Positions 1-64,000 of a stretch of DNA of 64,000 nucleotides are shown here, piece by piece. Every line of letters starts with the position of its first letter. Position 1 is the first letter of the stretch. The notes below the pieces were generated by a model. The model saw only the letters and a list, made by a program, of their open reading frames with translations. It was not told where the DNA came from and did not search any database. A program made the translations under genes and the position numbers. This stretch comes from Candidatus Pacearchaeota archaeon (GTDB lineage Archaea > Nanobdellota > Nanobdellia > Pacearchaeales > GW2011-AR1): the NCBI GenBank assembly GCA_018303945.1, contig JAGVXD010000001.1, positions 2,877 to 66,876 of the forward strand, in the 5' to 3' direction.

Positions 1-584
1 ATTCTAGCATTGTTCACGATTTCACCAAGAATGGCGTAATCTAACTTGTCTAATTGATTATTAACTAACTCTCCAGCAAACATAGTTGGTTCAGATATGC
101 GATTTGTAAAGTACATCTTAGGATATTGCTTAACATCAATAAGAATTTGACCTTCTTCTTGTACAATTATTTTATTGAATTCTGAAATAAGTTCATTCTT
201 CAGTTCAAAAAATTCATAATCATTCTTAGCAAATATTCCAAAAATAAGCTCCCAATTTCCTGAACATTCACCCATCCAATATACTTTTCCTGAAGATTTG
301 AGATATTTGAACAACCTATCCTTTTCTTCAGGAATGTTTCTTAATTTTAAATAAATTTTATATATTTTATGACCCATTTTGTGAGGATTTATTGCTGTTT
401 GAAAACTAGTAATTATTCCTTCTTTTACTAGATTGTTTATTCTATAGTCCACTGATTGTCTCGATTTTCTTACTTTTCTTGCTAATATTGTAGATGCAAT
501 TCTGCAATTTTTATCTAACTCAGATAAGATAGTTAGATCTGCTTTATCAAGCTTAATTCTATTAATCTCTACCATATTTAGCAT
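1..584 (-). CDS. Lrp/AsnC-family transcriptional regulator (HTH plus RAM-like domain, possibly tandem), start at 584 (or 575); ORF runs off the window start
   Basis: Manual minus-strand translation from ATG at 584 gives MLNMVEINRIKLDKADLTILSELDKNCRIASTILARKVRKSRQSVDYRINNLVKEGIITSF... with no stop down to position 1. A second HTH-like segment (LDKLDYAILGEIVNNAR) lies at the window edge. It is absent from the ORF track because it is open at the edge. Confidence 0.5.
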   Translation of the reverse strand, partial: MLNMVEINRIKLDKADLTILSELDKNCRIASTILARKVRKSRQSVDYRINNLVKEGIITSFQTAINPHKMGHKIYKIYLKLRNIPEEKDRLFKYLKSSGKVYWMGECSGNWELIFGIFAKNDYEFFELKNELISEFNKIIVQEEGQILIDVKQYPKMYFTNRISEPTMFAGELVNNQLDKLDYAILGEIVNNAR

Positions 585-689
585 AAAATATACTATGCTT
601 ATAAATATTGTCATTTATGCTCAAAAATTGATAAATACTTTATTATATACAATTTACCATTATATAGTAAGAATAAAAGGAAAAACAAG

Positions 690-2030
690 ATGACAACAAA
701 AACAAAACAAGAAGTTGAAGAAATCATAAGGAAATATGAATCTATGATTCCTGCAATATATGAAGCAGGAGCATTTCCTGAAGATTTTAAGCTTCAACCA
801 AGTGACTGGGCATTAAAAGAAGAAGTTGTACAAAGACCAGCTTTAGAAACGCTAGTTGGAGGAAAGCAAACTTCAATCAGACCTATCTCAACTATGGACT
901 TAGAATTCTTATCAAACTCTACAGTCCAAAAAGCAAAGAATGGAGAAGTAAATCTTGTAAATAATTATCCTTGTGGACTTAAGTGTCCAGGATGTTTCTC
1001 TCAAGAAGGAGTATATGGAGATAAATCAAATTTGATGACATGGCAAGAAGTTATGGGAGTAGTTGATGATGCAAGAACAATCGGGTTGCAAGGTACTAAA
1101 TTCTTAGGTCCTGGAGAATTATTTCAGAATCCTGACCTTTTTGATATTCTTGATGCATTTGAAGAGAGAGGGTTACCGATAAGTATCTTTACCAAAGGAG
1201 CTGAATTAGGTAATGATGAATTGGCAATAAGGAATTATGGTCATCTTGGAGTAAAATCTGCTAAAGAGCTAGTAGAAAAAGTATCTCAATACGATTGTGT
1301 AAGAATATTGCTTGGCTTCAATTCATTATTCTCAGATAGGCAGGATAAAATGGTTGGTTCATCCACAATGACAAGAGACTATCAGGTTAATAATGGTACT
1401 TTCACAAACAGAGGAGTCTCAAATTACACTGAAAAAAGAAATCTAGCACTAGTTAATTTAGTTGAAGCTGGTTTCAACGATCCAAGTAAAGGACAGAGAT
1501 TATCATTAATAGCAGCACCAGTTGGTCTTGAGCAGATTGACGAGATTCCAACAATGTACTTATGGGCTGCAAAAAGAAATATTCCTTTGGTGATAGCTCC
1601 AACCATGGAGTCTGGACCAAAATCTATTGGATTAAGTGCTCAAAATAAAAGAATTGACCCTAATCATGAAATGCTAGTTCAGTTGATGACTGAAGTTTAT
1701 GATACAGCCATACAAAATGGAGTTATGAGCTTAGAACAGATGAGAAGAGAAGAGGTTTCAGCTTACATGGGAACATCCCCATGCAATCAAGTTGCAAACG
1801 GATTATTCTTAAGGCTAAATGGAAGAATTCAGATGTGCCCTGGAAGAAGCGATTCAACAGCAATATATGGGAATACTCATGAAACACCATTAGCAGAAAT
1901 ATGGGAAAATAGTCCAAATTACAGATTAGGAGCTAGAACAAATAACTGGTGCACGGCAAAGACAGAAGGAATGCCTAAGAATGTTCAAAGAGAGGTACTC
2001 AAGATACTTGAGGAAAAATATGGAAAGTAA
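690..2030 (+). CDS. Radical SAM enzyme with ~90-aa N-terminal extension and SPASM/twitch-like C-terminal domain
   Basis: CxxxCxxC at C95/C99/C102 (NYPCGLKCPGCF), glycine-rich GPGELF motif, C-terminal cysteines (SPCNQVANG...QMCPGRS...NWCTAK) and a GNTHETPLAEIWENSP motif typical of SPASM C-termini. RBS-like aaaggaaaaa precedes the ATG. Confidence 0.7.
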   Translation: MTTKTKQEVEEIIRKYESMIPAIYEAGAFPEDFKLQPSDWALKEEVVQRPALETLVGGKQTSIRPISTMDLEFLSNSTVQKAKNGEVNLVNNYPCGLKCPGCFSQEGVYGDKSNLMTWQEVMGVVDDARTIGLQGTKFLGPGELFQNPDLFDILDAFEERGLPISIFTKGAELGNDELAIRNYGHLGVKSAKELVEKVSQYDCVRILLGFNSLFSDRQDKMVGSSTMTRDYQVNNGTFTNRGVSNYTEKRNLALVNLVEAGFNDPSKGQRLSLIAAPVGLEQIDEIPTMYLWAAKRNIPLVIAPTMESGPKSIGLSAQNKRIDPNHEMLVQLMTEVYDTAIQNGVMSLEQMRREEVSAYMGTSPCNQVANGLFLRLNGRIQMCPGRSDSTAIYGNTHETPLAEIWENSPNYRLGARTNNWCTAKTEGMPKNVQREVLKILEEKYGK

Positions 2031-2457
2031 ACAATCTCTTGAAATTCTCATTGGTGACGATATGTTTTTGATGCCTGTTGATGCAATGATGGCACAAAAT
2101 CAATACTTAGAACCATTAAAAGAAAGAATTCCAGGATATGATGTTCGATTGTCATATGCTTCAACTCCAGAGGAAATGTTGACTGAAGCTTCAAGAGGAA
2201 CATATGATGTAATTATATCTGACTTAGATTATGGCACAACTGGAAGAATGGGAACTGAAGGGTTTGATGTGTGTAATGGAGTCAATAAAATGAATCTCTC
2301 AAAGAAGCCTTTCCTTGTCTTGTGTACATCAAGAGATGATGTTCAGAAGCAAATTAAGAAACTTCTTTATGAAGGTAAAATAGGTGCAGTAGTAACTCCT
2401 AAAAGTAAACATAAGTTTAATGCTTTAGCAGAATTTCTTGAAGAAAAGTATATTTAA
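2020..2457 (+). CDS. Stand-alone CheY-like receiver (REC) domain protein
   Basis: LEILIGDD (acidic pair), YDVIISDLDY (phospho-acceptor Asp), LVLCTS (Thr/Ser), GAVVTPKSK (conserved Lys). The track start at 1981 lies inside the upstream ORF; ATG at 2020 with aggaaaaa upstream is the more plausible start. It overlaps the rSAM stop by 11 nt. Confidence 0.55.
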   Translation: MESKQSLEILIGDDMFLMPVDAMMAQNQYLEPLKERIPGYDVRLSYASTPEEMLTEASRGTYDVIISDLDYGTTGRMGTEGFDVCNGVNKMNLSKKPFLVLCTSRDDVQKQIKKLLYEGKIGAVVTPKSKHKFNALAEFLEEKYI

Positions 2458-2581
2458 ATATAATATCTTTATAATTATATTATGGGTTGTTCAAATTGTT
2501 TTTCTAATAGAAATTTTTGTTCTACCCATAAGTGAATCTGTTTTAGTTCCTTTACAGTTGTATGTGTTGTTAAGGGCAAAT

Positions 2582-2589
2582 TTTAAATA
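2582..2589 (+). promoter_or_regulatory. TATA-box-like element (tttaaata) ~25 nt upstream of the methyltransferase ATG; likely promoter of the R-M/pAgo operon (leaderless or short leader)
   Basis: A/T-rich 153-bp spacer 2458-2610; tttaaata is centred ~25 bp before the ATG at 2611. Confidence 0.3.
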
Positions 2590-2610
2590 AGTGATTATTT
2601 TAGGATTAAC

Positions 2611-3678
2611 ATGAAAAAAGAGCTAAACGTCGTTGACTTATTTTGTGGTGCTGGAGGGTTGAGTTTTGGATTTGCAAAGGCAGGTTTTAACATAATTTTG
2701 GGAGTTGATAATGATAAAGATTCTAAAGAGACTTTCTTAAAAAATCATCCAGACTCTCAATACTTACTAAAAGATATTCGGTCAGTCTCAAAAGATGAAA
2801 TTTTAAGCTTAATTGGTGATAAAAAAATTGACCTTTTGATTGGTGGACCACCTTGTCAAGGATTCAGTGTATCTGGAAAAAGAGTTTACATGGATTCAAG
2901 AAATTCTCTCTATCTTGAGTTTTTCAGAATTTTAGATATTTTAAAACCAAACCACGCTCTTATTGAAAATGTGCCAGGTCTAAAAGGTCTTTTTGAAGGA
3001 AGGGCTTTAAAAAGTATTCTTGAAGAATTTTCAAAGAGAGGTTACAAAACAAACCATTCTATTTTAAAAGCAGATGAATATGGAGTCCCTCAAGTTAGAA
3101 AAAGAATAATCATAGTAGCCTCAAAAAAAGGAGAATTTGAATTTCCATTGCCATTAAGTACACAGGTCACTTTGGGTGATGCTATAAACGACCTACCTAT
3201 TTTAGAAGACTCAATTGAAGAAGACCAGTATATTTCTAAACCTAAAAATGAATATCAAAATTTGATGCGAATTAATTCCAATAAAATTCACAATCATATC
3301 GCAAGTAATCATTCAGACAGAACTAAGTCAATAATAGGTCTTGTTCCAGAAGGTGGAAATTACAAAAATCTTCCAAAAGAGCTTAGAAATACAAGAAAAG
3401 TTCATATTGCCTGGACAAGATTGAATAGTTCAAAGCCATCTCTTACCATAGATACAGGTCATAGACATCATTTTCACCCTTGGGCAAATAGAATCCCAAC
3501 TGTAAGAGAATCTGCAAGAATACAATCGTTTCCCGATAACTTTATATTTTATGGTAGCAAGACCTCTCAGTATAGGCAGGTTGGGAATGCAGTTCCCCCA
3601 TTACTTGCGGAGGCTATTGCACAACAACTAAAAAAGTGGATAAACGATGAAAACAAAAAAGATATACAAAACGCCTGA
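2611..3678 (+). CDS. DNA (cytosine-5)-methyltransferase (m5C MTase) 1
   Basis: Motif I FCGAGG, motif IV GGPPCQGFS, motif VI ENVPGL, motif X QVGNAVPP. Confidence 0.9.
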   Translation: MKKELNVVDLFCGAGGLSFGFAKAGFNIILGVDNDKDSKETFLKNHPDSQYLLKDIRSVSKDEILSLIGDKKIDLLIGGPPCQGFSVSGKRVYMDSRNSLYLEFFRILDILKPNHALIENVPGLKGLFEGRALKSILEEFSKRGYKTNHSILKADEYGVPQVRKRIIIVASKKGEFEFPLPLSTQVTLGDAINDLPILEDSIEEDQYISKPKNEYQNLMRINSNKIHNHIASNHSDRTKSIIGLVPEGGNYKNLPKELRNTRKVHIAWTRLNSSKPSLTIDTGHRHHFHPWANRIPTVRESARIQSFPDNFIFYGSKTSQYRQVGNAVPPLLAEAIAQQLKKWINDENKKDIQNA

Positions 3679-5080
3679 TAATTATTATTTCAGATTGCAT
3701 CATATCAGACCTAGATTTAAGAATGATATAGAAAGAATATTACTTATGGTAAGTTCTGCTGTTGCTGAAATGCCCATACAACAAAAAGAACAATTTGATA
3801 AATCACTTAATAAGATAATCAAAGGATTTCCAGGAAATGTTGTAAGAACGGATAAGACTATAAACAATTGGAGGACTGAGATTTCTGCATTATTTAGCCT
3901 TATTTTATATAACTTAGATAATGAAACAGAAGGTCCGAGCGAGATTGCAAAAAGAATGGCAAAAAATCAAGATTTAGTTGAATTTTTTAAGTTATTTTGT
4001 TATTCGTTTCAATATCCTGGAGGACACTTGAAATCTCAAGAAACTAAAAAACTTATTGAGCGAGGAATAAAGTTTAAACCTGCCCATTATATCTTAAAAC
4101 TTCTCTATCAAGCTAACAAGGGAGTAGAAACGCCATTTGGAATTAACAAAGCTGAAGTAACACACTGTATTTTTAATGATACTAGAGTTACTGTAGAGAA
4201 TAAAGACGTAAAAGAAACAATTGATTTAATTAAATCAAACCGAGAACAAGGCTTTGACTATGATTGGAAAGGTGATGTAATACGTTATGCAGGTGATATT
4301 ATGGATTATTTATACTATGCAAATCTCTTAAAAAAGCATGGAGCAAATTATTATTTAAATCCTGTTGAAATGGGAGCAATAATCACATTTGTGGAAAAAG
4401 ACCCGTGGTTCAATTTATACGACAAATTTTATGGAAAAAGTGTTACAAATGAAGAATTGAGAGAAGCTCAAAACAAATGGTTTTACTACGTTTCAAATTT
4501 ATCTGTAAAAGCAAACTTTGAAACAGATGTACTTGCATTCATGGGAATAGATAAAAACAATTATCTGGAAATAGAAAAGAAAGCCACAGCTATTGCAATT
4601 ACTGAATTTAAGAATAAAATAACCGATAAGATACTTAAAACCAAAGAAATAGGAGATGCAGGGGAAAATCTTGCGATAGGTCATGAATGTATGAGGCTAA
4701 AAAACGGTGGTAGAGAAGACCTTATAGGTAAGGTAGTATATCTTCCTAATTATTTGAAGATGGGATATGATATAAGGTCATTTGAATTGGATTCCGACTT
4801 GCGACTTATTGAAGTAAAAACCACTATCAGCAATACAGATATAGATTTTAAATCATTCCATATGACTGAAAACGAATGGAATATTGCGTCAAGTATGGGA
4901 GAAAAGTATTATGTTTATAGAATGGTAATAAGCAGGTCATCTGTAAAACTATTTATAATAAGGAATCCTGTTAATAAGTATAAGAGTGGCATCCTAGACG
5001 TTACTCTTTCAAATGGAGCTCAGGTGAACTTTGATAAAAGGGCAGGTAAATACGAAAAAATTTTAATATGGCAAAAATAA
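3647..5080 (+). CDS. Putative restriction endonuclease; C-terminal DUF3883-like PD-(D/E)xK domain, N-terminal ~330 aa uncharacterised
   Basis: C-terminal GYDIRSFELDSDLRLIEVKTT...FHMTENEWNIA...YYVYRMV matches the DUF3883 / restriction-endonuclease-like pattern. It is flanked by two m5C MTase genes with overlapping ORFs. The true start may be downstream of 3647 (overlap of 32 nt). Confidence 0.55.
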   Translation: MKTKKIYKTPDNYYFRLHHIRPRFKNDIERILLMVSSAVAEMPIQQKEQFDKSLNKIIKGFPGNVVRTDKTINNWRTEISALFSLILYNLDNETEGPSEIAKRMAKNQDLVEFFKLFCYSFQYPGGHLKSQETKKLIERGIKFKPAHYILKLLYQANKGVETPFGINKAEVTHCIFNDTRVTVENKDVKETIDLIKSNREQGFDYDWKGDVIRYAGDIMDYLYYANLLKKHGANYYLNPVEMGAIITFVEKDPWFNLYDKFYGKSVTNEELREAQNKWFYYVSNLSVKANFETDVLAFMGIDKNNYLEIEKKATAIAITEFKNKITDKILKTKEIGDAGENLAIGHECMRLKNGGREDLIGKVVYLPNYLKMGYDIRSFELDSDLRLIEVKTTISNTDIDFKSFHMTENEWNIASSMGEKYYVYRMVISRSSVKLFIIRNPVNKYKSGILDVTLSNGAQVNFDKRAGKYEKILIWQK

Positions 5081-6117
5081 AAATAGCATCGTTATTCTGT
5101 GGATGCGGTGGAACCGAGTTAGGGATAATCGGAGGTTTCAATTTTTTAGGTAAGAAATATTTTAGACACAACACCGAAATCGTATTCGCAAATGATATAG
5201 AAAAGAGTGCTTGTGAAATATACAATGCTAATTTTGAACATGAAAGTGTATGTGCAGATATAAAGAAGATATCTTCTATTGACATACCAGACCATGATGT
5301 TCTTATAGGAGGATTTCCGTGTCAATCTTTTTCAATAGTTGCTCAAAATCCACCAAGACTTGGATTCAAATCTGAAAATGGCAGACTTTTTCTAGAGATG
5401 GTTCGTATTCTTAAAGACAAAAGACCCAAAGCATTTATTGCTGAAAACGTAAGAGGGCTTATTTCAGCAAATAACGGCAAGGCTTTTCCTCTAATTTTAA
5501 AAGAATTTGAAAAGGCAGGTTACAGAGTAGACTATAAACTCGTAGATGCGTCAGGGTTTGGTGTGCCTCAGCGTAGACAGAGAGTTGTAATAATAGGTTA
5601 TAGAAATGACCTAAATATCAGCCCTTCCTTTCCTGAGCCATCAAATAATAATCCTGTTCCTCTAAAGAAAGTAATCTTTGACCATAAAGATGTTGATGAA
5701 AGATATTATTTTAGTGAAAGAGCAATTGAGGGATTACAAAAATCCAATAAATCAATGAACAAAGGTAGATCACAGAATATTGAAGAGCCTTGTGCTACAG
5801 TTACTTCACACCTTGCCAAAGTTAGTTTAAACAGCACAGACCCTGTATTAAAAATAGGTGAAAAATACAGAAGATTTACCCCTAGAGAAGTAGCAAGAAT
5901 ACAATCTTTTCCTGAGTCTTTCAAACTGATAGGGAGCGATTTTCAAAAGTATAAGGCATTAGGAAACGCAATACCTCCTGTATTGTTCTGGCATATAATG
6001 AAAGAAGTAAGTGAAAAGTTATTAGAATTAAAAGAGAGTAATTTAGTAGCTCCTAATATGACTGAACTTTTAACAATAATTACCGCGGACAAAAGTACCC
6101 CTTTATTAAATTGTTAA
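5068..6117 (+). CDS. DNA (cytosine-5)-methyltransferase (m5C MTase) 2
   Basis: FCGCGG, GGFPCQSFS, ENVRGL, QRRQRVVIIG, LGNAIPP. Overlaps the upstream ORF by 13 nt. Confidence 0.9.
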   Translation: MAKIKIASLFCGCGGTELGIIGGFNFLGKKYFRHNTEIVFANDIEKSACEIYNANFEHESVCADIKKISSIDIPDHDVLIGGFPCQSFSIVAQNPPRLGFKSENGRLFLEMVRILKDKRPKAFIAENVRGLISANNGKAFPLILKEFEKAGYRVDYKLVDASGFGVPQRRQRVVIIGYRNDLNISPSFPEPSNNNPVPLKKVIFDHKDVDERYYFSERAIEGLQKSNKSMNKGRSQNIEEPCATVTSHLAKVSLNSTDPVLKIGEKYRRFTPREVARIQSFPESFKLIGSDFQKYKALGNAIPPVLFWHIMKEVSEKLLELKESNLVAPNMTELLTIITADKSTPLLNC

Positions 6118-6129
6118 AGAGAAGATGAA

Positions 6130-6786
6130 ATGACAGCATTTAAACTATCACCATCAACACTAAACCTATTAAAAGAATGTCCAAGATGCTTCTGGCTGTC
6201 TGAACATGAGGTGTGGAGTAGACCAAATGGTATTTTTCCTTCATTGCCTTCAGGAATGGATGGGATTTTAAAAAAACATTTTGATAAGTTTATGGAAAAA
6301 GGTAAACTTCCTCCAGAATTATGTAGTAAATCTGAATGTGAAAATCTTAAACTATTTGATAATAAGGATTTATTGAAAGAATGGAGAAACTCACGAAAAG
6401 GTTTATGGTTTGAAGATAAAGAAGGAAATATACTTCATGGAGGGATAGATAACTTGATGGTAAATAAAGTAAATAATAAACTAATTGTTTTAGATTACAA
6501 AACAAGAGGTTTCCCATTAAAAGATGATACTCATGAACACTATCAAGACCAACTTAATATCTATGCTTGGTTACTTGAGAAATTAGGACACAAAGTAGAA
6601 GACCATGCTTATTTGTTATTCTATCATCCAAAAGAAGTTTTAGAAACTGGAGAGGTTGTTTTTAATACGGATTTGAAAAAGATGAAAATTACACCAGAAC
6701 ATGCAGAGAAACTATTCAACAAAGCAATAAAGATGTTAGGTGAAGACTGTCCTAAACAAACATGTGTATGGTGTGAAAAAGTATAG
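6130..6786 (+). CDS. Cas4-like / RecB-family PD-(D/E)xK nuclease with 4-Cys Fe-S cluster ligands (DUF83-like), stand-alone
   Basis: N-terminal CPRCFW, motif II HGGIDNLMV, motif III LIVLDYKTRG, QxxxY (QDQLNIYAWLL), C-terminal CPKQTCVWC. Confidence 0.7.
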   Translation: MTAFKLSPSTLNLLKECPRCFWLSEHEVWSRPNGIFPSLPSGMDGILKKHFDKFMEKGKLPPELCSKSECENLKLFDNKDLLKEWRNSRKGLWFEDKEGNILHGGIDNLMVNKVNNKLIVLDYKTRGFPLKDDTHEHYQDQLNIYAWLLEKLGHKVEDHAYLLFYHPKEVLETGEVVFNTDLKKMKITPEHAEKLFNKAIKMLGEDCPKQTCVWCEKV

Positions 6787-6826
6787 ATAGTAAATTCTTT
6801 ATAGTGGCTTTTAGTCAATTTTTAGT

Positions 6827-8212
6827 ATGGCTATAACAAACTATGAGGGAGAAAGAGAGGCAACAGTTCATGATTCTAGTAGCTACGGCAAGAAAATAAT
6901 TGAATTTATGGAGTTGAGAGATTATTCTTTAGTAAAAGACTCTGATACAGATGGTATCTTTCAAGATAAGGTCTTTAGAAGACCAAATTTTGATGGTGAA
7001 AAAGAGACTTATGTTGAAATAAAATATACGAATTTAAGTTTATCTGATAAAGACTTCTTGGCAGGGTTTGGGAAATACTTTATTATGTATATGGAAAGCT
7101 CAACCAAATTTTATTTTAAGTTATTTGCTAGAAATCTTAAAAACTTTACAAAATGGAAATCGATATTTGATGATGTTTCCAATAAATATGATGAAGTTAA
7201 AAAGTTTAGAACAAGTATCAAAGAATCTTTATCTGAAGATTTGAAAAATAAGTTTAATTCTTTTGAAATGAGAGATTTCAAAGCGTTTGTGGGACAAATT
7301 GAAATAATAAAGATAGGGTATGAGAAATTAATCCAAAAGATTACAGACTTAAAAGAAAATAAAAAATTTAACAAAAACGAGAATTATCTAACAGAAAAAC
7401 AAAAATTAGTCTATCAAAAAGAGAAAATATTTAGCAATCTTGTTAAAGTTGGGACTTTACCAAAGATATATGTTTATAATCTAAGTCAAGGTCTTGAGCC
7501 AACATTCTGGAATTCTAAAGATATCAATAAGTTTATTACATATAAAGAAAAAGCTATATCAATAAATCCCTTACCAAACGATATAATTAAGAAGTATTGT
7601 CTAGGAAATACACCAGAATATAAAGATATAGACAATATGGGTCTAGATGATGAAGAAAGACTAAATTTGAGAAAAAGGGTTACAGAACTATTTATAATTT
7701 CTAAGGGAGAAAACACTAATTATACTTTTAATAGAAACTTCAATTGTCTTTACGTAATATATGAAAAAGTCACCAGTTCTCCCTTAAAAATGAAGGGTAA
7801 AGAAGGACATAAGAGGAGAATGGTAGCTAGACCATATTTTAAAGATAAGAAACTAAATTTTGTTACTCATAGAGCTTTAAAGTTTAGAGTTACTGATTTT
7901 GATGGAGAGTTATTTATAATTTTTAACTTCTTTAGACTTTTTACAAAAGATGGTAGAGAAATTATAGAAGGTGAAAGTGCAAAAAGATTAAATTATGGTT
8001 TTAGACCAACTAATAGTTCAAATCTACAAGAGCATAGTGTCTTGGACTTTCTTATTACACTTTTAGATTTGAAAACAAAAACTCTAAATCATCAGAATTT
8101 CATAGCAACTAAATCCTTAGAGTTAGAATCTCCTTGTAAGGCATCTGAAATAGAATTATTTGATGAATCACCAAACTATGAACTAATGGATGAATCGGAG
8201 GATGAAGAATGA
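6827..8212 (+). CDS. Short-pAgo partner protein: N-terminal PD-(D/E)xK-like (Mrr/DREN-like) nuclease motif plus ~330-aa region inferred to be APAZ
   Basis: N-terminal EFMEL...DSDTDGIF...ETYVEIKYT (E-x-D-x21-ExK). 461 aa. Its stop overlaps the pAgo start (ATGA at 8209-8212). APAZ is inferred from gene context and was not confirmed. Confidence 0.45.
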   Translation: MAITNYEGEREATVHDSSSYGKKIIEFMELRDYSLVKDSDTDGIFQDKVFRRPNFDGEKETYVEIKYTNLSLSDKDFLAGFGKYFIMYMESSTKFYFKLFARNLKNFTKWKSIFDDVSNKYDEVKKFRTSIKESLSEDLKNKFNSFEMRDFKAFVGQIEIIKIGYEKLIQKITDLKENKKFNKNENYLTEKQKLVYQKEKIFSNLVKVGTLPKIYVYNLSQGLEPTFWNSKDINKFITYKEKAISINPLPNDIIKKYCLGNTPEYKDIDNMGLDDEERLNLRKRVTELFIISKGENTNYTFNRNFNCLYVIYEKVTSSPLKMKGKEGHKRRMVARPYFKDKKLNFVTHRALKFRVTDFDGELFIIFNFFRLFTKDGREIIEGESAKRLNYGFRPTNSSNLQEHSVLDFLITLLDLKTKTLNHQNFIATKSLELESPCKASEIELFDESPNYELMDESEDEE

Positions 8213-9618
8213 GTAAAGATTTTGAAGTTATTTATATCCCCGAACCACAACTTCTTTTTAATAAAAACAAACAGGCATATAATCCTTGTGTAGGCTTAAT
8301 AAAACATGGTCCTAGATTTTCTGGAAACAAAGAAGTAGATTACAAGGAGTTTAGAATAGGTATTATTGGTTCTGATAAAAGTATTTCTCAGGCTAAGGAT
8401 TTATTTGAACAGTTTCAATTTAAGATATCTCCTAAAAAAGAGGTAAAACCATGGAGAATTCCATTCCCTGGACTAAATAAAGAATCTCCATTAAATTTCT
8501 CTTTTGTCTTTAACCCAGAATGGGAGGGAGAGATAACTTCTAATGAAATGGTTTATTTAAAAGATAAAAGTAAGGGGAAAGAAAGAAATGAGGAGCTACT
8601 TAGTATAATTAAGGATAGAATGAAAAAAATATATCATAGCGAAAGCCCACCAGACATGATTTTAATAAGTATCCCCGAAGAATTATTTACTATTTTTAGT
8701 ACTTCTGGGTCAGATAAACCAAATATTAAATTAGATGATGATGATTTTCATAACCGAATTAAAATTCTAGCTATGGAATTAAAAATGCCAACACAACTAA
8801 TAAGACCTGAAACACTAAAACAAGATAAGACACAAGAACTTTTCTTGATTGCTTGGAATTTGGTAGTTGGAATCTTATATAAATGTCAAAGAGGACATCC
8901 TTGGAAATTAACTTATTTAGAAGAAGATACTTGTTACGTAGGAATATCATTTTTTAGAGAAAAGACAAAGAAAACAATAAGAGCTAGCCTTGCACAAATA
9001 TTCTTAGATACTGGTGAGAGTTTTGTTCTTAGAGGAGATTCATTTAAGTGGGTTAATAAAAAAAATCCAAACAGCCCACATTTATCAAAGGAGAGTTCAA
9101 AAGATATAATTGAATTGGTATTAAAACACTACAAAAGTGTTAGAAAAGGCAAGAATCCAACCAGGTTAGTTATCCATAAAAGCTCAGGATATTGGGAAGA
9201 AGAATTGGAAGGTTTTATTGAAGCATCTAAAGAAATTAAAAAGAGAGATTTTGTTACAATTTTAGATTCCGATGTGAAATTTTTTACTTCTAACAAATAC
9301 CCCGTTTTAAGAGGGACTTTGATAACAAACAAAGATACTAATTTTCTTTATACAACTGGCTTTGTTCCTACACTAGGAACTTATCCAGGGATAACTACTC
9401 CAAGACCTCTATCGATTAAATCTTATAACTTAGACTCGGATATAAAGAAGGTTTGTGAGGAGATATTATCTTTTACCAAATTAGATTGGAATAACACCTT
9501 TGTTTATAGTAAATTCCCTGTAACAATATCTGTTTCAAGAAAAGTAGGGAATATTATGGCTGAGACTGTAGCTCAAAATATTGAAGAATTAGACCCCCAT
9601 TATTTCTATTATATGTAG
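8209..9618 (+). CDS. Short prokaryotic Argonaute (MID-PIWI), catalytically degenerate PIWI
   Basis: PIWI-like blocks CYVGISFF (in place of GxDVxH), PTRLVIHKSSG (in place of iiYRDG), DFVTILDSDVKFF, GTLITNKDTNFLYTTGFVPTLGTYPGITTPRPLSI (matches the GTvvD...FyL...GTsrPthY block). The catalytic D positions appear to be S/S/T. 469 aa. Confidence 0.75.
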   Translation: MSKDFEVIYIPEPQLLFNKNKQAYNPCVGLIKHGPRFSGNKEVDYKEFRIGIIGSDKSISQAKDLFEQFQFKISPKKEVKPWRIPFPGLNKESPLNFSFVFNPEWEGEITSNEMVYLKDKSKGKERNEELLSIIKDRMKKIYHSESPPDMILISIPEELFTIFSTSGSDKPNIKLDDDDFHNRIKILAMELKMPTQLIRPETLKQDKTQELFLIAWNLVVGILYKCQRGHPWKLTYLEEDTCYVGISFFREKTKKTIRASLAQIFLDTGESFVLRGDSFKWVNKKNPNSPHLSKESSKDIIELVLKHYKSVRKGKNPTRLVIHKSSGYWEEELEGFIEASKEIKKRDFVTILDSDVKFFTSNKYPVLRGTLITNKDTNFLYTTGFVPTLGTYPGITTPRPLSIKSYNLDSDIKKVCEEILSFTKLDWNNTFVYSKFPVTISVSRKVGNIMAETVAQNIEELDPHYFYYM

Positions 9619-9694
9619 TTAGAATAACTTCCAAACTAGGCTATAAACCATGTGTAAAACACCTGAGAGCCCAGCTACAATCAAAGAACTACAT

Positions 9695-9853
9695 TCAAAT
9701 GTATAATTTTGGGACGACTGTAAGAACTTCAATCTTAACTTCAACAATTGTTCCAGGCTTTAAACTATCTTCAATTAGACGAGGAATTACGATTATAGCT
9801 TGGTTTCCGTGTTTTGCGATTCGTTTAGTTATCGTAAAGCATTTTTTCTCCAT
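9695..9853 (-). CDS. Small AbrB/MazE (SpoVT_AbrB)-like swapped-hairpin protein, 52 aa; not in ORF track
   Basis: Manual translation: MEKKCFTITKRIAKHGNQAIIVIPRLIEDSLKPGTIVEVKIEVLTVVPKLYI. It starts 1 nt after the stop of the 9855..10679 gene. Confidence 0.45.
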   Translation of the reverse strand: MEKKCFTITKRIAKHGNQAIIVIPRLIEDSLKPGTIVEVKIEVLTVVPKLYI

Positions 9854-9854
9854 T

Positions 9855-10679
9855 TTATTTTACACCTCTAATAATCTTTTTTACAAAACTCATTGAAATA
9901 GAATCGCCTGTATCATTAAATTTGACTGCTTTCTTTTCTTCATCAGACAATGTTGACCTAAGATATTCGTTCCATGCTTGAAGTTTTGATTCATCTCCTA
10001 GAAAGTCGCTTTCAAGAAGGTTTTTGGTTGTATAATTAAATATTCCATCATAAACAATTTCAATATCTCTAAATCCTGCTTCTTTTAATTGCTTGAATAT
10101 ATCTGTTTCATGGGAAAAATGTCTATTTTCAACAAAACTATCAAAACCTGCTAATTCGTCTTTCTTTTTCACTAATTCTCTAAAGCAACGGCTCAGTTCT
10201 GGTGTTTGACCAAAAGATTCCCAAATATATATTTCACCATGTTCTTTCAAGGCATTATAGGCATTTTGAATAATTCTCGGTTGGTCATTCTTTGGTACTT
10301 CATGTAAACCCATTTTAATAACTGCCTTGTCAAGAATATTTTCAAGGGATAGACATCTAGCATCTTCTACTCTCTTTTGGACTGCGTATCCTTGAAGTTC
10401 ATATGGAGCAAGATACGAAGTAGATTTGTTTATTTGCTCTTCATATGCATCAGTCAAAATAACTCGGACATAGAGATTGTTTTTAGAGCAATAGTCTAAT
10501 ACCTTTCTAGATACCGCACCATACCCAGACATAATATCGCCCATAGTCATTCCGTTTTTCAGATTCATTGACTCTATCAATTTATCAAAGGCTTCATCCT
10601 CGTTTCCATGAGCTTTGCTAAAGTCAACATTTCTTTGATTCCATCCTTGATGTTTTGTCTTCTGTTCCATATTAGTCAC
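9855..10679 (-). CDS. Class I SAM-dependent methyltransferase (small-molecule/protein MTase-like)
   Basis: Glycine-rich SAM motif DIMSGYGAV followed by an acidic loop. No DNA MTase motifs. Confidence 0.45.
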   Translation of the reverse strand: MTNMEQKTKHQGWNQRNVDFSKAHGNEDEAFDKLIESMNLKNGMTMGDIMSGYGAVSRKVLDYCSKNNLYVRVILTDAYEEQINKSTSYLAPYELQGYAVQKRVEDARCLSLENILDKAVIKMGLHEVPKNDQPRIIQNAYNALKEHGEIYIWESFGQTPELSRCFRELVKKKDELAGFDSFVENRHFSHETDIFKQLKEAGFRDIEIVYDGIFNYTTKNLLESDFLGDESKLQAWNEYLRSTLSDEEKKAVKFNDTGDSISMSFVKKIIRGVK

Positions 10680-10764
10680 TTAATAGTAATTACAGAAAAC
10701 AACATATAAAGCATGTGTGTCTAATAATAGACAACTTTAAATATTGCATAAACGTTAATCTTCT

Positions 10765-11469
10765 ATGGAGGATATGATACTGACAGACCTCGGCTTAACT
10801 GAAGCAGAATCCAAGATTTACTTTGCCGTACTCAAATTGAAAACTTGTACGGTTCGAGATATAACAAAGGAATGTGGTTTTCATAGAACAAACATCTATG
10901 ATATACTAGAACAATTAAGAGAAAAAGGTCTTATTTCAATACATAAAGAAGGAAAGACAACAAGGTATAGTGCATCTGACCCGAATAATCTATATGAATT
11001 ATTGAGAGAGAAAAAGGAGCTCCTGGATTCAATTTTTCCATCATTAGAGAAGTTTTACAAATCATCTTCTGATGAAATAAAAGTCGAAGTCTTCAAAGGT
11101 GATGAAGGTATGAAATCCGCATGGAGAGATATGATTCGTGAAGGAAAGCCACTTTATGGTTTCGGGATTAAAGGTCAACTAAGAGAAAAATTACCCGTGT
11201 TTGCTGAACAATGGCTAAGAGATGTGAAAAATAAGAAAATACCTTATTATGGCATTTATACAAAAAGAGGAAATCTCCCATCATATTACACACAAGTTAA
11301 ATTCGTTTCAGAGGAATTATCTAGCCCAGTTGCTACTTTTATCTATGGGGATAAGATAAATATAAACATCTGGGATCCAACACTAGTTTGCATTGTAATT
11401 AAATCAAAGCTAGTAGCTGAAATGTATAAGAAACATTTTGACTTATTATGGAAGATAGCTAAAAAGTGA
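10765..11469 (+). CDS. TrmB-family transcriptional regulator (archaeal sugar-responsive regulator family)
   Basis: N-terminal winged HTH LGLTEAESKIYFAVLKLKTCTVRDITKECGFHRTNIYDILEQLREKGLI typical of TrmB. Confidence 0.6.
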   Translation: MEDMILTDLGLTEAESKIYFAVLKLKTCTVRDITKECGFHRTNIYDILEQLREKGLISIHKEGKTTRYSASDPNNLYELLREKKELLDSIFPSLEKFYKSSSDEIKVEVFKGDEGMKSAWRDMIREGKPLYGFGIKGQLREKLPVFAEQWLRDVKNKKIPYYGIYTKRGNLPSYYTQVKFVSEELSSPVATFIYGDKININIWDPTLVCIVIKSKLVAEMYKKHFDLLWKIAKK

Positions 11470-11786
11470 ATATAAAAAAACCTTATCATTCTAACCAATA
11501 ACAGGCTAAATAAAAAAGTTATTAGTATTGTGTGGATAAATCACCCAATTGATTTAAGATGTGTTTTTCCCAATAGAAACGTCTTATAACCAACTATTCT
11601 TAACAAGACACAGATAAATGCCTTATCCACACAAAAATACTTAAATGTGATTCTCTATAGGCTATCTAAGTAATCCTAATAAAAAAATGATATACAAAGA
11701 CTTAAAAGACAAATATTATTCTAAATCATTGAGCGTAAGCTTAGCGTTACCTTTAAACCGCAAGGTTATAGAGGTATCGTTTTCAT

Positions 11787-11858
11787 GGCGGATGTAGTTT
11801 AACGGTAGAACAACGGACTGTGGCTCCGTAGACGAGGGTTCGACTCCCTCCTCCCGCT
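11787..11858 (+). tRNA. Putative tRNA-His (anticodon GTG) with G at -1; imperfect acceptor stem; possible pseudo-tRNA
   Basis: Anticodon arm ACGGA-CTGTGGC-TCCGT, T-arm GAGGG-TTCGACT-CCCTC, D-arm GTTT/AAGC-like. The acceptor stem GCGGATG/CTCCCGC has A-C and T-T mismatches. Confidence 0.4.
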
Positions 11859-12110
11859 CTTTATATTATGTCGGGAACCACCGCACCCTAAAGGGTGCGG
11901 TAAACGCAAGGACTTTTTGATGTTGATGAAATTGACACTTGATTACGGGAGAATTGCCTTTAGTCTGCATGGGAAAGTTCCGGCGGACATTTATTTTGCA
12001 TTCGGAAAATTATTTTAAAGGTTGTGACAAATGTCTATGTCCTGTAACATTACTTAAATCATCGCAAGCTTTTTAAACCGAGTTTTGCTTCACTCTTCGT
12101 TAATAGTACC

Positions 12111-12707
12111 ATGTTTTATTTAGTAGAAGTAGAGGATCATATAAGGGTAGAACCAAAACATTTTGGATTGCCTACTAACGAGGCTATTCAGAAACAGTTA
12201 AAAGAGAGTTATGTAAATAAGCACTTTAAGGAGCTTGGATTCATCATAGGGGTTATTTCTGTAGAACATATTGATGATGGAGTTATAATTCCTGGAGACG
12301 GCGCCGCATTCTATCGCTCAATATTCAAGCTTCTTGTCTGGAAACCTGAACTGCATGAATTAGTGCATGGCACAATAGCTGAAATAACCAATTTTGGGGC
12401 GTTTATCCAAGTAGGCCCAGCTCAAGGAATGATTCACATCTCTCAAACTATGGAAGATTATGTATCATTAAGCAAGACTGGCACACTTTCAGGAAAAGCT
12501 TCAAAAAGAAGTATTTCGAAAGACGATGAATGTCTTGCAAGAATAGTCGCTATAAGCTATAAATCTGGAGAGCCAAAAATAGGACTGACGATGCGTCAGC
12601 CTGGATTAGGCAAGCTGGAGTGGCTAAAAGAAGATAAGAAGAAAAAAGAAGCCGGAGCAAAATCTACTGAAAAAAAGGAAAAGAAATCAAAAGGAGAGAA
12701 AAAATAA
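12111..12707 (+). CDS. rpoE: DNA-directed RNA polymerase subunit E' / Rpo7 (S1 domain) with lysine-rich tail
   Basis: MFYLVEVEDHIRVEP start, S1-like core, gene order rpoE-spt4-rps24e-rps27ae. Confidence 0.8.
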   Translation: MFYLVEVEDHIRVEPKHFGLPTNEAIQKQLKESYVNKHFKELGFIIGVISVEHIDDGVIIPGDGAAFYRSIFKLLVWKPELHELVHGTIAEITNFGAFIQVGPAQGMIHISQTMEDYVSLSKTGTLSGKASKRSISKDDECLARIVAISYKSGEPKIGLTMRQPGLGKLEWLKEDKKKKEAGAKSTEKKEKKSKGEKK

Positions 12708-12896
12708 ATGGCGCAAAAAATATGTAAGGGATGCAAGTCAATATTTGAAGGGGGCAATGAATGCCCTAATTGTGGCTCTAAGGAGTTCGCAGAAAATTAT
12801 AAAGGCAAAATGGTAATAATAAATCCTGAAAGTTCTGAAATTGCTAAAAATCTTAAACTATCTAAGAAAGGAACATTCGCGGTGAAGCTAGGATGA
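12708..12896 (+). CDS. spt4: Transcription elongation factor Spt4 / RpoE'' (zinc ribbon)
   Basis: CKGCKS...CPNCGS zinc ribbon, 62 aa, immediately after rpoE. Confidence 0.75.
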   Translation: MAQKICKGCKSIFEGGNECPNCGSKEFAENYKGKMVIINPESSEIAKNLKLSKKGTFAVKLG

Positions 12897-13165
12897 AAAT
12901 AACAAGCGAATTAAAGAACAAGTTGCTTATGAGGAAAGAATTAAAGGCAATTGTTGAGTCTGAAAGCAATCCGGGAAAGGTAAAATGCATCTCTTTGTTA
13001 GCTGAAAAATTCAATGTCTCCCCTGAATTAATTGCCTTGAGAAATATATACAGCAATTTTGGCAGAAAAACATTTGACATTGAAGCATTCATATATGACT
13101 CTGCAGAAGATAAAAATAGAACAGAGCCAAGACCTAAAGTGGTAGCAAAGAAGGAGGGGGCATAA
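12893..13165 (+). CDS. rps24e: 30S ribosomal protein S24e
   Basis: MKITSELKNKLLMRKELKAIVESE... matches the S24e N-terminal pattern. Confidence 0.8.
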   Translation: MKITSELKNKLLMRKELKAIVESESNPGKVKCISLLAEKFNVSPELIALRNIYSNFGRKTFDIEAFIYDSAEDKNRTEPRPKVVAKKEGA

Positions 13166-13166
13166 T

Positions 13167-13385
13167 ATGTCTGAAAGAGCGGGTGGAACAGCAAAAGGCG
13201 GAGAAGGTAAGAAGCCGCATAAGAACAAGCCCACAAGCAAGAAATACATTCACTATACTATTTCCGGAGATTCTCTTAAGAAAAAAAAGCACTGTGTCAA
13301 ATGCGGACCCGGGATTTTCCTCGCAGTGCACAAAGACCGTCTTGCCTGTGGCAAATGTCATTATACTGAATTTCTCAATAAATAA
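13167..13385 (+). CDS. rps27ae: 30S ribosomal protein S27ae (zinc finger)
   Basis: CVKCGPG...CGKCHYTEF C4 zinc ribbon, basic N-terminus. Confidence 0.75.
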   Translation: MSERAGGTAKGGEGKKPHKNKPTSKKYIHYTISGDSLKKKKHCVKCGPGIFLAVHKDRLACGKCHYTEFLNK

Positions 13386-13761
13386 ATGTCAAAAAAATTT
13401 GAAGAATTAAATACTTCAGCTCTCTTTTCTTTAAAGAATATGAAATCCTCTTTATCATCCTCTTTTTCCTTCTTCTCCCAGAAAATACCTTATCTCTTAT
13501 GAAAAACCTATAAAACCATACAAAAGTTTAACTCAGTTGTAAACCCATGAAGAGGAGGCCTCATCAATCAAAAAGAGCGATGAAACGTCCTCTTCTGGGA
13601 AAAAAGAGGTGATACTATTCTTAGGTAACTACCCTTTATAAACTTTTCTATATGTTGTAACTATTAAATGAACACATAAATCAAGCTCTTATTCCTAAAG
13701 ATTTTTCAGTATAAATGCATTCAAACAAAAAGACATATAAAGCCTCATCCCTAATTAATAA

Positions 13762-14694
13762 GTGGAAAAAGAAAATGCGCAAGTTCAAGCCGCGCACCCA
13801 AATAAAGTAGGACAAGAACAGATTCATGGATTATTGTTTAGTGATAAGTTAAGTTGGCAGGCAATTATTTATGACCTTATTAATACTGAACAGCTTGACC
13901 CGTGGGACATAAACATTTCGCTCCTATCTGAAAAATTCCTTGAACGTGTTCGAGCTCTGGAAGAAGCAAATTTTTTCATATCGAGTAAAGTTCTTCTTGC
14001 CGCATCGCTTCTTCTTAGAATAAAATCTGAAATTCTTCTGCATGAAGATATACGGAGCCTTGATGCCGTTTTGTTTGGAGAGAAAGAAGAAAAGCATTAT
14101 ATTCAAGAGCGCATAGAACTGGATGAAGAAATACCTGAACTTATAGTACGCACACCCTTGCCTAGATTTAAGAAAGTTACATTGGAAGAGATAATGATTG
14201 CTCTTGGAACTGCTATAAAAACAGAAAATAGAAGAATAAGAAAAGTAATAGTTGCAAAACAACAGGAATTTGAGACAGCCAGCTCTCTTCCTAAGCAAAG
14301 AATAAACGTTCAGGACAAAATAAAAGAAGTGTATAGAAAACTTGAAGATATATTTAAGAAGAGAAAAGATAGGCTGTCCTTGAGTGAACTGGCTGGAAAA
14401 ACAAACGAGGAGAAGATAGCTACATTCATACCTCTATTGCATCTGGATAATCAGCATAAAGTCTGGCTTGAGCAGGAAGGACACTGCGAGGAAATATGGA
14501 TTTGGCTTAAGAATCTATATGAAAAAGCAAATGCTGAAGAACTGGCAAAGCTAGAAAAAGAAGTGGAAGCAGAATTAACTAAAATCAAGGAAGAGGAGAG
14601 AGAGGAGAAAATAGAAGAGGAAGAAGAGACTATTCAGGACCGTTTTTTAGACAAAAGAATAAAAGAATCTACTGAAGAAGATAGCCAGATTTAA
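13762..14694 (+). CDS. scpA: Segregation and condensation protein A (ScpA kleisin); GTG start
   Basis: LDPWDINISLLSEKFLERV...LLAASLLLRIKSEILL ScpA signature; acidic C-terminus. Confidence 0.7.
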   Translation: MEKENAQVQAAHPNKVGQEQIHGLLFSDKLSWQAIIYDLINTEQLDPWDINISLLSEKFLERVRALEEANFFISSKVLLAASLLLRIKSEILLHEDIRSLDAVLFGEKEEKHYIQERIELDEEIPELIVRTPLPRFKKVTLEEIMIALGTAIKTENRRIRKVIVAKQQEFETASSLPKQRINVQDKIKEVYRKLEDIFKKRKDRLSLSELAGKTNEEKIATFIPLLHLDNQHKVWLEQEGHCEEIWIWLKNLYEKANAEELAKLEKEVEAELTKIKEEEREEKIEEEEETIQDRFLDKRIKESTEEDSQI

Positions 14695-15934
14695 TATGTT
14701 TGACGAAAACATTAATTACCTGCTTTTCAGATAAATACTTCTCTTCTCCTGAAACCATGTTTTTAAGTTTGAATTTCTTTTTTGCGACTTCTTCGTCGCC
14801 AATAAATATTACATATGGAATCTTTAATGAATTTGCATACTCTAAGGCTTTCCCGGGCTTGCCTGAAGAAGTAATGCAGTTTATTCCTTCTGTCCTTAGT
14901 GCCTTAGCCAATTTTCTCATCTGGCTATCGCGATTTAAAGAAATTACTGAAGCAACTATTGAATCTGGAATATTAACTTTTGCTAAATCGCTCACTCTCT
15001 CTAATCCGAAAGAAATTCCTACTGCAGGTATTTCACGATTGACATACTTTCCTACAACCCGGTCATATCTACCTCCTGCAGCAATAGTTATATTTCCTCC
15101 GTTTTGTTTTACTTCGAAAATATTCCCAGTATAATATCCCAATCCTCTAATCATGCTTGGAGTAAAGAAAATTTTAACTCCATATTGCCTGCATTTTTTT
15201 TCTAACTGTTCAAGTTCGGCGGCACCATCGAAAGCATTACTTATAAAAAATGATAAATCCTTCTCCAGAAGCTTAAACAATGTAATCACTTGATTAGTAT
15301 CTGCAAACTTTTTAAGATTAGCCTTGACTAAATCTTCTCCAATTTTATCAAGCTTATCAAGTTCTCGCATGACTTGATTTACATCACCTATCTGAACGCT
15401 TTCAATTAGTGAATTAATCAGTTTCCTATTATTCACACATATTCTAGCTTCAATGCCTAGTTCTTTTACAATATCGCTAAGCATTGCAAGAAGTTCTGCG
15501 TCAGAATCTACACTGCTCTCTCCAACTACATCTGCGTCACACTGTGTAAACTGTCTGAATCTTCCTGGACCTATTGGCTCATCCCTGAAAACCTCTCCGA
15601 TTTGATAGCGTTTAAAAGGAAGTTTGATATTCGGATTCTGTTTGAATATCCTTGACAGCTGAAAAGTAAATTCGTATCTTAAACCTAGATTTCTTCCCCC
15701 CCTATCTCTTAATCTAAATCTGTCGGATACGGCCTCATCTGCTGGCTCAAGATTGTCCGGCTTCATTATCTCGTCGAATTCTATTACTGGGGTCTCAATA
15801 GGAAGAAAACCGTACAATTTGAAATGTTTTTCTATAATCTCCTTGACAAACCTTCTCCTTACAGATTCCGGAGGCAAGTAGTCCTGAAATCCCTTTACTG
15901 TATCAACTTCTACTAGCATATATTTCTGATACAA
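14669..15934 (-). CDS. hisS: Histidyl-tRNA synthetase
   Basis: Class II aaRS motifs incl. GGRYD, GISFGLERV. 421 aa. Confidence 0.9.
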   Translation of the reverse strand: MYQKYMLVEVDTVKGFQDYLPPESVRRRFVKEIIEKHFKLYGFLPIETPVIEFDEIMKPDNLEPADEAVSDRFRLRDRGGRNLGLRYEFTFQLSRIFKQNPNIKLPFKRYQIGEVFRDEPIGPGRFRQFTQCDADVVGESSVDSDAELLAMLSDIVKELGIEARICVNNRKLINSLIESVQIGDVNQVMRELDKLDKIGEDLVKANLKKFADTNQVITLFKLLEKDLSFFISNAFDGAAELEQLEKKCRQYGVKIFFTPSMIRGLGYYTGNIFEVKQNGGNITIAAGGRYDRVVGKYVNREIPAVGISFGLERVSDLAKVNIPDSIVASVISLNRDSQMRKLAKALRTEGINCITSSGKPGKALEYANSLKIPYVIFIGDEEVAKKKFKLKNMVSGEEKYLSEKQVINVFVKHIKSGYLLQ

Positions 15935-15967
15935 TAAGTATATAAAAATGCTTTGCTATTGATAATT

Positions 15968-16504
15968 CTAAGACTTATTGCTGAATGAAACTTTGGTTGC
16001 GCAAGGAAGTTTGGCTTTTATTACATTAAGCATATCCCGTGCTAATCGCGCGGCTTTCTCGTTTGAACATGATATAAAAAATATCTCCTGCCCGGCATTG
16101 ACTATTGCCGCCCGCCCGATAACTACGCCATAAGAATGAGTCATTCCGGTAGAAATACGGTCTGCTCCAGCTCCAGCACTAAGTTTGTTCTCTCTAAGAA
16201 TATGGTGGGGATATACTTTCAAAGCTAGATAATACTGTCCAAGTATCTGTTCATCTAAAATCTTTGTAAGGTACATTCTGCAAGATTCAAGAGCATTGTC
16301 TCTTATCTGCGTCTTCTGATTAGCAATAATTCTTACAAAAAAAGAATGCTTGCCTGCTCGATAGTCTTCAGCGGCTCCCTGATGAAATTTAGCAATTTTG
16401 CTTCCTGGTACGGTCTTTATATATGCCCTATTCTTATTTCTGGATTTTCTTGTAAACGGGCGGGCTTTTTTCTTAGAATAAGCTGATGCTTTTCTCAATG
16501 CCAT
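15968..16504 (-). CDS. rpl10e: 50S ribosomal protein L10e (uL16); start at internal Met (MALRKASAYSKK)
   Basis: L10e core; the track ORF to 16618 carries an implausible N-terminal extension overlapping the next gene. Confidence 0.8.
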   Translation of the reverse strand: MALRKASAYSKKKARPFTRKSRNKNRAYIKTVPGSKIAKFHQGAAEDYRAGKHSFFVRIIANQKTQIRDNALESCRMYLTKILDEQILGQYYLALKVYPHHILRENKLSAGAGADRISTGMTHSYGVVIGRAAIVNAGQEIFFISCSNEKAARLARDMLNVIKAKLPCATKVSFSNKS

Positions 16505-16505
16505 A

Positions 16506-16760
16506 TTAATCTGCTCCCCCTCTCGCAGGAGAAATAAAAAATTCTGGTGAAGAATCAGGAGGAAGTTTGATAGATGCGACAGCAGAACGAACTTGTCGTG
16601 CAGTAAGTCCGTTTTCACGCAAATATTCTGTGTCTAGTCTTAAGACTAGAGAGTATCGCTCTCCCTCCCGCAAATCATCCAAATCTAAAAAAAGAGGAGT
16701 TTCAGGTGCACTGCCAACATGAGTATCTGCGTCATAAACATAATTAAATAAATAAGCCAT
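16506..16760 (-). CDS. Hypothetical small protein (84 aa) packed between rpl35ae and rpl10e
   Basis: Its start overlaps the L35Ae stop and its stop sits 1 nt before the L10e start. Coding-like composition. No motif recognised. Confidence 0.4.
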   Translation of the reverse strand: MAYLFNYVYDADTHVGSAPETPLFLDLDDLREGERYSLVLRLDTEYLRENGLTARQVRSAVASIKLPPDSSPEFFISPARGGAD

Positions 16761-17059
16761 TATTTCTTGCCTCCGGATTTCTTTTCGCTCTCCCCTATAA
16801 TAACATCCGTAGTAATTGCCTGTCCTGGCAAACCCCTCTCAAATATAGCTCTTACCAGCCCCTTATTGCCGTGTGCCGCCCGTATTGTCCCAACTATCTC
16901 TTTTCCAGCCGGACTCTTCCATTTTACTTCTTTGCCGACTAGCTTCTCTGCATCTGCTCTGCTTGACATACCGGCGTCTATTAGAAAATGCCTTTCATGT
17001 ATTCTTTTTCTTCCCCTTCTAAATTGGACAATCATGCCATTCATTAAATTTTCTAGCAA
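16760..17059 (-). CDS. rpl35ae: 50S ribosomal protein L35Ae
   Basis: IRAAHGNKGLVRAIFERGLPGQAI matches the L35Ae core. Confidence 0.75.
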   Translation of the reverse strand: MLENLMNGMIVQFRRGRKRIHERHFLIDAGMSSRADAEKLVGKEVKWKSPAGKEIVGTIRAAHGNKGLVRAIFERGLPGQAITTDVIIGESEKKSGGKK

Positions 17060-17142
17060 TATGGCTTTTTAAAGGTTATTGCCTCATCTAATTATTTACT
17101 TCGGAGAGTAAAGATTAAATACAAGCCATTATACCTTAATTT

Positions 17143-17655
17143 ATGATTGAAACTGCATATAGAAGTCTTTTAGAGAATTCCGATTTGTACAAAAACTTCA
17201 CCGCAGAGCGTGAAGAAATCCTGAAGCATAAATGGATTGAATCTGAAAAAGTCGGACGTGACGTTGGTTATGAATGGGCTTTAACTGACTGGATTATAAG
17301 ACATCGGCACGGATGGAGAAAAAATATAAATTTCTCTCGCAATATGGTTCATTTAAAAGAAAGGGGAATAGATGTAAGGATTTACAAAGACAAAAGAGAA
17401 TTTTATGGGATAAAACCTGCGACAAATGAAGAATACAAATGTCCTCCTGAATTGATAGAAATTGTCGGGCATTTTACTATTGGAGATGATAATACTCTTA
17501 GACGTGCTGAAAAACCCAACTCTTCACCCATTATAGCGGGTGTTTTTTTAGATGAATACCTCTTCAAGAAAAAGGATTCGTATAAAATCCATTTGATTGG
17601 AGGTTATGAGATGGCTGTTGAAGGATCTAAAAAAGAATTGTGTATGATCCAATAA
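17143..17655 (+). CDS. Hypothetical protein (170 aa)
   Basis: ORF with no confidently recognised motif. Confidence 0.45.
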   Translation: MIETAYRSLLENSDLYKNFTAEREEILKHKWIESEKVGRDVGYEWALTDWIIRHRHGWRKNINFSRNMVHLKERGIDVRIYKDKREFYGIKPATNEEYKCPPELIEIVGHFTIGDDNTLRRAEKPNSSPIIAGVFLDEYLFKKKDSYKIHLIGGYEMAVEGSKKELCMIQ

Positions 17656-17726
17656 TTTACTGTTCAAAAAAAGATTTATTAACCGGTTTATTTTAACATG
17701 CCTGATGGAAAAAGGAGAAATCTAAA

Positions 17727-18500
17727 ATGGCTGTAATCTTTGGACCTGCAGGACTTGGCCCAGTCAAGACCTCTGCTAAAATCCTTTCTCAATATAATTC
17801 TCACGGACTTAAAGCTTGCGAGATAGCTTTTACTTATAATTGCTATATCAAACCGCCTGAAACGCCGTTAATAAGAGAAAAAGCAAAAGAGTTGGGAATT
17901 GATTTAAGCATACACGCACAATACTGGGTAAACTTAAACGCTAAAGAAGAAGAAAAAAGAGAAGCCACAAAAAAAAGAATCCTGCAATGCTGTGAGATTG
18001 GAGAGCTTTTGGAAGCAAAGGTTGTTGTTTTTCATCCTGGATATTACACTGATAATAAAGAAGATAGCTATCAGACAATTAAGAAAGGCGTAAAGGAGAT
18101 TATGGAAGAGATTAAAAAAAGAGGGTGGAAAATAAAAATAGCTCCTGAAACAATGGGTAAAATTAACGTCTTTGGAAGTATGGAAGAAATATCTCGCTTG
18201 GCAAAAGAGACAGGATGTTCCTTTTGCATTGATTTTGCGCATATTCTGGCAAGAGATAAAAAAATTGATTATAAAAAGATAGAAAATCTCTTTCCACAGG
18301 AAGAATGGCACGTTCATTTTTCAGGCATTGTTTATGGAGAAAAGGGAGAAAAACATCATATAACAACCACTAAAGAAGCATGGAAAGAATTGTTGAAAAA
18401 CATCCCCCTGAAAAAAAACATAAGGATTATTAATGAATCGCCCTCTATGATTGATGATAGCATAGAAGGATTGAATATCTGGAAGAAAATGCAATTCTAG
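17727..18500 (+). CDS. nfo: Endonuclease IV family AP endonuclease (xylose-isomerase-like TIM barrel)
   Basis: SIHAQYWVNLN, VVVFHPGYY, IAPETMGK, CIDFAHILA, VHFSGI blocks match the Nfo metal-binding pattern. Confidence 0.7.
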   Translation: MAVIFGPAGLGPVKTSAKILSQYNSHGLKACEIAFTYNCYIKPPETPLIREKAKELGIDLSIHAQYWVNLNAKEEEKREATKKRILQCCEIGELLEAKVVVFHPGYYTDNKEDSYQTIKKGVKEIMEEIKKRGWKIKIAPETMGKINVFGSMEEISRLAKETGCSFCIDFAHILARDKKIDYKKIENLFPQEEWHVHFSGIVYGEKGEKHHITTTKEAWKELLKNIPLKKNIRIINESPSMIDDSIEGLNIWKKMQF

Positions 18501-18509
18501 GTTCAATTA

Positions 18510-18917
18510 TCACCTAGAGGTTAATTTTTTGTTCGGCTCAACATATCTAATACTGCTCTCAATTTTTGTCAGTTGTTTAAAAACTTCTCGTGCCTGCTCA
18601 TTGCTGTATCCTATTACAGCCAGATAATCAGAAAGGCGAGTTTCTAAAAGAGACACCGTGTATTTCTTTCTTTTATCTTTAAGACTGGGCAGAGAAGCCC
18701 ATGTCTCAGGCAATTCAAGTTTAGAATGAACAAATGAATATGTCACGATAAAGTTTACTTCCCATATTGGAGATAAAACTCTTGCAATTTCTTTCAAACT
18801 ATGACTGCTATTTAAACGGGTTTGTTTAACAGGGTAAAGTGTCTGTTGAGCTTGATACTTAAGATCTCTATATTTCTCTTCTTCTGGAAGTATACCAATG
18901 GGGTTGTATGTTGTCAT
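18510..18917 (-). CDS. Hypothetical protein (135 aa)
   Basis: ORF only. Confidence 0.4.
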   Translation of the reverse strand: MTTYNPIGILPEEEKYRDLKYQAQQTLYPVKQTRLNSSHSLKEIARVLSPIWEVNFIVTYSFVHSKLELPETWASLPSLKDKRKKYTVSLLETRLSDYLAVIGYSNEQAREVFKQLTKIESSIRYVEPNKKLTSR

Positions 18918-18959
18918 GATATATTATATTTTTTATCCTTATAAGTTTAATCGTCAATC

Positions 18960-19211
18960 TCAAACTTCTTCATTCTTGGTTTTTTCTTCAATTACATTGA
19001 TTAATTTCTCTTTCCTTAAACTATTCTTTCTTTGCTTGTCCAGAATATAGAGCTGTCTCTTTGCCATTTCAGGATTCATCTTGCAAAGATTAAGTATATC
19101 AAGCAGTTTTGATATAATCTCCTCATATGTCTCTCTGGAGTATACCCTAAGACCCTCCAATCTCTTCTTGGTGCTCTTTTTTATCTTTATCGTCGTGGTG
19201 TCTGAATGCAT
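18960..19211 (-). CDS. Ribbon-helix-helix (CopG-like) small DNA-binding protein
   Basis: N-terminal beta-strand TTIKIKKSTKKRLEGL followed by two helices. Confidence 0.45.
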   Translation of the reverse strand: MHSDTTTIKIKKSTKKRLEGLRVYSRETYEEIISKLLDILNLCKMNPEMAKRQLYILDKQRKNSLRKEKLINVIEEKTKNEEV

Positions 19212-19334
19212 TATGGTATACTTGAATATACCTTTATAATCATTTCGTCACTATAAAATAACCTATTAAAGTTGTCACCATAAAGTTTATAAACAGGTTT
19301 AAAGTTTGATTATTAACTAAATTTATACCAAACC

Positions 19335-20594
19335 ATGAAATCCATAAACTACTTGGTTTCTATTGTTGCAGTGGTTGCACTGCTCATTGCACTCTTAGCG
19401 AGTGTAAGCGCAGCTGTAAACATCGAGAGCGTAGAAGTAAGCGGTATTGAAACTGAACCTGCGGGTTCTGTCAATGTTGCTGCATTCGCAGGACAAACAA
19501 TTCCTGTAAGAATACTCTTTGAAGCTACCGGAAACAATGAAAGCGACGTTGTAGTGAAAGCATGGATCTCTGGTGAAAGAGATTATAGGGTTACAACCAA
19601 GCGTTTTGCTGCCCTTGCAAGCGGCACTTACAGTGCCTTGCTTAATGTACAAGTGCCTAGCAATATAGACCCTGCTGAAAAATTAAGACTTCAAATCTTA
19701 ATTGAAAGCGAGTCAAGCGGAAGATTGGACTCCCGAGAAATCTCAATTGCGGCACAAAGAGAATCCTATCAGTTAGAGATTCTTGATGTGATATTTGACC
19801 CGAAAGTGCAAGCGGGTGAAACTTTGGCTGTAGATGTCATTTTATCAAATGACGGATACGAATTCGCCGATGATTCATTCGTTAAGATACGTGTTCCTGC
19901 CTTAGGCATTGAACGCAGAGCATACTTCGGCGACCTTTCACCAGTTGATCAGCCAGTGAGAGCAGAAAGCCCTGACCGGTTAGACAAAGAGGACACAACA
20001 GAACGCAGAATATATCTGCCAGTTCCTGCTAGTGCTCCTGCAGGCGTGTATGCCATAGAAATTGAAGCATACAACGAAGATGCGTCTATCTTGGTCAGCA
20101 AAAAACTTGCTGTCATGGCATCCAGCGATGCAAGCATTGTGGTTTCACCAAGCAAGAGCAAGACATTTAATGTCGGCTCACAGGGTACTTACTCTGTTAC
20201 CTTGGTTAATTCAGGCCAGAATGTGCGTGTATACGAGCTTGTAACTGAAGCCTCTGCAGATTTAAATGTAGAAGCAGAAGAAACAATCGTAGCAATTCCA
20301 GCAGGTACTAGCAAAACTGTAAAGGTTATGGCCAGCTCTTCAAAAGCGGGCGAATATCCTTTCAGCGTAAGCGTGTATTCTGACGGAAATCTTGTAAAGA
20401 AGGAAAGCTTCACAGCAAATGTAGAAGGTAGAACTAGAACTGGTGCAGGCACAGGTCGAACGACAACTCCTAATACGACTGTAGTTTTGACTGTTGTACT
20501 TGCTATCATATTTGTAGTTCTGCTTGTCGTACTAATCGTACTGCTAACAAGAAAACCTCAAAAAGCTGAAGAATTCGGCGAGAGTTACTACTAA
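19335..20594 (+). CDS. Secreted/surface protein with N-terminal signal peptide and C-terminal TM anchor
   Basis: MKSINYLVSIVAVVALLIALLASVSAA signal; C-terminal TTVVLTVVLAIIFVVLLVVLIVLLTRKPQ helix. Confidence 0.6.
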   Translation: MKSINYLVSIVAVVALLIALLASVSAAVNIESVEVSGIETEPAGSVNVAAFAGQTIPVRILFEATGNNESDVVVKAWISGERDYRVTTKRFAALASGTYSALLNVQVPSNIDPAEKLRLQILIESESSGRLDSREISIAAQRESYQLEILDVIFDPKVQAGETLAVDVILSNDGYEFADDSFVKIRVPALGIERRAYFGDLSPVDQPVRAESPDRLDKEDTTERRIYLPVPASAPAGVYAIEIEAYNEDASILVSKKLAVMASSDASIVVSPSKSKTFNVGSQGTYSVTLVNSGQNVRVYELVTEASADLNVEAEETIVAIPAGTSKTVKVMASSSKAGEYPFSVSVYSDGNLVKKESFTANVEGRTRTGAGTGRTTTPNTTVVLTVVLAIIFVVLLVVLIVLLTRKPQKAEEFGESYY

Positions 20595-20661
20595 GTTTAA
20601 ACTTTATTTTTCTTTTTTTATTAACTTAGAACTCTTAACATAGATATTTCTGATATAGCGT

Positions 20662-20693
20662 GGAACATAAATTATTTTGTTTATTTATGTTCC
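20662..20693. promoter_or_regulatory. Perfect 11-bp-stem hairpin (ggaacataaat / atttatgttcc, 10-nt loop); possible terminator or operator
   Basis: Read directly; located between the surface-protein gene and the SMC-like gene. Confidence 0.3.
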
Positions 20694-20784
20694 CCGAATA
20701 TACTAACAGACAAACTGCTCAATTGTTTGAGTCTGTTAGTATAGACTAGGAATTTTTAAATAGCTCTAAAGTCTGACATTTAGA

Positions 20785-23700
20785 ATGGTTTATATAAAAA
20801 AAATGGTGATGCATGGCTTTAAAAGCTTTGCAAAACGCACAGAGGTATTTTTTGATAAGGGGATTAACGTAATTTTAGGTCCTAATGGGAGTGGCAAGTC
20901 AAACATTTCAGATAGTCTCTGCTTCGTATTGGGAAGGCTTTCCATAAAATCTATGCGTGCAGCTAAAGCAAGAAATCTTCTGTTTATGGGTTCAAAATAT
21001 ATAAAACCGGCTAAAGAAGCAAGCGTTGAAATAACCTTTGATAATTCAGACCGTGCTTTTGCTATAGAAAAAAATGAAATCACTCTTAAAAGAGTAGTGC
21101 GTTCAAATGGACAGGGAATATATAAAATTAACGACGAAACAAAAACTCGCCTGGAAGTTATTGAAATGCTTGCCCAGGCAGGCATAGATCCTTACGGCTT
21201 TAATCTTATACTTCAAGGTCAGATTCAGTCAATAGTAAAAATGCATCCTGAAGACAGGCGCAAGATTATAGAAGAAGTAGCTGGAATCTCTATATATGAA
21301 TCGAGAAAAGAGAAATCTCTTAAAGAGCTTGAGAAAACAGAAGAGAAACTAAAGGAAATTGGGGCAATTTTAAGAGAGCGTACAGCATACTTGAGAAATC
21401 TTGACCGCGAACGCTCCCAGGCCCTGCGTTTTAAAGAATTAGAACAAATAATGAGGCGCTGTAAAGCATCTATAATTCAGAAAAAAACACATGAGAAAGA
21501 GAAAGAAATTGCAAATATAGATAAATCCATAAACGAAAAGGGAGAATACAAAGAGAAAAACAAAGAGGAAATAAATAAAATACAGCAAGAACTTGAAAAA
21601 TATTCTGAAAGAATTAATGAAATTACCAAAAAAATACAACAAGCCACTGGTTTAGAGCAGGAAACACTTCATACTAATATAGCAAACCTGAAAGCCGAGC
21701 TGGAAGGCCTGCGCGTCCGTCTTGAAAATTACGAGAATAAAAAAGCAGAAATAAGCCGAAGAATGACTGAAATGGAGCGTTCAATACCTAGTTTGGAAGA
21801 GGAAATAAGAGAACTTAAAGACGAATCCCCGCTTGTTGCCCAAAAATCTCAAGAACTTAAAAAGAAAAAAGAAGAAATGACAAAATTAGAAGAAGAAAGG
21901 AAGAGAGTACTTGCGCTTAAAACGGAGCTGCATTCTGTCAAAGAGCGTATTAAAGACAAGGAAAGACAGCTTTCTCGCGCCTCGCTCACATCGGAAAACC
22001 TACTCAAACAGCTGGAAGAATACACTATGGACTTAACATACGAGAACGATAAATCTTGTGCAGATTCTATCATCTCACTTAGACAAAGTACAATCTCTTA
22101 CAAAGTTCAGCTTTCTGAAATAGCGCAGAGAGAATTAGAGAAAGAAAAAGCAATATCCGTTGCACAGTCCGAAATACAAAAATCCGAGAAAGTTAAAAAA
22201 GATGTTGAAAGCATGGATGTCTGCCCGCTTTGCAAGAGCCAAATAACTAAAGAACACATAGACCATGTAAACTCTGATGCAACATCTAAAATTGAATTAG
22301 CTAAAAGCTCAATAAGCTCAGCCATGCAAAATCTATCTGAAATACGCGAAAAAATTAAGACAATTCAGATATCTTTGCAGAATACTGAAAAAAAGATATC
22401 AGTCGCAGAAATAGAGCTGGTAAAGCATAAATCTGCTGCAGAAAAGAAAGAGCAATTGAAGAAGATGGTTGAAGAAGAAAGAATGCTTAAAGATGAGATT
22501 CTTACTTTAGAAAACAAAAGAAAGCAGCTTGAAGAAAAGACGCTTGATGTATCAAAAATAGAGGAGAAATATGATCAGACGATACTTGAGATAGAAGAAA
22601 TATCTTCAAGAACAGCAGAAGATGTAGACACTACATTATTGTACAAAGAGAGGGACTTGGAGAATATAAGGAGTATAATAAAAAGAAGCACAAGAGACCA
22701 TGGAGAAGTATCACAACAAATTGAAGAACTCCAAGCTTCTATGAAAGAGAAAAAGCATCGTCTTCAAGAAAAAGAATCACAGGAGCAGGATCTGCAAACA
22801 AGATTCAAGAAGATGTTTGAAGAAAGAGAGAATATACAAAAGCAAATTCAGGAGAAAAACCTCAAACTATCTGAAGTGCAAAGTGGCCTTAGAGCAATAG
22901 AAGAACAAATAAATTACCTTAAGATAGGAAAGGCGAAAATAGACGCTGAACATGAAGCCCTGCAAATGGAATATACTGAATTCAGCGAAGTTGAAATTAT
23001 CCAGGGTAGCATATCTTTCCTGGAAGAAAAGCTACAGAAAACCCAGGAGACTCTTCAGCAAATTGGTTCAATAAATATGCGCGCTTTGGAAGTATATAAA
23101 GAAGTGAAAAAAGAATATGATATTGTGCAGGAAAAAGTAAACACTTTAGATAAAGAAAAACAAGACATTGTTGCAATTATATCTGAAATAGACAATAAAA
23201 AGAGAAGGTCATTCATGAAGACATATAGGGCAATGAATGCATTATTCTCTGAAAACTTCTCTAAGCTATACTCTAAAGGAACTGCTTTCCTTGAACTTGA
23301 AAATGAAGAAGACCTCTTTTCTGGAGGAGTCAACATAGTGGTAAAACTTGCAAAGAGCAAATATTTCGATGTAACTTCTCTCTCTGGAGGAGAGCAGACC
23401 TTAGTTGCGCTCTCCCTTCTTTTTGCCATACAGGAATACAAACCATATCACTTCTATGTTTTTGATGAGATTGACGCGGCATTGGACAAACGAAATTCAG
23501 AACGTCTTGCAGGACTCTTAAACCAGTATATGAAGTCTGGACAATACATAGTCATAACTCACAACGATGCAATAATATTGAACTCTCATTTATTATATGG
23601 TGTGAGCATGCACGATGGAGTTTCCAAGGTGCTAAGTCTTAACATAAAAGACTCCATACCTCAAGAATATCTCCAGCCTGAAAAAAAACCTGAACAAATG

Positions 23701-23889
23701 CCACAAGCTTATCTTCAAAAAGCTACAGAAGAATCTTTAAAGCGGGAAATTGCAGAGCATGCCAAAGAAGAGATAGCCTACAATGTGGCCCCTCTTGCTA
23801 ATGAAACGATTGAAGAATCTATACGGGAAGAGGAAGTGAAAGATAATATGTCGAGCAACAATGCCAATCAAGAAACAACAGGTGATTAA
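20785..23889 (+). CDS. SMC-type ABC ATPase with central CxxC zinc hook (Rad50-like hook, no hinge)
   Basis: N-terminal GFKSFAKRTEVFFDKGINVILGPNGSGKSNISDSLCFVLG, C-terminal LSGGEQTLVALSLLFAI...FYVFDEIDAALD, central CPLCKSQ within continuous coiled coil. Confidence 0.8.
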   Translation: MVYIKKMVMHGFKSFAKRTEVFFDKGINVILGPNGSGKSNISDSLCFVLGRLSIKSMRAAKARNLLFMGSKYIKPAKEASVEITFDNSDRAFAIEKNEITLKRVVRSNGQGIYKINDETKTRLEVIEMLAQAGIDPYGFNLILQGQIQSIVKMHPEDRRKIIEEVAGISIYESRKEKSLKELEKTEEKLKEIGAILRERTAYLRNLDRERSQALRFKELEQIMRRCKASIIQKKTHEKEKEIANIDKSINEKGEYKEKNKEEINKIQQELEKYSERINEITKKIQQATGLEQETLHTNIANLKAELEGLRVRLENYENKKAEISRRMTEMERSIPSLEEEIRELKDESPLVAQKSQELKKKKEEMTKLEEERKRVLALKTELHSVKERIKDKERQLSRASLTSENLLKQLEEYTMDLTYENDKSCADSIISLRQSTISYKVQLSEIAQRELEKEKAISVAQSEIQKSEKVKKDVESMDVCPLCKSQITKEHIDHVNSDATSKIELAKSSISSAMQNLSEIREKIKTIQISLQNTEKKISVAEIELVKHKSAAEKKEQLKKMVEEERMLKDEILTLENKRKQLEEKTLDVSKIEEKYDQTILEIEEISSRTAEDVDTTLLYKERDLENIRSIIKRSTRDHGEVSQQIEELQASMKEKKHRLQEKESQEQDLQTRFKKMFEERENIQKQIQEKNLKLSEVQSGLRAIEEQINYLKIGKAKIDAEHEALQMEYTEFSEVEIIQGSISFLEEKLQKTQETLQQIGSINMRALEVYKEVKKEYDIVQEKVNTLDKEKQDIVAIISEIDNKKRRSFMKTYRAMNALFSENFSKLYSKGTAFLELENEEDLFSGGVNIVVKLAKSKYFDVTSLSGGEQTLVALSLLFAIQEYKPYHFYVFDEIDAALDKRNSERLAGLLNQYMKSGQYIVITHNDAIILNSHLLYGVSMHDGVSKVLSLNIKDSIPQEYLQPEKKPEQMPQAYLQKATEESLKREIAEHAKEEIAYNVAPLANETIEESIREEEVKDNMSSNNANQETTGD

Positions 23890-24043
23890 ATTTTCACCCT
23901 AACGCCAAGCAGTACATCTAAAAATCTCTCTTAGATAAAAACTTAAACATTCATGAAATCATTTTTTAAAATTTATAATAGCCCCGTAGAGAAACATAAT
24001 AATCTTCGATATGTGGCAATTATGAATTATTAAATACTGCAAT

Positions 24044-24718
24044 TTAGCTAAATCCTTCCAATTTAGATTGGCCTGCTACCGGAAACAGAGCTTTCCATGT
24101 TGCCCAAGAAGTCCGTATTATCCCGGATTTTTCTAATTTTTTTCCTTGTTTCTTTAGGAACGCCTGTGTTGCGGGATCAGAAGGATAGCCGGAGCCTATA
24201 CTCCCATATTCAGCTTTAAGCTTGCTGATTGCCTCTTCTCTTTCTACTTTAGCCAGAATAGAGGCTGCTGAAACAACAGGATGATTGACATCTGCCTTAT
24301 GCTCGCATAATAATTCTATATCTTCTGTTTGTTTTAAATAGTTAAGAAGAGTTATTCTCCAAGCGGAAGTGTTCACCGAAGGGCAATCAACTATAATCCT
24401 GACTTTTTCTTTTATTCCAACTAGAAGCGAATTTATTATTTCAGCTGCCTTAATTGCTTCAAGAGTGTTTAAATTAACCCTTGAGTTTATAGAGTGATCT
24501 ATTTCTTTAGGCGTTGCAGAAGCTAATTTATACTTCAGGCAAACATCCTTAATCATTCCTGCAAGTCTTATACGTTTTGGATGAAGAAGCATCTTTGAAT
24601 CCGCCACCCCCTCGGCCTTTAATTCCTTTTCCTGTTCAGGTCGCAACAAAACGCCTGCAAGGAACATTGGACCGATTATTGGCCCTCTCCCTGCATCATC
24701 AATTCCCAATAATAACAT
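24044..24718 (-). CDS. rnhB: Ribonuclease HII
   Basis: LLLGIDDAGRGPIIGPM catalytic motif and RNase HII core. Confidence 0.85.
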   Translation of the reverse strand: MLLLGIDDAGRGPIIGPMFLAGVLLRPEQEKELKAEGVADSKMLLHPKRIRLAGMIKDVCLKYKLASATPKEIDHSINSRVNLNTLEAIKAAEIINSLLVGIKEKVRIIVDCPSVNTSAWRITLLNYLKQTEDIELLCEHKADVNHPVVSAASILAKVEREEAISKLKAEYGSIGSGYPSDPATQAFLKKQGKKLEKSGIIRTSWATWKALFPVAGQSKLEGFS

Positions 24719-24817
24719 TATATTGATAGAAAAACCGTGCTTATATTTCTTGCTCTGGTTACATTATTGTTCCAAATTGGTCTTATACCCCTCAGCTTGC
24801 CACGATAGAATTTTTTA

Positions 24818-25762
24818 TTATTTAGTGCATAACACCAGAGAATAAGAGCCGTCTGATGATTCGTATATTTTTACATTCTTGAAATACATATGCAAATAGC
24901 TCATGAACTCTTCTTTTTCGTATTGATATGCAAGAGCGACTATAATCTGGTCCCCCTTATAGAAATGAACTTCTTTTTCTTGGAACTTGAGAGTCTTGTT
25001 AGATAATAAAGTGTAATAAAACTCTATGCGTGAGTTAGAAAATCTAACATTATATTCGATAGTGTCGCGAGCCAGCCCTAATTGCAAGGGTATATATGAC
25101 AGAAAGATATCAAAGCCCTTGTTTTCCTTGCAGGACTTAACTATATCTTCTTCAACTTTATGGTTATCTAATCCATTGCCAATAAGAAGCAAATCTCCAT
25201 CGCGCATACCACTTCTTATTTCATGCAGAAGTTCGTGAATCTCAAAATTACCTAAGGTATTTCCCAGCAGAAGAAATAAATTTCTTTTATATTCGCTCTT
25301 GCGCAATAGAGGAGTTATATTCTCCAAATTCTCAAAGTCTGAAATATTCCACTGAAACTCCACAATCTCTGCAGCGTCTAGCTTCTTTATATTTTCAATA
25401 GCATTTTCAACCATGTAACCGCTTATATCAATGGGGCAATATCTAAATTTTATTCTTCCTTTCATATTCTCTATTAGAAGGGCTGCTTTTTTGCCGTTGC
25501 CGCAGCCAAGGTCTATTATGTTGACTGGTTTTTTGCCTAATTCTTTTATTATAGAATCCATATTTTCCTTGAGCAAGCTTAGCTCTTTAGGACCTATACC
25601 TTCCTTGTATTTTTGCGTTTCAACCAAGTCCAGATAAGCTTGAGCTTGTTCTGGCGTAAGATACCAAAGTTTAGAATCTGAAATGTCCCAGACTCTTGTG
25701 CGTCCTTGAAGAGAATATCCTCTTTTTAACAGTTCTTTAAGAATTAAATCGTTAACCTGCAT
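24818..25762 (-). CDS. EgtD-like (Methyltransf_33 family) SAM-dependent methyltransferase
   Basis: IIDLGCGNGKK, CPIDISGYM, LLLGNTLGNF, GDLLLIGNGLD match the EgtD-family signature blocks. Confidence 0.6.
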   Translation of the reverse strand: MQVNDLILKELLKRGYSLQGRTRVWDISDSKLWYLTPEQAQAYLDLVETQKYKEGIGPKELSLLKENMDSIIKELGKKPVNIIDLGCGNGKKAALLIENMKGRIKFRYCPIDISGYMVENAIENIKKLDAAEIVEFQWNISDFENLENITPLLRKSEYKRNLFLLLGNTLGNFEIHELLHEIRSGMRDGDLLLIGNGLDNHKVEEDIVKSCKENKGFDIFLSYIPLQLGLARDTIEYNVRFSNSRIEFYYTLLSNKTLKFQEKEVHFYKGDQIIVALAYQYEKEEFMSYLHMYFKNVKIYESSDGSYSLVLCTK

Positions 25763-25870
25763 AACAATTCAAGTTTGGACCCTTTTTATGTTTTTTCATT
25801 GAGCAATTTCACTACAAAGTTGGCATAACAACAGGAAGATTTAAAAGCATTTTTTTGTTTTCCTTTTCAT

Positions 25871-25943
25871 GCCCTGATAGTCTAGTGGTCAAGGACGAGG
25901 CCCTTTCGCGGCCTAAACCCGGGTTCAAATCCCGGTCGGGGCA
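25871..25943 (+). tRNA. tRNA-Glu (anticodon TTC)
   Basis: Full cloverleaf by hand: acceptor GCCCTGA/TCGGGGC, anticodon arm AGGCC-CTTTCGC-GGCCT, T-arm CCGGG-TTCAAAT-CCCGG. Confidence 0.85.
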
Positions 25944-26048
25944 TTATACCATTTTATCCGGGCATGATACATTACCAGATTTCAACCATATTCTAAAAGG
26001 TGACCACAAATTAGAAATATTTATAAACGTGGGCACCTTAGATATATC

Positions 26049-26975
26049 ATGTATATAGAAAAAAGAAAGGTTGGTAAGAGCATAAAGTATTATCTTGTTC
26101 ATTCATATAGAGAAAAAGATAAGGTAGAAAAAATAAGAAAATATCTAGGGATTAATCTTTCTGAATCTGAACTAGAAAAAAGAAAAGAAGAAACTACAAA
26201 AGTTATATCTGAGTTATTAGAAGATATAAACACAAAGATATTCTCTTTCACATTATCAAAAAAGCAAGTTGAACTATTAAATAATTATAATAATAAAATA
26301 AGAATATTACATCTAAGTGAAGCGGAATGGAAAAAATTTACCGAAGAGTTCGTCTATAACACAAATGCGATAGAAGGCTCAACAGTAACTCAAGAAGAAG
26401 TTCCAGAAATATTAAATAAAGAAATAGTCGAGAACTCAGAAGAAATTGAAACTCAAGGAGTTGCCAATGCAATAAACTATCTAAGAGACACAAAAGAAGA
26501 ATTATCTTTGAATTTATTATTAAAACTTCATGAGTTATGCTTTAAAGGATCAAAACCTTTTGCAGGCAAATTCAGAGAAGTTAACGTGGTAGTTAGAAAC
26601 TCTATTGGACAAGTCCTTCATGCAGGCGTTCCTAAAGAAGAATTAGAAGATTATCTTAAAGATTTTATTAATTGGTATAAAAATAACAAAAATAAGTTTA
26701 AACCTCTTGTCTTGGCTGCAATAATTCATAATCAGTTTGAACATATACATCCATTCCAAGATGGAAATGGAAGAGTTGGAAGATTGTTATTGAACTATAT
26801 CTTGCTCAAAAGGGGTTACCCCCCAATAAACATTAAACTTGAGGACAGGCAAGAATATTATAAAACCTTGCAAGAATATTCTAAAAATGATAATTTAAAA
26901 CCAACTTTGAAGTTTTTGATTAAACAATATAAGAAGACACTTAAAGAGGTGTCTACAAAAAGTAAAAATTACTAG
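26049..26975 (+). CDS. Fic/Doc (Fido) family protein
   Basis: Fic motif HPFQDGNGRVGRLL. Confidence 0.85.
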   Translation: MYIEKRKVGKSIKYYLVHSYREKDKVEKIRKYLGINLSESELEKRKEETTKVISELLEDINTKIFSFTLSKKQVELLNNYNNKIRILHLSEAEWKKFTEEFVYNTNAIEGSTVTQEEVPEILNKEIVENSEEIETQGVANAINYLRDTKEELSLNLLLKLHELCFKGSKPFAGKFREVNVVVRNSIGQVLHAGVPKEELEDYLKDFINWYKNNKNKFKPLVLAAIIHNQFEHIHPFQDGNGRVGRLLLNYILLKRGYPPINIKLEDRQEYYKTLQEYSKNDNLKPTLKFLIKQYKKTLKEVSTKSKNY

Positions 26976-27237
26976 CTTGTGGGCACCAGTATTTAGAAAA
27001 TCGCTTCTACCCTCAAGTTAAAGCTCAACTATTTAAACTATTATCGACGTATAATCTTGTACAAAAGTTGTATAAGAAATGCCCACTAAACTGGACAAAA
27101 GTATCTCGATGTCGGTAGGGGCATTCACACATAAAAACGCCAACCCTCATACAGGGCATTGAATTGGAGGAAGTTCAAATCCCCTACGCGGATTTGAGAT
27201 TGATAAAATATTTTAAATAAAAAACAGATGAAATAAT

Positions 27238-27615
27238 ATGGATAAGAAAACACTTCATAAAAAATGGTATTTTCGATTGCTTCAAGTAATATTTCTGGGA
27301 TTTTTCATATTCTTTATAATTGTATGTATTCGTGGTATTTTTTACGGAGAGGGTGAGCCATTTGTTGGATTCATCTTCGCAGGTATTTTAGCTATTGTGT
27401 ACTGGCTAATCATGAGAAATAAAGGTTCGATGGGCGGGTTTGTTTTTGGAGTACTAATTGATTTTATTTTTTTATTCATATTACATAAAATTTATCCTGA
27501 AGAAGACATAGCAGGAATAGTAATCATTAGCTTATTATTGAGTGGATTATTTTTTGCATTTATAGGTTATTTGACTCAAAAATACTTTGAAAAAAAGAGC
27601 AAGATAAAAAGGTGA
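27238..27615 (+). CDS. Small membrane protein (3 predicted TM helices)
   Basis: Hydrophobic segments; no motif. Confidence 0.45.
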   Translation: MDKKTLHKKWYFRLLQVIFLGFFIFFIIVCIRGIFYGEGEPFVGFIFAGILAIVYWLIMRNKGSMGGFVFGVLIDFIFLFILHKIYPEEDIAGIVIISLLLSGLFFAFIGYLTQKYFEKKSKIKR

Positions 27616-27796
27616 AAAATATTTAACAAGCTTATACTCAAAAAATCGGAGGAAAAAGCAAGAAAAAACTTGAAGTATCCGAATTTGCCTAATGGGCAAC
27701 CCCTTCCTGAGGCATAGAACATAAATCCATGCCCAACATGGGATTTGAATAAAATAATTTCAAGTTGTTGAAGAAGCTCTTGGCAATGGGAGAGTT

Positions 27797-28168
27797 TTGG
27801 AGAGAAATATATCAGAAATATTTGATGGCATTAGTTATGTTGAGCAGAATGCGCCAAATCTTGAAAGAAATATTCGTGCACTTATTGACCGAGAACTTAA
27901 TTCTAGGCAAGGAATCCACCCATCATCAAAGATACTTAAAGATATGATGAGAATTTCAAAGAAATGGAATGATTTAGTTAAGAAACTAAGAAAGAAGTAT
28001 CCAAATAAGTCTAAAAAAGAGATTTTAAGGATGGCTAAAAAACAATATGGGAAAGAAGAGGAGGCTTTGAATAATTCAGAGCTTTTTAGTCAAAAAGAAC
28101 TGATTGAATTGCATAATAGAAAAGTCAGACGAACTAGGAAGAAAATAGATGAACTGATTGGAATTTAG
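27797..28168 (+). CDS. Hypothetical lysine-rich protein
   Basis: ORF only. Confidence 0.35.
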   Translation: MERNISEIFDGISYVEQNAPNLERNIRALIDRELNSRQGIHPSSKILKDMMRISKKWNDLVKKLRKKYPNKSKKEILRMAKKQYGKEEEALNNSELFSQKELIELHNRKVRRTRKKIDELIGI

Positions 28169-28196
28169 AAAGACGATAAGGGATGAAATTACTTCT

Positions 28197-28331
28197 ATGA
28201 AAAGAAGCGGAACGGCCACTTTAGATTTTAAAAGAATAAACAAACATAAATGTGAGGTTTGTAAGAATAACAAAGCTAAGCTAATCAAACAAGGCAAGTA
28301 TCTATGCAAAAGATGTGCTTTTTATGGGTAG
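28197..28331 (+). CDS. Small zinc-ribbon protein (44 aa); not in ORF track
   Basis: Manual translation MKRSGTATLDFKRINKHKCEVCKNNKAKLIKQGKYLCKRCAFYG with CxxC-x16-CxxC. Confidence 0.35.
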   Translation: MKRSGTATLDFKRINKHKCEVCKNNKAKLIKQGKYLCKRCAFYG

Positions 28332-28438
28332 AAACACCTTATAGCAAACTATCTTTGATGAGATGTAAATAACTATACCTAAAATATTTTTTATTAAGGT
28401 AAACTTTAAAAGCGTTGATTTTATAGTTATTTTGAGAA

Positions 28439-28540
28439 GGTCTCATAAGCTAGCGGTAAACTGACTCGTTTACAAGTGTAATGTTAAACGTCAAAACACT
28501 AAAAGCCGAGTATTCCGAGGTTCAACTCCTCGTGGGACCA
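28439..28540 (+). tRNA. Probable intron-containing tRNA (102 nt; anticodon tentatively TAC/Val)
   Basis: Acceptor GGTCTCA/TGGGACC and T-arm CGAGG-TTCAACT-CCTCG are canonical. The ~30 extra nt imply an intron. D-arm pairing is weak by eye. Confidence 0.45.
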
Positions 28541-29494
28541 TTTATAAACAAAGATAGTTAAATTAATATAACTTTTATTATTAGTAAAAGTCTAGGAAAT
28601 ATATGTTATGGTTTACACCAATACCATGGTTTTACTAACCAATTCTAATAACATTTTATAATCCCGTTAAAATCTCCTCTATAAATCATCATACCCCATA
28701 AATCATACAGCTACTCTCATTTACTGGGATGTTGATATGTTTAAACTTGTTTTTTGGTGGTATTTATAATAGGTTTAGGTTAATCTTTCTAACTCTATTA
28801 CTCTCTTTCTTAGAATATTATTCTCTTCCTTTAATTCTTTTATTACCTATCTGAAAATGGAAACGCTTTTTTCTTCAAGATGGAATGCATCAAAATAGCT
28901 CCTTCAAGAGTGTCTCTTCCTAAAGGAATATCTTCTCTTTTCCGGTCGTTTTCATGGGGAGATTTGTCATGCATTGATTCATAGGCAAACCATCCCAATG
29001 CCAGTATATAATACACTCCGGACGCTAATGCTTCTAGTACTTTGTATGGAAAAGTATAAGCCATGTAATTATAGATATTAAGACATATAAAAAATTATCG
29101 TTCACTGATTAGAATGCGGCTGGAAGATAGGGAGTATAAGAAAGCAAATTAGTTAGGTTTTTGCCTAGATTAGTTCGTTCCCATTGTTCTTCACTCCACT
29201 CTCTTATTTTTATATACAATCCTATGCCTAAAACATATCCTGCGAGTCCAATCCCCTGCATAGTCGTTACTGACTTTTTCAAAATTTCATATCCAGTCAA
29301 TAAGGAATTATCTTCCATCTATTTTAAGAATAAGCATTGTTTATAAAATTTGCTAGAAAAATGACTATAGCGCAAAAAATATTCTTTATTGCTCCAAATG
29401 GGTCTTATGCTCCTTAACTTGCTGCGAAGCGAACGATGGGTTTTTATTCTTAGATTATACTGCATAAAATGCATAGTAAAGAAGTCTTAAATTA

Positions 29495-30412
29495 TCAGTT
29501 ATAGGAGCTTAAACTTCCCCGATATGTTGAAGGCTTGGCATAAATAGCAAGTTCAGATGCTAAATACATCACCCTTAATGGATGATTTTCATCGCGCTTG
29601 AAAGAATCATATTCTCTAGATTTAAAGGAATAACTTAATATCTGAACCATATCTTCTATACCTTCTATGTCTTCTAATATTATTCCCTTGGAATATAAAG
29701 CTATCATAGCCCTGCCCATTTGATGAGGCCAATGTGAGCTTGAAACTGCAATTCCTGGTTTGTTTCCTATATTAGATATTAATTTCGCGGCGTCATTAGA
29801 TGAACGAGTATATCTCCATAGTTTATTTATCTTCGGGACAAATCTTGAAGCAACACGCACAACTTTTGGATTAATGCAATTATTAGAATCATAAGTAATA
29901 ACTCCATCAAAATTATCAATTACCCCAGTAGCCATATTCTTGCATGCAGAAGAGTTATGTATCCCAGTAAGAAACGAAAGCAACCCTTTATCCTGTGCAT
30001 ACATAGCCACATCTTCAATTTTTTGATAATCTTTTTTAAGCATATTTGCCCCGATTATATGGGCTTTAAGACCATTCCAATCAGTTCCATGTGGGGCGTG
30101 AATTGTTTCACTGTTAAGAAAATAGACTATCTCGCGATCTCTTCTTATTCTCACAAGATTCTCGTCTAATTCATTAAATGCATAGTTTCCAGGGAGATTA
30201 CGCAATAAACTTCTGAAATATCCAAACCTATCTTCAGGCATACCTTGAACCATCTTATCATCTTCAGAAGTTATGGCTGTGATACTTACATTATTTTTAA
30301 AGCAGGAATCAGCTAGAACTTTTGGCAAGTTTTCTGGTTTTATATTGTGTCGTGCAAGCCAAAAATCCTGAAAACCTATTGTTCCAAAAGAACGTAAATC
30401 TGCGCTGACCAT
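29495..30412 (-). CDS. Hypothetical protein (305 aa)
   Basis: ORF only. Confidence 0.45.
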   Translation of the reverse strand: MVSADLRSFGTIGFQDFWLARHNIKPENLPKVLADSCFKNNVSITAITSEDDKMVQGMPEDRFGYFRSLLRNLPGNYAFNELDENLVRIRRDREIVYFLNSETIHAPHGTDWNGLKAHIIGANMLKKDYQKIEDVAMYAQDKGLLSFLTGIHNSSACKNMATGVIDNFDGVITYDSNNCINPKVVRVASRFVPKINKLWRYTRSSNDAAKLISNIGNKPGIAVSSSHWPHQMGRAMIALYSKGIILEDIEGIEDMVQILSYSFKSREYDSFKRDENHPLRVMYLASELAIYAKPSTYRGSLSSYN

Positions 30413-30469
30413 AAACCATGAGTTATTACAAGGTATTTAAATTTTACTATTGTTGTAACTATTAAAATA

Positions 30470-31027
30470 CTACATAATTCCCTTGAGCAGAGCCCCAACT
30501 ATGAAGGCGAGCAAAGCAGCAACTCCCCCTATAAGCAAAGTCTCTGCTGCTGAACGCATCCAGTGCTTTTGAGTGACTTCTCCCTTTACTGCTCCCACAA
30601 GAGCAAGAGCCGCACCGGTTAAGACAAAAGAAATCATAATCTGTGAGTTCTTCAAAGAAGGATAAAAGAAGGATAAAAGAAATGATAACAGAGGTATAAA
30701 TCCTATAATAAAGAAAGATATAAATGTTGCAATAGCTGTCTTGACAGGATGCTTGCCCAGTCTTACATACTCTTTATAATCAACATGATGTCTATGAAGT
30801 TCGGTTTGGGATTTTGTGGCGAGGTAATTTGAAACGGCCATTGAAAATCCATCTGCAAAAAGGTTTGCAAATCCTAAAATAAGAACTATTGCAGGGCTTA
30901 ATGCTGCCCCTATAGAGCCGGCAACAACAGCAAAAGTCGTGACTGCGCCGTCAATTCCACCATAAACAAACTCTGGCAAATATTTTCTGGCAATTCTCTC
31001 TTCACCCATAAATAATCTAGGAAGCAT
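30470..31027 (-). CDS. VIT1/CCC1-family iron/manganese transporter
   Basis: GGIDGAVTTFAVVAGSIGA motif and multiple TM segments. Confidence 0.75.
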   Translation of the reverse strand: MLPRLFMGEERIARKYLPEFVYGGIDGAVTTFAVVAGSIGAALSPAIVLILGFANLFADGFSMAVSNYLATKSQTELHRHHVDYKEYVRLGKHPVKTAIATFISFFIIGFIPLLSFLLSFFYPSLKNSQIMISFVLTGAALALVGAVKGEVTQKHWMRSAAETLLIGGVAALLAFIVGALLKGIM

Positions 31028-31053
31028 AGCTTTTTAAATACCTCTTCTTTCAC

Positions 31054-32826
31054 TTGAACATGACAAATAATTCGAACAATTCACAATCCAATCATAATTA
31101 TTCAGCACCTCAACCAGGGACTCCACAAACGGTTCCTGCTGACTTTGCAATCTTAAAGAATGCTCTTGAAGGCTTTAAGAAGCAAGTAGTAAAGAAATAT
31201 CCATTTACAGTTGCCATATCTTTGCTTCCTGGACAGGCTTCTCCTCTATTTGAAGAGGACGAAGGAGTTCCTAAAGAAGTGGCCGAAACAAAGCCTATGC
31301 ACGTAGTAGTTACAATTCCTGAAGAAGAATACAAGAACATTCCTAAGATAAAACCTGAACTTGTTAATCTTGCAAAAGAAACCAAGCAAAATTTATGGGT
31401 GCATGTAAAGACCCCTGTAGACCTCTGGAATTATGGTCTCGACAGCAAATTTGATTTTCTTGATGCAATAGCCCAAGGATATCCAGTGTATGACAAAGGA
31501 TTTCTCGGAGCTTTAAGAGTAGCAAGCATACATAAATCTCTTGTTCTTAGGAAGTTTGACAAATATGTAGCCAGTTATGTAATTGCGGGGAGTCTTGTAA
31601 GAGGCACAGCCGGAAAAGACAGCGATGTTGATGTATTTGTAGTTGTAGATGATACAGACGTAAAGAGAATGTCAAGAATAGAGCTTCTTGAGAAGTTAAG
31701 AGGAATAATCTATGATTATATACGTGAAGCTACTGCACTTTCAGGAGTGAAAAACATACTTAATGTTCAAGTATATCTTCTTACAGATTTCTGGCAGTCT
31801 GTAAAAGATGCTCATCCAGTAATGTTTACATTTATCAGAGATGGAATACCTTTGTATGACAGGGGAACATTTATTCCTTGGAAACTTCTGCTTAAGATGG
31901 GCAAGATTAAGCCAAGTCCTGAAGCCATAGACCTTTATATGAAGCAGGGAGAGCAGACAGAGGATTTTGTAAAGCGCCGACTTCTGGATGCAATGGTAGA
32001 TATATATTACGGAGTGCTTACTCCAACCCAGGCTCTTCTTATGCTTGCAGGGGAAGCCCCTCCAGTGCCAAAAGTTGTAGTTGAAGAAGTACGCAAAGTA
32101 TTTGTTGAGAGAGAGAAAGTAATGACCGTTTCTGATTTAAAGACACTTGAAAAAGCAGTTCACTTATTCAAGCAGTACGAATATGGAAAACTAAAGGAGT
32201 ATCCTGGAACAGAAATTGATAAATTCATGAAAGAGTCCAAAGAATATAACAAACTTCTAAGAGAAGTGCGCAAGAAACTAGAGAAAAGGATGCAGGAAAA
32301 AACTGCAGAAGAGATTTATTCAAATGTATTTACTTTGCTAAAGACATTCTTTGGCAATAAGCCGCAGGAACGGCTGGTCAAAGAATTTGAAACAAATTTA
32401 GTTAAAAAAGGCAAGATTGAGCCCCGCCTCTTGACTGTTCTTAAGGAATTGGCTCAAGCAAAAGCAAAGATTAAGTCCGGGAAGCTAAGCCAGAAAGAAG
32501 TAGAAAATGTAAAGAAAGATGCTTTTGAGCTTATACAAAATCTTACTGAATATGCCCAGCGCGCAGACTTCATATCCTCGAAAAAGGGGACAATTCAGAT
32601 TGCCTATAAAGGAAGAAAAGCCGAGCTTGTTCTGCTTGGCAAAGATAACTTCATAATAGAGGGCGCTACAATGCAGAGAATAACTTCAGACAAATTAGTT
32701 CCGATAACAAAAGAGGAATTTGAGAAATCTTTGGAAGAAAACAAAGGTAAACTAAGTATGACAATTTCAGGCTCGCTGTTTAAGATCTTGGAAAAATCAC
32801 TTGGAGAATTTGAGATTATATTTTAA
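31054..32826 (+). CDS. Nucleotidyltransferase-domain protein with low-complexity N-terminus and long helical C-terminal region
   Basis: GSLVRGTAGKDSDVDVFVVVDD Pol-beta-type NTase motif. Confidence 0.5.
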   Translation: MNMTNNSNNSQSNHNYSAPQPGTPQTVPADFAILKNALEGFKKQVVKKYPFTVAISLLPGQASPLFEEDEGVPKEVAETKPMHVVVTIPEEEYKNIPKIKPELVNLAKETKQNLWVHVKTPVDLWNYGLDSKFDFLDAIAQGYPVYDKGFLGALRVASIHKSLVLRKFDKYVASYVIAGSLVRGTAGKDSDVDVFVVVDDTDVKRMSRIELLEKLRGIIYDYIREATALSGVKNILNVQVYLLTDFWQSVKDAHPVMFTFIRDGIPLYDRGTFIPWKLLLKMGKIKPSPEAIDLYMKQGEQTEDFVKRRLLDAMVDIYYGVLTPTQALLMLAGEAPPVPKVVVEEVRKVFVEREKVMTVSDLKTLEKAVHLFKQYEYGKLKEYPGTEIDKFMKESKEYNKLLREVRKKLEKRMQEKTAEEIYSNVFTLLKTFFGNKPQERLVKEFETNLVKKGKIEPRLLTVLKELAQAKAKIKSGKLSQKEVENVKKDAFELIQNLTEYAQRADFISSKKGTIQIAYKGRKAELVLLGKDNFIIEGATMQRITSDKLVPITKEEFEKSLEENKGKLSMTISGSLFKILEKSLGEFEIIF

Positions 32827-32840
32827 ACAAAATAAATTCT

Positions 32841-33992
32841 TTATAAACTGATAAGCTTAACCTTCGCGTTGTCTGCAGAACTAAAGTTTGTGGCTGCAAG
32901 AAATTGGACGCCCCGCTCATCACACGCTCTCACAGTAGGAGACACTGCTGTACCGTCAATTACTACGGCCAGAATGGGCTTTCTCGCACCGATGATATTT
33001 CTGGTTACTTCTCTAGAGCTTATTTTTTTTATTACGTCAAAATTAGAATCTATTAAAACTGCAGACTTAGTTCCTTTTATTTTCTCGTAAGCCCCTTTCA
33101 CAGCTTCCTTGACTTCTGAAATATCAAACTTTGGCATCTCTTCTCTCTCTTCAGCAATCTCCACTCTATCAAATTGCATTCTTCTTAGAAATTCATCTGT
33201 CGGAATTCTCTTCCTAAGAGACATTAATATCTCTTTGCCTTGAAGTTCCTCTACTTCCTTTCCATCAGGAGCAACTGCAACATAAGTTACTCTGGCATTT
33301 TCTATGACATTTCTTGCAATTAATTTGCCCCCCCTGTCCCCGTCTATAAATAATGTAATTTCTTTATCTGCTCCAAGTTTGGCTATTGTTGCAGGAAGTT
33401 TAGTTCCATTCATTCCTATTACATTATTTACCCTATTTTTCAAGAGATTAACTACGTCTGCTCTTCCTTCAACTACTATAATCTCATTTCCGGATATGTC
33501 TCCTGCAGGAAGTTTTTCATCGCCATACTCCTGTATTTTTGAAGTTCTGGATTCTTCCTTCAAAGTTCGGGACATCTCTCCTAATTCATGTCCATCATCT
33601 AGATTTTCAAGCAGTTTTTTTGCTCTCTCTAAAATGAAATCTCTTTTGCTACCTCTGACATCTTCTATCTTAGATATCTCAATGCTGGCTTCAGTGGGAC
33701 CTATACGGTCAATTGTTTCCAGAGCTGCAGCAATAAGAGTAGTTTCAGATTTATCTAAAGCGCTTGGAAGCTTGATTATTCCTATGCTTTTGCCATCAAC
33801 AGTTTCTAAATCAACTTCTATTCGCCCAATCTTACCTTCTTTTTGCAGTTCACGCATCTCCAGTTCAGCGCCTAAAAGGCCTTCTGTCTGTCCAAAGATA
33901 GCTCCGATTACATCTGGCTTCTCAAGCGGACCTTCAGCTTTGAAAGTCGCATATACCATATACTTTATTGAAACTGGGCTTATTTTTGCCAT
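32841..33992 (-). CDS. dnaG: Archaeal DnaG-type primase (TOPRIM)
   Basis: TOPRIM block IIVVEGRADVVNLL...FIDGDRGG; archaeal DnaG-like N-terminus. Confidence 0.75.
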   Translation of the reverse strand: MAKISPVSIKYMVYATFKAEGPLEKPDVIGAIFGQTEGLLGAELEMRELQKEGKIGRIEVDLETVDGKSIGIIKLPSALDKSETTLIAAALETIDRIGPTEASIEISKIEDVRGSKRDFILERAKKLLENLDDGHELGEMSRTLKEESRTSKIQEYGDEKLPAGDISGNEIIVVEGRADVVNLLKNRVNNVIGMNGTKLPATIAKLGADKEITLFIDGDRGGKLIARNVIENARVTYVAVAPDGKEVEELQGKEILMSLRKRIPTDEFLRRMQFDRVEIAEEREEMPKFDISEVKEAVKGAYEKIKGTKSAVLIDSNFDVIKKISSREVTRNIIGARKPILAVVIDGTAVSPTVRACDERGVQFLAATNFSSADNAKVKLISL

Positions 33993-34564
33993 TTTTATAA
34001 TATATCTTAACTAGAAAGAAAGTTTTAATCTGTCCTGAATGAATAATCTCCTTGAACCTTGGTTTTTTCTCGAGTGGAAAACAAAGCCGGAATACTTCAG
34101 CTTTAAACACAAATTTGTTTTCTTTATGAAGAATTGCGGCCTAAATGCAATTCTCTTGCTTCAGGAATATTATTCCTGACATGAATATGATTTCTTTCTT
34201 TTTTTAAAAACGCAAGACGGTATTTAAACCTTTCTGATTCAGATGTTGTGTGTGCTTAATCATAATTATGTTACAGTGATAGCAAAGTTTAGACTCCGTT
34301 AAATTTATATACTCTGGCTGTGAGACACGAAAGTCACTCACATGGACAAAAAAGAGGCCATACGAAAAGACCTTGCCGACGAGGCAGCGGAAACCGAAGA
34401 ATTCAACGACGAGTTGTTCGATGGTTTAGATTCAACATCAGAATAATTTTTCTTTTGCCTTCATTGAAGGCTTATTTTTTCTAATGTCAAACACTTTGAG
34501 CACAAGAAAATCCTTCGGATTTTCTAATGTAAATATTTATATATCGTGTTACAGGCATTAAAAT

Positions 34565-34993
34565 ATGGTTACAAGAAAAACTAGAAATAATCTTTACATT
34601 AGTGCAATTTCAGGAATTACAGCATTAGGTCTCTGGTATGCTGGCTCAAGAGTTTCTCTTCCTTCTTCTCTTGAGAATTTGCCTAATAGCCGGGAAGCAG
34701 TATCTCTTTTGGAAGAAGCAAATAATTTGCAGATGACTCTTATGAGAATGCCACTTAAGGAAGTCTTATCAAATGATTCACTTTATCTTGCCTATAATGA
34801 ACTTGATAAGTCCCGAGACAAAGCAATTAATAGATACAAAGCAATCACCAATTCAGTTCCTGCACTTACTCCTCTTCCAGATTTTCTTGATGAAAAATCT
34901 CGAGCTCGTACGGGCTTACATTTTTTTAGTTTTTTATCTACATTAACTTCTGTTTCCTTTGCGGCTTTTGCTTTCAGAGGTCGCAATATTTAA
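34565..34993 (+). CDS. Hypothetical membrane-associated protein
   Basis: ORF only. Confidence 0.35.
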   Translation: MVTRKTRNNLYISAISGITALGLWYAGSRVSLPSSLENLPNSREAVSLLEEANNLQMTLMRMPLKEVLSNDSLYLAYNELDKSRDKAINRYKAITNSVPALTPLPDFLDEKSRARTGLHFFSFLSTLTSVSFAAFAFRGRNI

Positions 34994-35241
34994 AAAAATA
35001 TACCACATTAATTCATGTTCTCTTGAGTGGAAAATCCCTTCAGATAAGAAATAATTTTCTTAAAAAAGATTTAAAAGCACAGTTATCCTTCATATTTTAT
35101 GAGAAAAACAGTAAGACGCTCGCGACGCAAACGCCTGCTTAAGAAATATTTAAGAAAAAAATGATTAAGATTTTTTAGATATATTTATAAAAAAAGAAAG
35201 ATTTAAATACCCCGTAATTTAGAGAACATTATTCATATCAC

Positions 35242-36522
35242 ATGGCAAAACAAAAACCAACACTTAACGTTGTTTTCGTTGGTCACGTCGACCACGGAAA
35301 ATCAACTACAATCGGACGATTAATGTTCGATTCTGGAAAGGTAACTCCTGAAGAAATGGAGAAATTGAAAGCTGAAGCTCAAAAACATGGCAAAGCAGGA
35401 TTTGAATTTGCTTTCGTAATGGACAATATAAAAGAAGAAAGAGAACGTGGGGTCACTATAGACCTTTCTTATCAGAAACTTATTACTAACAAATATGAAG
35501 TTACAATAATTGATGCCCCGGGTCACAAAGACTTCGTCAAAAACATGATTACTGGAGCATCACAGGCGGACTGCGCATTCTTAACATTATCTGCAAAAGA
35601 TGGTGTACAGCCGCAGACTAAAGAACATGTATGGTTATTGAGAACAATGGGTGTAGGTCAAATTGCAGTAAATATCAATAAGATGGATGCAGTTGATTAC
35701 AAAGAAGATGTTTATAATAAGGTTAAAACTGAAGTTTCAGCTGTCTTAAAAATGGCCGGATACAAGCCGGATGGAATTACATTCTTGGCTATTTCAGGAT
35801 TCAAAGGCGATAACGTAGTAAAGAAGTCTGCCAATATGCCATGGTACAAAGGGCCAACAGTTCTTGAGCAATTAGATTTATTCAGCCCTCCGGAAAAACC
35901 AATTGATCTTCCATTAAGAATGCCTCTTCAGGATGTTTATGAAATAACCGGCATTGGAACTGTTCCAGTTGGTAAAATAGAAACTGGAGTAATGAAGATT
36001 GGGCAGAAGATAGTTATTCTTCCGGGAAGATCTGGAAAGGGAGTTGAAGGAGAAATTCGCAGTGTTGAAATGCATCATGAACAGCTTCCACAAGCTGAAG
36101 CAGGCGACAATGTCGGAGTTAACATAAGAGGAGTAGGAAAGAAAGATGTTGCTCGCGGAGACGTAGTCTGTGACGCAGCTAAACCTGCCACAATTGCAGA
36201 AGAGTTCGTCGCACAGGTTGCAGTCATTTCACATCCAACAGTCATTGCAAAAGGTTATACACCAGTATTTCATGTTCACACAGCACAAGTTCCATGCCAA
36301 TTTATAGAGCTTATTGAAAAAACAAGCCCGGATGGACAAACAGCAAAGAATCCTGATTTCTTGAAGAATGGAGATGTTGCAAAAGTAAGAATCAAGCCAA
36401 TGGGCAATTTAGTGCTTGAGACACAGGCAACCAATCCGCATATGGCTCGTTTCGCTATAAGAGACGCAGGAGCAACAGTTGCTGCAGGCGTATGCATTGA
36501 AGTAAAAGCCAAGAATCTTTAA
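35242..36522 (+). CDS. tuf: Translation elongation factor 1-alpha
   Basis: [12 protein letters not shown]1 motif and full EF-1alpha/EF-Tu architecture. Confidence 0.95.
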
Positions 36523-36753
36523 TTTCTTTTTTAATATAAATTATACAAAGCTAATTATTAAATGCTCTGAAAAACTAAAAACCCAGAGTTTTCTCAGTGT
36601 CAAGAACTATATTGGCTGGAATGTTATATCAATTTTTACTCTAAATTCTTGAATAAAAATCTCATCTTGGCAAGTTTAGATGTACTTTATATATTAAAAT
36701 TAAAAATACACAACTATAATAAAACTTATAAATGAGATTAATGTAAAATTAAT

Positions 36754-37395
36754 ATGATTTCAAAAGAAGGGCCGATAAATAGACGCGAAATAGAGGCTAA
36801 ATTAGCCAGTGTTGGGGACTATGTTAAAATGGATTATCTGCAATCATGTTTAAAGAGAAGTCTGGATTTTGATAATAAGAAATATGTTCTCTTGACTCTG
36901 GCCCACATATATGAAACAAGAAAGATGTTTCTTGAGGCTGGAAGAATGATGCGAAATGCGGCAGAAATTAATTCAACATATGATGCTAAAATTAACGATT
37001 ATCTTAAAGCCATGGATTTATTCATAAAGGGAGGCGGATTTGATGATGCAGACATATCATTTACTAAAGCTCTGGGATGTGCAGAAGGAATGCAAAAAGA
37101 GAGAATAAAGAGGACCCGTAAAGAGGCATATCTTAAGCAGGCAGACGGATATCTTGCAGGAGACAAAAGAAAACATGCAATGGAAGCTTATCAAAGATAT
37201 CTTACATTTCCCGAGGTGACTGGAGATGAGAGAAAATCTGCTCAACAAGCACTATTAGGCATTTATGAGAAACTAGGCAAAATAACTGAATATGGCAATC
37301 TTAAGAGGTCTATGACTCAACCAGCACAGCCAAATAAGGAAGCACGTGAGCAGAGCAGAACATCTTCTTTTTCTTGGAGAGATATAGGTCTGTAA
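36754..37395 (+). CDS. Hypothetical helical protein
   Basis: ORF only. Confidence 0.4.
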   Translation: MISKEGPINRREIEAKLASVGDYVKMDYLQSCLKRSLDFDNKKYVLLTLAHIYETRKMFLEAGRMMRNAAEINSTYDAKINDYLKAMDLFIKGGGFDDADISFTKALGCAEGMQKERIKRTRKEAYLKQADGYLAGDKRKHAMEAYQRYLTFPEVTGDERKSAQQALLGIYEKLGKITEYGNLKRSMTQPAQPNKEAREQSRTSSFSWRDIGL

Positions 37396-37585
37396 TAAAT
37401 TTTAAAGTACGCAGTATTTAAACATCAAGCTAATTTATAAGTAGTAACGAGATAGAAAGAATTAAATATGGCTTGTTTCTAAGAGAAATATGGAAAGTGA
37501 AGCAGTAACATTTGTGTCGGGTGCATGGAATTTTAATTTTGGCAATGGATTAACCTGAAGTTTACTTAATGAATTACTTCCTGCA

Positions 37586-37828
37586 ATGACTCAAGATCAA
37601 AGCGCAAAATGGACTTTTGATGATGGATATCACACTGCTTCTCTCTATGAATTCTTTTTAATAGGCGGTAAGTTGTACGAACTAAGAAATGAAAGAGAAA
37701 AAGTAGGACAAAATGCTGAATCAGCACGTCAGTTTATAAAGAAATGGATAAGAGGAAAATGGCTTAATACCCAAACTAGAATATACTTTAAGCCTAGAGG
37801 AGAAGATGAAATCATTCATAATTATTGA
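37586..37828 (+). CDS. Hypothetical protein (80 aa)
   Basis: ORF only; overlaps the next ORF by 4 nt. Confidence 0.3.
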   Translation: MTQDQSAKWTFDDGYHTASLYEFFLIGGKLYELRNEREKVGQNAESARQFIKKWIRGKWLNTQTRIYFKPRGEDEIIHNY

Positions 37829-38151
37829 ACTGCACGAGCTTTACAAAAAACATAGATTTTCTTGGGGAATGTGGGTTGGTGGAAGAAGTATTGTCTTTGG
37901 AACAGTCTTTAGCTTTAACAGGGAAGAATCCTCAAGATGTTGCAAACATAATGAGTTATCTTAATTATATTCATGGAAATGGTGGTTATATTAAGAGAAG
38001 ATATAATACTAATAGGCCTGCCAGCGTTGATGAAAGAATCGTGCAGTTCGGTGCGAATTCTGATAGTTTCTGCTTTTTATGCGATATTAATACTTCGAGT
38101 GTGGGAGCTTCTTTCGGGGTACGCTTTTCGCAAAAAGATTTTAAAGCGTAA
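37825..38151 (+). CDS. Hypothetical protein (108 aa)
   Basis: ORF only. Confidence 0.3.
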   Translation: MNCTSFTKNIDFLGECGLVEEVLSLEQSLALTGKNPQDVANIMSYLNYIHGNGGYIKRRYNTNRPASVDERIVQFGANSDSFCFLCDINTSSVGASFGVRFSQKDFKA

Positions 38152-38167
38152 ATTTTTTCAAGAAACT

Positions 38168-38452
38168 TCATCGTTTCTTGGCGGGAGGGATATATACTTT
38201 TTGAATTTGAAAGCTCTTATAAATGCCTTCAATTATATCTGTTCCTGCATAGCCGGCAAGAACAGAAAGACGCGGATCAAAATTAAAGATAAGCCCCGTC
38301 ATAGCTCCTATCAAAGCAGAAAGCAAAACCGTAAATATCCAGTATCTCCAGACAATTTTCATATTAACTGCCAGAGCCTTGAAAATGCCCACTGTTGCCC
38401 GCACTACTCCTCCTAAAGCTCCAAGTGCAATGCCTAAAATTATCTCGTTCAT
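38168..38452 (-). CDS. Small membrane protein
   Basis: Hydrophobic ORF; ATGA overlap with the upstream RHH gene. Confidence 0.35.
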   Translation of the reverse strand: MNEIILGIALGALGGVVRATVGIFKALAVNMKIVWRYWIFTVLLSALIGAMTGLIFNFDPRLSVLAGYAGTDIIEGIYKSFQIQKVYIPPAKKR

Positions 38453-38685
38453 GGCAAAACTCTTACCGATTTTAGAATTTTATAAGTCTTTTTTGTCGGT
38501 ACTGCAAATTTATTTAAGAATGGATCGAATTTAGAACGTGGCTTTTCCTGATGATGATATACATTTCTGCGTATTACTTCGTGCAAATATTCGTGAACAT
38601 CTCTATACCCTAAGCGCAAAGCTTTCTTCTTGGCTCGTTCAGCTGTCTGCCCGTCAATCATAAGCGCCACACCCTCTTTTTTCAT
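38449..38685 (-). CDS. Ribbon-helix-helix-like small protein
   Basis: GVALMIDGQTAERAKKKALRLGYRDVHEYLHEVIR. Confidence 0.4.
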   Translation of the reverse strand: MKKEGVALMIDGQTAERAKKKALRLGYRDVHEYLHEVIRRNVYHHQEKPRSKFDPFLNKFAVPTKKTYKILKSVRVLP

Positions 38686-38762
38686 TATTTTAAGTGCCTA
38701 AGTACACTTTTCCGACGTCAGCATTATATTTAAACGTTCCGTCTTGTTTCAGTTAAGAAGAT

Positions 38763-40967
38763 TTATTGATTTTCTGCCAGACCTTTTCTTTGTCTAATTT
38801 TTGTAATTAGAGAAGGCTGCAATTCGCCTGGAAGTTTCTGGAATTCTTGGTCCATAAGACTTGAAACGCCTCTTCCTTCTGTAGAACTGCGAAGGTCGTT
38901 GCTCCATCCAATCATTTCAGCGACAGGGATTTTAGATTTTATTACAGTATCCGAGCCTTCTTGCTGTACATCAATTAATATACCTCTTTTACTGCCTACA
39001 AGCTGTGTAACTGCCCCCATGAAATCCACAGGCACTTCAATTTGATGTGTTTGTATTGGTTCAAGAATAATAGCTCCTCCGCGTTTGATGCAGTCATGCA
39101 TTGCCTGTCGTACTGCAGGATATATTTGAGCAGGACCTCGATGCATATGATCAACGTGAATTTTTGCATCATGCAAAATTATCTTTGTTTTCATCATTGG
39201 CTCTTTTGCCAGCGGCCCTCCATCTACTACTAATTTCCATCCATCCATAATTGATTCAATAATCTCCGGAAGCAAAACCAAACCTCGTGTTCTATCTTGA
39301 AAGACATTTCCTTTGTAAATTTCCCTGTACTGTCTAGCTTCTTCATTTGAAATTCCAAGTTCAGACAACTTATTCCATACATCCTCTGCTTTTTTCTTTA
39401 GCCGTGTTTCCGGAAGAACTCCGTTTTGTATAGCATTATATATATCATTCTCAAGCGGCTCCATGCTGAAGTAAAAGATGTTATGTCCGTTAGGCGTTCT
39501 TACTTCAAGCTCTCCGCTGTCTTTTGCTATGCTCTCACGATAAACGACAATTGGTGATCCGGTTTTAACTTCAAGGCCCTTTTCATTCTTTATTCTCCCT
39601 TCTATAATTTCAAGATGTAATTCGCCCATGCCAGAAAGAAGGTTCTCTCCAGTTTCTTCGTTTATTTCAATTTTGATGCTCGGATCTTCTTTGCCAACTT
39701 TTCTTAATACTTCAATTAATTTAGGCAAATCTGCAGATCGTACAACTTCAATAGACTTTGTAATGACTGGCTGGAAAATATGCTTAATTTCTTCAAAGGG
39801 CATTTGCTCATTTATAGTAATTGTATCTCCTACATCAGCATTAAGACCGACAAGAGCAAGAACGTTTCCCGCAGGCACTTGCTCAAGCTGTTCAGGTTTA
39901 ATACCATTATAGACTAGAACTTGCTGAATACGGGTTTTCTTTTTGGCGTTGTTAGCATAAACTTCAGCCCCATTAACAATTGTGCCTGAATATAATCTTC
40001 CTGCCGCAATTTCCTTTCCTGAACGCTTATCTATTACTATGTTTGTAATGACGAAAGCTACTTCTCCATTTCTGTCGCAATTAATTAAACTCTGCCCAAA
40101 TGCACTTTGAATGTCTCCCTTCCATATCTTAGGAATTCTATATTTCTGTGCATCTACAGGATTTGGGAGATGTTTTACTGCCATGTCAAGAATAACTTCA
40201 TTCAGTGGAGCATTTTCCCATACCCATTTCTTGCGCTGCTCTTCTTCCATTTCATAAATTTTATAGATGTCCCTGAAACTGACATTTTTCTTTTTCATGA
40301 AAGGTAAAGAAAGAGCCCAATTTTCCCTAGCTGAACCAAATGCTACGCTTCCATCAGCAACGCTTACTTTCCATTTCTCCTTATACTCCGGCTCTGCAAT
40401 TTGCATGATAAGATTGTTAAAGTTATTTATTAGCTTCATAAAACGCTCTTGCATTTGTTCAGGAGTCACTTTTAGCTCTTTTATCAGTCTGTCTACTTTA
40501 TTTATGAACAAAACAGGCTTGACGCGCTCCCTTAATGCCTGTTTAAGCACTGTTTCAGTCTGAGGCATTATTCCTTCAACGGCGCAAATAAGAACGAAAG
40601 TACCGTCAATAGCTCTCATGGCTCTTGTAACATTTCCTCCAAAATCAACGTGCCCAGGAGTGTCAATAAGATTAATTAGATATTCCTCTCCCTGATATTC
40701 ATGAGCCATGGATACATTCGCAGCGTCAACAGTCATTAATCTTTCCTGTTCATCGGCATGTTGCCAGGTAGTCATTCCCTCCTCTAAATCTCCTGCATTT
40801 TTAGATGCCATAAGTCCTGCTGCCGCCAGAAGATTATCTGTAAATGCAGTCTTCCCATGGTGAATGTGCGCAGACGTTGCTACGTTTCTTATTGATTCCT
40901 GCTTCGACGTTAGTCGCTGAATCTTCTGCAAACTTGTTTCTTTTTCTACCATAGAATAAAAGCTCAT
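38763..40967 (-). CDS. fusA: Translation elongation factor 2
   Basis: G1 motif AHIHHGKT and full aEF-2 length. Confidence 0.95.
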   Translation of the reverse strand: MSFYSMVEKETSLQKIQRLTSKQESIRNVATSAHIHHGKTAFTDNLLAAAGLMASKNAGDLEEGMTTWQHADEQERLMTVDAANVSMAHEYQGEEYLINLIDTPGHVDFGGNVTRAMRAIDGTFVLICAVEGIMPQTETVLKQALRERVKPVLFINKVDRLIKELKVTPEQMQERFMKLINNFNNLIMQIAEPEYKEKWKVSVADGSVAFGSARENWALSLPFMKKKNVSFRDIYKIYEMEEEQRKKWVWENAPLNEVILDMAVKHLPNPVDAQKYRIPKIWKGDIQSAFGQSLINCDRNGEVAFVITNIVIDKRSGKEIAAGRLYSGTIVNGAEVYANNAKKKTRIQQVLVYNGIKPEQLEQVPAGNVLALVGLNADVGDTITINEQMPFEEIKHIFQPVITKSIEVVRSADLPKLIEVLRKVGKEDPSIKIEINEETGENLLSGMGELHLEIIEGRIKNEKGLEVKTGSPIVVYRESIAKDSGELEVRTPNGHNIFYFSMEPLENDIYNAIQNGVLPETRLKKKAEDVWNKLSELGISNEEARQYREIYKGNVFQDRTRGLVLLPEIIESIMDGWKLVVDGGPLAKEPMMKTKIILHDAKIHVDHMHRGPAQIYPAVRQAMHDCIKRGGAIILEPIQTHQIEVPVDFMGAVTQLVGSKRGILIDVQQEGSDTVIKSKIPVAEMIGWSNDLRSSTEGRGVSSLMDQEFQKLPGELQPSLITKIRQRKGLAENQ

Positions 40968-41063
40968 ACAAAAAAAGGTTTTTAAATCTTTACCCAGAGT
41001 TCTATATGATAAATATGAAAAAAAAAGTTAAATTTGCTGTAAAGTTACGATTGCTGAATTATA

Positions 41064-41216
41064 GAAAATTCTGTTGGATACAGAGAACTGCCCTTCCGTG
41101 AGCTATATGTAATGCAGTTACAGAGAATTCTGATAATTTTACATTTTGCGGCAGAATTCTCTGGACGGAAAAATTCTGTTTATTGCATCATGTTCAGTAA
41201 AGAATTTTCCGTATCC
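41064..41216. repeat. MITE-like repeat copy A (full copy ~41120-41216 plus upstream partial copy)
   Basis: About 85 percent identical by eye to 52024-52121; repeated AGAATTC motifs. Confidence 0.6.
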
Positions 41217-41235
41217 ATATATCTAATATTTATTT

Positions 41236-42000
41236 ATGCAAAGAGAGCGCAGGCATAACATTTATATCAAAGTTATATCTTTAAATATTATGGTAATTAA
41301 AGCAGAAACTCTTTTAGAACAGAGAATTGACCACTTTCAGCGCTGGGAAGAAACAGAGAGATATAAGTTAGAATTAGAGGCTCAAAGAAGAAGAGCAAAA
41401 GATATGAATTTTCCGCATCAATATCTAAGAAGGGGAATATATGGCTGGCAGACATATTATGCCGGTGGGAAAGAGAACAAGTGGAAATATTTCTGGGAGT
41501 TAAGAGGAGACAAAGAACAAGTCAGGAAAATTATTGCTGAAAAATACGCAAATCTGGTTCGTAAAACAACAAATAATGAGAAGATAAATATGCTTGACAG
41601 AATATATGACCCAATCAATACAAGAAATAAAACTGTAACTTCTACAGCATATCAGGTAACGGTGGGAGAAAATGGTATGGTGCAGTATATACAGATAAAT
41701 TCGCCATTTAACCCTCAAGATTCTTTAGAACAAAGCTTGAGATATTTTGGGCATTTCTTTAATAATCAATATGAAAAATTCGTTATTGAAGCAATTAATG
41801 TTGATTGGGGAAGAAGAGTAGGGGTGCACCTAAAAGCTTATCATCCTTTAGATATAAAAAAGAGTGAGCTCCTTTATGAATGTGTTTGGCCAAAATCTAT
41901 TCCTTCATCCAATGAATTTGCCATGCTTGAGAGAGATTTCATTTCAATTCTAGATTCAAGACTCCTTCAAACTAAAGACACTATACATTATGCAGTTTAA
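41236..42000 (+). CDS. Hypothetical protein (254 aa) inserted between fusA and rps7
   Basis: ORF only. Confidence 0.45.
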   Translation: MQRERRHNIYIKVISLNIMVIKAETLLEQRIDHFQRWEETERYKLELEAQRRRAKDMNFPHQYLRRGIYGWQTYYAGGKENKWKYFWELRGDKEQVRKIIAEKYANLVRKTTNNEKINMLDRIYDPINTRNKTVTSTAYQVTVGENGMVQYIQINSPFNPQDSLEQSLRYFGHFFNNQYEKFVIEAINVDWGRRVGVHLKAYHPLDIKKSELLYECVWPKSIPSSNEFAMLERDFISILDSRLLQTKDTIHYAV

Positions 42001-42016
42001 TGAAATTAGATAAGTT

Positions 42017-42643
42017 TTATCTTGCAGAATCAGCTTGCTTTTCAGCCTCGTTTTTCTTGCTCATGGCATAGCTTTCCATGTTCGCTTGCGATGCCGCGAT
42101 TATTTCTGACGCAAGGGCATCAGACATATGTTTCTTCTTGCCGAATGATTTTGTATATGCGCCCTGAATCATCCAGCGAATAGCGAGATTAATGCGTCTT
42201 ATAGGGCTTACATCTACGGCTTGAGGATATCTTGCTCCGGCCTGTTCTATAACCGTAACCTCGTCTCTTGGAGAAGCATTTTCTATAGAACTTACAAACA
42301 CCTGCACAGGATTTTGTTTTGTTTTCTGTTCAATTAAAGCCAGTACTTCCACGACAGTTTTCATATTTCTATTATATTTCCCTGAACTCCAACTTGTGAT
42401 AATTTTGTGCTTCTTGCCAACATGCCCCGGAACTGCCAGTCTGTTCGCCAGTCTTTCTATTACGTTAACTTTTGTTGCACCTAAATTTTCAAAATTTCTT
42501 CTCCCGTGTGACTTTATCAATAATTTTGAGCGTACATTTAGATAGGGTTTAAGGGCCGCATCCTTAATCTCTATTTTTGAAACATCATACTTATCAAATA
42601 TCTTAAATTGAATATGTCCTTGCGTGTTAGAGTTTTCTGCCAT
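42017..42643 (-). CDS. rps7: 30S ribosomal protein S7
   Basis: S7 core; position next to S12. Confidence 0.9.
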   Translation of the reverse strand: MAENSNTQGHIQFKIFDKYDVSKIEIKDAALKPYLNVRSKLLIKSHGRRNFENLGATKVNVIERLANRLAVPGHVGKKHKIITSWSSGKYNRNMKTVVEVLALIEQKTKQNPVQVFVSSIENASPRDEVTVIEQAGARYPQAVDVSPIRRINLAIRWMIQGAYTKSFGKKKHMSDALASEIIAASQANMESYAMSKKNEAEKQADSAR

Positions 42644-42644
42644 T

Positions 42645-43067
42645 TTATCTTCTGCCCTTTTCTATTTTGCCGGTCCATAGTCTGTGCAATGGCTGGTCAT
42701 TTACTTTAATTACCTGAAAACGTATTCCCGGAATGTCTCCCTTTGAACGCCCCATACGTCCGCCAATGCGTTCAATTATAACTTCATCATGTTCATCTAT
42801 AAACTTCTGCGCTAAATTTCCTGGAATAAATGCCCCCACAGCTATGCCATTCTTGATAAGCTGCACTTTGCAGCATTTCCTCATTGCAGAGTTAGGCTGT
42901 CTTGCTTCTTTTTGAAACTTAGATATGACTATGCCTTTCGCTTGTGAAGAACCTTCAAGTGGGTCTGCCTTCACCCGCAGTTTGAGCATTCTAGACTTAT
43001 ATACGCGCTGGCGCCACTTAAATTTGCGGCTGCTCTTCATCATTTTTCTTGCGCTCATCAATCCCAT
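42645..43067 (-). CDS. rps12: 30S ribosomal protein S12
   Basis: [13 protein letters not shown]...[16 protein letters not shown]. Confidence 0.9.
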
Positions 43068-43145
43068 GTATTCTCGTGGAAAAATTGCTTTTTAAATCTT
43101 CTGGCTAAGAAGAAAAATATTTATATACCAGAATAAGCAAATTTC

Positions 43146-43508
43146 ATGGACGAGATTGATAAATTAGCTAATAGAATTCAGAATGAAACATTTTGGAGAA
43201 GAATAAAACTGACATCATTCAGAAATGCCTGCGAGCTTCTGAAAACTAGATTTGATATAGTGCCTTCTTTAAGCGATAAAGGGTTTATTCTAAGATACAT
43301 AACAGAATATTATAATGAACAAAGAGAAATAAGATTTTCAGAAAGATACGAAGCAGACCCTATGCTTGAAGCTATTGCAAAATATCTCATGATTCATTAT
43401 AATTTTAGAGATGTAGGGTTGATACATAAAATTCTCTACAATAAAGATGATATAAGTATAAACAAAAAATTAAGAGAATATAGACTGCAATTTGAAAGCA
43501 ATACTTAA
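43146..43508 (+). CDS. Hypothetical protein (120 aa), opposite strand inside the nusA-rps12 cluster
   Basis: ORF only. Confidence 0.4.
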   Translation: MDEIDKLANRIQNETFWRRIKLTSFRNACELLKTRFDIVPSLSDKGFILRYITEYYNEQREIRFSERYEADPMLEAIAKYLMIHYNFRDVGLIHKILYNKDDISINKKLREYRLQFESNT

Positions 43509-43918
43509 ACAATCCTAAGCTCAATACCGAAAGTATCCTTCACTATTTGCTTAAGCTCTTCTTCTCTGCGCCTGTTTCTTCCTATTAATGCCGCCTTGCT
43601 TTGACTTCCAGCAGTCAGCACGAATTCGCCTTCCTTTAATTCCAGAGACTTAAAGTTTATAGGAGAAACAACTGCTTCGACAAAATGTTGTGCATCTTCT
43701 ATGTTTACAGCTTCCTCTATTATACGTATTCTTTTCCCTATCTGTTCCTGGATAGCCCTTACATGTGAAGCTTCAGGTCCAATAGCCTGCGAAACAAAAG
43801 CCTTTGGTACAGCAAAGATAATCGTATTATTGTAAGGAAAACATTTGCGCGTCTTGACATGGGAAGCTCTATCTAAAAGATTAATATATCTCATAGTTTG
43901 CATATTAATAATTGCCAT
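43505..43918 (-). CDS. nusA: Archaeal NusA-like KH-domain protein
   Basis: Tandem KH-like segments; conserved position downstream of rpoA. Confidence 0.75.
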   Translation of the reverse strand: MAIINMQTMRYINLLDRASHVKTRKCFPYNNTIIFAVPKAFVSQAIGPEASHVRAIQEQIGKRIRIIEEAVNIEDAQHFVEAVVSPINFKSLELKEGEFVLTAGSQSKAALIGRNRRREEELKQIVKDTFGIELRIV

Positions 43919-44043
43919 TTTAGTCAGTAGAATACTTTACGTGAAGACAACAAACGCATTAAAAACCTCACAAGTCTCATTTATCATTTCTTATTTTGAA
44001 AGTTTATAAATGTTTCCCCAAGCTCATCGTCGAGAAAGAGAAG

Positions 44044-47000
44044 TCATTCTTTTTTAGATTTCTTTTTGTCCAATTCCTTGTTTACTAAAGGTCCGGTAAC
44101 CTCAACTAGCAATCCAGGAAGTCCCGTGCCTACAGGAATAGCCTGATTTAGGAGAATGTTCTCTATAACTGACTTCAACTCATCTCGTCCGCCCTGTATT
44201 GTAGCATTAATGAACTGCTTGTCAGGTGTTTCAAATGTAGCTCTTGCAAGTATACTTGCTTTTTCAGATATAATTCCCATTCTTGTTACTCCTTTTACAA
44301 CCCCATTAGAAGTCATAGCATCGGCAAGAAGCTTTAGATGCCTTTCATTAATATCTAATCCTTGTGACTCTATGACTTTCTTAATTTCATTGACTATTGT
44401 CTGTCTTGCAGCTTCAATACCCAAGACATCAGCAGTATCATGAATGTCGTTTGATACAATCTTGTCCCTGTCAACTCCTTTAAATTCTCTTATTTCTTTC
44501 AAGTTGGAGCCGGCAGTCAGAACAACATAATCTCTTCCCCTTGTAACAACAACTACTTGCGATATTCCCTTTATTCCTGAAATTATTGTTTTCTTAAGTT
44601 TCTCCTTAAGTTTGTATATTTCCTTGAAATCTAATTCTGAAACATTGATGCTTATCTTAGTGTCATTGTTTCTCAATTTGAATCCTTTTTCCTCTAATCT
44701 CTCTGCTATTTTTTGCGGTCCACTATGGATAAGTTTAAGCGCTTTAGAATCAAGGATTATCTCAATTTTCTTGTTGGCAAAATCAATTGTTATTTCGTCT
44801 ATAATTTCCTGAAGAGTAACTTCTTTTATCTTCTCTGCTACGACTTTGGAGTCTTTTTCATTATTATGCTCCTTATCAAGGCATATCTCCATCATTGGAG
44901 TGGAGGGCTGTTTTCGGGCATCTAAAATTTCAATTAAACGTGGAAGTCCGACTGTAACTTGGAACTGGGAAACTCCTGCGTGATGAAATACTCTTAAAAC
45001 CATTTGTGTTGAAGCTTCTCCGAATGATTGGGCTGTAATAACTCCTATTGCCTCTCCTGGCACGATTTTGGAGTCCTTTAGATGAAGCTTTGCAACATCT
45101 TTTCCGTCATCTCCATATACAAATTGAATTATATTTTCTGAAGCATCTCTGACAGTTCCGTCATACTCCACTTTCAAATCCTGCAAGGCACTTACCAGTC
45201 TCCTGTAAAGATAACCGGATTTTGGAGTTCTAAGAGCAGTATCCATAAGGCTGTCTCTTCCAGTAATTGCTCCAAAGAAAAATTCGCTCGGTCTTAGTCC
45301 GTCTATATATGAAGATTTAATAAACCCTCTTGATTCTGGGCTCAAGTCTCCTTTCCTGAAGAATGAAAGCGTTCTTTCATTGTATCCAAAACTAATACGT
45401 TTGTTCCAGAGAGACTGCTGACCTACACAGCACGCCATTTGAGTAATGTTAAGCATGCTACCTCCAGCTCCAGGAGTTATCATTTTATTTATGTTTGCAT
45501 TTGACGGGAAGTTAGATTTGACAATTGCACCAATATCAGTTCTTACTTCATTAAGAACCTGAAGCACTTTTGTCTCCCGAGACTCTTCAAGAGTCTTGCC
45601 AGGCAGAGAAGACAAAGTCCTATCTTGATAATCTGATATAATTTGTTTAGTCTTGCGTTCTGCTTCTAACAATATAGCATCGCTCATCTCTTTTACTTTT
45701 TCTGAAACATTTAAATCGTTTACAGATAAAGTATATCCTTTTCTAGATAGATACAAAGCTCCAATAAGAAAAGATTTATAGATTGTATCTACAGTTTGCT
45801 CGCGCCCTATATCTCTATCCAATGTTTTTATAAGCGCCCCATCTTCAATTCCAAACGAATTACTGCTTATTATATCGGAACTAAATTTGCTTATTGCGCC
45901 TTTAGGAGCTACTTGGGTAAATAATTCCTTGCCGCTTATACTCTTGCCCTTGTGAGAATTAATTATTCCTGCAGAATAAAGCAACTGGTCTGCATCTGCC
46001 TTAGAAAATTCTTCCTTGCCTAACAAATAAGCTCCAGTGATAGAATCTGCAATGGTGCCTACAAGATTCATATTGTTCTTAGAAGAGATTATATTTGCAT
46101 CAACATTCAGAAGAACCTGTGCTTCAGAACGAGCTTCTTCAGTCTGCGGGCTGTGTATGTTCATTTCATCCCCATCATAGTCTGCATTATAAGGGGCAGC
46201 TGCGGCAGGATGAAGCCTGAAAGTTCTATGGGGCAGAACTCTTACATAATGAGCCATAAGGCTCTGTTTGTGCAAGGAAGGATGACGATTGAAGAGCACA
46301 ATATCTCCGTCTCTCAAATGTCTTTCTATTTTATATCCTGGTTGAATCTCTGAGCATAGTTCCTCTTTAAGTTCATCAGTGATGCGTTTTCTCTTTCCAT
46401 CGGATCTTACTACATAATTAGCTCCGGGATATTGTGTGCCTTTCCTTATCAACTCTTTCATTGATTCTAAGTTAGTAGTTGTCACTGTCTCTGCAACAGT
46501 TATAATTTTTGCAATTTCAAAAGGAACTCCAACTTCATTTATTTTTATGAATGGATCCGGGGAGACAACTGTGCGCGCAGAATAATTTACTCTCTTTCCT
46601 GCAAGGTTGTGTCTTATTCTGCCTTCCTTTCCTTTTATTCTTTCAGTTATTGTTTTAAGAGGCTGACCAGAACGATGTCTTGCCGGAGGTATTCTTGAGA
46701 CATTGTTGTCAAAGAAAGTTGTAATGTGATATTGCAGAAGGTCCCATAAGTCTTCAATTATAACTTCAGGTGCTCCTGCATTAAGATTTTCCCACAATCT
46801 CTGATTAGCTCTTATTATATCAGATAATTTATGTGTTAAATCATCTTCGCTTCTCTCTCCAGTGTCAAGAGTTATAGACGGCCTGACGGTCACCGAAGGC
46901 ACTAATAATAGAGAGATTACCGCCCATTCCGGTCTGCATGTTCTTGAGTTTATGCCTATTTTGCGAAGCTCTTCATCTTTAATATTTACAAGTCTTTCTC

Positions 47001-47490
47001 TTACTTCTATAGAACTCATGCGTTTCTTGCCGAGCATGAAATTGCTTGGCTTTTCAAGCTTGACACGCTCAAGTGTTTCGCTGCAATGCGGACATTTCTT
47101 TGCATCTCTCGCTTTCTTAGCCCTCATGCTTGTAGCATATTCCTTTTGTTTTTCATCGCTTAGAGTCAGCTTACCACAATGAGAACAAAAGCTCCTCAAA
47201 CAAAGTTCTATAAGGGGAATATATTTTATATGAAATACTGGGCGGGCGAGCTCGATACTTCCAGGATGCCCTATGCACTCTTTAAATCTCTGTCCACAGG
47301 TTCTGCATCTTACTCCAGGATCAATAGCTCCAAGACGTAAATCCATAAGCCCCCCATCTACCGGAAACCCATCAATATCATATAATTCAGGAGTTACTAC
47401 CTTTGCAGAGCTAAGTTTCTTTATATGTTCCGGGCTCAACAGGCTGAACTTCAAAGCCTTCACTTGTTTTCTGAAATATATGTCCTTCAT
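44044..47490 (-). CDS. rpoA: DNA-directed RNA polymerase subunit A, unsplit A'/A'' in one ORF
   Basis: N-terminal zinc motif, NADYDGDEMN catalytic loop, bridge helix, trigger loop AQSFGEASTQMVLRVFHHAGV and an A''-type C-terminus in a single 1148-aa frame. Confidence 0.9.
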   Translation of the reverse strand: MKDIYFRKQVKALKFSLLSPEHIKKLSSAKVVTPELYDIDGFPVDGGLMDLRLGAIDPGVRCRTCGQRFKECIGHPGSIELARPVFHIKYIPLIELCLRSFCSHCGKLTLSDEKQKEYATSMRAKKARDAKKCPHCSETLERVKLEKPSNFMLGKKRMSSIEVRERLVNIKDEELRKIGINSRTCRPEWAVISLLLVPSVTVRPSITLDTGERSEDDLTHKLSDIIRANQRLWENLNAGAPEVIIEDLWDLLQYHITTFFDNNVSRIPPARHRSGQPLKTITERIKGKEGRIRHNLAGKRVNYSARTVVSPDPFIKINEVGVPFEIAKIITVAETVTTTNLESMKELIRKGTQYPGANYVVRSDGKRKRITDELKEELCSEIQPGYKIERHLRDGDIVLFNRHPSLHKQSLMAHYVRVLPHRTFRLHPAAAAPYNADYDGDEMNIHSPQTEEARSEAQVLLNVDANIISSKNNMNLVGTIADSITGAYLLGKEEFSKADADQLLYSAGIINSHKGKSISGKELFTQVAPKGAISKFSSDIISSNSFGIEDGALIKTLDRDIGREQTVDTIYKSFLIGALYLSRKGYTLSVNDLNVSEKVKEMSDAILLEAERKTKQIISDYQDRTLSSLPGKTLEESRETKVLQVLNEVRTDIGAIVKSNFPSNANINKMITPGAGGSMLNITQMACCVGQQSLWNKRISFGYNERTLSFFRKGDLSPESRGFIKSSYIDGLRPSEFFFGAITGRDSLMDTALRTPKSGYLYRRLVSALQDLKVEYDGTVRDASENIIQFVYGDDGKDVAKLHLKDSKIVPGEAIGVITAQSFGEASTQMVLRVFHHAGVSQFQVTVGLPRLIEILDARKQPSTPMMEICLDKEHNNEKDSKVVAEKIKEVTLQEIIDEITIDFANKKIEIILDSKALKLIHSGPQKIAERLEEKGFKLRNNDTKISINVSELDFKEIYKLKEKLKKTIISGIKGISQVVVVTRGRDYVVLTAGSNLKEIREFKGVDRDKIVSNDIHDTADVLGIEAARQTIVNEIKKVIESQGLDINERHLKLLADAMTSNGVVKGVTRMGIISEKASILARATFETPDKQFINATIQGGRDELKSVIENILLNQAIPVGTGLPGLLVEVTGPLVNKELDKKKSKKE

Positions 47491-50400
47491 ATTCTATCGT
47501 ATTTATTTTTTAATTCAAATGTCGTATAAATTCCAAGCCCCAGAAGCTCATCATACAATAGCTTAAAGGCGTATGAGATTTCTATAGGTTCAGATTCATT
47601 GCTGTTGCATAATGGGCAGGCAACTTTATTATGTATTACATCTTCATATACTAAACTTCCACATTGCTTGCATATATGAACTATAGTCTTGTCAGAGTCA
47701 TATCTTTCCTTAAGAAGAAGGGATGCTCCATGACCTGCAAGTGCTTGTTGCTCCATTTCTCCCAATCTTAATGCGCCTCCACGCGCTCTTCCTTCAATAG
47801 GCTGTCTGGTAAGCAATGCAACTTTTCCTGAAGCTCTCGCATGTATCTTATTCTTTACCATATATTTAAGCTTAAGATAATACATATTTCCAATGTAAAT
47901 TTTTGCTTCCATCTTCTTCCCGCTTATTCCATTATACATGACTTCTGTTCCGTCATAGCTAAAGCCCATTTCTCTAAGTTGTTGTTCTAACTCCTTGACA
48001 TTGCTCCCGGTAAAAGATGTTCCATCAACAATCCTTCCACTTATCGCTCCAGATTTGCCTGCAAGAAGCTCTATAAGATAACCTACCGTCATTCTGCTAG
48101 GTATGCCGTGAGGATTAAACATTAAATCTGGTTTTATTCCTTTGGATGTAAATGGAATGTCTTCCGAGTCTGCAATAAGTCCAACTACTCCTTTTTGTCC
48201 GTGAGGTGTGGAAAACTTGTCTCCTGGTTCAGGCAATCTTAAATCTCTTGTTCTGACTTGAGCAATCTTGTTTCCTTCTTGATCAGCCGTTATAAACACT
48301 GCATCAACTGTTCCTCTCTCTTCTTGACGAATAGCAGAACTTGCCTCCTTCTTCGCCTGTATGCTTATGTCTTTAGCTTCGCTAAGGAATTTTGGAGGAG
48401 TAACTTTTCCAATTATTACTTCTCCCTCATTCATGTCTGCTTCTGGATAAACTACCCCGTCGTCTTCTAAGAATCTGTAAGCTGCTTCTGTTCTGTATCC
48501 TGAAACATCCTTATCAGGAACTACAATCTCGTCTGCAAGCCCTCCAGCATATTGCAATTCAGTTGCAGTATAAGGTCTAAAGTATGTGCTTCTTCCCATG
48601 CCTCTCTCAACACTTGCCCTATTAAGAACAACAGCATCTTCCATATTGAATCCTTCAAAAGGCATTATTGCCACAACTATATTCTGTCCGGCAGGATATA
48701 CTTCAAGTGTGTCATAAACAAAACTTCTTACAATTGGCTTTTGTGGATAATGAAGGATAGAAACGTCTGTATCTAGTCTAACAAGATAGTTTGCAGAATA
48801 AATTCCCAAGCTTTGCTTTAAAGTCTTGCTTCCTCTGTTAAGACGTGAAGATTGGTCGTGATTTCCAAATGGAACTAGACTGGTGATTAGCCCGAAAAGG
48901 TCAATAGGGTGTATTTCCAGATGAGTATTTTCAGAAGTTATATTCTGCTGATTGAAAGCCACTAGAGCGTTTTCCTCTTCTGCCGCATCTATATATTCTA
49001 TAATCCCTTCTTTAACTAAATCACTCCATTTAAGTTTATTATTTTCTATGAGAAGAAGATGCTCATCTTTTAATTTGCTTACTCCGTTTTCAACAATGAT
49101 TATCGGCCTTAAAACCCTTCCAACTTCTGTAGATATGGTTACTTGATTTAGAAGATTATCGTTGCGGATGCTCATTTCACGCGGGAAAACTCCAACTCTT
49201 CTTTGGACTCTTACTTGTTTGGCAAAAGACTCCGGATCTTTAACAGAGCCTATAAATCTTCCATTGAAGAATACGTCAATGCCTTCTTCATGCTGCAAAC
49301 CACATTCTTCAAATTTCTTCATTACAGTTTGTTCGTCAAAAATCACTGCTGTTGATATTTTACTTAGAATTGCAAGATTTTTACGCAGTCCTATCTCAGT
49401 TCCTTCAGGAGACTCTGTCGGACAAAATCTTCCATAATGGGTAGGATGAAGAGTTCTTGCCATAAAGTTTTCCTGCTCTCCAGGAAGCATGCTTGAAACA
49501 CGCTGTAATTGAGAAAGCATTGCGAGATAATTAGTTTTGTCCATGTTTTGGGTAACTCCCGAACGTTCTCCAATCCAGCTTCCAGTTGCAATTGCACTCT
49601 CTATTCTGTGAGTAAATAAAGTTGATTTGGCTATAGTCTTAAGAGAATAAAACTTCTTTCTTTTAGCTATTTTTTGCAATGAATATTGTATATCTCTTAT
49701 TAATATTCCAATATTGACTCTAAAAAGATCCGACATTAAATCTCCGGAAAGTTTTATCCTCTTATTCGCATAATGGTCTTTGTCTGTTCGCAAAGATTTG
49801 TTTTCTTTAGCGTGCATATAAATATTTATCAATCTGCAGAGAGTAACTGCTTTTTCCGATCTAGCTGCTTTTCCAGTTCCTATATGCGGAAGGAGAAAGG
49901 AGTCTATCCTATCTTTTATTCTGTCAAGTATCTCTTTCTTTGTGCCTTGTATTCCTGCCTTTTCGGATATGAACAAAAGAGCATCTTCACTACTTTGTAT
50001 TTGTGCATACTCGTACAAATTAACAATTAATCCATCGTTTTCAAAACCTATTGCGCTGGCTATATCAGATTCCTTTGTCATTCCTAAAGCTTTGATTATT
50101 GGTATAAGTGGGATATTTTTAAGCCTGCTAAAACTTAATTCAATAATTCCTTCCCCCGTTTCAGAAATAGTGGTAGGAATACGATATGCTCCTCTCTGTG
50201 AAAACAATCTTAAAGTTAATCCTAATCTTCCTTCTTCAATGAAAGGTTGATTAGCCGCAAGATCCTCCGACATTACCATTACTCTCTCATTTCCATTTAT
50301 TATGAAATAACCTCCAGGGTCAAGAGGATCCATAAAATTAGCTCTTAATTCATCACGGTTCATTCCAGAGGTAGTGCATCCGGCACTTCTGACCATTATA

Positions 50401-50738
50401 GGTATTCTACCTATTTCGACTTCTGAACTGTCTGTCTGACCTTCGTATTTAACTGTTAATTCAAGAAATACAGGTGCAGAATATGTAAGATTTCTTAATC
50501 TTGCAACTGAAGGTATAACGATACTAGTGCTTCCATCAGCCTCAACGATATTAGGTTTCTCAATTCTTACTCTTCCAAGCCTAATCTCTATTTCTTCATT
50601 GTTTATAGTCTCGTTTATCTCGCTTATAATTTGAGGTATTTTATGACCTATAAAGTCATTAAAAGAAAGTATGTTTGATTCTACAAGTGAATGCTGTTCC
50701 AAGTATTTCTTAATTAATATGTCATGTTTATGCGCCAT
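47487..50738 (-). CDS. rpoB: DNA-directed RNA polymerase subunit B (unsplit)
   Basis: Full-length Rpb2-like sequence with C-terminal zinc motif CKQCGS...CPLCNS. Confidence 0.95.
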   Translation of the reverse strand: MAHKHDILIKKYLEQHSLVESNILSFNDFIGHKIPQIISEINETINNEEIEIRLGRVRIEKPNIVEADGSTSIVIPSVARLRNLTYSAPVFLELTVKYEGQTDSSEVEIGRIPIMVRSAGCTTSGMNRDELRANFMDPLDPGGYFIINGNERVMVMSEDLAANQPFIEEGRLGLTLRLFSQRGAYRIPTTISETGEGIIELSFSRLKNIPLIPIIKALGMTKESDIASAIGFENDGLIVNLYEYAQIQSSEDALLFISEKAGIQGTKKEILDRIKDRIDSFLLPHIGTGKAARSEKAVTLCRLINIYMHAKENKSLRTDKDHYANKRIKLSGDLMSDLFRVNIGILIRDIQYSLQKIAKRKKFYSLKTIAKSTLFTHRIESAIATGSWIGERSGVTQNMDKTNYLAMLSQLQRVSSMLPGEQENFMARTLHPTHYGRFCPTESPEGTEIGLRKNLAILSKISTAVIFDEQTVMKKFEECGLQHEEGIDVFFNGRFIGSVKDPESFAKQVRVQRRVGVFPREMSIRNDNLLNQVTISTEVGRVLRPIIIVENGVSKLKDEHLLLIENNKLKWSDLVKEGIIEYIDAAEEENALVAFNQQNITSENTHLEIHPIDLFGLITSLVPFGNHDQSSRLNRGSKTLKQSLGIYSANYLVRLDTDVSILHYPQKPIVRSFVYDTLEVYPAGQNIVVAIMPFEGFNMEDAVVLNRASVERGMGRSTYFRPYTATELQYAGGLADEIVVPDKDVSGYRTEAAYRFLEDDGVVYPEADMNEGEVIIGKVTPPKFLSEAKDISIQAKKEASSAIRQEERGTVDAVFITADQEGNKIAQVRTRDLRLPEPGDKFSTPHGQKGVVGLIADSEDIPFTSKGIKPDLMFNPHGIPSRMTVGYLIELLAGKSGAISGRIVDGTSFTGSNVKELEQQLREMGFSYDGTEVMYNGISGKKMEAKIYIGNMYYLKLKYMVKNKIHARASGKVALLTRQPIEGRARGGALRLGEMEQQALAGHGASLLLKERYDSDKTIVHICKQCGSLVYEDVIHNKVACPLCNSNESEPIEISYAFKLLYDELLGLGIYTTFELKNKYDRI

Positions 50739-50944
50739 TATGCAACTACCCTGTAATATGTCAAGGTTTTGTCCTCCTCTTTTCTCTCTATTTTGAGTAA
50801 ATCTCCGGGTACACTGCCTTCAGGAACAGCTGGATCCACATGCTTTATTTTTGGCAATTGAGAAACTGAGACATTCATTGAATCGAGCAATGCCTTAATT
50901 TCATCTGGCTTCAATTTTATGTGCTTGGGCTGTAATATGTGCAT
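50738..50944 (-). CDS. rpoH: DNA-directed RNA polymerase subunit H
   Basis: HILQPKHIKLKPDE...LPKI...GDLLKIER...YYRVV. Confidence 0.8.
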   Translation of the reverse strand: MHILQPKHIKLKPDEIKALLDSMNVSVSQLPKIKHVDPAVPEGSVPGDLLKIERKEEDKTLTYYRVVA

Positions 50945-51075
50945 AGCGACAGCAAGGAAAATAATCCTGGATTAATAATAAAGTAAGAAAGTGGCTTTTT
51001 AAATGTTTCTAAAAACCTCTGGCAGTTAGCAACAGCTGATTAAGATTTCTTTTCACATTTCTTAATTTCATAAGC

Positions 51076-51101
51076 ATTCAAACTTTATAAGCTTTATAGT
51101 G
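51076..51101. repeat. 26-bp exact direct repeat, copy 1 (attcaaactttataagctttatagtg)
   Basis: Identical to 51996-52021. Confidence 0.8.
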
Positions 51102-51178
51102 GTAAGTGGCTAATTTTTGTCCAATTCCACAGAATTTAAGTTTTTAACGGCTGTCAAGGAGAGCATTTCTTTAATTTT

Positions 51179-51985
51179 CTAAACTGAAGCCCGCCCGTTT
51201 ATTGCATCAATTTGAGTTTTTATTATATGTGCTTGTTCATAATTGTCTTCCGCTATTGCTCCAATCTGTTTGGTAATGAGTTCGGCTATTTTCATATGCT
51301 TTCCAGAATATTTATCATTTGATAAAACATTAACAAGAGCAGATGCCGCATACGAAGTTGAGCGGTTACGTGTAAAATAGATAAGCTCTTTAGATATTCT
51401 GTCAAAAGCTTCCTTCCTCCCACTCTTTTTAGCTTCTAATAATGGAAGAGTGAATTTTTTAAGAACATAATCATAAAGATTGCGGCTTGGAATATTCTCA
51501 TAAGTAATATCATTTTTTACAAAAGGAGCATTTTCTCTAATTAAGTTTTTATCATCTCCCTCATAAAGATTGTCGCAATAACAATTAAAATAAGCCATAA
51601 CGCCTAATTCAAGAGATTTTATACCTGGGCCAACTTTAAAGTATTCTCCAGTAAAGATAACGTCTCCAGGATATTCTTCTATTTCATCTTGAGAATTTAT
51701 AGAAGTATTTATGATCTTAGCCATGATGCTCTTAACGGGCTTTATAATCTTTCCTCTCTCGTATTCAAATATACAACCCACATCAGAATGATGGCATGCT
51801 TCAACTGCTAAAATAGGATCATCTAATTTAGAATTAAGTGCGCAAATTGCAATACTCTTGGCCAAAGAAGGCGATTCATGGGAAACAAGAGACTCAAGCT
51901 CTTCTATATCTCCTATGAATCTTGAATAAATAAGAACCTTTCCTTCAAGATTATCTGGATTGCCGCGCTCTAACCAAAACATCAA
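51179..51985 (-). CDS. Hypothetical protein (268 aa) bracketed by 26-bp direct repeats
   Basis: ORF only. Confidence 0.5.
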   Translation of the reverse strand: MMFWLERGNPDNLEGKVLIYSRFIGDIEELESLVSHESPSLAKSIAICALNSKLDDPILAVEACHHSDVGCIFEYERGKIIKPVKSIMAKIINTSINSQDEIEEYPGDVIFTGEYFKVGPGIKSLELGVMAYFNCYCDNLYEGDDKNLIRENAPFVKNDITYENIPSRNLYDYVLKKFTLPLLEAKKSGRKEAFDRISKELIYFTRNRSTSYAASALVNVLSNDKYSGKHMKIAELITKQIGAIAEDNYEQAHIIKTQIDAINGRASV

Positions 51986-51995
51986 AAATATTAAA

Positions 51996-52021
51996 ATTCA
52001 AACTTTATAAGCTTTATAGTG
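51996..52021. repeat. 26-bp exact direct repeat, copy 2
   Basis: Identical to 51076-51101; contains TATA-like ttataaag on the minus strand ~25 nt upstream of the 51985 start. Confidence 0.8.
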
Positions 52022-52023
52022 AC

Positions 52024-52121
52024 ACAGAGAATTCTAATAATTTTATCATTCTGCGGCAGAATTCGCTGGAAGGAAAATTCTGTTGATTGCATCATGTTCG
52101 GTACAGAATTCTCTGTAATCC
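52024..52121. repeat. MITE-like repeat copy B with perfect 12-bp terminal inverted repeats (ACAGAGAATTCT / AGAATTCTCTGT)
   Basis: TIRs read directly; three AGAATTC motifs; no coding capacity. Confidence 0.65.
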
Positions 52122-52456
52122 TTACATTCTTATGCGGGAAGTTATTTTCTTATCGTAAGCAATCATCAGCATAAAATCTGAATTTTTCTCAGTACAAAAA
52201 AATATTATGACTCATAAGCCCTCTAGACCTCTCTGGCATGTTAGCTTTTATATATTTCAGCTTCAACTATAGATTGGATGCAATTTAAAATGCAAATCCT
52301 AAAGTTTTCTTGACCAAAACCCGGCATATAGTTTGAAAAGGAATGCCGAGGGTAATGCTTTCATGAAAGGATTGCCGGGATTAGATAGGGAAACAGGTAG
52401 ATGGTGGCTACCAGTACAATATTATTTTGTAGAATCTTAAAAGATTAGGCAAATCT

Positions 52457-53020
52457 CTATCGCTTCTTTTCCCTTTCTTCAACATTATTGTTGTGAAACT
52501 CGACAATTCTGTCTAGAATCTCTTTTGGAACTATGATTGCTTTTATGTTGGTTAGTTTTTCCAGTTTGTATCCAAGATCAAAAATAGCCCTTTCATTGCC
52601 CAGCCTGAATTGTTCTTCTATTTCATAAAGCATGATATTCCAGTCAAGCATCTTTTTATCGCAAATAAGAATAATATCATGATCATCTTTTTCCCTGTCA
52701 GTGGCACTCTTCATTATGGCTATGTCCGTTGGATGGGCTGCTTTCAGGATAAGATTTTCAAATTCATGTGTTTCGTCAGCTCTTTTCTTCATTTTCTCTG
52801 AAAAATCTGAAGTAATTACTTTATGTAAGAAAAAATCAAATCTGACTTTTTCCCCCTGAAGCATTTTTGGAGTCCCGTCTTTCTTCTCAATATAGGCAAG
52901 TCTATAGTCTAGATCTCTATAACCTAACTTCTTCATTGTCTCTATGAGATATTCCCTATCCTTTTCATTTTCAAGGACGATATCTACATCAAGTGTCGCA
53001 GCCTTTATTCCTCGCAGCAT
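52457..53020 (-). CDS. Putative nucleotidyltransferase-fold protein (AbiEii/MNT-like toxin candidate)
   Basis: ATLDVDIVLENEKD acidic motif; downstream partner of an HTH gene; weak. Confidence 0.35.
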   Translation of the reverse strand: MLRGIKAATLDVDIVLENEKDREYLIETMKKLGYRDLDYRLAYIEKKDGTPKMLQGEKVRFDFFLHKVITSDFSEKMKKRADETHEFENLILKAAHPTDIAIMKSATDREKDDHDIILICDKKMLDWNIMLYEIEEQFRLGNERAIFDLGYKLEKLTNIKAIIVPKEILDRIVEFHNNNVEEREKKR

Positions 53021-53109
53021 TAAGGCAGTTCCTCCAATTGCATAGGCAGTTATTTTTCTAGTAAGTTCCCTGCCGATAGCAATGAATATATCCTCCTGTT
53101 CTCGTATGT

Positions 53110-53754
53110 TTATGATTTTGCACCCCTTTTATATTCGCTAAGATCTGATGCATTAAGAGGAATATAAACTTTCCATTTTTTTTCTATGCTCTTAAAATCA
53201 TCAGAAGATAATTTATCTATTATATATTCAAAACTTCCTCTGTCTTTCAAGGCAAGATTGTAAAAGCGAGCAGGCATTTTCCTTAATTTTTTCAGAAATA
53301 GCCTGGCTATATCATAAAGGGCAGCTATTTCACGAACAACTCCTTCTTTTTTTGCAAGGGCATATAAATAGCTCCAATCTTTTATGTGCCGAAATAGCGC
53401 AAGGGCAGCAATAGTATATCTTACATCTCTTTTTTTTAGTGCATATACAAGCACCTCTTCATATTTTATCTTTCTCCCATAAACATAATCTGGGCTCCAC
53501 TCAGCCAATTTTATCGGGGAAACTTCATTTATTGCATCAGTATAGCTTTTCTTTTTGGATTGGTTTCTAAGATAGATATAATAAATCCTCATTTTATTCC
53601 TCCCATAATATGTCTTTACATACCCGAGCTTTCTGAGTCTGTGTATAACATAAATTGCCTTTTCCCTGCTAATGCCAAGCTCCCTGCTGAAGCTATCTAA
53701 TGTCCATCTTCCTTCAATCTTCTGTGCCAGTTTCATATATTTTGTATTTTTCAT
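53110..53754 (-). CDS. Winged-HTH protein (AbiEi-like antitoxin/regulator candidate)
   Basis: N-terminal wHTH LDSFSRELGISREKAIYVIHRLRKLGYV. Confidence 0.4.
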   Translation of the reverse strand: MKNTKYMKLAQKIEGRWTLDSFSRELGISREKAIYVIHRLRKLGYVKTYYGRNKMRIYYIYLRNQSKKKSYTDAINEVSPIKLAEWSPDYVYGRKIKYEEVLVYALKKRDVRYTIAALALFRHIKDWSYLYALAKKEGVVREIAALYDIARLFLKKLRKMPARFYNLALKDRGSFEYIIDKLSSDDFKSIEKKWKVYIPLNASDLSEYKRGAKS

Positions 53755-53904
53755 AATTAAATGTATAGTAACTAATATATAAACTTAACTATTCTAATAA
53801 TTAATTATTAAATGTAAGGCTATTTATATATAAATAAATTCCCTTTTCAAGCATTTTTTATAAGCCTATAGAGTCTTCTCCTCTTTTTGGGATAAAAAGT
53901 GTTA

Positions 53905-53996
53905 TGGCCCCGACGGGATTTGAACCCGCGACACCTGGATTGCTTCAAATTCTGATTTAAAAGTCCAGTACTCTAACCGGGCTGAGCTACGGAGCC
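53905..53996 (-). tRNA. tRNA-Lys (anticodon TTT) with ~17-nt intron after position 37
   Basis: Minus-strand cloverleaf: acceptor GGCTCCG/CGGGGCC, D-arm GCTC..GAGT, anticodon stem CTGGA/TCCAG enclosing CTTTTA-intron-A, T-arm GCGGG-TTCAAAT-CCCGT. Confidence 0.7.
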
Positions 53997-54059
53997 ATAA
54001 ATCTCTGACACAGATACGTTATTTAAACGTTTTTGTAAAGAAGTATTTTCAATATTTTA

Positions 54060-54869
54060 TCATATTTCGCCAATATGCAGTCCAATTTTACTAAGTCTAT
54101 CAACAAGCTCTTCACGCAATTCAGGATAGCCTGCATTAATAATTTTTATACCCTTATGAATTGTCCTTGAATCAAGCAGAATTCTCTTAAGCTCATTTAA
54201 ACCTTTATCAGATTTAAGCATTCGGTGTGCCCATTGAGTTTTATCTTCCAATCTTTCCTGCAGAGATAGATATATTTCTCCCGATATAACTTCTTTTTTC
54301 TGCAAATACTCCCAAGCATCTACGTTTAAAGGCACTGCAGCGTGTCCTCTAATATTTAGGGAATCAACTACTTTAGCTCCATCCTCCAATCTATCAACAA
54401 AAAAGAACACCTCTCTCATATCTCCTCCGTTTTTTCTTATTATAGGCAGCCAATAATTCTCTAAAGAATAGCCTTCATTGTTTAAATCTGCAACATGGGT
54501 TGCAGTTCTGCCAACCAGAGAAGCCCCGACACATTCGCCACTTTTATATATCATGGCGCAAGGTTTTTTCATAAGAGCAGCGACAGGCATAGAAAATATC
54601 AAATCCCTCGTCTCTCCACCAGTTATAATCTCTATCTCGCTATTATTCTCATTTTTTGCTATAGTAATCAAATCCCTCATTAATTTAACAGATTTATCAA
54701 AATCATTGCCTTCTCTCATCACCACAGCGCTCTGCACATAATAGTTGCCTATCTCTCCTGAAGTGTAAGGAAAGAATAGATTAGTAAATTCAAATCCACT
54801 ATTGCGGCATAGAATATCTAGTCCGTTTCTTTGTATTCTCTTTTGATAACTTTCTTCTATATACTGCAT
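54060..54869 (-). CDS. Hypothetical protein, possibly phosphoribosyltransferase-like
   Basis: VFFFVDRLEDGAKVV resembles a PRTase acidic loop; uncertain. Confidence 0.35.
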   Translation of the reverse strand: MQYIEESYQKRIQRNGLDILCRNSGFEFTNLFFPYTSGEIGNYYVQSAVVMREGNDFDKSVKLMRDLITIAKNENNSEIEIITGGETRDLIFSMPVAALMKKPCAMIYKSGECVGASLVGRTATHVADLNNEGYSLENYWLPIIRKNGGDMREVFFFVDRLEDGAKVVDSLNIRGHAAVPLNVDAWEYLQKKEVISGEIYLSLQERLEDKTQWAHRMLKSDKGLNELKRILLDSRTIHKGIKIINAGYPELREELVDRLSKIGLHIGEI

Positions 54870-54937
54870 AATTTACTATCTTCAAAGAAGTTTAAATATT
54901 TATACCAGAAATTTTCATTAATTTTAAGTAATTAATT

Positions 54938-55258
54938 TTATAATTTCTGGGCCGGTTCTTCAATATTGTCCAAAACTACCCGCTTAATAAAAGAGCCCTT
55001 TTCCTGCGCTTTTCTTTCCTTAAGCTCCTGCAAAGAGTGTTTATCAATGTGCTTATAGTCACATATAGCATCTATCACTTCAAGGATATCAGCTAATTCC
55101 TCCTCTTTCTCACTGCTTAAGTATTCATCAACTTCTTCGCTTAGCTTCTCGCGTAAACAATCGGCATATTCATCGTCATCTGAATAATGCACTACCGGCA
55201 GTTTTCCCTCACTGCGTATTAAGTTTGGAATTCTGTCTCTTACTAGCTTCGGATTCAT
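54938..55258 (-). CDS. MazG-like nucleotide pyrophosphohydrolase (small all-alpha NTP-PPase)
   Basis: KLVRDRIPNLIR N-terminal motif and acidic EExxE/D metal-binding helices. Confidence 0.6.
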   Translation of the reverse strand: MNPKLVRDRIPNLIRSEGKLPVVHYSDDDEYADCLREKLSEEVDEYLSSEKEEELADILEVIDAICDYKHIDKHSLQELKERKAQEKGSFIKRVVLDNIEEPAQKL

Positions 55259-55392
55259 TGCTTTATTAAGAATATCGACGTTAAATATCTATCGTTTCGT
55301 CGGGTAAAATAAATTTCTTTCTTCTATAATCTGTATTTACTATCAAGTCGTAAAATAGAAAGATTTATAAACCTGACAAAATAATATAATTC

Positions 55393-55827
55393 ATGGCAAG
55401 TTTAGGCGACATAGTAGAGTTTAAAGATGGATTCATACATGGAAATATCCCTGCATATGTAGCTGAAGAGCTTAAGCGAGAAGGTTACGAAATAGCCACA
55501 TCTTATGGGATGAGAGTTTATGCTCCTGAAAAAGACGCTATCGGGATACTAGGTCCCGAAATACAGAGAACTCGTAAATTTCTAGGAATTATCCCAATTT
55601 CTAAATTAGAAAGAGATTATGTAGCAAATTTATACCTTAATAACCCTAGTTTGGAAGCAAAAGAGGACAAAATATGGATTTTAGACGTTTATGGAGATAA
55701 TAACCTTAAAAACCTGCAGAAAATAACAGAAGGTATTGCTACTAGAATAGGAAATATAGGAGTACATACAAGATTAGAAAGCAGAGAACCTAAAAAAGAA
55801 GAGTTCTTTCCAGACGGCTATAATTAA
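55393..55827 (+). CDS. Hypothetical protein (144 aa)
   Basis: ORF only. Confidence 0.4.
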   Translation: MASLGDIVEFKDGFIHGNIPAYVAEELKREGYEIATSYGMRVYAPEKDAIGILGPEIQRTRKFLGIIPISKLERDYVANLYLNNPSLEAKEDKIWILDVYGDNNLKNLQKITEGIATRIGNIGVHTRLESREPKKEEFFPDGYN

Positions 55828-56147
55828 AAGCTTTCTTTTATTATCTTCATTAAATTATCTTTGGGCACGGCCCCAACAATTCTTTCAACCATCTCACCAT
55901 CTTTGAAGAAAATTGTAGTGGGTATACTCATTATTTGAAAACGCTCGGCAAGCTCCTGCTCGCTTTCAACATCAACCTTTCCAAATCCAACCTTTCCAGA
56001 AAGCTCTTTTGCGGCTGCTTCAAAGTGAGGAGCCATTATCTTGCAGGGCCCGCACCATTCTGCCCAGAAATCTACAACTGAATTTCCCTTGCGGATAAAA
56101 GAATCAAAATTCTTTGAATCTAAAAATTTGATATTTTCTTTCATCAT
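55824..56147 (-). CDS. trxA: Thioredoxin
   Basis: WAEWCGPCK active site. Confidence 0.85.
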   Translation of the reverse strand: MMKENIKFLDSKNFDSFIRKGNSVVDFWAEWCGPCKIMAPHFEAAAKELSGKVGFGKVDVESEQELAERFQIMSIPTTIFFKDGEMVERIVGAVPKDNLMKIIKESF

Positions 56148-56247
56148 GTTTTTTCTTAAACATCGCTTATAAACATTATGGAGTACTCTAAAAGAGTATT
56201 ACTTCAAAAATAGATAAGCATTAATACTTAAAAGGATATATTATAAT

Positions 56248-56853
56248 ATGCAGAAAGAAGCTCTCTTGGAGCATCTCAAAGCAAAGGGATTTAACCAGGA
56301 GATAATTGACGGTTTTGAAAAAGTCAACAGGCAGGAATTTGTTCCGGAACATGTAAAAAACTATGCTTATGAAGACATCTCTCTGCCATTGGGCGAAGGA
56401 AGCAAGATATCAAAGCCTTCTGAAATTGCATTTATATTGGAGCATCTTGAACTGAAAAAAGGGCAGAAAATTCTTGAAATTGGATCTGGTTCAGGTTATG
56501 TTCTCGCTCTCATGGCATCTATAATCAAAGAAGGCGAGATTTATGGTTTAGAAATAAATGAATCTCTGGCTATTAAAGCAAAACAGCGTCTGGATAATTT
56601 ACCATGGGTACATATTGTAAGACGCGACGGCTATCGTGGCCTTCCTGAATACGAACCATTCGACCGAATACTGATAAGTGCTTTCGCTCAAGACATAACC
56701 TCAATTTATAATATACTTGACCAGCTGAAAGAAGATGGAATCATGCTCGCTCCTATAAAAGAAAATTTGATTTATTTCAAGAAAAGCAAAGGCAAGATTG
56801 ATAAAAAAGAGTTTAAGGGCTTTAACTTCGTTCCTTTGATAAAAACAGATTAA
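56248..56853 (+). CDS. pcm: Protein-L-isoaspartate O-methyltransferase
   Basis: ILEIGSGSGY SAM motif and Pcm N-terminal block. Confidence 0.85.
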   Translation: MQKEALLEHLKAKGFNQEIIDGFEKVNRQEFVPEHVKNYAYEDISLPLGEGSKISKPSEIAFILEHLELKKGQKILEIGSGSGYVLALMASIIKEGEIYGLEINESLAIKAKQRLDNLPWVHIVRRDGYRGLPEYEPFDRILISAFAQDITSIYNILDQLKEDGIMLAPIKENLIYFKKSKGKIDKKEFKGFNFVPLIKTD

Positions 56854-57189
56854 AAAATCCTTATTGTATTAATTATAAAAGCGTTAAATATATAAGATTG
56901 TCTTTTTTTTAGAGGATATAATCCTGAAATACTTGAAAAAGAAAATGGCTATAGTTCTCAAAAAGAAAGATTATGAAGAATTAAGAAGAAGATTTTTAGT
57001 CTTTGAGAACGAAGATATATTAAATAAGCCCCTTACAGTAGTATATGATGGTGCTAATTTAATTGGTATTCTTGCACCTTACACATTTGAACCTGACTTG
57101 AAGAAATTTGAGAGAAGAAAAAAACCGGGAGTTTAAAGAGATATGGATAACTGCCTCTTAGTGAGCTATAAATATGCAGTTCTCTGTAA

Positions 57190-60039
57190 TTACTCTCCGC
57201 ATCCCGACCTGGTTGTCTGCTTGCAAGATGTGCAATAAATTGCACAGTTGCCCATTCTTTTTGCCGGACCTCCACAATGCGGGCAGATAAGACCCTCATT
57301 GCCAAAATCAGTAATAAACTTCTGCTCTTCTTTTATATCTATAAGATTTTGCTGTTCGCTTTCTTCATCTGGATTCAAGACATGAATTTCAACTTCCGGC
57401 TTTCCGGCTCCCTCACCGAAATTATTAATCATGAATTGAGCAACATAATCAACTATTGAAGATGCCGTGCGTATTGCATTTAATTTGTTATCTAGTTCTC
57501 CCCCACCTATATTCTTTACAAATCCTGACGGCTCAAACTTTTGATGCCTGAATTTCCTGAAATATTCAGTGACTGGAACTCCATACTGCAAGTTTAGAGA
57601 AGTGGAAGTAGCCCATGCATCAATAAGTCCTCTTACAGTTGAACCTTGCTTGTGCATTGTAATAAAAATCTCCCCCGGCTTATTATCGTCATATAATCCA
57701 ACAGTAAGATATCCTTCGTGTCCTCCAATCTCAAACTTATGAGTAATTGCTCTTCTTGTTTGAGGCATGCGTTTTCTCTCTCCTAAAATAATCTTTTCAA
57801 CTATCTTCTTTTTTATCATCTCGCCTTCAGTCTTTTGCGTGTTCAAAGGCTGACTGCGCTTGCTGTTCTCACGATAAATAGCCACTGCTTTCAAGCCTTG
57901 TTCCCATGAAAATAGATATGCATCTGCTATTTCTTCGGCAGTTGAACTTTCAGGCATATTTATTGTCTTGCTTATAGCTCCAGAAACAAAGGGCTGCACT
58001 ACTGCCATCATCATAATGTGCCCCTTATAACTTATAGAACGTGTTCCTTTTGCAGGTTTAAATGCGCAATCAAAAATAGCAAGATGTTGTTCCATGAAGT
58101 GGGGTGCACCCTCAATAGTGTCATTTTTATCTATATAATTTATGATATCGTTAATCTGACTTTCATTATACCCTAGTGTTCTAAGAGCAAGAGGTACACT
58201 TCTATTGACAATTTTTAACATTCCCCCTCCAGAAAGAACTTTATATTTTACAAGTGCTATATCTGGTTCAATACCTGTAGTGTCACAGTCCATCATAAAA
58301 GCTATCGTACCTGTCGGGGCTATAACTGTCATTTGAGAATTCCTGTATCCGAAACGTTCTCCGAGAATAACTGCATCGCTCCATGCGTCCCAAGCATCAT
58401 TAACTAAATACCTTAAATGTGAAGGAATAGCATTAACGTCTATTTTCTTCACGGCATCTCTATGCATTCTCATGACATCAAGCATTGGCTCTCTGTTTTT
58501 CATAAAAGCTGGAAATGGTCCTACGAGGCTTGCTACTTCAGCAGAGGTTTTATATGCCTCCCCGCACATTATAGCTGATAAAGCTGCTGCAACAGCTCTT
58601 CCAGATTCAGAATCATAAGGAAGCCCATAACTCATAAGCAAAGCTCCAAGATTGGCATATCCCAATCCAAGAGGCCTATAATCTCTGGAATTTCTGGCAA
58701 TCTTTTCCGTAGGATAACTGCTTCCATCTACAAGCAAGTCCATAGCTATGCTGAAGTTTCTTACAACATTCTTAAACTTCTCTACATCAAACATTCCATC
58801 ATCTGTTCTAAATTTCATCATGTTTATAGAAGATAAATTGCATGCACTATCATCTAAAAACATATATTCGCTACATGGATTGCTTGCGTTTATTCTTCCG
58901 CTATTTTTACATGTGTGCCATTTATTTATTGTTGTGTCAAACTGCATTCCCGGATCTCCGCAAATCCATGTTCCTTCTGCAATTTTAATAAGCGTGTCTT
59001 TTGCTTTTAAAGTTTCACATGTCTGGCCATTAGTAACATACTTGGTCTGCCACTCTCCATTGCTCTTAACTCTCTCCATAAACAAATCCTGCGCTCTAAC
59101 AGACATATTAGAATTTTGGAAGAAAATACTTGAATAAGCTTCTCCATTTAGCCCTCCTGAATATCCTTGTTCTATCAAAGCCCATGCTTTCTTCTCTTCC
59201 TTCTGTTTAGCTTCTATAAAATCAATTATATCTGGATGGTCTACATTAAGAATCTCCATCTTTGCAGCCCTGCGTGTTTTTCCTCCAGACTTTATGACTG
59301 CGGCATAAGAGTCATATCCCCTCATAAAACTAAGTGGTCCGGAAGCTCTGCCTCCTCCAGTTACGCGCTCTTTTGAACTGCGTAATGGAGAACGATTTGT
59401 GCCAGTACCAGAGCCAGCCTTAAATAAATTCGCTTCTGCAACCTGAACAGACATTATAGATTCCATATTATCTTCTATGCTCTGGATAAAACAAGCCGAA
59501 CACTGTGGCCTGTCATCTGTTTTTTCAGCTCTTACAATTTTATCAGTTTCTGAATCCCATTTCCATGAACTGACTCCTCCAGCTTGAATATTATAGTCAT
59601 GAATGCCGGCATTAAACCATACAGGAGAATTAAAGACGCATAATTGACTAAGACAGATTGAAGATATCTCATCTCGCAAAATTGCACTTTGTGAAGGATC
59701 AAAGTATTTCTGTTTAATTGCCTGCCTTTCTATAAATCTAGCGACTCTTCCTACAAGTTTCTCAATGCTGTCTTCACGCTCACCTTTTGCCATATCTCCC
59801 CAGAAATACTTGCTGGCTACAACTTTAATGGCTAAAGGACTCCAAAAATCCGGCCTACGAACATTTGGCTGAACAAAAATGACTTTGCCTAAATCATCTG
59901 TAACTTTGACCTCTTCAGAGAGCCAATTTATAGGATTGCCATAAATATCATATTGAAATGGGTTTTTCCCATCATAACTGAAGAATCTCCTTAATTTCAT
60001 TTTACCCATCTCAAGTTCTTGAATCATTTCTGGAGTCAT
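57190..60039 (-). CDS. nrdJ: Class II (adenosylcobalamin-dependent) ribonucleotide reductase with C-terminal zinc ribbon
   Basis: CSEYMFLDDSACNLSSINM active-site block; 949 aa; CPHCGG...CTSCK C-terminus. Confidence 0.85.
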   Translation of the reverse strand: MTPEMIQELEMGKMKLRRFFSYDGKNPFQYDIYGNPINWLSEEVKVTDDLGKVIFVQPNVRRPDFWSPLAIKVVASKYFWGDMAKGEREDSIEKLVGRVARFIERQAIKQKYFDPSQSAILRDEISSICLSQLCVFNSPVWFNAGIHDYNIQAGGVSSWKWDSETDKIVRAEKTDDRPQCSACFIQSIEDNMESIMSVQVAEANLFKAGSGTGTNRSPLRSSKERVTGGGRASGPLSFMRGYDSYAAVIKSGGKTRRAAKMEILNVDHPDIIDFIEAKQKEEKKAWALIEQGYSGGLNGEAYSSIFFQNSNMSVRAQDLFMERVKSNGEWQTKYVTNGQTCETLKAKDTLIKIAEGTWICGDPGMQFDTTINKWHTCKNSGRINASNPCSEYMFLDDSACNLSSINMMKFRTDDGMFDVEKFKNVVRNFSIAMDLLVDGSSYPTEKIARNSRDYRPLGLGYANLGALLMSYGLPYDSESGRAVAAALSAIMCGEAYKTSAEVASLVGPFPAFMKNREPMLDVMRMHRDAVKKIDVNAIPSHLRYLVNDAWDAWSDAVILGERFGYRNSQMTVIAPTGTIAFMMDCDTTGIEPDIALVKYKVLSGGGMLKIVNRSVPLALRTLGYNESQINDIINYIDKNDTIEGAPHFMEQHLAIFDCAFKPAKGTRSISYKGHIMMMAVVQPFVSGAISKTINMPESSTAEEIADAYLFSWEQGLKAVAIYRENSKRSQPLNTQKTEGEMIKKKIVEKIILGERKRMPQTRRAITHKFEIGGHEGYLTVGLYDDNKPGEIFITMHKQGSTVRGLIDAWATSTSLNLQYGVPVTEYFRKFRHQKFEPSGFVKNIGGGELDNKLNAIRTASSIVDYVAQFMINNFGEGAGKPEVEIHVLNPDEESEQQNLIDIKEEQKFITDFGNEGLICPHCGGPAKRMGNCAIYCTSCKQTTRSGCGE

Positions 60040-60479
60040 TTCTTCACCAACCCTCTTATTTCATTCTTGAAATCTGATATGTCTGTAAATTCTCTGTAAA
60101 CAGAAGCAAACCTTATATATGCAACTTTATCAACTTTCTTTAATTCTTTTGCCACTAGCTCACCTAAAAGAAAACTGCTTATCTCTTTTCCTTGTTTGCG
60201 CGCCTTGTCTTCTATTCTATGTATCATGCTTTCTATAGTCTCCGTATTTACCGGTCTTTTTTCACAGGCCCTTAATATGCCTCGCCTTAGCTTCTCCCTG
60301 TCAAACCCTTCATGCCTGCCATCTTTTTTAACTACTCTTAGCGTGATTTGTTCAGGCTGTTCCATTGTATTGAAACGCCTTAAGCATTTTAAGCACTCAC
60401 GCCTTCTTTTTGTAATGCCTGCAACATCCCGCTTATCTATTACTCTTGTTTCGGTGTTTAAGCAGTATGGACAATACAT
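60036..60479 (-). CDS. nrdR: NrdR transcriptional repressor (zinc ribbon + ATP-cone); ATG at 60479 preferred over GTG at 60491
   Basis: MYCPYCLNTETRVIDKRD...CLKC zinc ribbon; 4-nt overlap with nrdJ. Confidence 0.8.
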   Translation of the reverse strand: MYCPYCLNTETRVIDKRDVAGITKRRRECLKCLRRFNTMEQPEQITLRVVKKDGRHEGFDREKLRRGILRACEKRPVNTETIESMIHRIEDKARKQGKEISSFLLGELVAKELKKVDKVAYIRFASVYREFTDISDFKNEIRGLVKK

Positions 60480-60487
60480 GGAATATG

Positions 60488-60503
60488 ACACAATATCTTG
60501 TGT
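60488..60503. promoter_or_regulatory. NrdR box 1 (acacaatatcttgtgt palindrome)
   Basis: Matches the NrdR-box palindrome pattern; 9 bp upstream of the nrdR ATG. Confidence 0.55.
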
Positions 60504-60518
60504 TTAGTATGATTACCT

Positions 60519-60534
60519 TCACAATCTATTGTGA
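60519..60534. promoter_or_regulatory. NrdR box 2 (tcacaatctattgtga palindrome)
   Basis: Second palindrome 31 bp centre-to-centre from box 1. Confidence 0.55.
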
Positions 60535-60808
60535 TATACTGACTTCACAACAAATGGATATATAAATATTTCTGTGACATAGTTTTTCTCGACGATATAT
60601 CAAGGTGATAACATGTTATTGCTTTAAAAGTAGTAAAATCAATTTAAGCCCGATTTATAAGTTTAAAGCACCGCCGTGGGAAGAATAATAAATAAGCTAA
60701 AAAGCTTATCATCTATTCTTTATACTTATAGTTTATAAATAAGACTGTTGTAATTAATAAATGATAAACAATAAAAAATTTTATAAACTCTAAATTTCTT
60801 AAGAAAGC

Positions 60809-61549
60809 ATGCAATACAGCAATAATAAAACTAAGATAATGGTGGAGCAAGATAAGCCGTTTCAAGGCAAATATCTTGAACAGATGTCTTTGTTGCTTGG
60901 AGAAGGAAGATCTCCTTGGACTGCTGCAAGATTTATGAAAGAAAGAATTGCTCATGCTCATGAATTTCCAGATTTGTTAAGTTATCTTGATGTTCCTGAC
61001 TTAATTTTTTATGACTCAAGAACAAGAAGCGGAAATCCTAACGGAAATCCTAAATTTATTTTAACTGTTGATAAGAATGGAAGGGTAACAGAGGAAGGAA
61101 GAAAAGCTCTGGAATTTATAAATCCAAATGCAAAACTAGCCCCAGATTATGAATTCAATCCAAATAGTTTTTATGATTCACTTCCTGGAATTATGGTTAG
61201 ATCAGGTTTACCGGCTTTGGAGGTCTTAGAAAAACATTTAACACAAAAGGAAATTCTTGAAAGCAAGGTTTGGAGAATTTTGGCAAGACATCCTGATGAA
61301 GTTGATAAAGAATTTGCGGAAGATCGAACATTACTTAAAGAGTATGCTAATTGGGTAAAAATACAAACAAAACAAGAGACTAATATGGGTGTTTATCTTA
61401 ATTATAATCCTCGTGATGAGTATTATATAAATCCAAAATTAATGGCGTTCTGCGTCGGCAGGCTTGACTTCAAGTCAGAAATTGGCTTCAGGAAAATTCT
61501 CGACCATGAAATTAATGGCCGCTTCGTCGGTTATTTAGCACCTATTTAG
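60809..61549 (+). CDS. Hypothetical protein (246 aa)
   Basis: ORF only. Confidence 0.45.
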   Translation: MQYSNNKTKIMVEQDKPFQGKYLEQMSLLLGEGRSPWTAARFMKERIAHAHEFPDLLSYLDVPDLIFYDSRTRSGNPNGNPKFILTVDKNGRVTEEGRKALEFINPNAKLAPDYEFNPNSFYDSLPGIMVRSGLPALEVLEKHLTQKEILESKVWRILARHPDEVDKEFAEDRTLLKEYANWVKIQTKQETNMGVYLNYNPRDEYYINPKLMAFCVGRLDFKSEIGFRKILDHEINGRFVGYLAPI

Positions 61550-61660
61550 CACCGTAGCGCCGGAAGCGCCAAAATACTCCTTATATTGCCGCGATTAGGA
61601 TTTTTATTCTAAATACTTTTCTCACGTTATGTTTATATATTGAATGCTGCTTAAAATTAA

Positions 61661-61915
61661 ATGCCACAAACTCTAGAAATAATTGCGTCTCAAACAGGCA
61701 TTCCAATATGGCTTATTGCTGTAATTATTGTCTGGTCTCTTGCTTGGAAAGGGGTTGCTTGGTGGATATCGGCGCGTAAAAACCATATTTTATGGTTCTT
61801 ATCTTTCTTTCTTATCAACACCCTAGGCATATTGGAGATACTTTACATCTTTCTATTTTCAAAGATGTCTCTTTCCGATAAATCTGTAAAGCGAAAATCA
61901 AAAAAGAGGAAATAA
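61661..61915 (+). CDS. Small membrane protein
   Basis: Two hydrophobic helices. Confidence 0.35.
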   Translation: MPQTLEIIASQTGIPIWLIAVIIVWSLAWKGVAWWISARKNHILWFLSFFLINTLGILEILYIFLFSKMSLSDKSVKRKSKKRK

Positions 61916-61920
61916 ATCTC

Positions 61921-62160
61921 ATGCAAACAAACTTCAAACGCCATCAAATAGTAAAAATCATTACACCTCCTGATCCGGAATATGTAGAATATCATAACGA
62001 AGACGACCCAAATTTCAAAGAAGTGCCTATTGTAAAAGGAATGAAGGGAAAAATAAATATTATCCTGCCAAATGGACAATATCATGTAGAGATTATAAGT
62101 GATAGCGGAGAAATAATTGCTTATGCTCCGTTTAGCGAAGAAAGTCTAGAAGCAATATGA
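61921..62160 (+). CDS. Hypothetical protein (79 aa)
   Basis: ORF only. Confidence 0.3.
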   Translation: MQTNFKRHQIVKIITPPDPEYVEYHNEDDPNFKEVPIVKGMKGKINIILPNGQYHVEIISDSGEIIAYAPFSEESLEAI

Positions 62161-62161
62161 A

Positions 62162-63118
62162 CTATCCAAATGTATAGGCAAAAAACTTCATCTCGGGAAA
62201 TGATTTTATCTTTAATACTCCGCTCTGTACGTTAGGATGGCTGATAACCCTGTACATATCTCCCCCAGTTATGTTTACAAAGCTCTTTCCATCATTAAAA
62301 ATAATGTCTTCTCCTGCGTTTGATTTTTTCAGAGGAATCTCATTCAAAGTTACTTCTGCTCTGCCAGCGCCGCTCAAGACAACATTAACTTCTTTAGCAT
62401 TATAGAGATATGCAATCCATCCTGAACTATCCTTGCCAAGATATTCTGCATATTCTTTTCCTTGATGCCATTCTCCATTGAGGTAAATCTCTCCGGATTT
62501 ATAGCTGCCAGAATCTACATATTTATCGCAACTTCCATTCAAAGAGCATACCTTTCCAGTAATTTCTCCATTTCTCAAACTTCCAGCATAAGTCTCATGA
62601 GATATTCTTGGAGAATATTCCCTTTGTTTTTCTAAAATTATATCGCTATCAGATGGAAAGTCACGCAATCTGACGAGTTCGCCTGCAATTTTCTCATCAA
62701 TCTCTTTGTATCCTGATTCTCCTATATGCTCGAATATTATCTTGCCTTCTGAATTTATCAATGCTGCTCTGGGCCAATAAGAATTGCCATAATTCTCCCA
62801 ATTAATGCGCTTTGGATCATTCAATATTGGCCAAGAAAGACCATATTTCTTAACGGCGTATTTTACATTTCCTATCTCCTTTTCAAACTCGAACTCTGGA
62901 GTATGCACTCCAAAAAGAACAAATCTCTTATTCTTATACTTGTCCCAAATCAGTTTTAAGGCGGGGAAAGTACGTACACAATTTATGCAAGTATAAGTCC
63001 AAAAGTCTATTAAAATTACCTTTCCTTTTAAATCACTTAAATTCAGGGGCTTGCTATTAATCCATTGTTTAGGATTATCCCATTCTATTTCAGGAGCTTT
63101 TCTTATTTTTCCAAGCAT
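62162..63118 (-). CDS. Thioredoxin-fold redoxin (TlpA/AhpC-TSA-like) with additional C-terminal domain
   Basis: LIDFWTYTCINCVRTFP CxxC motif in a redoxin-like context. Confidence 0.6.
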   Translation of the reverse strand: MLGKIRKAPEIEWDNPKQWINSKPLNLSDLKGKVILIDFWTYTCINCVRTFPALKLIWDKYKNKRFVLFGVHTPEFEFEKEIGNVKYAVKKYGLSWPILNDPKRINWENYGNSYWPRAALINSEGKIIFEHIGESGYKEIDEKIAGELVRLRDFPSDSDIILEKQREYSPRISHETYAGSLRNGEITGKVCSLNGSCDKYVDSGSYKSGEIYLNGEWHQGKEYAEYLGKDSSGWIAYLYNAKEVNVVLSGAGRAEVTLNEIPLKKSNAGEDIIFNDGKSFVNITGGDMYRVISHPNVQSGVLKIKSFPEMKFFAYTFG

Positions 63119-63192
63119 TGCACAACCTAAAAAATGCTTTATCTTAATATACTTTATTGATGACTATAAAGTTGCAAATTGTCATTCTGAAA

Positions 63193-63552
63193 CTATTTCC
63201 CGCTAATAGATTCAACATAAGCTCTTATAAGATGCGAATTGGGGTATCTTCCTAAAATGAAATTTCCAAAGTTTCTTCCGTGCTTCACACATGATACTTC
63301 TCCACGATATAAATCTCCCAGTTTGGCTCCATGATAATCCACTTTAACTCCGTCTCTGTTTTCTCTTATTATTACCCAATCAGGTTCTATAAGCAGCTCC
63401 GTCTCCCTGCTTCCAGCTATATTTTCAAGCATTACATAGGATTTTCCACTTTTCCTCTTTAACCCTCTTAGAAAAAAGAGAGAAGTGATTCCTGAATTGC
63501 TTAATTCAAGTCCTACATATATAGGAGTATGGACCGATTCTTTATAATTCAT
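63193..63552 (-). CDS. Hypothetical protein, possibly MOSC-like beta-barrel
   Basis: GDLYRGEVSCVKHGRNFGNFILGRYP region with a single conserved Cys; weak. Confidence 0.3.
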   Translation of the reverse strand: MNYKESVHTPIYVGLELSNSGITSLFFLRGLKRKSGKSYVMLENIAGSRETELLIEPDWVIIRENRDGVKVDYHGAKLGDLYRGEVSCVKHGRNFGNFILGRYPNSHLIRAYVESISGK

Positions 63553-63729
63553 TATACCTCAATTTTGTGCGCATGTATTCAATATACCTACTATGGGAGA
63601 TTCTGTACAAAAAATGCTCTAATTAATTTCCTTTCATATAACAGAATTTCTCATATAGATAATTCTCTTAATTGCAGCACTTTGTTAGGGAATTATCTAT
63701 ATTTAAACCTAGCGGGATTGAATTATTCA

Positions 63730-64000
63730 TTAAAAATTCTTATTAATTATCAAATAATCAGAGATTATACTTAATGTATAATCAATATCTTTTCTTTTCG
63801 TGTATTCTGATAAGCTGAATCTAAGTGTTCCATTTATATCCTTCTCGTCTAGTCCTATGGCCGAAAGTATTCTATTGTATTTCTTGCCTTTTTCACTGCA
63901 CGCGCTTCTCGTAGAACACATAACTCCTCTTTCCGACAACACAATAAGTAAGTTCTCTGCTTTTAAACCGGGGAAAGAAACATTAACATTGTTAAATAAT
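63730..64000 (-). CDS. Cysteine desulfurase (class V aminotransferase), C-terminal part; gene continues beyond window end
   Basis: VMCSTRSACS...GTLRFSLSEYTKRKDID matches the IscS/NifS C-terminal active-site region. Confidence 0.65.
   Translation of the reverse strand, partial: LFNNVNVSFPGLKAENLLIVLSERGVMCSTRSACSEKGKKYNRILSAIGLDEKDINGTLRFSLSEYTKRKDIDYTLSIISDYLIINKNF

Follow-up and report, generated by a model that had tools for sequence, protein, structure and literature searches.

We identified a putative regulated enzyme cassette at positions 1–2457 of the window, the 64,000-nucleotide stretch of DNA that we analyzed from a tiny groundwater archaeon (Candidatus Pacearchaeota). With moderate confidence, we interpret this segment as a self-contained unit in which a radical SAM (rSAM) enzyme is switched by an Lrp-type regulator, modulated by a receiver-like protein, and directed at a substrate that archaea and bacteria share. 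With its conserved regulator, putative operator, and cargo, it would be a compact three-part system. Such a cassette could reveal how kinase-less symbionts use receiver domains, as well as new radical chemistry.

The radical SAM enzyme

The rSAM gene (690..2030, plus strand) encodes a 446-residue protein from a twitch/SPASM-type family that has neither a curated assignment nor a solved relative. Its translation contains cysteines at positions 95, 99, 102, 203, 365, 383, and 421 and the sequence AEIWENSP at residues 402–409. The earlier note's reading of a CxxxCxxC motif at residues 95–102, three C-terminal cysteines, and AEIWENSP thus proved accurate in every position. The CX3CX2C motif that typifies radical SAM proteins (Pfam accession PF04055; C95, C99, and C102; 972..995, plus strand) occurs in 20/20 aligned sequences that share 34–83% identity, and is predicted to hold the SAM-binding [4Fe-4S] cluster. 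C365, C383, and C421 are likewise invariant in this alignment, which has 46 invariant columns. The window protein scores 25.1 bits against the Pfam Radical_SAM model, under the 29.5-bit cut-off, and PF04055 is present in the precomputed annotation of many homologues.

The full SPASM motif (CX9-15GX4C ... CX2CX5CX3C ... C) comprises seven cysteines and two auxiliary clusters, and the twitch domain is a shortened SPASM domain with a single auxiliary cluster. The window protein has a twitch-like region (1782..1952, plus strand) with the arrangement C365-x12-G378-x4-C383 plus C421, in which G378 is also invariant. The Pfam SPASM model matches residues 365–413 with 22.3 bits (cut-off 21.5), a match confined to the first 50 model positions. 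The CX2CX5CX3C block of the seven-cysteine SPASM domain (Pfam accession PF13186) is absent from the C-terminus. Three suitably placed invariant cysteines, as putative cluster ligands, and fold matches to MoaA, BlsE, SkfB, and BtrN make a twitch domain a candidate assignment.

An AlphaFold2 model of the enzyme (pLDDT 87.6, pTM 0.91) bears out the radical SAM barrel, with Z-scores of 15–19.5 against solved radical SAM enzymes. The closest solved folds are ChlB (Z 19.5), SkfB (18.7), CteB (18.5), anSME (18.1), and SuiB (17.6), and further matches include BlsE (16.4), MoaA (16.1), and viperin (15.1; rmsd 3.4, 243 residues aligned). Each of the six closest solved structures modifies peptides or proteins, an observation that tilts somewhat against a small-molecule substrate. 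The modeled fold agrees with the earlier note's assignment of the protein to the radical SAM enzymes, with an Fe-S domain related to SPASM at the C-terminus. It resembles twitch/SPASM enzymes (ChlB, SkfB, CteB, anSME, SuiB, TigE, BlsE, MoaA, and PqqE) in its CX3CX2C core, partial TIM barrel, and C-terminal Fe-S domain with a CX12GX4C hairpin (Z 15.9–19.5 over 255–305 residues). Unlike full SPASM enzymes, it has only three C-terminal cysteines.

A family-specific N-terminal cap precedes the barrel (residues 1–90; 690..959, plus strand). The cap carries the motif IPxx(Y/F)..FPxxF....W with invariant D70 and E72, and is kept in all clades, long forms, and fusion proteins. Its predicted secondary structure runs from a long helix and a short one through three strands to a final helix. 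With pLDDT values of 86–96, the cap is confidently modeled and appears to be a family hallmark.

By analogy with the superfamily, the [4Fe-4S] cluster on C95/C99/C102 would cleave SAM to generate a 5'-deoxyadenosyl radical, which would abstract hydrogen from a substrate positioned near a single auxiliary cluster on C365/C383/C421, with the cap as a further part of the enzyme.

Searches for an established subfamily returned only distant matches. The earlier note had proposed such a search, and no NCBIfam model fits (top score 30.9 bits, cut-off 380). A profile search of PDB sequences with the family matched Cfr alone (E 3.7e-4), and an ESM Atlas search returned only generic radical SAM/SPASM clusters. 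A search of papers and preprints found no account of this family. We also considered and rejected two specific identities. The lipid enzyme Gms differs in domain layout: its N-terminal domain is built of six helices, and its SPASM domain is complete, with two auxiliary clusters (PMC11186832). A siroheme decarboxylase system (an AhbAB/NirDL-like Lrp protein with an AhbC/D/NirJ-like enzyme) was rejected on three grounds: the NirdL-like_HTH match is weak and limited to one Lrp orthologue (E 5.7e-4), the NirJ model gives the enzyme 19.3 bits (cut-off 515), and the partner in CPR bacteria is TrmB-like, not Lrp.

The divergent regulator and its control region

Divergent from the rSAM gene lies a tandem (double) Lrp/AsnC-type regulator, of which the window contains the 5' part (1..575, minus strand). 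The full gene encodes 326 residues (G000:C8:2474-3451). Translation starts at the methionine codon at 575, and homologues begin with MVEI or MVKI; a longer open reading frame reaching 614 is considered spurious because it overruns the conserved control region. Pfam detects two stretches each of HTH_24 (66.5 bits) and HTH_AsnC-type (54.1 bits), which places the protein in the Lrp/AsnC (FFRP) family with two AsnC-type helix-turn-helix units per chain. No RAM ligand-binding domain was detected by Pfam.

We identified a divergent regulator within 1.3 kb upstream of the enzyme in 49 of 62 rSAM family loci; it is a tandem Lrp in 29 of them and TrmB-like in 20. In three of the 13 other loci the upstream sequence is shorter than 100 bp, leaving 59 evaluable loci. 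The divergent regulator is thus a constant partner of the enzyme (49/59), and its type follows the host, with tandem Lrp in archaea and TrmB-like proteins in CPR bacteria. Orthologues of the window's regulator (57–93% identity) lie divergent to their cargo in 31 loci. The family is expanded in this phylum, occurring in 122/200 genomes with up to 13 copies.

An alignment of these 31 loci defines a 114-bp conserved control region (576..689). Within it, an inverted repeat (AGCATAAA at 580–587 and TTTATGCT at 614–621) flanks a TATA-like box at 600–607, followed by a second BRE/TATA-like box (639–649), a conserved TAGTAA block (663–671), and a purine-rich, ribosome-binding-like AAAGGA (676–681). 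The 70% consensus, T.AGCAT...TATAAAT...ATTTATGCT.A...AAA.TTT.ATATA...TA.TAA, holds whatever the cargo. The pattern has one match in the window (0.04 expected) and is present in a single copy in the genome. We infer that these blocks represent a putative operator and promoters.

The regulator is transcribed leftward, and its probable binding site is the inverted repeat, which surrounds the TATA box of the regulator gene itself and is situated ~20 bp upstream of the second TATA box. In response to a small ligand, the regulator would control expression of the rightward rSAM-receiver bicistron. This arrangement resembles local archaeal Lrp/AsnC (FFRP) regulators in its AsnC-type helix-turn-helix, divergent layout, and palindromic site over the promoter region. 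Unlike these regulators, it combines two Lrp units in one 326-residue chain, and its control region stays constant while the cargo varies. The same switch precedes rSAM genes of clades I and II, a distant rSAM gene (genome G148), and unrelated open reading frames (genome G186).

A loosened version of the control-region pattern matched 26 of 401 genomes (25/400 others), mostly by chance, and the reversed control matched three. True-looking cassettes among these matches are restricted to the window's genome (G000), G171, and G511, and this search therefore does not amount to an unbiased census of cargo. Among 12 CPR loci, Rfam identified only tRNAs, and a conserved 5' hairpin there belongs to no known family.

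The receiver and its association with the enzyme

The second gene of the putative bicistron (2020..2457, plus strand) encodes an orphan, single-domain receiver (REC)-like protein of 145 residues. Its start codon is assigned to the ATG at 2020, rather than the upstream ATG at 1981, because homologues begin at the same methionine. As the earlier note had observed, the gene overlaps the end of the rSAM gene (stop codon at 2028–2030) by 11 nucleotides. A GAGGA ribosome-binding site (2010..2014, plus strand) lies inside the rSAM gene's end, an arrangement that predicts translational coupling of receiver to enzyme; coupling is likewise indicated at locus L062.

The protein scores 16.7 bits against Pfam Response_reg (Pfam accession PF00072), below the gathering cut-off of 30.2, and PF00072 appears in the precomputed annotation of one family member (P0127). 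Its AlphaFold2 model (pLDDT 93.2) adopts a (beta-alpha)5 fold with five strand-helix units. Among the Foldseek PDB matches shown, almost all are receiver domains or receiver-type response regulators, mostly with query TM-scores of 0.56–0.64. D13, D14, D68, T103, K120, and K132 are invariant in nine family members, which upholds the receiver positions (DD, D, T/S, and K) that had been assigned from the sequence. On the evidence of the model, the product is a receiver-only protein with a CheY-like fold. The family is rare, with seven word-search matches and two weak matches in 200 genomes. A search of longer proteins with the receiver profile returned one weak match (P0273, 298 residues), in which a receiver of the window's family follows a helical N-terminal extension.

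No cognate histidine kinase accompanies the receiver in this 87%-complete genome, although the missing portion could encode one: there is no HisKA match, the sole HATPase_c match is GyrB, and no second receiver was found. The receiver would therefore be phosphorylated from a small phosphodonor or act without phosphorylation. It resembles CheB, PleD, PorX, and CheY/Spo0F-type receivers in its (beta-alpha)5 fold, acidic pocket, threonine, and lysine, and its family includes fused enzyme forms. Unlike CheB, PleD, and PorX, it would have a radical SAM output, in a genome where no kinase was found, and its Pfam score lies below the cut-off.

Two types of association connect the receiver to the enzyme. 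First, receiver and rSAM genes adjoin in 3/62 loci selected by rSAM and in 8/25 loci selected by receiver (L071, L073, L075, L082, and L084–L087), with the receiver upstream or downstream. The receiver is thus a facultative partner whose adjacency recurs in at least eight lineages and in either order. Second, receiver and rSAM enzyme are fused into one chain in two bacterial homologues (P0218 and P0220), both of which retain the 3+3 cysteine pattern and the N-terminal cap motif. Their receiver domains score 40.0 and 33.2 bits, respectively, against Response_reg (cut-off 30.2) and resemble the stand-alone family weakly (hhalign E 1.1e-4 and 0.11; the former for P0220, over 113 columns). Recurring adjacency in either order and two fusions suggest that enzyme and receiver are functionally linked. 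Absence of the receiver from 59/62 rSAM-selected loci indicates that the enzyme does not need it. A complex prediction for the two proteins (score 0.00, mark 0.32) counts neither way.

The receiver most likely gates or tunes the enzyme by protein–protein contact, by analogy with the receiver-enzyme fusions. If so, this would be a kind of response-regulator output absent from the literature that we searched: no description of a receiver domain coupled to a radical SAM enzyme was found in a search of 8.4 million papers and preprints.

Alternatively, the receiver may act on the regulator, serving as co-sensor of a tandem-Lrp switch for which the rSAM enzyme is one of several swappable cargos. We regard this possibility as fairly unlikely. 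Two lineages (L077 and L083/L080) have the receiver with the same Lrp orthologue in the absence of a window-type rSAM gene, suggesting that the receiver may act for the regulator or for different cargo. The orthologues of L077 and L083 are 77–78% identical and come with the same control region. The variety of cargos behind one switch fits this alternative too, as does the protein–protein signaling typical of archaeal stand-alone receivers. Observations reported in an archaeal two-component census also fit (PMC5847659): stand-alone receivers dominate in archaea, some are next to genes for DNA-binding proteins that are transcribed divergently, and a domain fused to one receiver is similar to the ligand-binding domain of Lrp. 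However, the fusions tie the receiver directly to the enzyme, and translational coupling links the receiver gene to that of the enzyme both in the window and in L062. Weaker receiver-like genes also occur behind TrmB-like regulators (L089 and L091–L093), and no single regulator type is required.

Distribution, neighbors, and candidate substrates

The rSAM family comprises 90 clusters (E<=1e-30) among 1.84 billion representatives. We identified the gene in 6/200 other genomes of the window's phylum and in 4/200 other Patescibacteria genomes. Where quality is given, nearly all genomes in both sets are at least 90% complete. The gene was absent from all four same-family genomes searched. The window's enzyme falls in a strongly supported clade of 15 (nine archaeal rows, five bacterial rows, and the window itself) that mixes DPANN archaea with alphaproteobacteria at 53–62% cross-domain identity. 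Alphaproteobacterial members are solitary among unrelated genes with no conserved neighbors. In CPR bacteria the gene is in kept synteny with NusA. Neighbors elsewhere are mostly housekeeping genes (NusA, PilB/PilC, HU, tRNA synthetases, and ribosomal proteins), and only ~9/140 neighbors up to two genes away resemble mobile or defense genes. Toxin-antitoxin or mobile genes occur at a few loci (L005, L027, L028, L045, L070, and L072), and multi-rSAM clusters harbor some of the relatives (L105, L052, L019, and L059).

A few tiny-genome DPANN archaea and CPR bacteria thus keep, tightly regulate, and swap this enzyme across domains. The same clade occurs in DPANN archaea and, as a solitary gene, in alphaproteobacteria with no traveling peptide gene, which points to a shared molecule rather than a dedicated precursor peptide. 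Most likely, the substrate would be found in both domains; candidates include nucleotides, sugar nucleotides, other central metabolites, and universally conserved macromolecules.

The earlier note had likened the enzyme to RiPP maturases with an N-terminal recognition element. For such a role, the extension would have to recognize a precursor whose gene lies at another locus or is so small that it escapes notice, and we consider this improbable. The nearest folds are indeed RiPP or protein maturases (ChlB, SkfB, CteB, anSME, SuiB, and TigE; Z 17.3–19.5), and the multi-rSAM clusters noted above would suit such a role. However, the extension has no PqqD/RRE match (Pfam accession PF05402, E<=0.01), and CteB and SuiB align only past their own RRE, from approximately model residue 57–61. 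No conserved open reading frame of 15–90 residues was found within 1.5 kb in 68 loci, extending the earlier note's failure to see a precursor-like gene nearby; the exceptions are out-of-frame shadows of the enzyme or regulator genes and, in five CPR loci, a single group of ORF-like stretches across conserved intergenic sequence. The solitary alphaproteobacterial members and the 53–62% cross-domain identity also argue for a substrate that is not co-transferred. Nor was a sulfatase (Pfam accession PF00884), needed for an anaerobic sulfatase-maturating role, matched in the 87%-complete genome. Unlike twitch/SPASM maturases, the enzyme therefore lacks an RRE, a nearby precursor, and a sulfatase, and it has its own N-terminal cap and no sequence-level family.

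Extending the favored reading of a shared substrate, the receiver-gated enzyme could, in kinase-less episymbiotic archaea and bacteria with a portable Lrp/TrmB switch, act on demand on a universal metabolite, perhaps a nucleotide held by the open iron of the three-cysteine auxiliary cluster, and turn it into a signaling or antimetabolite product that operates in the symbiont–host relationship. This extension is speculative, and we think it unlikely to hold in full.

Downstream of the receiver gene, a 153-bp AT-rich spacer (2458..2610) precedes the first m5C methylase gene. We infer that this spacer is a boundary, probably a transcription boundary, between the rSAM operon and a restriction-modification (R-M)/Argonaute island. 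A metagenome contig (run X10) spans 990–2875 without differences. Fifteen read runs were available, all DNA metagenomes from groundwater or soil. A search of four runs, over positions 1–12000, for contigs that join across the island listed only joints with sides of <30 nucleotides, which are not credible; recent insertion of the island is thus unsupported.

The earlier note described the layout of the divergent Lrp-like gene and of the R-M/Argonaute genes downstream correctly; the possible link to the defense island that it raised is not borne out. None of six island proteins has relatives in 64 loci from the rSAM scan or in 25 receiver loci. PADLOC returned no hits and has no model for the enzyme or the receiver. 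The island thus seems to be an unrelated neighbor of the rSAM-receiver cassette, and position beside a defense island is a poor guide to function.

The enzyme could nevertheless serve defense or conflict as a tightly repressed, viperin-like maker of a modified nucleotide or antimetabolite, a role to which we assign a small chance. Its patchy distribution and cross-domain transfer would fit, as would a stand-alone gene with its own repressor-like regulator and the few loci with toxin-antitoxin or mobile genes. MoaA (GTP 3',8-cyclase) and viperin, which likewise stand alone and use universal nucleotides as substrates, are clear fold matches. MoaA has a three-cysteine auxiliary cluster whose open iron site binds GTP, and the window's three-cysteine cluster recalls it. 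Unlike MoaA and viperin, the enzyme scores 21.1 bits on the NCBIfam MoaA model (cut-off 231), has no viperin match in PADLOC, and has no molybdopterin genes nearby. The null results for the island, the scarcity of mobile or defensive neighbors in mostly housekeeping surroundings, and CPR synteny with NusA, which looks resident rather than island-like, also argue against this role.

A housekeeping function, in the modification of a cofactor, tRNA, or rRNA, would fit the 46 invariant columns, the mostly housekeeping neighbors, and the weak Cfr match, but is highly improbable given the enzyme's sparse occurrence (including absence from the four same-family genomes), the lack of a curated NCBIfam model near its cut-off, and the dedicated regulator. 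The earlier note had itself allowed for a housekeeping enzyme in synteny unrelated to defense genes; the synteny is of this kind, and the housekeeping assignment fails, with the gene present in 2–3% of genomes. That a few tiny genomes keep, exchange, and regulate the enzyme suggests that it probably confers a specific, conditional benefit.

The radical SAM enzyme and its distribution

The gene pair studied here lies in the window G000:C8:2877-66876 of the source genome. We read it as cargo carried by a portable Lrp switch, consisting of a rare twitch-type radical SAM enzyme and an orphan receiver. The source assembly (0.80 Mb, 22 contigs, 87% complete) represents a DPANN-type archaeon contained in groundwater and soil metagenomes. 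GC content is ~33%, and the closest relatives of the genes studied carry the labels Woesearchaeota or Nanoarchaeota.

The enzyme gene (690-2030, +) encodes 446 amino acids, with cysteines at positions 95, 99, 102, 203, 365, 383, and 421 and an AEIWENSP motif at 402-409, in agreement with the earlier note. The protein matches SPASM above the Pfam cut-off (22.3 versus 21.5 bits, residues 365-413) and Radical_SAM under it (25.1 versus 29.5 bits). No curated NCBIfam model fits; the top match (30.9 bits versus a cut-off of 380) covers the cluster loop only. A profile search of PDB sequences with the family returned Cfr as the sole match (E 3.7e-4). A CX2CX5CX3C block is part of the motif of full SPASM domains. 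Because the C-terminal region lacks this block and contains C365-x12-G378-x4-C383 plus C421, we read it as twitch-like, with one predicted auxiliary cluster on three cysteines.

A 20-sequence family alignment (34-83% identity) contains 46 invariant columns, including six cysteines, a KFLGPGE block, D70, and E72. The N-terminal motif IPxx(Y/F)..FPxxF....W is common to all clades, long forms, and receiver fusions. The segment is a family hallmark, and the proposal that the N-terminal extension serves as a RiPP recognition element was not borne out. Five homologs of ~480-526 amino acids (P0138, P0141, P0145, P0146, and P0163) have 130-190 extra N-terminal residues without a Pfam match. In most of them, the first residues form a hydrophobic stretch resembling a signal sequence, an unexpected feature in a cytoplasmic enzyme that is sensitive to oxygen. 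Five relatives at greater distance (P0207, P0236, P0149, P0153, and P0154) are fused proteins, the partner being a metallo-beta-lactamase-fold domain (1159-1220 amino acids) or an unassigned C-terminal region of ~330 amino acids.

The confident AlphaFold2 model (pLDDT 87.6, pTM 0.91; pLDDT 86-96 across the N-terminal 90 residues) is closest to ChlB (Z 19.5), SkfB (18.7), CteB (18.5), anSME (18.1), SuiB (17.6), and TigE (17.3), followed by BlsE (16.4), MoaA (16.1), PqqE (15.9), GDGT-MAS (15.6), and viperin (15.1). The nearest folds modify peptides, which lends some weight to the less likely alternative that the enzyme is a RiPP maturase or acts on a protein substrate. No conserved small open reading frame was found near the enzyme gene in related loci, except for frame shadows and one group of 5 CPR loci with ORF-like stretches over conserved intergenic DNA. 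The source genome (87% complete) encodes no sulfatase. Apart from the enzyme gene, it has only two radical SAM genes, encoding a B12-binding type (477 amino acids) and a SPASM type (469 amino acids). Both are on a separate contig (G000:C14:13500-23500, L108) in a glycan-synthesis cluster, alongside a polysaccharide flippase and three ORFs for DegT-type aminotransferases; two of these ORFs resemble one split gene.

The enzyme family is small. A word-based search identified 138 relatives. When all 1.84 billion cluster representatives were scanned with HMMER, 239 matched at E<=1e-10, of which 90 reached E<=1e-30. At E<=1e-20, the profile matched 6 of 200 further genomes from the phylum, none of four genomes from the archaeon's own taxonomic family, and 4 of 200 further Patescibacteria. 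We built a quick IQ-TREE phylogeny of 62 rows: the window, 6 genome loci, and each of the 55 loci in which an ORF could be called, with seven loci excluded for want of one. The window enzyme groups with 9 archaeal and 5 bacterial rows (alphaproteobacteria, Micavibrio) in a clade of 15 that has strong support. Further clades consist of DPANN alone (16 rows), CPR together with 7 archaea (26 rows), and a short form (4 rows). The enzyme gene is a rare accessory one that has moved across domains, and its substrate would be one common to archaea and bacteria.

The orphan receiver

The receiver gene (2020-2457, +) follows a GAGGA at 2010-2014 and shares 11 nt with the enzyme gene, an overlap already described in the earlier note. 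The CheY-like identity proposed there also holds: the AlphaFold2 model (pLDDT 93.2) has a (beta-alpha)5 fold, and the PDB matches listed for it are nearly all receiver domains or receiver-type response regulators. The Pfam Response_reg match is weak (16.7 bits), and D13, D14, D68, T103, K120, and K132 are invariant across nine members. This family is rarer than that of the enzyme: a word search gave 7 matches, and 200 genomes gave just 2, both weak.

The receiver is a facultative partner of the enzyme. Scanning metagenomes with the receiver profile, we identified 25 loci; the enzyme gene adjoins the receiver gene in L071, L073, L075, L082, L084, L085, L086, and L087, L070 has a distant relative, and 10 loci include the Lrp orthologue. 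Several receiver loci are one lineage sampled twice, and at least eight distinct lineages have the two genes side by side. Elsewhere, the receiver is upstream of the adjoining enzyme gene (L004 and L062, overlapping in L062) or downstream, beyond a second radical SAM gene (L052). The two are also fused in P0218 (584 amino acids) and P0220 (523 amino acids, named in the source as a Brocadiia MAG protein), both of which score above the Response_reg cut-off and keep the cysteine pattern and N-cap motif. In hhalign comparisons, the stand-alone family matches the receiver of P0220 (E 1.1e-4) far better than that of P0218 (just E 0.11).

The receiver locus L072 contains an intact receiver gene (3998-4450) and, 2.8 kb downstream of it, a 106-amino-acid C-terminal enzyme fragment (7277-7597, 70% identical) amid toxin-antitoxin, LRR, and DUF2779 genes. 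It looks like a decayed cassette.

Within the source genome (87% complete) we found no HisKA domain and no second receiver, and the sole HATPase_c domain is that of GyrB. An archaeal census describes finished Nanoarchaeota genomes as without two-component systems and emphasizes protein-protein signaling via stand-alone receivers (PMC5847659). The receiver may gate the enzyme.

Neighboring genes and the defense island

A possible link to the downstream R-M/Argonaute island, raised in the earlier note, finds no backing in related loci. Six island proteins (two m5C methylases, a BpuJI-like nuclease, a Cas4-like nuclease, the Argonaute partner, and Argonaute) have no relatives in the 64 enzyme-scan loci or the 25 receiver loci. 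PADLOC assigned the Argonaute partner to Aga_REase_Archaea and Argonaute to pAgo_I, and returned nothing for the enzyme or receiver. By Pfam, the 140 neighbors within two genes of the enzyme are mostly housekeeping (including NusA, PilB/PilC, HU, tRNA synthetases, ribosomal proteins, and PPDK), with ~9 mobile or defense-like.

The divergent regulator and control region

Among 62 family loci taken from genomes of GTDB species, 49 encode a divergent wHTH regulator <=1.3 kb upstream of the enzyme (29 tandem-Lrp, 20 TrmB-like). Among the remaining 13, upstream sequence is missing in three, and four others are alphaproteobacterial with the gene standing alone. Tandem-Lrp proteins form a large family in the phylum (122 of 200 genomes, <=13 copies each), and the copies adjoining the enzyme are close orthologues of the window regulator (57-93% identity). 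The window gene (1..575, -) starts at the Met at 575, equivalent to the start of its homologs. We rejected the longest ORF call, at 614, which adds 13 spurious residues (576-614) over the conserved control region.

Intergenic DNA of 31 loci with such orthologues aligns to a common consensus. In the window, its blocks are an inverted repeat (AGCATAAA at 580-587, partner TTTATGCT at 614-621), TATA-like boxes at 600-607 and 639-649, and a TAGTAA block at 663-671, which would have operator and promoter roles. Window and genome each contain a single copy of the repeat (0.04 expected in the window). This one control region precedes varied cargo: clade I enzymes, clade II enzymes, receiver-first operons, small unknown ORFs with a receiver (L077, L083), and unrelated ORFs (G186). 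Tandem-Lrp paralogs that are 42-46% identical adjoin a control region of related sequence and face a ~463-amino-acid radical SAM protein (L098-L100) or, elsewhere, clade-III enzymes. The Lrp-radical SAM pairing is a recurring theme among these archaea.

In L098, L099, and L100 (genomes G097, G198, and G078), where the regulators are 44-46% identical, the control region has CGGTCAAAA instead of ATGCTCAAAA. The conserved 463-amino-acid protein has an N-terminal sequence resembling B12-binding radical SAM enzymes; Pfam identifies Radical_SAM only (L098). Beyond the island, the window encodes a TrmB-like regulator facing a SAM-dependent methyltransferase (10765-11469, +, and 9855-10679, -); this regulator is a full-length homolog (25-34% identity) of the enzyme-partner regulators in CPR bacteria and L060. 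In G186 and G198, too, a distance of 2-3 kb separates TrmB-like genes from the Lrp gene.

In CPR loci from several phyla (L023, L027, L037, L038, L041, L043, L061, and L064), the TrmB-like/enzyme intergenic region has a common operator-like block, TTGTGTCAA..TTCCACAAAAATA, then ATATTGATAAATA and TTGAC boxes. Because this DNA-level conservation spans phyla, it suggests that the CPR regulator-enzyme module moved as one unit. The 5' leader of the enzyme gene in L038, L041, L043, and L057 contains a long perfect hairpin (TCGATAGATGGAAGGTGGGTG ... CCCACCACCCATCTATCGA; partial in L028) ~60-150 nt upstream of the start. No Rfam family matches this hairpin, for which the candidate identities are attenuator, riboswitch-like element, and small mobile repeat.

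Finally, contigs of the metagenome runs X10, X12, and X13 match the window at ~585-764 only (the control region and the initial 75 nt of the enzyme gene) and diverge on both sides. They may represent a related cassette from another organism in the same community.

What the first reader, a model, noticed from the sequence alone, without database searches (positions are those of the whole stretch)
2611..9618. Single co-directional operon fusing a two-methyltransferase R-M module, a stand-alone Cas4-like nuclease and a short-pAgo pair
Six plus-strand ORFs are packed with overlaps or gaps of at most 40 bp: 3647/3678 overlap, 5068/5080 overlap, gaps 6117-6130 and 6786-6827, and ATGA at 8209-8212. 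They follow a 153-bp A/T spacer with a TATA-like tttaaata about 25 nt before the first ATG. The content is m5C MTase (FCGAGG/PCQ/ENV), a DUF3883-like PD-(D/E)xK protein, a second m5C MTase, a Cas4/RecB-like 4-Cys nuclease, a PD-(D/E)xK-motif protein of 461 aa, and a PIWI-domain protein of 469 aa. R-M systems and short-pAgo systems are each known. I am not aware of a described architecture in which they are operonically fused with a Cas4-like nuclease, least of all in an archaeon. It could be a composite defense island whose parts cooperate. For example, methylation could mark self while the pAgo complex and nucleases act on unmethylated invaders.
Basis: partly seen in the sequence, partly recalled or inferred. 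Interest (0 to 1): 0.85.

Follow-up and report, generated by a model that had tools for sequence, protein, structure and literature searches.

The report
Modular archaeal defence island: R-M, Cas4-like, pAgo
A small groundwater archaeon carries three separate anti-virus modules side by side: a BpuJI-type restriction-modification system, a Cas4-like nuclease and a short Argonaute with a nuclease partner; each is a known kind, and the one fresh lead is that this Cas4-like gene habitually sits just behind restriction systems in related archaea.

Summary
The six ORFs, their overlaps and their spacers are exactly as described. The domain calls are mostly right. The "DUF3883-like" protein is a BpuJI-family type IIS endonuclease flanked by its two m5C methylases, which is the published BpuJI layout. 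The 461-aa protein is a PD-(D/E)xK nuclease fused to APAZ, and the 469-aa protein is a MID-PIWI short pAgo. The "fused operon" reading is only partly supported. Among 80 loci with related pAgos, about 40 keep the partner+pAgo pair, but none outside this population has the Cas4-like gene or a BpuJI enzyme. An Acinetobacter plasmid carries the M-R-M cassette alone. The pAgo pair has its own in-register TATA box. Two pairwise links do recur. The closest pAgo relatives sit at the 3' end of type I R-M operons. The Cas4-like gene (over 3,500 homologues in Pace/Nanoarchaeota) has R-M genes just upstream in 13 of 30 loci but downstream in only 1 of 27, and upstream in 11 of 13 loci in its own subclade. 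Best reading: a modular defence island whose parts are known kinds. The R-M-to-Cas4-like linkage is the part worth following up.

The parts
2581..2589 (+). Archaeal TATA box (TTTTAAATA; the 8-mer TTTAAATA starts at -29 from the ATG). It is the candidate promoter of the R-M unit, probably giving a leaderless mRNA.
   Evidence: TATA 8-mers start at -29 in 11 of 45 window genes that have an upstream gap. M1 scores 4.35 on the PWM; 0.3% of random positions score as high.
2611..3678 (+). M1, a C5-cytosine DNA methyltransferase (355 aa).
   Evidence: PF00145 at 9.2e-73; TIGR00675 dcm at 7e-68. Motifs FCGAGG, PCQ, ENV, QVRKR and GNAVPP are readable in the translation.
3647..5080 (+). BpuJI-family type IIS restriction endonuclease (477 aa). 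It has an N-terminal BpuJI-type recognition domain and a C-terminal PD-(D/E)xK domain (NOV_C/DUF3883).
   Evidence: PF11564 BpuJI_N at 5.8e-94 over the full profile; PF13020 at 1.4e-14. PDB R.BpuJI N-domain at 5e-12. PADLOC REase_II at 1.4e-25.
5068..6117 (+). M2, a second C5-cytosine DNA methyltransferase (349 aa), presumably for the other strand of an asymmetric site.
   Evidence: PF00145 at 6.1e-79. The BpuJI system is published as R flanked by two m5C MTases (PMC1874659). The same M-R-M order is found on plasmid NZ_CP156794.1.
6130..6786 (+). Stand-alone Cas4-like (RecB-family, PDDEXK_1) nuclease (218 aa) with Fe-S cysteines. It belongs to a lineage-wide family that usually follows R-M operons.
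   Evidence: PF12705 at 1.8e-11; PADLOC Cas4 at 5e-10. It scores below the NCBIfam cas4 cut-off, 30.5 against 65 bits. Invariant residues C17, C20, D107, D122, K124, Q141, Y145, C207, C212, C215. Fold neighbours are MGME1, RecE, Cas4 and lambda exonuclease. 3,587 homologues. R-M genes lie upstream in 13 of 30 loci and downstream in 1 of 27.
6798..6805 (+). TATA-like element (TTTATAGT) that starts exactly 29 nt before the ORF5 ATG. It is the candidate separate promoter of the pAgo pair.
   Evidence: PWM score 3.01; 1.8% of random positions score as high, and it falls at the 64th percentile of the window's promoter set. There is no SD-like sequence here, whereas relatives L006-L008 have a GGAG-type SD instead.
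6827..8212 (+). Effector partner (461 aa): an N-terminal PD-(D/E)xK restriction-endonuclease-fold nuclease (D47, E64-x-K66) fused to a C-terminal APAZ domain.
8209..9618 (+). Short prokaryotic Argonaute (MID-PIWI only, 469 aa).
   Evidence: PADLOC pAgo_I at 1.2e-137; Piwi at 3e-9. The profile hits the short pAgos of SPARHA (3.5e-110), SPARDA, SPARTA and SPARSA. An H181-K185-Q196-K225 MID motif is present, and GISF/HKSS stand where active PIWI domains have catalytic Asp residues (read; the comparison to active pAgos rests on my own knowledge).

Best explanation
This is a defence island made of three separable modules that happen to be co-directional.

(1) M1-R-M2 is a complete BpuJI-type type IIS restriction-modification system. 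The two m5C methylases protect the two strands of an asymmetric host site, and the endonuclease cuts unmethylated incoming DNA.

(2) The Cas4-like Fe-S nuclease belongs to a family found throughout Pace/Nanoarchaeota. In this subclade it is normally the next gene after an R-M operon of any type. I infer that it acts on the DNA ends that restriction creates, either degrading restricted invader DNA or repairing self-cuts. In that role it would stand in for the RecBCD-type end processing that these reduced genomes lack.

(3) ORF5 and ORF6 form a nuclease-APAZ/short-pAgo heterodimer that most likely works like SPARDA or SPARHA. The catalytically dead pAgo binds a small guide. Pairing with invader DNA then activates the PD-(D/E)xK domain of the partner for indiscriminate DNA cleavage, giving abortive infection or dormancy.

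The pAgo pair probably has its own promoter. Its position behind the Cas4-like gene reflects shuffling of modules within defence islands, not an obligatory composite.

Shown here: domain identities, folds, gene order, and how the neighbourhoods are distributed. Inferred: every enzymatic activity, the transcription units, and the role of the Cas4-like protein.
For: R-M module. BpuJI_N plus NOV_C flanked by two PF00145 MTases. The same layout is published for BpuJI and is present alone on an Acinetobacter plasmid, at 36% identity over 97% of the REase.

pAgo module. PADLOC Aga_REase_Archaea and pAgo_I. APAZ is shown by sequence and by structure. D47/E64/K66 are invariant. The partner+pAgo pair is conserved in about 40 archaeal loci that have unrelated neighbours.

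Modularity. No Cas4-like or BpuJI gene lies in any of the 80 related pAgo loci. Only 1 of about 70 Cas4-like loci has a pAgo pair (L116). That pair is only 36% and 24% identical to the window's and lies on the other side of the Cas4-like gene.

Cas4-like with R-M. R-M genes lie within the four upstream genes in 13 of 30 loci, against the four downstream genes in 1 of 27 (Fisher p=5e-4). Pfam counts agree. The figure is 11 of 13 loci in the subclade at least 84% identical to the window's protein. Gaps of 1-3 nt with GGAG-type SD sequences are typical. The upstream R-M genes are only 22-35% identical to each other while the Cas4-like protein stays near 88%.

Separate promoter. An in-register TATA box precedes ORF5.

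Precedents. SPARDA and SPARHA mechanisms. A Cas4-like domain linked to type III R-M and Dcm.
Against: No transcript data exist, so read-through from M1 to pAgo is possible. The closest pAgo relatives look operonic with type I R-M: they have an SD and no TATA box, and in L006 the genes overlap. The Cas4-like gene's own TATA-like element is weak, so at minimum it is probably co-transcribed with the R-M genes. R-M systems lie directly upstream of the pAgo pair in all four known members of its closest subclade (window, L006, L007, L008). That could mean more than chance. The nuclease domain of ORF5 is not DREN/DUF4365, and no member of this archaeal family has been characterised, so guide type and collateral activity are extrapolated. 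The R-M/Cas4-like linkage could reflect a recombination anchor rather than a shared function.
Confidence: 0.7

Rival explanations
1. Integrated composite. The six genes form one functional system. Methylation marks self, restriction cuts invaders, the Cas4-like nuclease turns the fragments into guides or substrates, and the short pAgo complex uses them to trigger its nuclease.
For: Tight co-directional packing. R-M operons lie directly upstream of the pAgo pair in its closest relatives, with overlaps or an SD, and also in L023 and L055. There is a second, independent pAgo/Cas4-like adjacency in L116. UvrD-Cas4-like fusions lie next to pAgo pairs in L010, L015 and L061. A Cas4-family enzyme, ACE1, is known to trim guides for long-A pAgos.
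Against: The trio occurs only in this one population. About 40 related pairs lack any Cas4-like gene. The M-R-M cassette is autonomous elsewhere. Characterised nuclease-APAZ short pAgos use RNA guides, not DNA fragments. ORF5 has its own TATA box. ACE proteins partner with catalytically active long-A pAgos and are a different, longer Cas4 clade.
Confidence: 0.1
2. The Cas4-like gene is a vertically inherited housekeeping repair nuclease (a DPANN 'solo-Cas4') with no defence role. Defence cassettes accumulate beside it because the conserved gene serves as a homologous-recombination anchor or insertion hotspot.
For: There are 3,587 homologues, the listed top 120 at 63-88% identity and confined to Pace/Nano/Woesearchaeota. 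Hudaiberdiev 2017 reports that most DPANN encode solo-Cas4, inherited mainly vertically. In L093/L150 the gene sits among housekeeping genes and has its own TATA box. It stays near 88% identical while the adjacent R-M genes are only 22-35% identical.
Against: Downstream flanks are not conserved either, so there is no fixed chromosomal site. R-M genes lie almost only upstream, co-directional, with 1-3 nt gaps and SD sequences, which looks like operon integration rather than random insertion. Integrases flank some of these loci, suggesting the block moves.
Confidence: 0.2

Closest known systems
BpuJI type IIS restriction-modification system (Bacillus pumilus; Sukackaite et al. 2007, PMC1874659)
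   Same: The REase has a BpuJI-type N-terminal recognition domain and a C-terminal archaeal-Holliday-junction-resolvase-like PD-(D/E)xK domain. The R gene is flanked by two m5C MTase genes.
   Different: The alignment to the BpuJI N-domain is weak (phmmer E=5e-12), so specificity is probably not CCCGT. The host is an archaeon. A Cas4-like gene follows 12 nt downstream.
SPARDA / TmuRE-Ago (DREN(DUF4365)-APAZ + short pAgo) and SPARHA (HNH-APAZ + short pAgo)
   Same: A two-gene unit with overlapping genes. The partner is an N-terminal nuclease fused to a C-terminal APAZ domain, and the pAgo is MID-PIWI only. These give the best sequence and structure matches.
   Different: The nuclease domain is neither DUF4365/DREN nor HNH. 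It has no Pfam hit, and its fold neighbours are Cap4, FokI, NucS and LmuA-type PD-(D/E)xK domains. This is a mostly archaeal clade (PADLOC 'Aga_REase_Archaea') with, as far as I found, no characterised member. Guide type, filament formation and collateral activity are untested.
Cas4-like (pfam12705) nucleases linked to R-M: UvrD-Cas4 fusions with type III R-M or Dcm (Hudaiberdiev et al. 2017, PMC5704561)
   Same: A PDDEXK_1/Cas4-like Fe-S nuclease sits next to DNA methylases and restriction genes, outside CRISPR loci.
   Different: Here the nuclease is a stand-alone 218-aa protein with no helicase. It follows R-M operons of several types (type I, Eco57I-like, N6_N4 MTase-based, BpuJI) in Pace/Nanoarchaeota. 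I found no description of this particular linkage.
APACE1 (long-A pAgo + ACE1 Cas4-family nuclease; Bobadilla Ugarte et al. 2025, PMC12094033)
   Same: A Cas4-family Fe-S nuclease is encoded beside an Argonaute.
   Different: APACE uses a catalytically active long-A pAgo and a 278-aa ACE1 that binds the pAgo. Here the pAgo is short, it already has a nuclease-APAZ partner, and the Cas4-like gene does not travel with the pair.

Membership tests
BpuJI-type type IIS R-M system | REase with a BpuJI N-terminal recognition domain and a C-terminal AHJR-like PD-(D/E)xK domain | tested here: met
   PF11564 at 5.8e-94 (profile positions 1-278 of 278) and PF13020 at 1.4e-14. PDB 2vla/5hlt at 5e-12.
BpuJI-type type IIS R-M system | R gene flanked by two separate m5C methyltransferase genes | tested here: met
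   ORFs 2611-3678 and 5068-6117 are both PF00145. The layout matches PMC1874659 and plasmid NZ_CP156794.1.
BpuJI-type type IIS R-M system | Recognition of an asymmetric site, with cleavage nearby blocked by m5C | not testable with these tools
   Needs enzymology or methylome data.
Short pAgo + nuclease-APAZ systems (SPARDA-like) | pAgo reduced to MID-PIWI (about 450-500 aa) | tested here: met
   469 aa. Full-length matches to PADLOC pAgo_I (1e-137) and to solved short pAgos.
Short pAgo + nuclease-APAZ systems (SPARDA-like) | Partner protein with an APAZ domain encoded immediately upstream | tested here: met
Short pAgo + nuclease-APAZ systems (SPARDA-like) | Effector domain is DREN/DUF4365 (SPARDA in the strict sense) | tested here: not met
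   No Pfam family hits ORF5. The PDB profile alignments cover only residues about 197-456, not the N-terminal nuclease. The N-terminal half is a different PD-(D/E)xK domain with D47/E64/K66. It works like SPARDA but is not a strict member.
Short pAgo + nuclease-APAZ systems (SPARDA-like) | PIWI catalytic tetrad lost | tested here: inconclusive
   GISF (245-248) and HKSS (323-326) stand where active PIWI domains have G-x-D and R-D-G. This was read against motifs known to me. No explicit alignment to an active pAgo was made.
Short pAgo + nuclease-APAZ systems (SPARDA-like) | Guide- and target-dependent collateral nuclease activity | not testable with these tools
   Requires biochemistry.
Cas4 (CRISPR-associated, TIGR00372/PF01930) | Scores above the curated family threshold | tested here: not met
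   TIGR00372 scores 30.5 bits against a cut-off of 65. Pfam assigns PDDEXK_1, not Cas_Cas4.
Cas4 (CRISPR-associated, TIGR00372/PF01930) | Encoded with cas1/cas2 in an adaptation module | tested here: not met
   No cas genes in the locus or its flanks.
Cas4 (CRISPR-associated, TIGR00372/PF01930) | RecB nuclease motifs plus four Fe-S cysteines | tested here: met
   Invariant C17, C207, C212, C215 (plus C20); D107; D122-x-K124; Q141...Y145. Fold neighbours include Cas4 in the Cas4-Cas1-Cas2 complex.
   Only contigs of the same population, 99.8-100% identical, share it. None of the other 80 pAgo loci or the roughly 70 Cas4-like loci has the trio.
   Motif analysis only. There is a strong TATA box before M1, an in-register TATA box before ORF5, and a weak one before the Cas4-like gene. 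No transcript data.

The most novel reading that the evidence does not exclude
In Pace/Nanoarchaeota, the stand-alone Cas4-like nuclease is a portable end-processing accessory that defence modules share. It is co-transcribed behind R-M operons of any type to destroy (or repair) restricted DNA, acting as a substitute for RecBCD. In loci like this one, it also supplies processed DNA ends that prime or enhance the neighbouring short-pAgo system. That would make R-M, Cas4-like and pAgo a cooperative layered pathway.
Probability: 0.15. Interest if true: 0.7.

Novelty: new variant of a known kind. Interest (0 to 1): 0.4.

Why it matters
Each module is a known kind, so the locus itself does not change the picture. 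Two things are useful. First, it provides an intact archaeal nuclease-APAZ/short-pAgo pair whose effector domain differs from DREN and HNH, from a clade with no characterised member. Second, the survey shows a strong directional linkage between diverse R-M operons and one conserved Cas4-like nuclease in DPANN archaea. These organisms mostly lack CRISPR, and the role of their 'solo-Cas4' has been an open question since 2017. If that nuclease is an R-M accessory, it would explain why these tiny genomes keep it. It would also give a testable archaeal counterpart of RecBCD-assisted restriction.

Tried and rejected
- The sigma-70 promoter and intrinsic-terminator scan was uninformative: counts equalled the shuffled expectation, and the host is archaeal. 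I replaced it with a TATA position analysis built from the window itself.
- I looked for an island-free variant of the locus by looking up the exact TrmB protein. All contigs carry the island or end before it.
- I looked for att-like direct repeats between tRNA-His (11788-11859) and the upstream flank. None was found.
- A sequence search of the PDB with the Cas4-like profile gave nothing significant. The structure search was needed.
- NCBIfam has no model for the REase or for ORF5.
- The word-index homologue search for ORF5 returned only 4 proteins. The exhaustive profile search was needed to see about 150 representatives.
- I considered ORF5/ORF6 as a strict SPARDA member and rejected it, because the nuclease domain is not DUF4365.
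- I considered the Cas4-like gene as the ACE partner of the pAgo and rejected it as a general rule, because related pairs lack it.
- I did not test the recognition sequence or site avoidance. The alignment to the BpuJI N-domain is too weak to transfer its specificity.
Full report
**1. Observation**

The six plus-strand ORFs are at exactly the reported coordinates: 2611-3678, 3647-5080, 5068-6117, 6130-6786, 6827-8212 and 8209-9618. They have the stated overlaps and the 12-nt and 40-nt gaps. A 153-nt spacer precedes them, and TTTAAATA starts 29 nt before the first ATG. Public gene calls on identical contigs agree.

Those contigs come from groundwater metagenomes, including PRJNA268031. Archaeal-type neighbours lie downstream: Rpb7, Spt4, S24e, S27 and L35Ae. 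The nearest named homologues are Candidatus Nanoarchaeia and Pacearchaeota. The host is therefore a DPANN-type archaeon. The island is somewhat AT-richer than the rest of the window: ORF5 is 27.8% GC and ORF6 30.6%, against 36.2% elsewhere.

**2. What the genes are**

*ORFs 1 and 3* are complete C5-cytosine methyltransferases (PF00145 at 9e-73 and 6e-79).

*ORF 2* is not just "DUF3883-like". It matches the full BpuJI N-terminal recognition domain (PF11564, 5.8e-94) plus the NOV_C/DUF3883 nuclease domain. It also aligns to the solved R.BpuJI N-domain (5e-12). The BpuJI paper states that bpuJIR is flanked by bpuJIM1 and bpuJIM2, both m5C MTases, one for each strand of an asymmetric site (PMC1874659). 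ORFs 1-3 are therefore a complete BpuJI-type type IIS R-M cassette. The same MTase-REase-MTase cassette sits alone on a 9.6-kb Acinetobacter plasmid, with the REase 36% identical over 97% of its length.

*ORF 4* is a PDDEXK_1 nuclease. It has RecB motifs and invariant cysteines C17/C20 and C207/C212/C215. It scores below the curated Cas4 threshold. Its model (pLDDT 80.9) is closest to MGME1, RecE, Cas4 and lambda exonuclease, which are enzymes that process DNA ends.

*ORF 5* has no Pfam hit but matches PADLOC "Aga_REase_Archaea" (3.8e-69).
- Residues about 200-426 align to the APAZ domains of the SPARHA and SPARDA partners (2e-24 and 3e-20).
- The AlphaFold model has pLDDT 84.5. Foldseek gives probability 1.0 to the SPARTA, SPARDA and SPARHA partner chains.
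- The N-terminal half hits PD-(D/E)xK nucleases: Avs3, Cap4, FokI, LmuA, NucS and NgoMIV.
- D47, E64 and K66 are invariant in 40 homologues.

*ORF 6* is a short pAgo: PADLOC pAgo_I at 1e-137, with profile hits to the solved short pAgos.

**3. Is it one conserved composite?**

No. A genome-wide scan returned 80 loci with related pAgos. About 40 of them keep the ORF5-like partner directly upstream. A phmmer search found no Cas4-like gene and no BpuJI enzyme in any locus outside this population. An m5C MTase appeared in only two loci, each kilobases away.

ORF5 has about 150 cluster representatives. The Cas4-like protein has 3,587 homologues, the listed top 120 at 63-88% identity and all in Pace/Nano/Woesearchaeota. 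This fits the report that most DPANN archaea carry a "solo-Cas4" (PMC5704561). Among about 70 distinct Cas4-like loci, only one other has a pAgo pair (L116). That pair is only 36% and 24% identical to the window's and lies upstream of the Cas4-like gene, not downstream.

**4. Transcription units**

In this window, TATA 8-mers start at -29 in 11 of 45 genes that have an upstream gap, which implies leaderless mRNAs. I built a PWM from those genes, leaving out the three tested genes. The table gives each tested gene's PWM score and the share of random window positions that score at least as high.

| Gene | PWM score | Random positions scoring as high |
|---|---|---|
| M1 | 4.35 | 0.3% |
| ORF5 (TTTATAGT at -29) | 3.01 | 1.8% |
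| Cas4-like | 0.15 | 21% |

R, M2 and pAgo show nothing. The closest relatives of the pair have a GGAG-type SD instead of a TATA box. The likely units here are therefore M1-R-M2-Cas4-like and ORF5-ORF6. This rests on motifs only.

**5. What does recur**

*(a) The pAgo pair and R-M.* The three closest relatives of the pair (68-78% partner identity; L006, L007, L008) sit at the 3' end of type I R-M operons (HsdM-S-R-YgjP), with an overlap or a short gap. L023 and L055 also have type I systems directly upstream. L014 has an Eco57I-like MTase plus a PLD-SNF2 protein.

*(b) The Cas4-like gene and R-M.* This gene is strongly and directionally linked to R-M operons.
- Among the three genes upstream, the commonest Pfam families are N6_N4_Mtase (9), ResIII (9), N6_Mtase (6), HSDR_N (4) and Eco57I (4).
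- Downstream there are only 2 MTases, among helicases, housekeeping genes and integrases.
- Per locus, R-M genes lie within the four upstream genes in 13 of 30, against the four downstream genes in 1 of 27 (p=5e-4).
- In the subclade at least 84% identical to the window's protein, 11 of 13 loci are R-M-linked.
- Typical gaps are 1-3 nt with a GGAG-type SD. Stand-alone copies carry TTTTTATA at about -30.
- The upstream R-M genes are only 22-35% identical between loci, and the downstream genes are unrelated, while the Cas4-like protein stays near 88%.

**6. Mechanism**

The best-supported reading is a modular defence island with three layers.
- A BpuJI-type R-M system discriminates self from non-self.
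- A Cas4-like end-processing nuclease is habitually appended to R-M operons in this lineage. I infer that it degrades restricted DNA or repairs self-cuts.
- An autonomous nuclease-APAZ/short-pAgo module most likely works like SPARDA, TmuRE-Ago or SPARHA: guide-dependent recognition of invader DNA switches on indiscriminate cleavage.

Full cooperation of all six genes is not excluded, but it is unlikely. Characterised relatives use RNA guides. About 40 related pairs work without any Cas4-like gene.

**7. Novelty**

pAgo neighbourhoods enriched in R-M genes were reported in 2009. Cas4, HsdS and type III REase orthogroups in pAgo operons were reported in 2018. A Cas4-like domain linked to type III R-M and Dcm was reported in 2017. 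Cas4-family/pAgo cooperation was shown in 2025.

The locus is thus a new arrangement of known kinds. Its effector domain belongs to an uncharacterised archaeal clade. I did not find the stand-alone Cas4-like/R-M linkage in DPANN described anywhere. It is the main lead, but my sample is 80 loci chosen by similarity, so it needs a full census.

Noticed in passing
window 7910-7920 (L002:9713 region): One public contig of the same population (ERZ28564412) is identical over 7.3 kb except for an 11-bp deletion (TTATTTATAAT) in ORF5. The deletion splits the effector into 362-aa and 99-aa pieces. It may be inactivation of a toxic nuclease, or it may be an assembly error.
   Followed up: partly
L016-L021, L025-L032, L035, L036 (about 6780-8540 in each locus): Sixteen haloarchaeal loci with the same partner+pAgo pair share a conserved divergent gene pair (about 258 and 289 aa, no Pfam hit) immediately upstream. 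These may be additional components of the system in Halobacteria.
   Followed up: partly
L007:1323-2387 and L008:2473-3537: An unknown 354-aa protein with no Pfam family lies between the type I R-M YgjP-like gene and the pAgo pair, in the two closest relatives only.
   Followed up: partly
L116:5089-8651: A divergent partner+short-pAgo pair lies directly upstream of a Cas4-like gene that is 87% identical to the window's. This is an independent pAgo/Cas4-like adjacency in the opposite order.
   Followed up: yes
L010:5600-8329, L061:6600-8501, L015:2937-4991: UvrD-helicase proteins lie next to short-pAgo pairs in several archaeal MAGs. The L010 protein has a PDDEXK_1/Cas4 domain, and the other two are its homologues by phmmer. 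This echoes the known UvrD-Cas4 defence association.
   Followed up: partly
window, genome-wide (e.g. 10736, 20756, 26020): The TATA box has a strikingly fixed position (8-mer starting at -29 from the ATG) in 11 of 45 genes with upstream gaps. This indicates predominantly leaderless transcripts in this organism.
   Followed up: yes
window 690-2457: A radical-SAM/SPASM protein (446 aa, weak Pfam hits; weak PADLOC pVip hit at E=0.002) and an overlapping 158-aa ORF lie directly upstream of the R-M cassette. Whether they belong to the island is unknown.
   Followed up: no
window 9855-10679 (-) and 10765-11469 (+): A class I SAM methyltransferase (PADLOC mad2, 1.4e-8) and a TrmB-family regulator (weak mad1, Csa3 and CasR hits) flank the 3' end of the island. 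The hits may be generic domain matches.
   Followed up: no
window 11788-11859; L001:1-313: tRNA-His lies 2.2 kb downstream of the pAgo gene. A serine recombinase (Resolvase) gene lies about 4.1 kb upstream of M1, outside the window. No att-like repeat was found.
   Followed up: partly
L089:8655-12396, L117:3907-5061: Tyrosine integrase genes lie a few kilobases downstream of the Cas4-like gene in L089 and L117 (an R-M operon is seen upstream only in L089). This suggests these blocks sit on or next to integrative elements.
   Followed up: no

What the first reader, a model, noticed from the sequence alone, without database searches (positions are those of the whole stretch)
6130..6786. Stand-alone Cas4-like Fe-S nuclease without CRISPR-Cas, positioned directly upstream of the pAgo pair
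The protein has the RecB motifs GGIDNLMV, LIVLDYKT and QLNIYAWLL, plus CPRC at the N-terminus and CPKQTCVWC at the C-terminus, which reads as a 4-Cys cluster. No CRISPR array or other cas gene is visible anywhere in the 64 kb. The gene sits 12 bp after the second MTase and 40 bp before the pAgo partner. It may process guide or substrate DNA for the pAgo system, or act as a spacer-independent nuclease.
Basis: partly seen in the sequence, partly recalled or inferred. Interest (0 to 1): 0.6.

Follow-up and report, generated by a model that had tools for sequence, protein, structure and literature searches.

The report
Stand-alone Cas4-like nuclease, not Argonaute-specific
The gene is a real Cas4-like DNA nuclease found widely in tiny DPANN archaea, usually next to restriction-modification genes and never next to an Argonaute in the 85 related loci held, so its position beside the Argonaute pair here is probably incidental.

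Summary
ORF 6130-6786 (+, 218 aa) is a RecB-type PD-(D/E)XK nuclease (Pfam PF12705, E=1.8e-11). Every quoted motif, both intergenic gaps (12 and 40 bp) and the lack of a CRISPR array or core cas gene in the 64 kb are confirmed.

The Argonaute link is not supported. The family has more than 3,500 relatives, all named ones from Pace-/Woese-/Nanoarchaeota. None of 85 related loci (±10 kb where the contig allows) holds a pAgo or APAZ gene. None of six loci with relatives of this pAgo pair holds the nuclease. No neighbour is conserved.

What does recur is restriction-modification. DNA methyltransferases make up 19 of 149 immediate neighbours, against at most 3 of 150 seven or eight genes away, and most are co-directional with gaps of a few bases. 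TATA-like hexamers pile up about 27 nt before the start codon across 82 loci, which suggests the gene has its own promoter.

Solo Cas4 in DPANN archaea, and its adjacency to R-M genes, were described in 2017. I file this as a new member of a known kind. Its one distinctive trait is a shifted cysteine pattern: CxxC…CxxC across the family instead of Cas4's 1+3. Its biological role is unresolved.

The parts
6130..6786 (+). Cas4-like (PF12705-type) RecB-family PD-(D/E)XK nuclease gene, 218 aa
   Evidence: ORF; Pfam PDDEXK_1 E=1.8e-11; PADLOC Cas4 models E about 5e-10, partial; AF2 model pLDDT 89; Foldseek top hits MGME1, Cas4, RecE, ACE1
6178..6189 (+). N-terminal CPRC (C17, C20). C17 aligns with the single N-terminal cluster cysteine of Cas4; C20 is an extra ligand that is invariant across the family
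   Evidence: Alignment to Cas4 4R5Q 'YCPRLLW'; C17 and C20 each conserved in 107 of 110 representatives
6439..6462 (+). Motif II GGIDNLMV (catalytic D107)
   Evidence: D107 conserved in 109 of 110 representatives; invariant in A1
6481..6504 (+). Motif III LIVLDYKT (D122-x-K124, the D/ExK of PD-(D/E)XK)
   Evidence: D122 in 106 of 110, K124 in 108 of 110
6550..6576 (+). RecB-type QhxxY motif QLNIYAWLL (Q141, Y145)
   Evidence: Q141 in 106 of 110, Y145 in 108 of 110
6748..6774 (+). C-terminal CPKQTCVWC (C207-x4-C212-x2-C215). C212 and C215 are conserved across the family; C207 only in the Pacearchaeota clade
6102..6110 (+). TATA-like element TTTATTAAA, 20-28 nt before the ATG and inside the 3' end of the upstream MTase gene. 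Inferred own promoter giving a leaderless mRNA
   Evidence: TATA-like hexamers pile up at -30..-26 in 82 homologous loci: 35 hits in that bin against 1-9 in other 5-nt bins. Inference only; no transcript data
2611..6117 (+). Context, not part of the nuclease: complete BpuJI-type R-M cassette (m5C MTase 2611-3678, REase 3647-5080, m5C MTase 5068-6117)
   Evidence: Pfam DNA_methylase E=9e-73 and 6e-79; BpuJI_N E=6e-94
6827..9618 (+). Context, not part of the nuclease: REase-APAZ partner (6827-8212) plus short pAgo (8209-9618). Its own TATA-like TTTATA lies at 6798-6803
   Evidence: PADLOC Aga_REase_Archaea E=4e-69 and pAgo_I E=1e-137; Piwi E=3e-9; upstream sequence

Best explanation
The gene encodes a stand-alone ('solo') Cas4-like nuclease of the RecB/PD-(D/E)XK superfamily, belonging to a family found widely in Nanoarchaeia-type DPANN archaea (Pace- and Woesearchaeota). 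Inferred mechanism: a metal-dependent active site (D107, D122-x-K124, with Q141/Y145 positioning the DNA) cuts or resects DNA ends. The N- and C-termini are stapled together by a four-cysteine metal site (C17/C20 + C212/C215, plus C207 in this clade) that is homologous to the Cas4/AddB iron staple but uses a shifted ligand set. The gene appears to be its own transcription unit. It is not a dedicated component of the adjacent Argonaute pair. It recurrently sits inside variable regions rich in restriction-modification genes and mobile-element genes. The most likely role (inferred, not shown) is a generic processor of broken DNA: it degrades or resects ends produced by whichever defence nuclease lies nearby, chiefly R-M enzymes, in organisms assumed (from general knowledge, not checked here) to lack RecBCD/AddAB. 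Shown here: family assignment, motif conservation, absence of pAgo linkage, enrichment and tight spacing of R-M genes. Inferred: the metal bound, substrate preference, promoter, biological role.
For: Family and fold. Catalytic and cysteine conservation. Abundance and taxonomic range: 3,587 homologues, all named ones from Pace-/Woese-/Nanoarchaeota; 176 species genomes; 235 clusters at 50% identity with E<1e-30. No pAgo link: none of 85 loci and none of 6 reverse loci. No conserved neighbour: the largest neighbour cluster covers 10 of 83 loci. R-M enrichment: DNA MTases at 19 of 149 immediate neighbours against at most 3 of 150 at +-7/8 genes (Fisher p=3e-4), decaying with distance as 12%, 7.6%, about 3%, then 0%. 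Sixteen of 18 adjacent MTases are co-directional, with median gaps of 3-9 bp and several 4-bp overlaps. Own promoter signal at about -27 across 82 loci. The literature already reports solo-Cas4 in most DPANN and R-M adjacency in several (PMC5704561). A purified solo-Cas4 from Methanosarcina mazei is a metal-dependent DNase with a [4Fe-4S] cluster (PMC12501428).
Against: The protein is about as conserved as the RNA polymerase subunit RpoE' (mean pairwise identity 66% against 68%). That is unusual for defence genes and fits a housekeeping role equally well. About 70-75% of loci have no R-M gene within two genes, so any R-M link is facultative. The R-M partners are of unrelated types (type I, IIG, m5C, N4/N6), so no specific complex is implied, and co-location could reflect an insertion hotspot rather than function. 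No biochemical or transcript data exist for this family. The metal could be Zn rather than Fe-S. Contexts come from MAGs and short contigs.
Confidence: 0.5

Rival explanations
1. It is a purely housekeeping DNA repair or recombination nuclease (end resection or flap processing) of a reduced genome. Its locus happens to be a hotspot where R-M cassettes, pAgo and mobile elements insert, with no functional link to defence.
For: Conservation equal to RpoE' and close to the two >1,000-aa ORFs at 44044-50738, presumed RNA polymerase subunits, in L037 (63% against 64%). Dense identity continuum across 176 species. Own TATA signal whatever the upstream gene is. Most loci have non-defence neighbours such as MgtE, HAD, TYW3 and DUF218. 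In 5 loci it lies 5-10 kb from the RpoE'-Spt4-S24e cluster, as in the window.
Against: A gene flanking a hotspot should keep a conserved neighbour on one side. None is seen on either side, even between homologues 92-94% identical. R-M genes occur equally at -1 and +1, with 4-bp overlaps. Its GC3 (0.215) matches the surrounding island genes (0.21-0.24), not the core genes (0.27-0.38).
Confidence: 0.25
2. It is a cargo or hallmark gene of integrative mobile elements or defence islands (an 'MGE-Cas4'). It serves the element's own replication or recombination, or counter-defence, and travels together with R-M cassettes.
For: Integrase, recombinase or transposase genes lie within 10 kb in 25 of 80 loci, including a DDE transposase at -2/-3 in 9 loci. 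In this organism a PrimPol/D5_N primase-helicase and a serine resolvase lie 7-10 kb upstream (L093). GC3 is island-like. There is no shared synteny among near-identical homologues. Cas4-like genes are common on archaeal viruses and MGEs (PMC5704561).
Against: Only 2 hits among 2.9 million IMG/VR viral contigs, against 176 species genomes. Conservation is very high and smoothly graded, unlike typical MGE genes. 55 of 80 loci show no MGE marker. No att-type repeat of the nearby tRNA-His was found.
Confidence: 0.12
3. One reading: it is an Argonaute accessory analogous to ACE1/ACE2, processing guides or substrates for the adjacent short pAgo system in this genome.
For: Immediate adjacency on the same strand with a 40-bp gap. 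There is precedent that Cas4-family enzymes cooperate with pAgos: ACE1 trims siDNA guides for long-A pAgos (PMC12094033), and Cas4 is listed among pAgo-associated nucleases (PMC6299218). ACE1 structures are among the Foldseek hits (E=1.6e-4).
Against: No co-occurrence in either direction. The closest relatives of this pAgo pair (68-78% and 81-89% identity) sit after type I R-M and YgjP genes instead. The partner here is a short pAgo with its own nuclease effector, and a characterised system of that type uses RNA guides (PMC10810196). The protein is 218 aa with a different cysteine pattern, against 278 and 313 aa with 1+3 Cys for ACE1 and ACE2. TM-scores to ACE1 are only 0.34-0.39, no better than to MGME1 or Cas4. 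Both genes have their own TATA-like element.
Confidence: 0.06

Closest known systems
Solo-Cas4 / Cas4-like nucleases of DPANN archaea (Hudaiberdiev et al. 2017, PMC5704561)
   Same: Encoded outside any CRISPR-cas locus in a small-genome DPANN archaeon. RecB-type catalytic motifs plus four conserved cysteines. Adjacent to restriction-modification genes, which that paper already noted for several DPANN genomes and which I reproduced quantitatively.
   Different: By profile it falls in pfam12705 (PDDEXK_1), not in Cas4 proper (pfam01930 / TIGR00372). Its cysteine ligands across the family are CxxC…CxxC rather than C…CxxCx5C. I could not confirm that this exact family is one of the DPANN clades in that paper's tree.
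CRISPR-associated Cas4 (e.g. Pcal_0546 4R5Q; type I-C Cas4 in 8D3L/7MI4)
   Same: Same fold class (Foldseek E about 4e-5 to 1e-4). The N-terminal 'SPS…CPR..W' motif aligns with Cas4. D…DxK…QxxxY active site.
   Different: No cas1, cas2 or array nearby. TIGR00372 scores 30.5 bits against a cut-off of 65. TM-scores are only 0.44-0.48 at 17-19% identity. The cysteine spacing differs.
ACE1/ACE2, Argonaute-associated Cas4 family enzymes (Bobadilla Ugarte et al. 2025, PMC12094033; PDB 9IAB, 9IAC)
   Same: A Cas4-superfamily nuclease encoded next to a prokaryotic Argonaute; weak structural similarity (E about 2e-4).
   Different: ACE1 and ACE2 are conserved partners of long-A, catalytically active, DNA-guided pAgos in bacteria. 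They are 278 and 313 aa with 1+3 cysteines and form a heterodimer with the pAgo. Here the pAgo is short, archaeal and paired with a REase-APAZ effector, and the adjacency is not conserved in any related locus.
Nuclease domains of AddB/AdnA/RecB, MGME1 and RecE/lambda-exonuclease-type enzymes
   Same: PD-(D/E)XK core with a QhxxY motif. Weak AddA hits. MGME1 is the top Foldseek hit (E=1.5e-5). The terminal-staple metal site resembles that of AddB/AdnA.
   Different: No helicase partner or fused helicase, and no conserved helicase neighbour. MGME1 and RecE lack the cysteine site. TM-scores are 0.3-0.45.

Membership tests
Cas4 proper (pfam01930/DUF83, TIGR00372, COG1468) | Profile match at or above the curated threshold | tested here: not met
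   No PF01930 hit at E<=0.01. TIGR00372 scores 30.5 bits against a cut-off of 65, covering only residues 100-200. PADLOC Cas4 models give E about 5e-10 but partial coverage.
Cas4 proper (pfam01930/DUF83, TIGR00372, COG1468) | RecB-type catalytic motifs (D, D/ExK, QhxxY) | tested here: met
   D107, D122-x-K124, Q141 and Y145 are invariant in A1 and conserved in at least 106 of 110 distant representatives.
Cas4 proper (pfam01930/DUF83, TIGR00372, COG1468) | Four cysteines arranged 1 (N-terminal) + 3 (C-terminal, CxxCx5C) that bind an Fe-S cluster | tested here: inconclusive
   C17 aligns with the Cas4 N-terminal cysteine. The C-terminal spacing is C207-x4-C212-x2-C215. Across the family only C17, C20, C212 and C215 are conserved, a 2+2 pattern. 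The metal bound cannot be determined with these tools.
Cas4 proper (pfam01930/DUF83, TIGR00372, COG1468) | Encoded in a CRISPR-cas adaptation module (with cas1/cas2) | tested here: not met
   No array and no core cas gene among the PADLOC families listed for 44 other ORFs in the 64 kb. The rest of the genome was not seen.
Solo Cas4-like nucleases, pfam12705 (PDDEXK_1) type | PF12705 match above the gathering score, full length | tested here: met
   44.9 bits against 22; residues 6-215 match profile positions 2-240 of 247.
Solo Cas4-like nucleases, pfam12705 (PDDEXK_1) type | Stand-alone gene outside cas loci, in variable or defence contexts | tested here: met
   No conserved neighbour in 83 loci. 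R-M genes are enriched next to it.
Solo Cas4-like nucleases, pfam12705 (PDDEXK_1) type | Cas4/RecB/lambda-exonuclease-like fold | tested here: met
   AF2 pLDDT 89, pTM 0.85. The top 13 PDB hits are all MGME1, Cas4, the DinG nuclease domain, RecE or ACE1, with probability >=0.98 but TM-scores of only 0.31-0.48. 95 viral PD-(D/E)XK hits at E<=1e-3.
Solo Cas4-like nucleases, pfam12705 (PDDEXK_1) type | Metal-dependent DNase activity | not testable with these tools
   Needs purified protein. A solo-Cas4 from M. mazei has such activity (PMC12501428), but that is a different protein.
ACE1/ACE2 (Argonaute-associated Cas4 family enzymes) | Conserved co-encoding with a pAgo across relatives | tested here: not met
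   None of 85 nuclease loci has a pAgo or APAZ gene. None of 6 loci with relatives of the pAgo pair has the nuclease.
ACE1/ACE2 (Argonaute-associated Cas4 family enzymes) | The partner is a long-A, DNA-guided, catalytically active pAgo | tested here: not met
   The partner here is a 469-aa short pAgo (PADLOC pAgo_I, E=1e-137) with a REase-APAZ protein.
ACE1/ACE2 (Argonaute-associated Cas4 family enzymes) | Size about 278 or 313 aa with 1+3 cysteines; membership of the ACE clades | tested here: not met
   218 aa with a different cysteine pattern (against PMC12094033). No sequence-level hit to 9IAB or 9IAC. Foldseek TM-scores 0.34-0.39. No phylogeny with ACE sequences was made.
ACE1/ACE2 (Argonaute-associated Cas4 family enzymes) | Forms a heterodimer with the pAgo and trims its guides | not testable with these tools
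   Requires biochemistry.
Nuclease-APAZ / short pAgo systems (SPARDA-like), as a possible third component | The system needs a gene beyond the APAZ-effector and the short pAgo | tested here: not met
   In relatives the pair occurs without the nuclease. A characterised DUF4365-APAZ/short pAgo pair works as a heterodimer (PMC10810196).

The most novel reading that the evidence does not exclude
This Nanoarchaeia-wide Cas4-like nuclease, with its re-wired CxxC…CxxC staple, is a shared back-end enzyme for innate immunity. It would degrade, and perhaps recycle into nucleotides, the DNA ends produced by whichever defence nuclease sits next to it: type I, II or IIG restriction enzymes and, here, the REase-APAZ/pAgo effector. 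It would play the part that RecBCD/AddAB plays after restriction in bacteria. Defence islands would then accrete around it, which would explain the tight, often overlapping gene spacing with unrelated R-M types.
Probability: 0.2. Interest if true: 0.55.

Novelty: new member of a known kind. Interest (0 to 1): 0.28.

Why it matters
It matters mostly as a corrective. Adjacency to an Argonaute pair in one genome is not evidence of a three-gene system, and this locus should not be counted as a Cas4-pAgo association of the ACE type.

What remains of interest is modest but real. DPANN archaea largely lack CRISPR-Cas yet keep a highly conserved Cas4-like nuclease. That nuclease is statistically tied to restriction-modification genes of many unrelated types, often with overlapping reading frames. 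If the tie is functional, it would identify the missing enzyme that disposes of restricted DNA in these reduced genomes. It would also give an experimentally tractable, 218-aa entry point into solo-Cas4 biology, which has been an open question since 2017.

Tried and rejected
(1) pAgo linkage. I ran tblastn with the window's pAgo and APAZ proteins against 85 nuclease loci and got no hits. For the reverse test I used three contexts of APAZ homologues and three metagenome loci found with a pAgo alignment; none carried the nuclease. Rejected.

(2) A conserved operon partner such as a helicase. Clustering of the +-4 neighbours gave no cluster larger than 10 of 83 loci. The large neighbours proved to be type IIG R-M fusions or PLD-SNF2 proteins, not a conserved helicase. 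Rejected.

(3) Sequence-level relatives with solved structures. phmmer and a profile search of PDB sequences found nothing significant; the best was Cas4 4R5Q at E=0.36. Only profile libraries and fold comparison place the family.

(4) Strict vertical inheritance. Pairwise identities of the nuclease against RpoE' in 5 genomes have similar means (66% and 68%) but correlate weakly (r=0.28). That is too few taxa, so I claim only equal conservation, not congruence.

(5) An 'empty site' showing insertion of the pAgo pair. None of the closest homologues (87-94% identity) shares any flanking gene with the window or with one another, so no insertion boundary could be drawn.

(6) tRNA-His as an attachment site. 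No tRNA-derived direct repeat was found in the 20 kb around the locus.

(7) A viral origin. Only 2 hits in IMG/VR. One of these contigs carries an IS200-type transposase and a type IIG R-M gene, and none of the nine ORFs scanned matched a capsid or terminase family.

(8) The bacterial sigma-70 promoter and terminator scanner was not used, because the host is archaeal. I made a position-specific TATA count instead.

(9) The geometry of the cysteine site in the AF2 model could not be measured, because the coordinates are not exposed to the scripting tool.
Full report
OBSERVATION. The ORF at 6130-6786 (+) is real: 218 aa, ATG to TAG. The spacing is as stated. The gene starts 12 bp after the stop codon of the second m5C methyltransferase (5068-6117) and ends 40 bp before the next gene (6827-8212).

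Pfam places the protein in PDDEXK_1 (PF12705) over its full length, with E=1.8e-11 and 44.9 bits against a gathering score of 22. PADLOC Cas4 models match the C-terminal half at E about 5e-10. NCBIfam's Cas4 equivalog TIGR00372 reaches only 30.5 bits against a cut-off of 65, and no PF01930 hit appears.

Upstream lies a complete BpuJI-type cassette: an m5C MTase at 2611-3678, a BpuJI_N REase at 3647-5080 (E=6e-94), and an m5C MTase at 5068-6117. Downstream lies a REase-APAZ protein (PADLOC Aga_REase_Archaea, E=4e-69) followed by a 469-aa short pAgo (pAgo_I, E=1e-137).

No CRISPR-like array exists in the 64 kb. A PADLOC scan of 44 further ORFs listed no core cas gene. The only cas-labelled hit listed was a weak Csa3 match (E=4.5e-6) in an ORF I did not identify.

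WHAT THE PROTEIN IS. An alignment of 24 homologues shows D107, D122, K124, Q141 and Y145 invariant, together with seven cysteines. I then aligned 110 representatives of the wider family at 32-56% identity, taken from an exhaustive HMM search that found 235 clusters at E<1e-30. The active-site residues remain conserved in at least 106 of 110. Only four cysteines remain: C17 and C20 (CxxC) and C212 and C215 (CxxC). C65, C70 and C207 are confined to the Pacearchaeota clade.

The N-terminal stretch aligns with the 'SPS…YCPRLLW' motif of the Cas4 protein 4R5Q, which puts C17 on Cas4's single N-terminal cluster ligand. The site therefore looks homologous to the Cas4/AddB 'iron staple' but with a shifted ligand set, 2+2 across the family instead of 1+3. 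Whether it binds Fe-S or Zn cannot be decided here.

An AlphaFold2 model is confident (pLDDT 89, pTM 0.85). Foldseek against the PDB returns only Cas4-superfamily nucleases at the top: MGME1, type I-C Cas4, the DinG nuclease domain, RecE and ACE1. Their E-values run from 1.5e-5 to 2.7e-4, but TM-scores are only 0.31-0.48 and identity 11-19%. Against predicted viral structures there are 95 PD-(D/E)XK hits. No solved structure is detectable by sequence alone. The label 'Cas4-like' is therefore correct at superfamily level, and membership of Cas4 proper is not met.

IS IT LINKED TO THE ARGONAUTE PAIR? The family is large. It has 3,587 homologues, with the top 120 at 63-88% identity. All named ones come from Pacearchaeota, Woesearchaeota, Nanoarchaeota or Nanoarchaeia, and they are annotated as 'PD-(D/E)XK nuclease family protein' or 'Cas4 (RecB family)'.

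A scan of one genome per species found relatives in 176 species, and 80 loci with up to 10 kb of flank were fetched. Adding five loci from metagenome look-ups gives 85. None of the 85 contains a relative of the window's pAgo or APAZ protein.

The reverse test gives the same answer. The APAZ partner has only four close homologues in the 5.8-billion-protein index. In three relatives at 68-78% identity, whose pAgos are 81-89% identical, the pair follows a type I R-M operon, a YgjP-like gene and, in two of them, an unannotated 354-aa gene. The nuclease is absent from all three. Three more distant pAgo loci found in metagenomes also lack it. L086 (pAgo pair) and L073 (nuclease) come from the same MAG but lie on different contigs. 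The Argonaute adjacency is therefore private to this population. In that population it is stable: the identical protein is indexed in 41 blocks of the collection, and 22 contigs were read. Fifteen of those show the same neighbourhood, 13 of them collapsed as similar places.

The known biology points the same way. A characterised nuclease-APAZ/short-pAgo pair acts as a heterodimer that uses RNA guides and unleashes its own nuclease (PMC10810196). The documented Cas4-pAgo partnership, ACE1/ACE2, concerns long-A DNA-guided pAgos of bacteria, with larger proteins (278 and 313 aa) and 1+3 cysteines (PMC12094033).

WHAT DOES RECUR AROUND IT? No neighbour is conserved. After clustering the four genes on each side in 83 loci, the largest neighbour cluster covers 10 loci. 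The top clusters are N4/N6 methylase, HsdM, a DDE transposase, m5C methylase, MmeI-type enzymes, a tyrosine integrase and PLD-SNF2.

Using methyltransferase seeds, the fraction of MTase-like ORFs falls with distance from the nuclease. It is 18/149 at +-1 gene, 10/131 at +-2, about 3% at +-3 to +-6, and 0/432 from +-7 outward. Those seeds came from near neighbours, so I repeated the test without them. A Pfam scan of all 149 immediate neighbours gave N6_Mtase 8, N6_N4_Mtase 7 and DNA_methylase 4, and also ResIII 6 and NTP_transf_2 5. A scan of 150 ORFs at +-7/8 showed no DNA methylase family with two or more members. Fisher's exact test gives p=3e-4 for 19/149 against at most 3/150.

Sixteen of the 18 adjacent MTase genes are co-directional with the nuclease. 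Their median gaps are 3-9 bp and several overlap it by 4 bp. Other co-directional neighbours have median gaps of 34-41 bp. The window's 12-bp gap to the m5C MTase fits this pattern. Integrase, recombinase or transposase genes lie within 10 kb in 25 of 80 loci.

In this organism the contig continues upstream of the window into a PrimPol/D5_N primase-helicase and a serine resolvase (L093). The GC3 of the nuclease (0.215) matches the genes from 690 to about 10,700 (0.21-0.24) rather than the core genes (0.27-0.38). Even homologues 92-94% identical to one another share no flanking gene.

Against a purely mobile nature, the protein is as conserved as RpoE' (mean pairwise identity 66% against 68% in five genomes). 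It matches the two >1,000-aa ORFs at 44044-50738, presumed RNA polymerase subunits, in L037 (63% against 64%). It is almost absent from IMG/VR, with 2 hits.

TRANSCRIPTION (inference). I aligned 82 loci on the start codon. TATA-like hexamers pile up at -30 to -26, with 35 hits in that 5-nt bin against 1-9 elsewhere. An A-rich stretch lies just upstream of them and there is no Shine-Dalgarno-like signal. This is the signature of an own promoter producing a leaderless mRNA, whatever the upstream gene is. In the window the element is TTTATTAAA at 6102-6110, inside the end of the MTase gene. The APAZ gene has TTTATA at 6798-6803, 24-29 nt before its ATG. Its relatives instead show Shine-Dalgarno-like sequences and are probably co-transcribed with upstream genes.

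INTERPRETATION. The best-supported reading is a stand-alone Cas4-like nuclease, widespread in its lineage, that is not a dedicated Argonaute accessory. It lives in variable, R-M-rich, mobile-element-rich regions and most likely processes broken DNA ends. I favour a generic role downstream of defence nucleases, chiefly R-M, at 0.5. A pure housekeeping repair nuclease sitting at an insertion hotspot gets 0.25. Mobile-element cargo gets 0.12. An ACE-like pAgo accessory gets 0.06. These roles cannot be separated with the data at hand.

COMPARISON WITH WHAT IS KNOWN. Hudaiberdiev et al. 2017 (PMC5704561) reported that most DPANN archaea, Pacearchaeota and Woesearchaeota included, encode solo-Cas4 without CRISPR-Cas. 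They also reported that in several of these genomes it is adjacent to R-M genes, 'implying' an uncharacterised defence role. They treat pfam12705 proteins as a separate Cas4-like group. A solo-Cas4 from Methanosarcina mazei has been shown to be a [4Fe-4S]-binding, metal-dependent DNase (PMC12501428).

The present gene is therefore a new member of a known kind. What I add is a quantified R-M association with tight gene spacing, evidence for an own promoter, and the 2+2 cysteine variant. I set interest at 0.28. The locus is ordinary for its lineage and the proposed Argonaute connection fails, but the unexplained tie between a highly conserved solo nuclease and unrelated R-M types remains a fair experimental target.

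Noticed in passing
window 2611-6117: A complete BpuJI-type type IIS restriction-modification cassette: two m5C methyltransferases flank the endonuclease (BpuJI_N E=6e-94, plus a NOV_C domain). The reading frames overlap by 32 nt (3647-3678) and 13 nt (5068-5080). No relative of the endonuclease occurs in any of the 85 loci that carry a nuclease homologue.
   Followed up: partly
window 6827-9618; L086, L087, L088: The REase-APAZ/short-pAgo pair is rare: only 4 close APAZ homologues were found in the 5.8-billion-protein index. In its three closest relatives it follows a type I R-M operon and a YgjP-like gene. In two of them an unannotated 354-aa protein (no Pfam hit) lies directly upstream and could be a lineage-specific third gene of that system.
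   Followed up: partly
L093 1-3400 (same organism, about 7-10 kb upstream of the nuclease, beyond the window's left end): A PrimPol/D5_N/DUF5906 primase-helicase (794 aa) and a serine resolvase precede the rSAM, R-M, nuclease and pAgo block. Genes from 690 to about 10,700 have GC3 of 0.21-0.24, against 0.27-0.38 for core genes, and tRNA-His lies at 11788-11859. This looks like an integrated element or defence island, but no att-type repeat was found.
   Followed up: partly
window 6788-6832: An imperfect 24-nt tandem duplication (1.9 copies, 82% match). Its second copy contains the APAZ start codon: TTTATAGTGGCT against TTTAGTATGGCT. It could be a junction scar or chance in AT-rich DNA.
   Followed up: no
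82 loci, positions -30 to -26 before the nuclease ATG; window 6102-6110: A strong positional pile-up of TATA-like hexamers about 27 nt before the start codon, an A-rich stretch upstream of it and no Shine-Dalgarno signal. This suggests leaderless transcription in these archaea.
   Followed up: partly
L011, L016, L024, L025, L027, L033, L039, L052, L053 (genes -2/-3 from the nuclease): The same DDE-type transposase family recurs two or three genes upstream of the nuclease in nine species. In several of them (for example L024, L033, L039, L052, L053) an R-M gene is the immediate neighbour at -1 or +1.
   Followed up: no
window 6322-6339 (C65, C70) and 6748-6750 (C207): Three further cysteines are invariant or nearly so in the Pacearchaeota clade but absent from the wider family. 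They might form a second metal site or give ligand redundancy. Model confidence dips in residues 31-40 and 61-70.
   Followed up: partly
window 26049-26975: A 308-aa Fic-domain protein matching the defence models SoFic (E=1.6e-38) and PDC-S04 (E=4e-34). It lies next to tRNA-Glu (25870-25944).
   Followed up: no
window, ORFs not located: The PADLOC scan of 44 ORFs also gave mad3 (E=9e-54) and mad2 (3 ORFs, best E=1e-20), plus LmuB/AriA/JetC-type hits that may come from the housekeeping SMC at 20785-23889. I did not find out which ORFs match mad2 and mad3.
   Followed up: no
L095 (IMGVR_UViG_3300038424_000692): One of only two 'viral' contigs carrying the nuclease. It holds an IS200-type transposase and a type IIG R-M enzyme, and none of the nine ORFs scanned matched a capsid or terminase family. 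It may be a cellular fragment misclassified as viral.
   Followed up: partly
window 690-2457: A radical-SAM/SPASM protein (446 aa) overlaps a 158-aa receiver-like protein (weak Response_reg hit) just upstream of the R-M cassette. Neither has a relative in any of the 85 nuclease loci.
   Followed up: no
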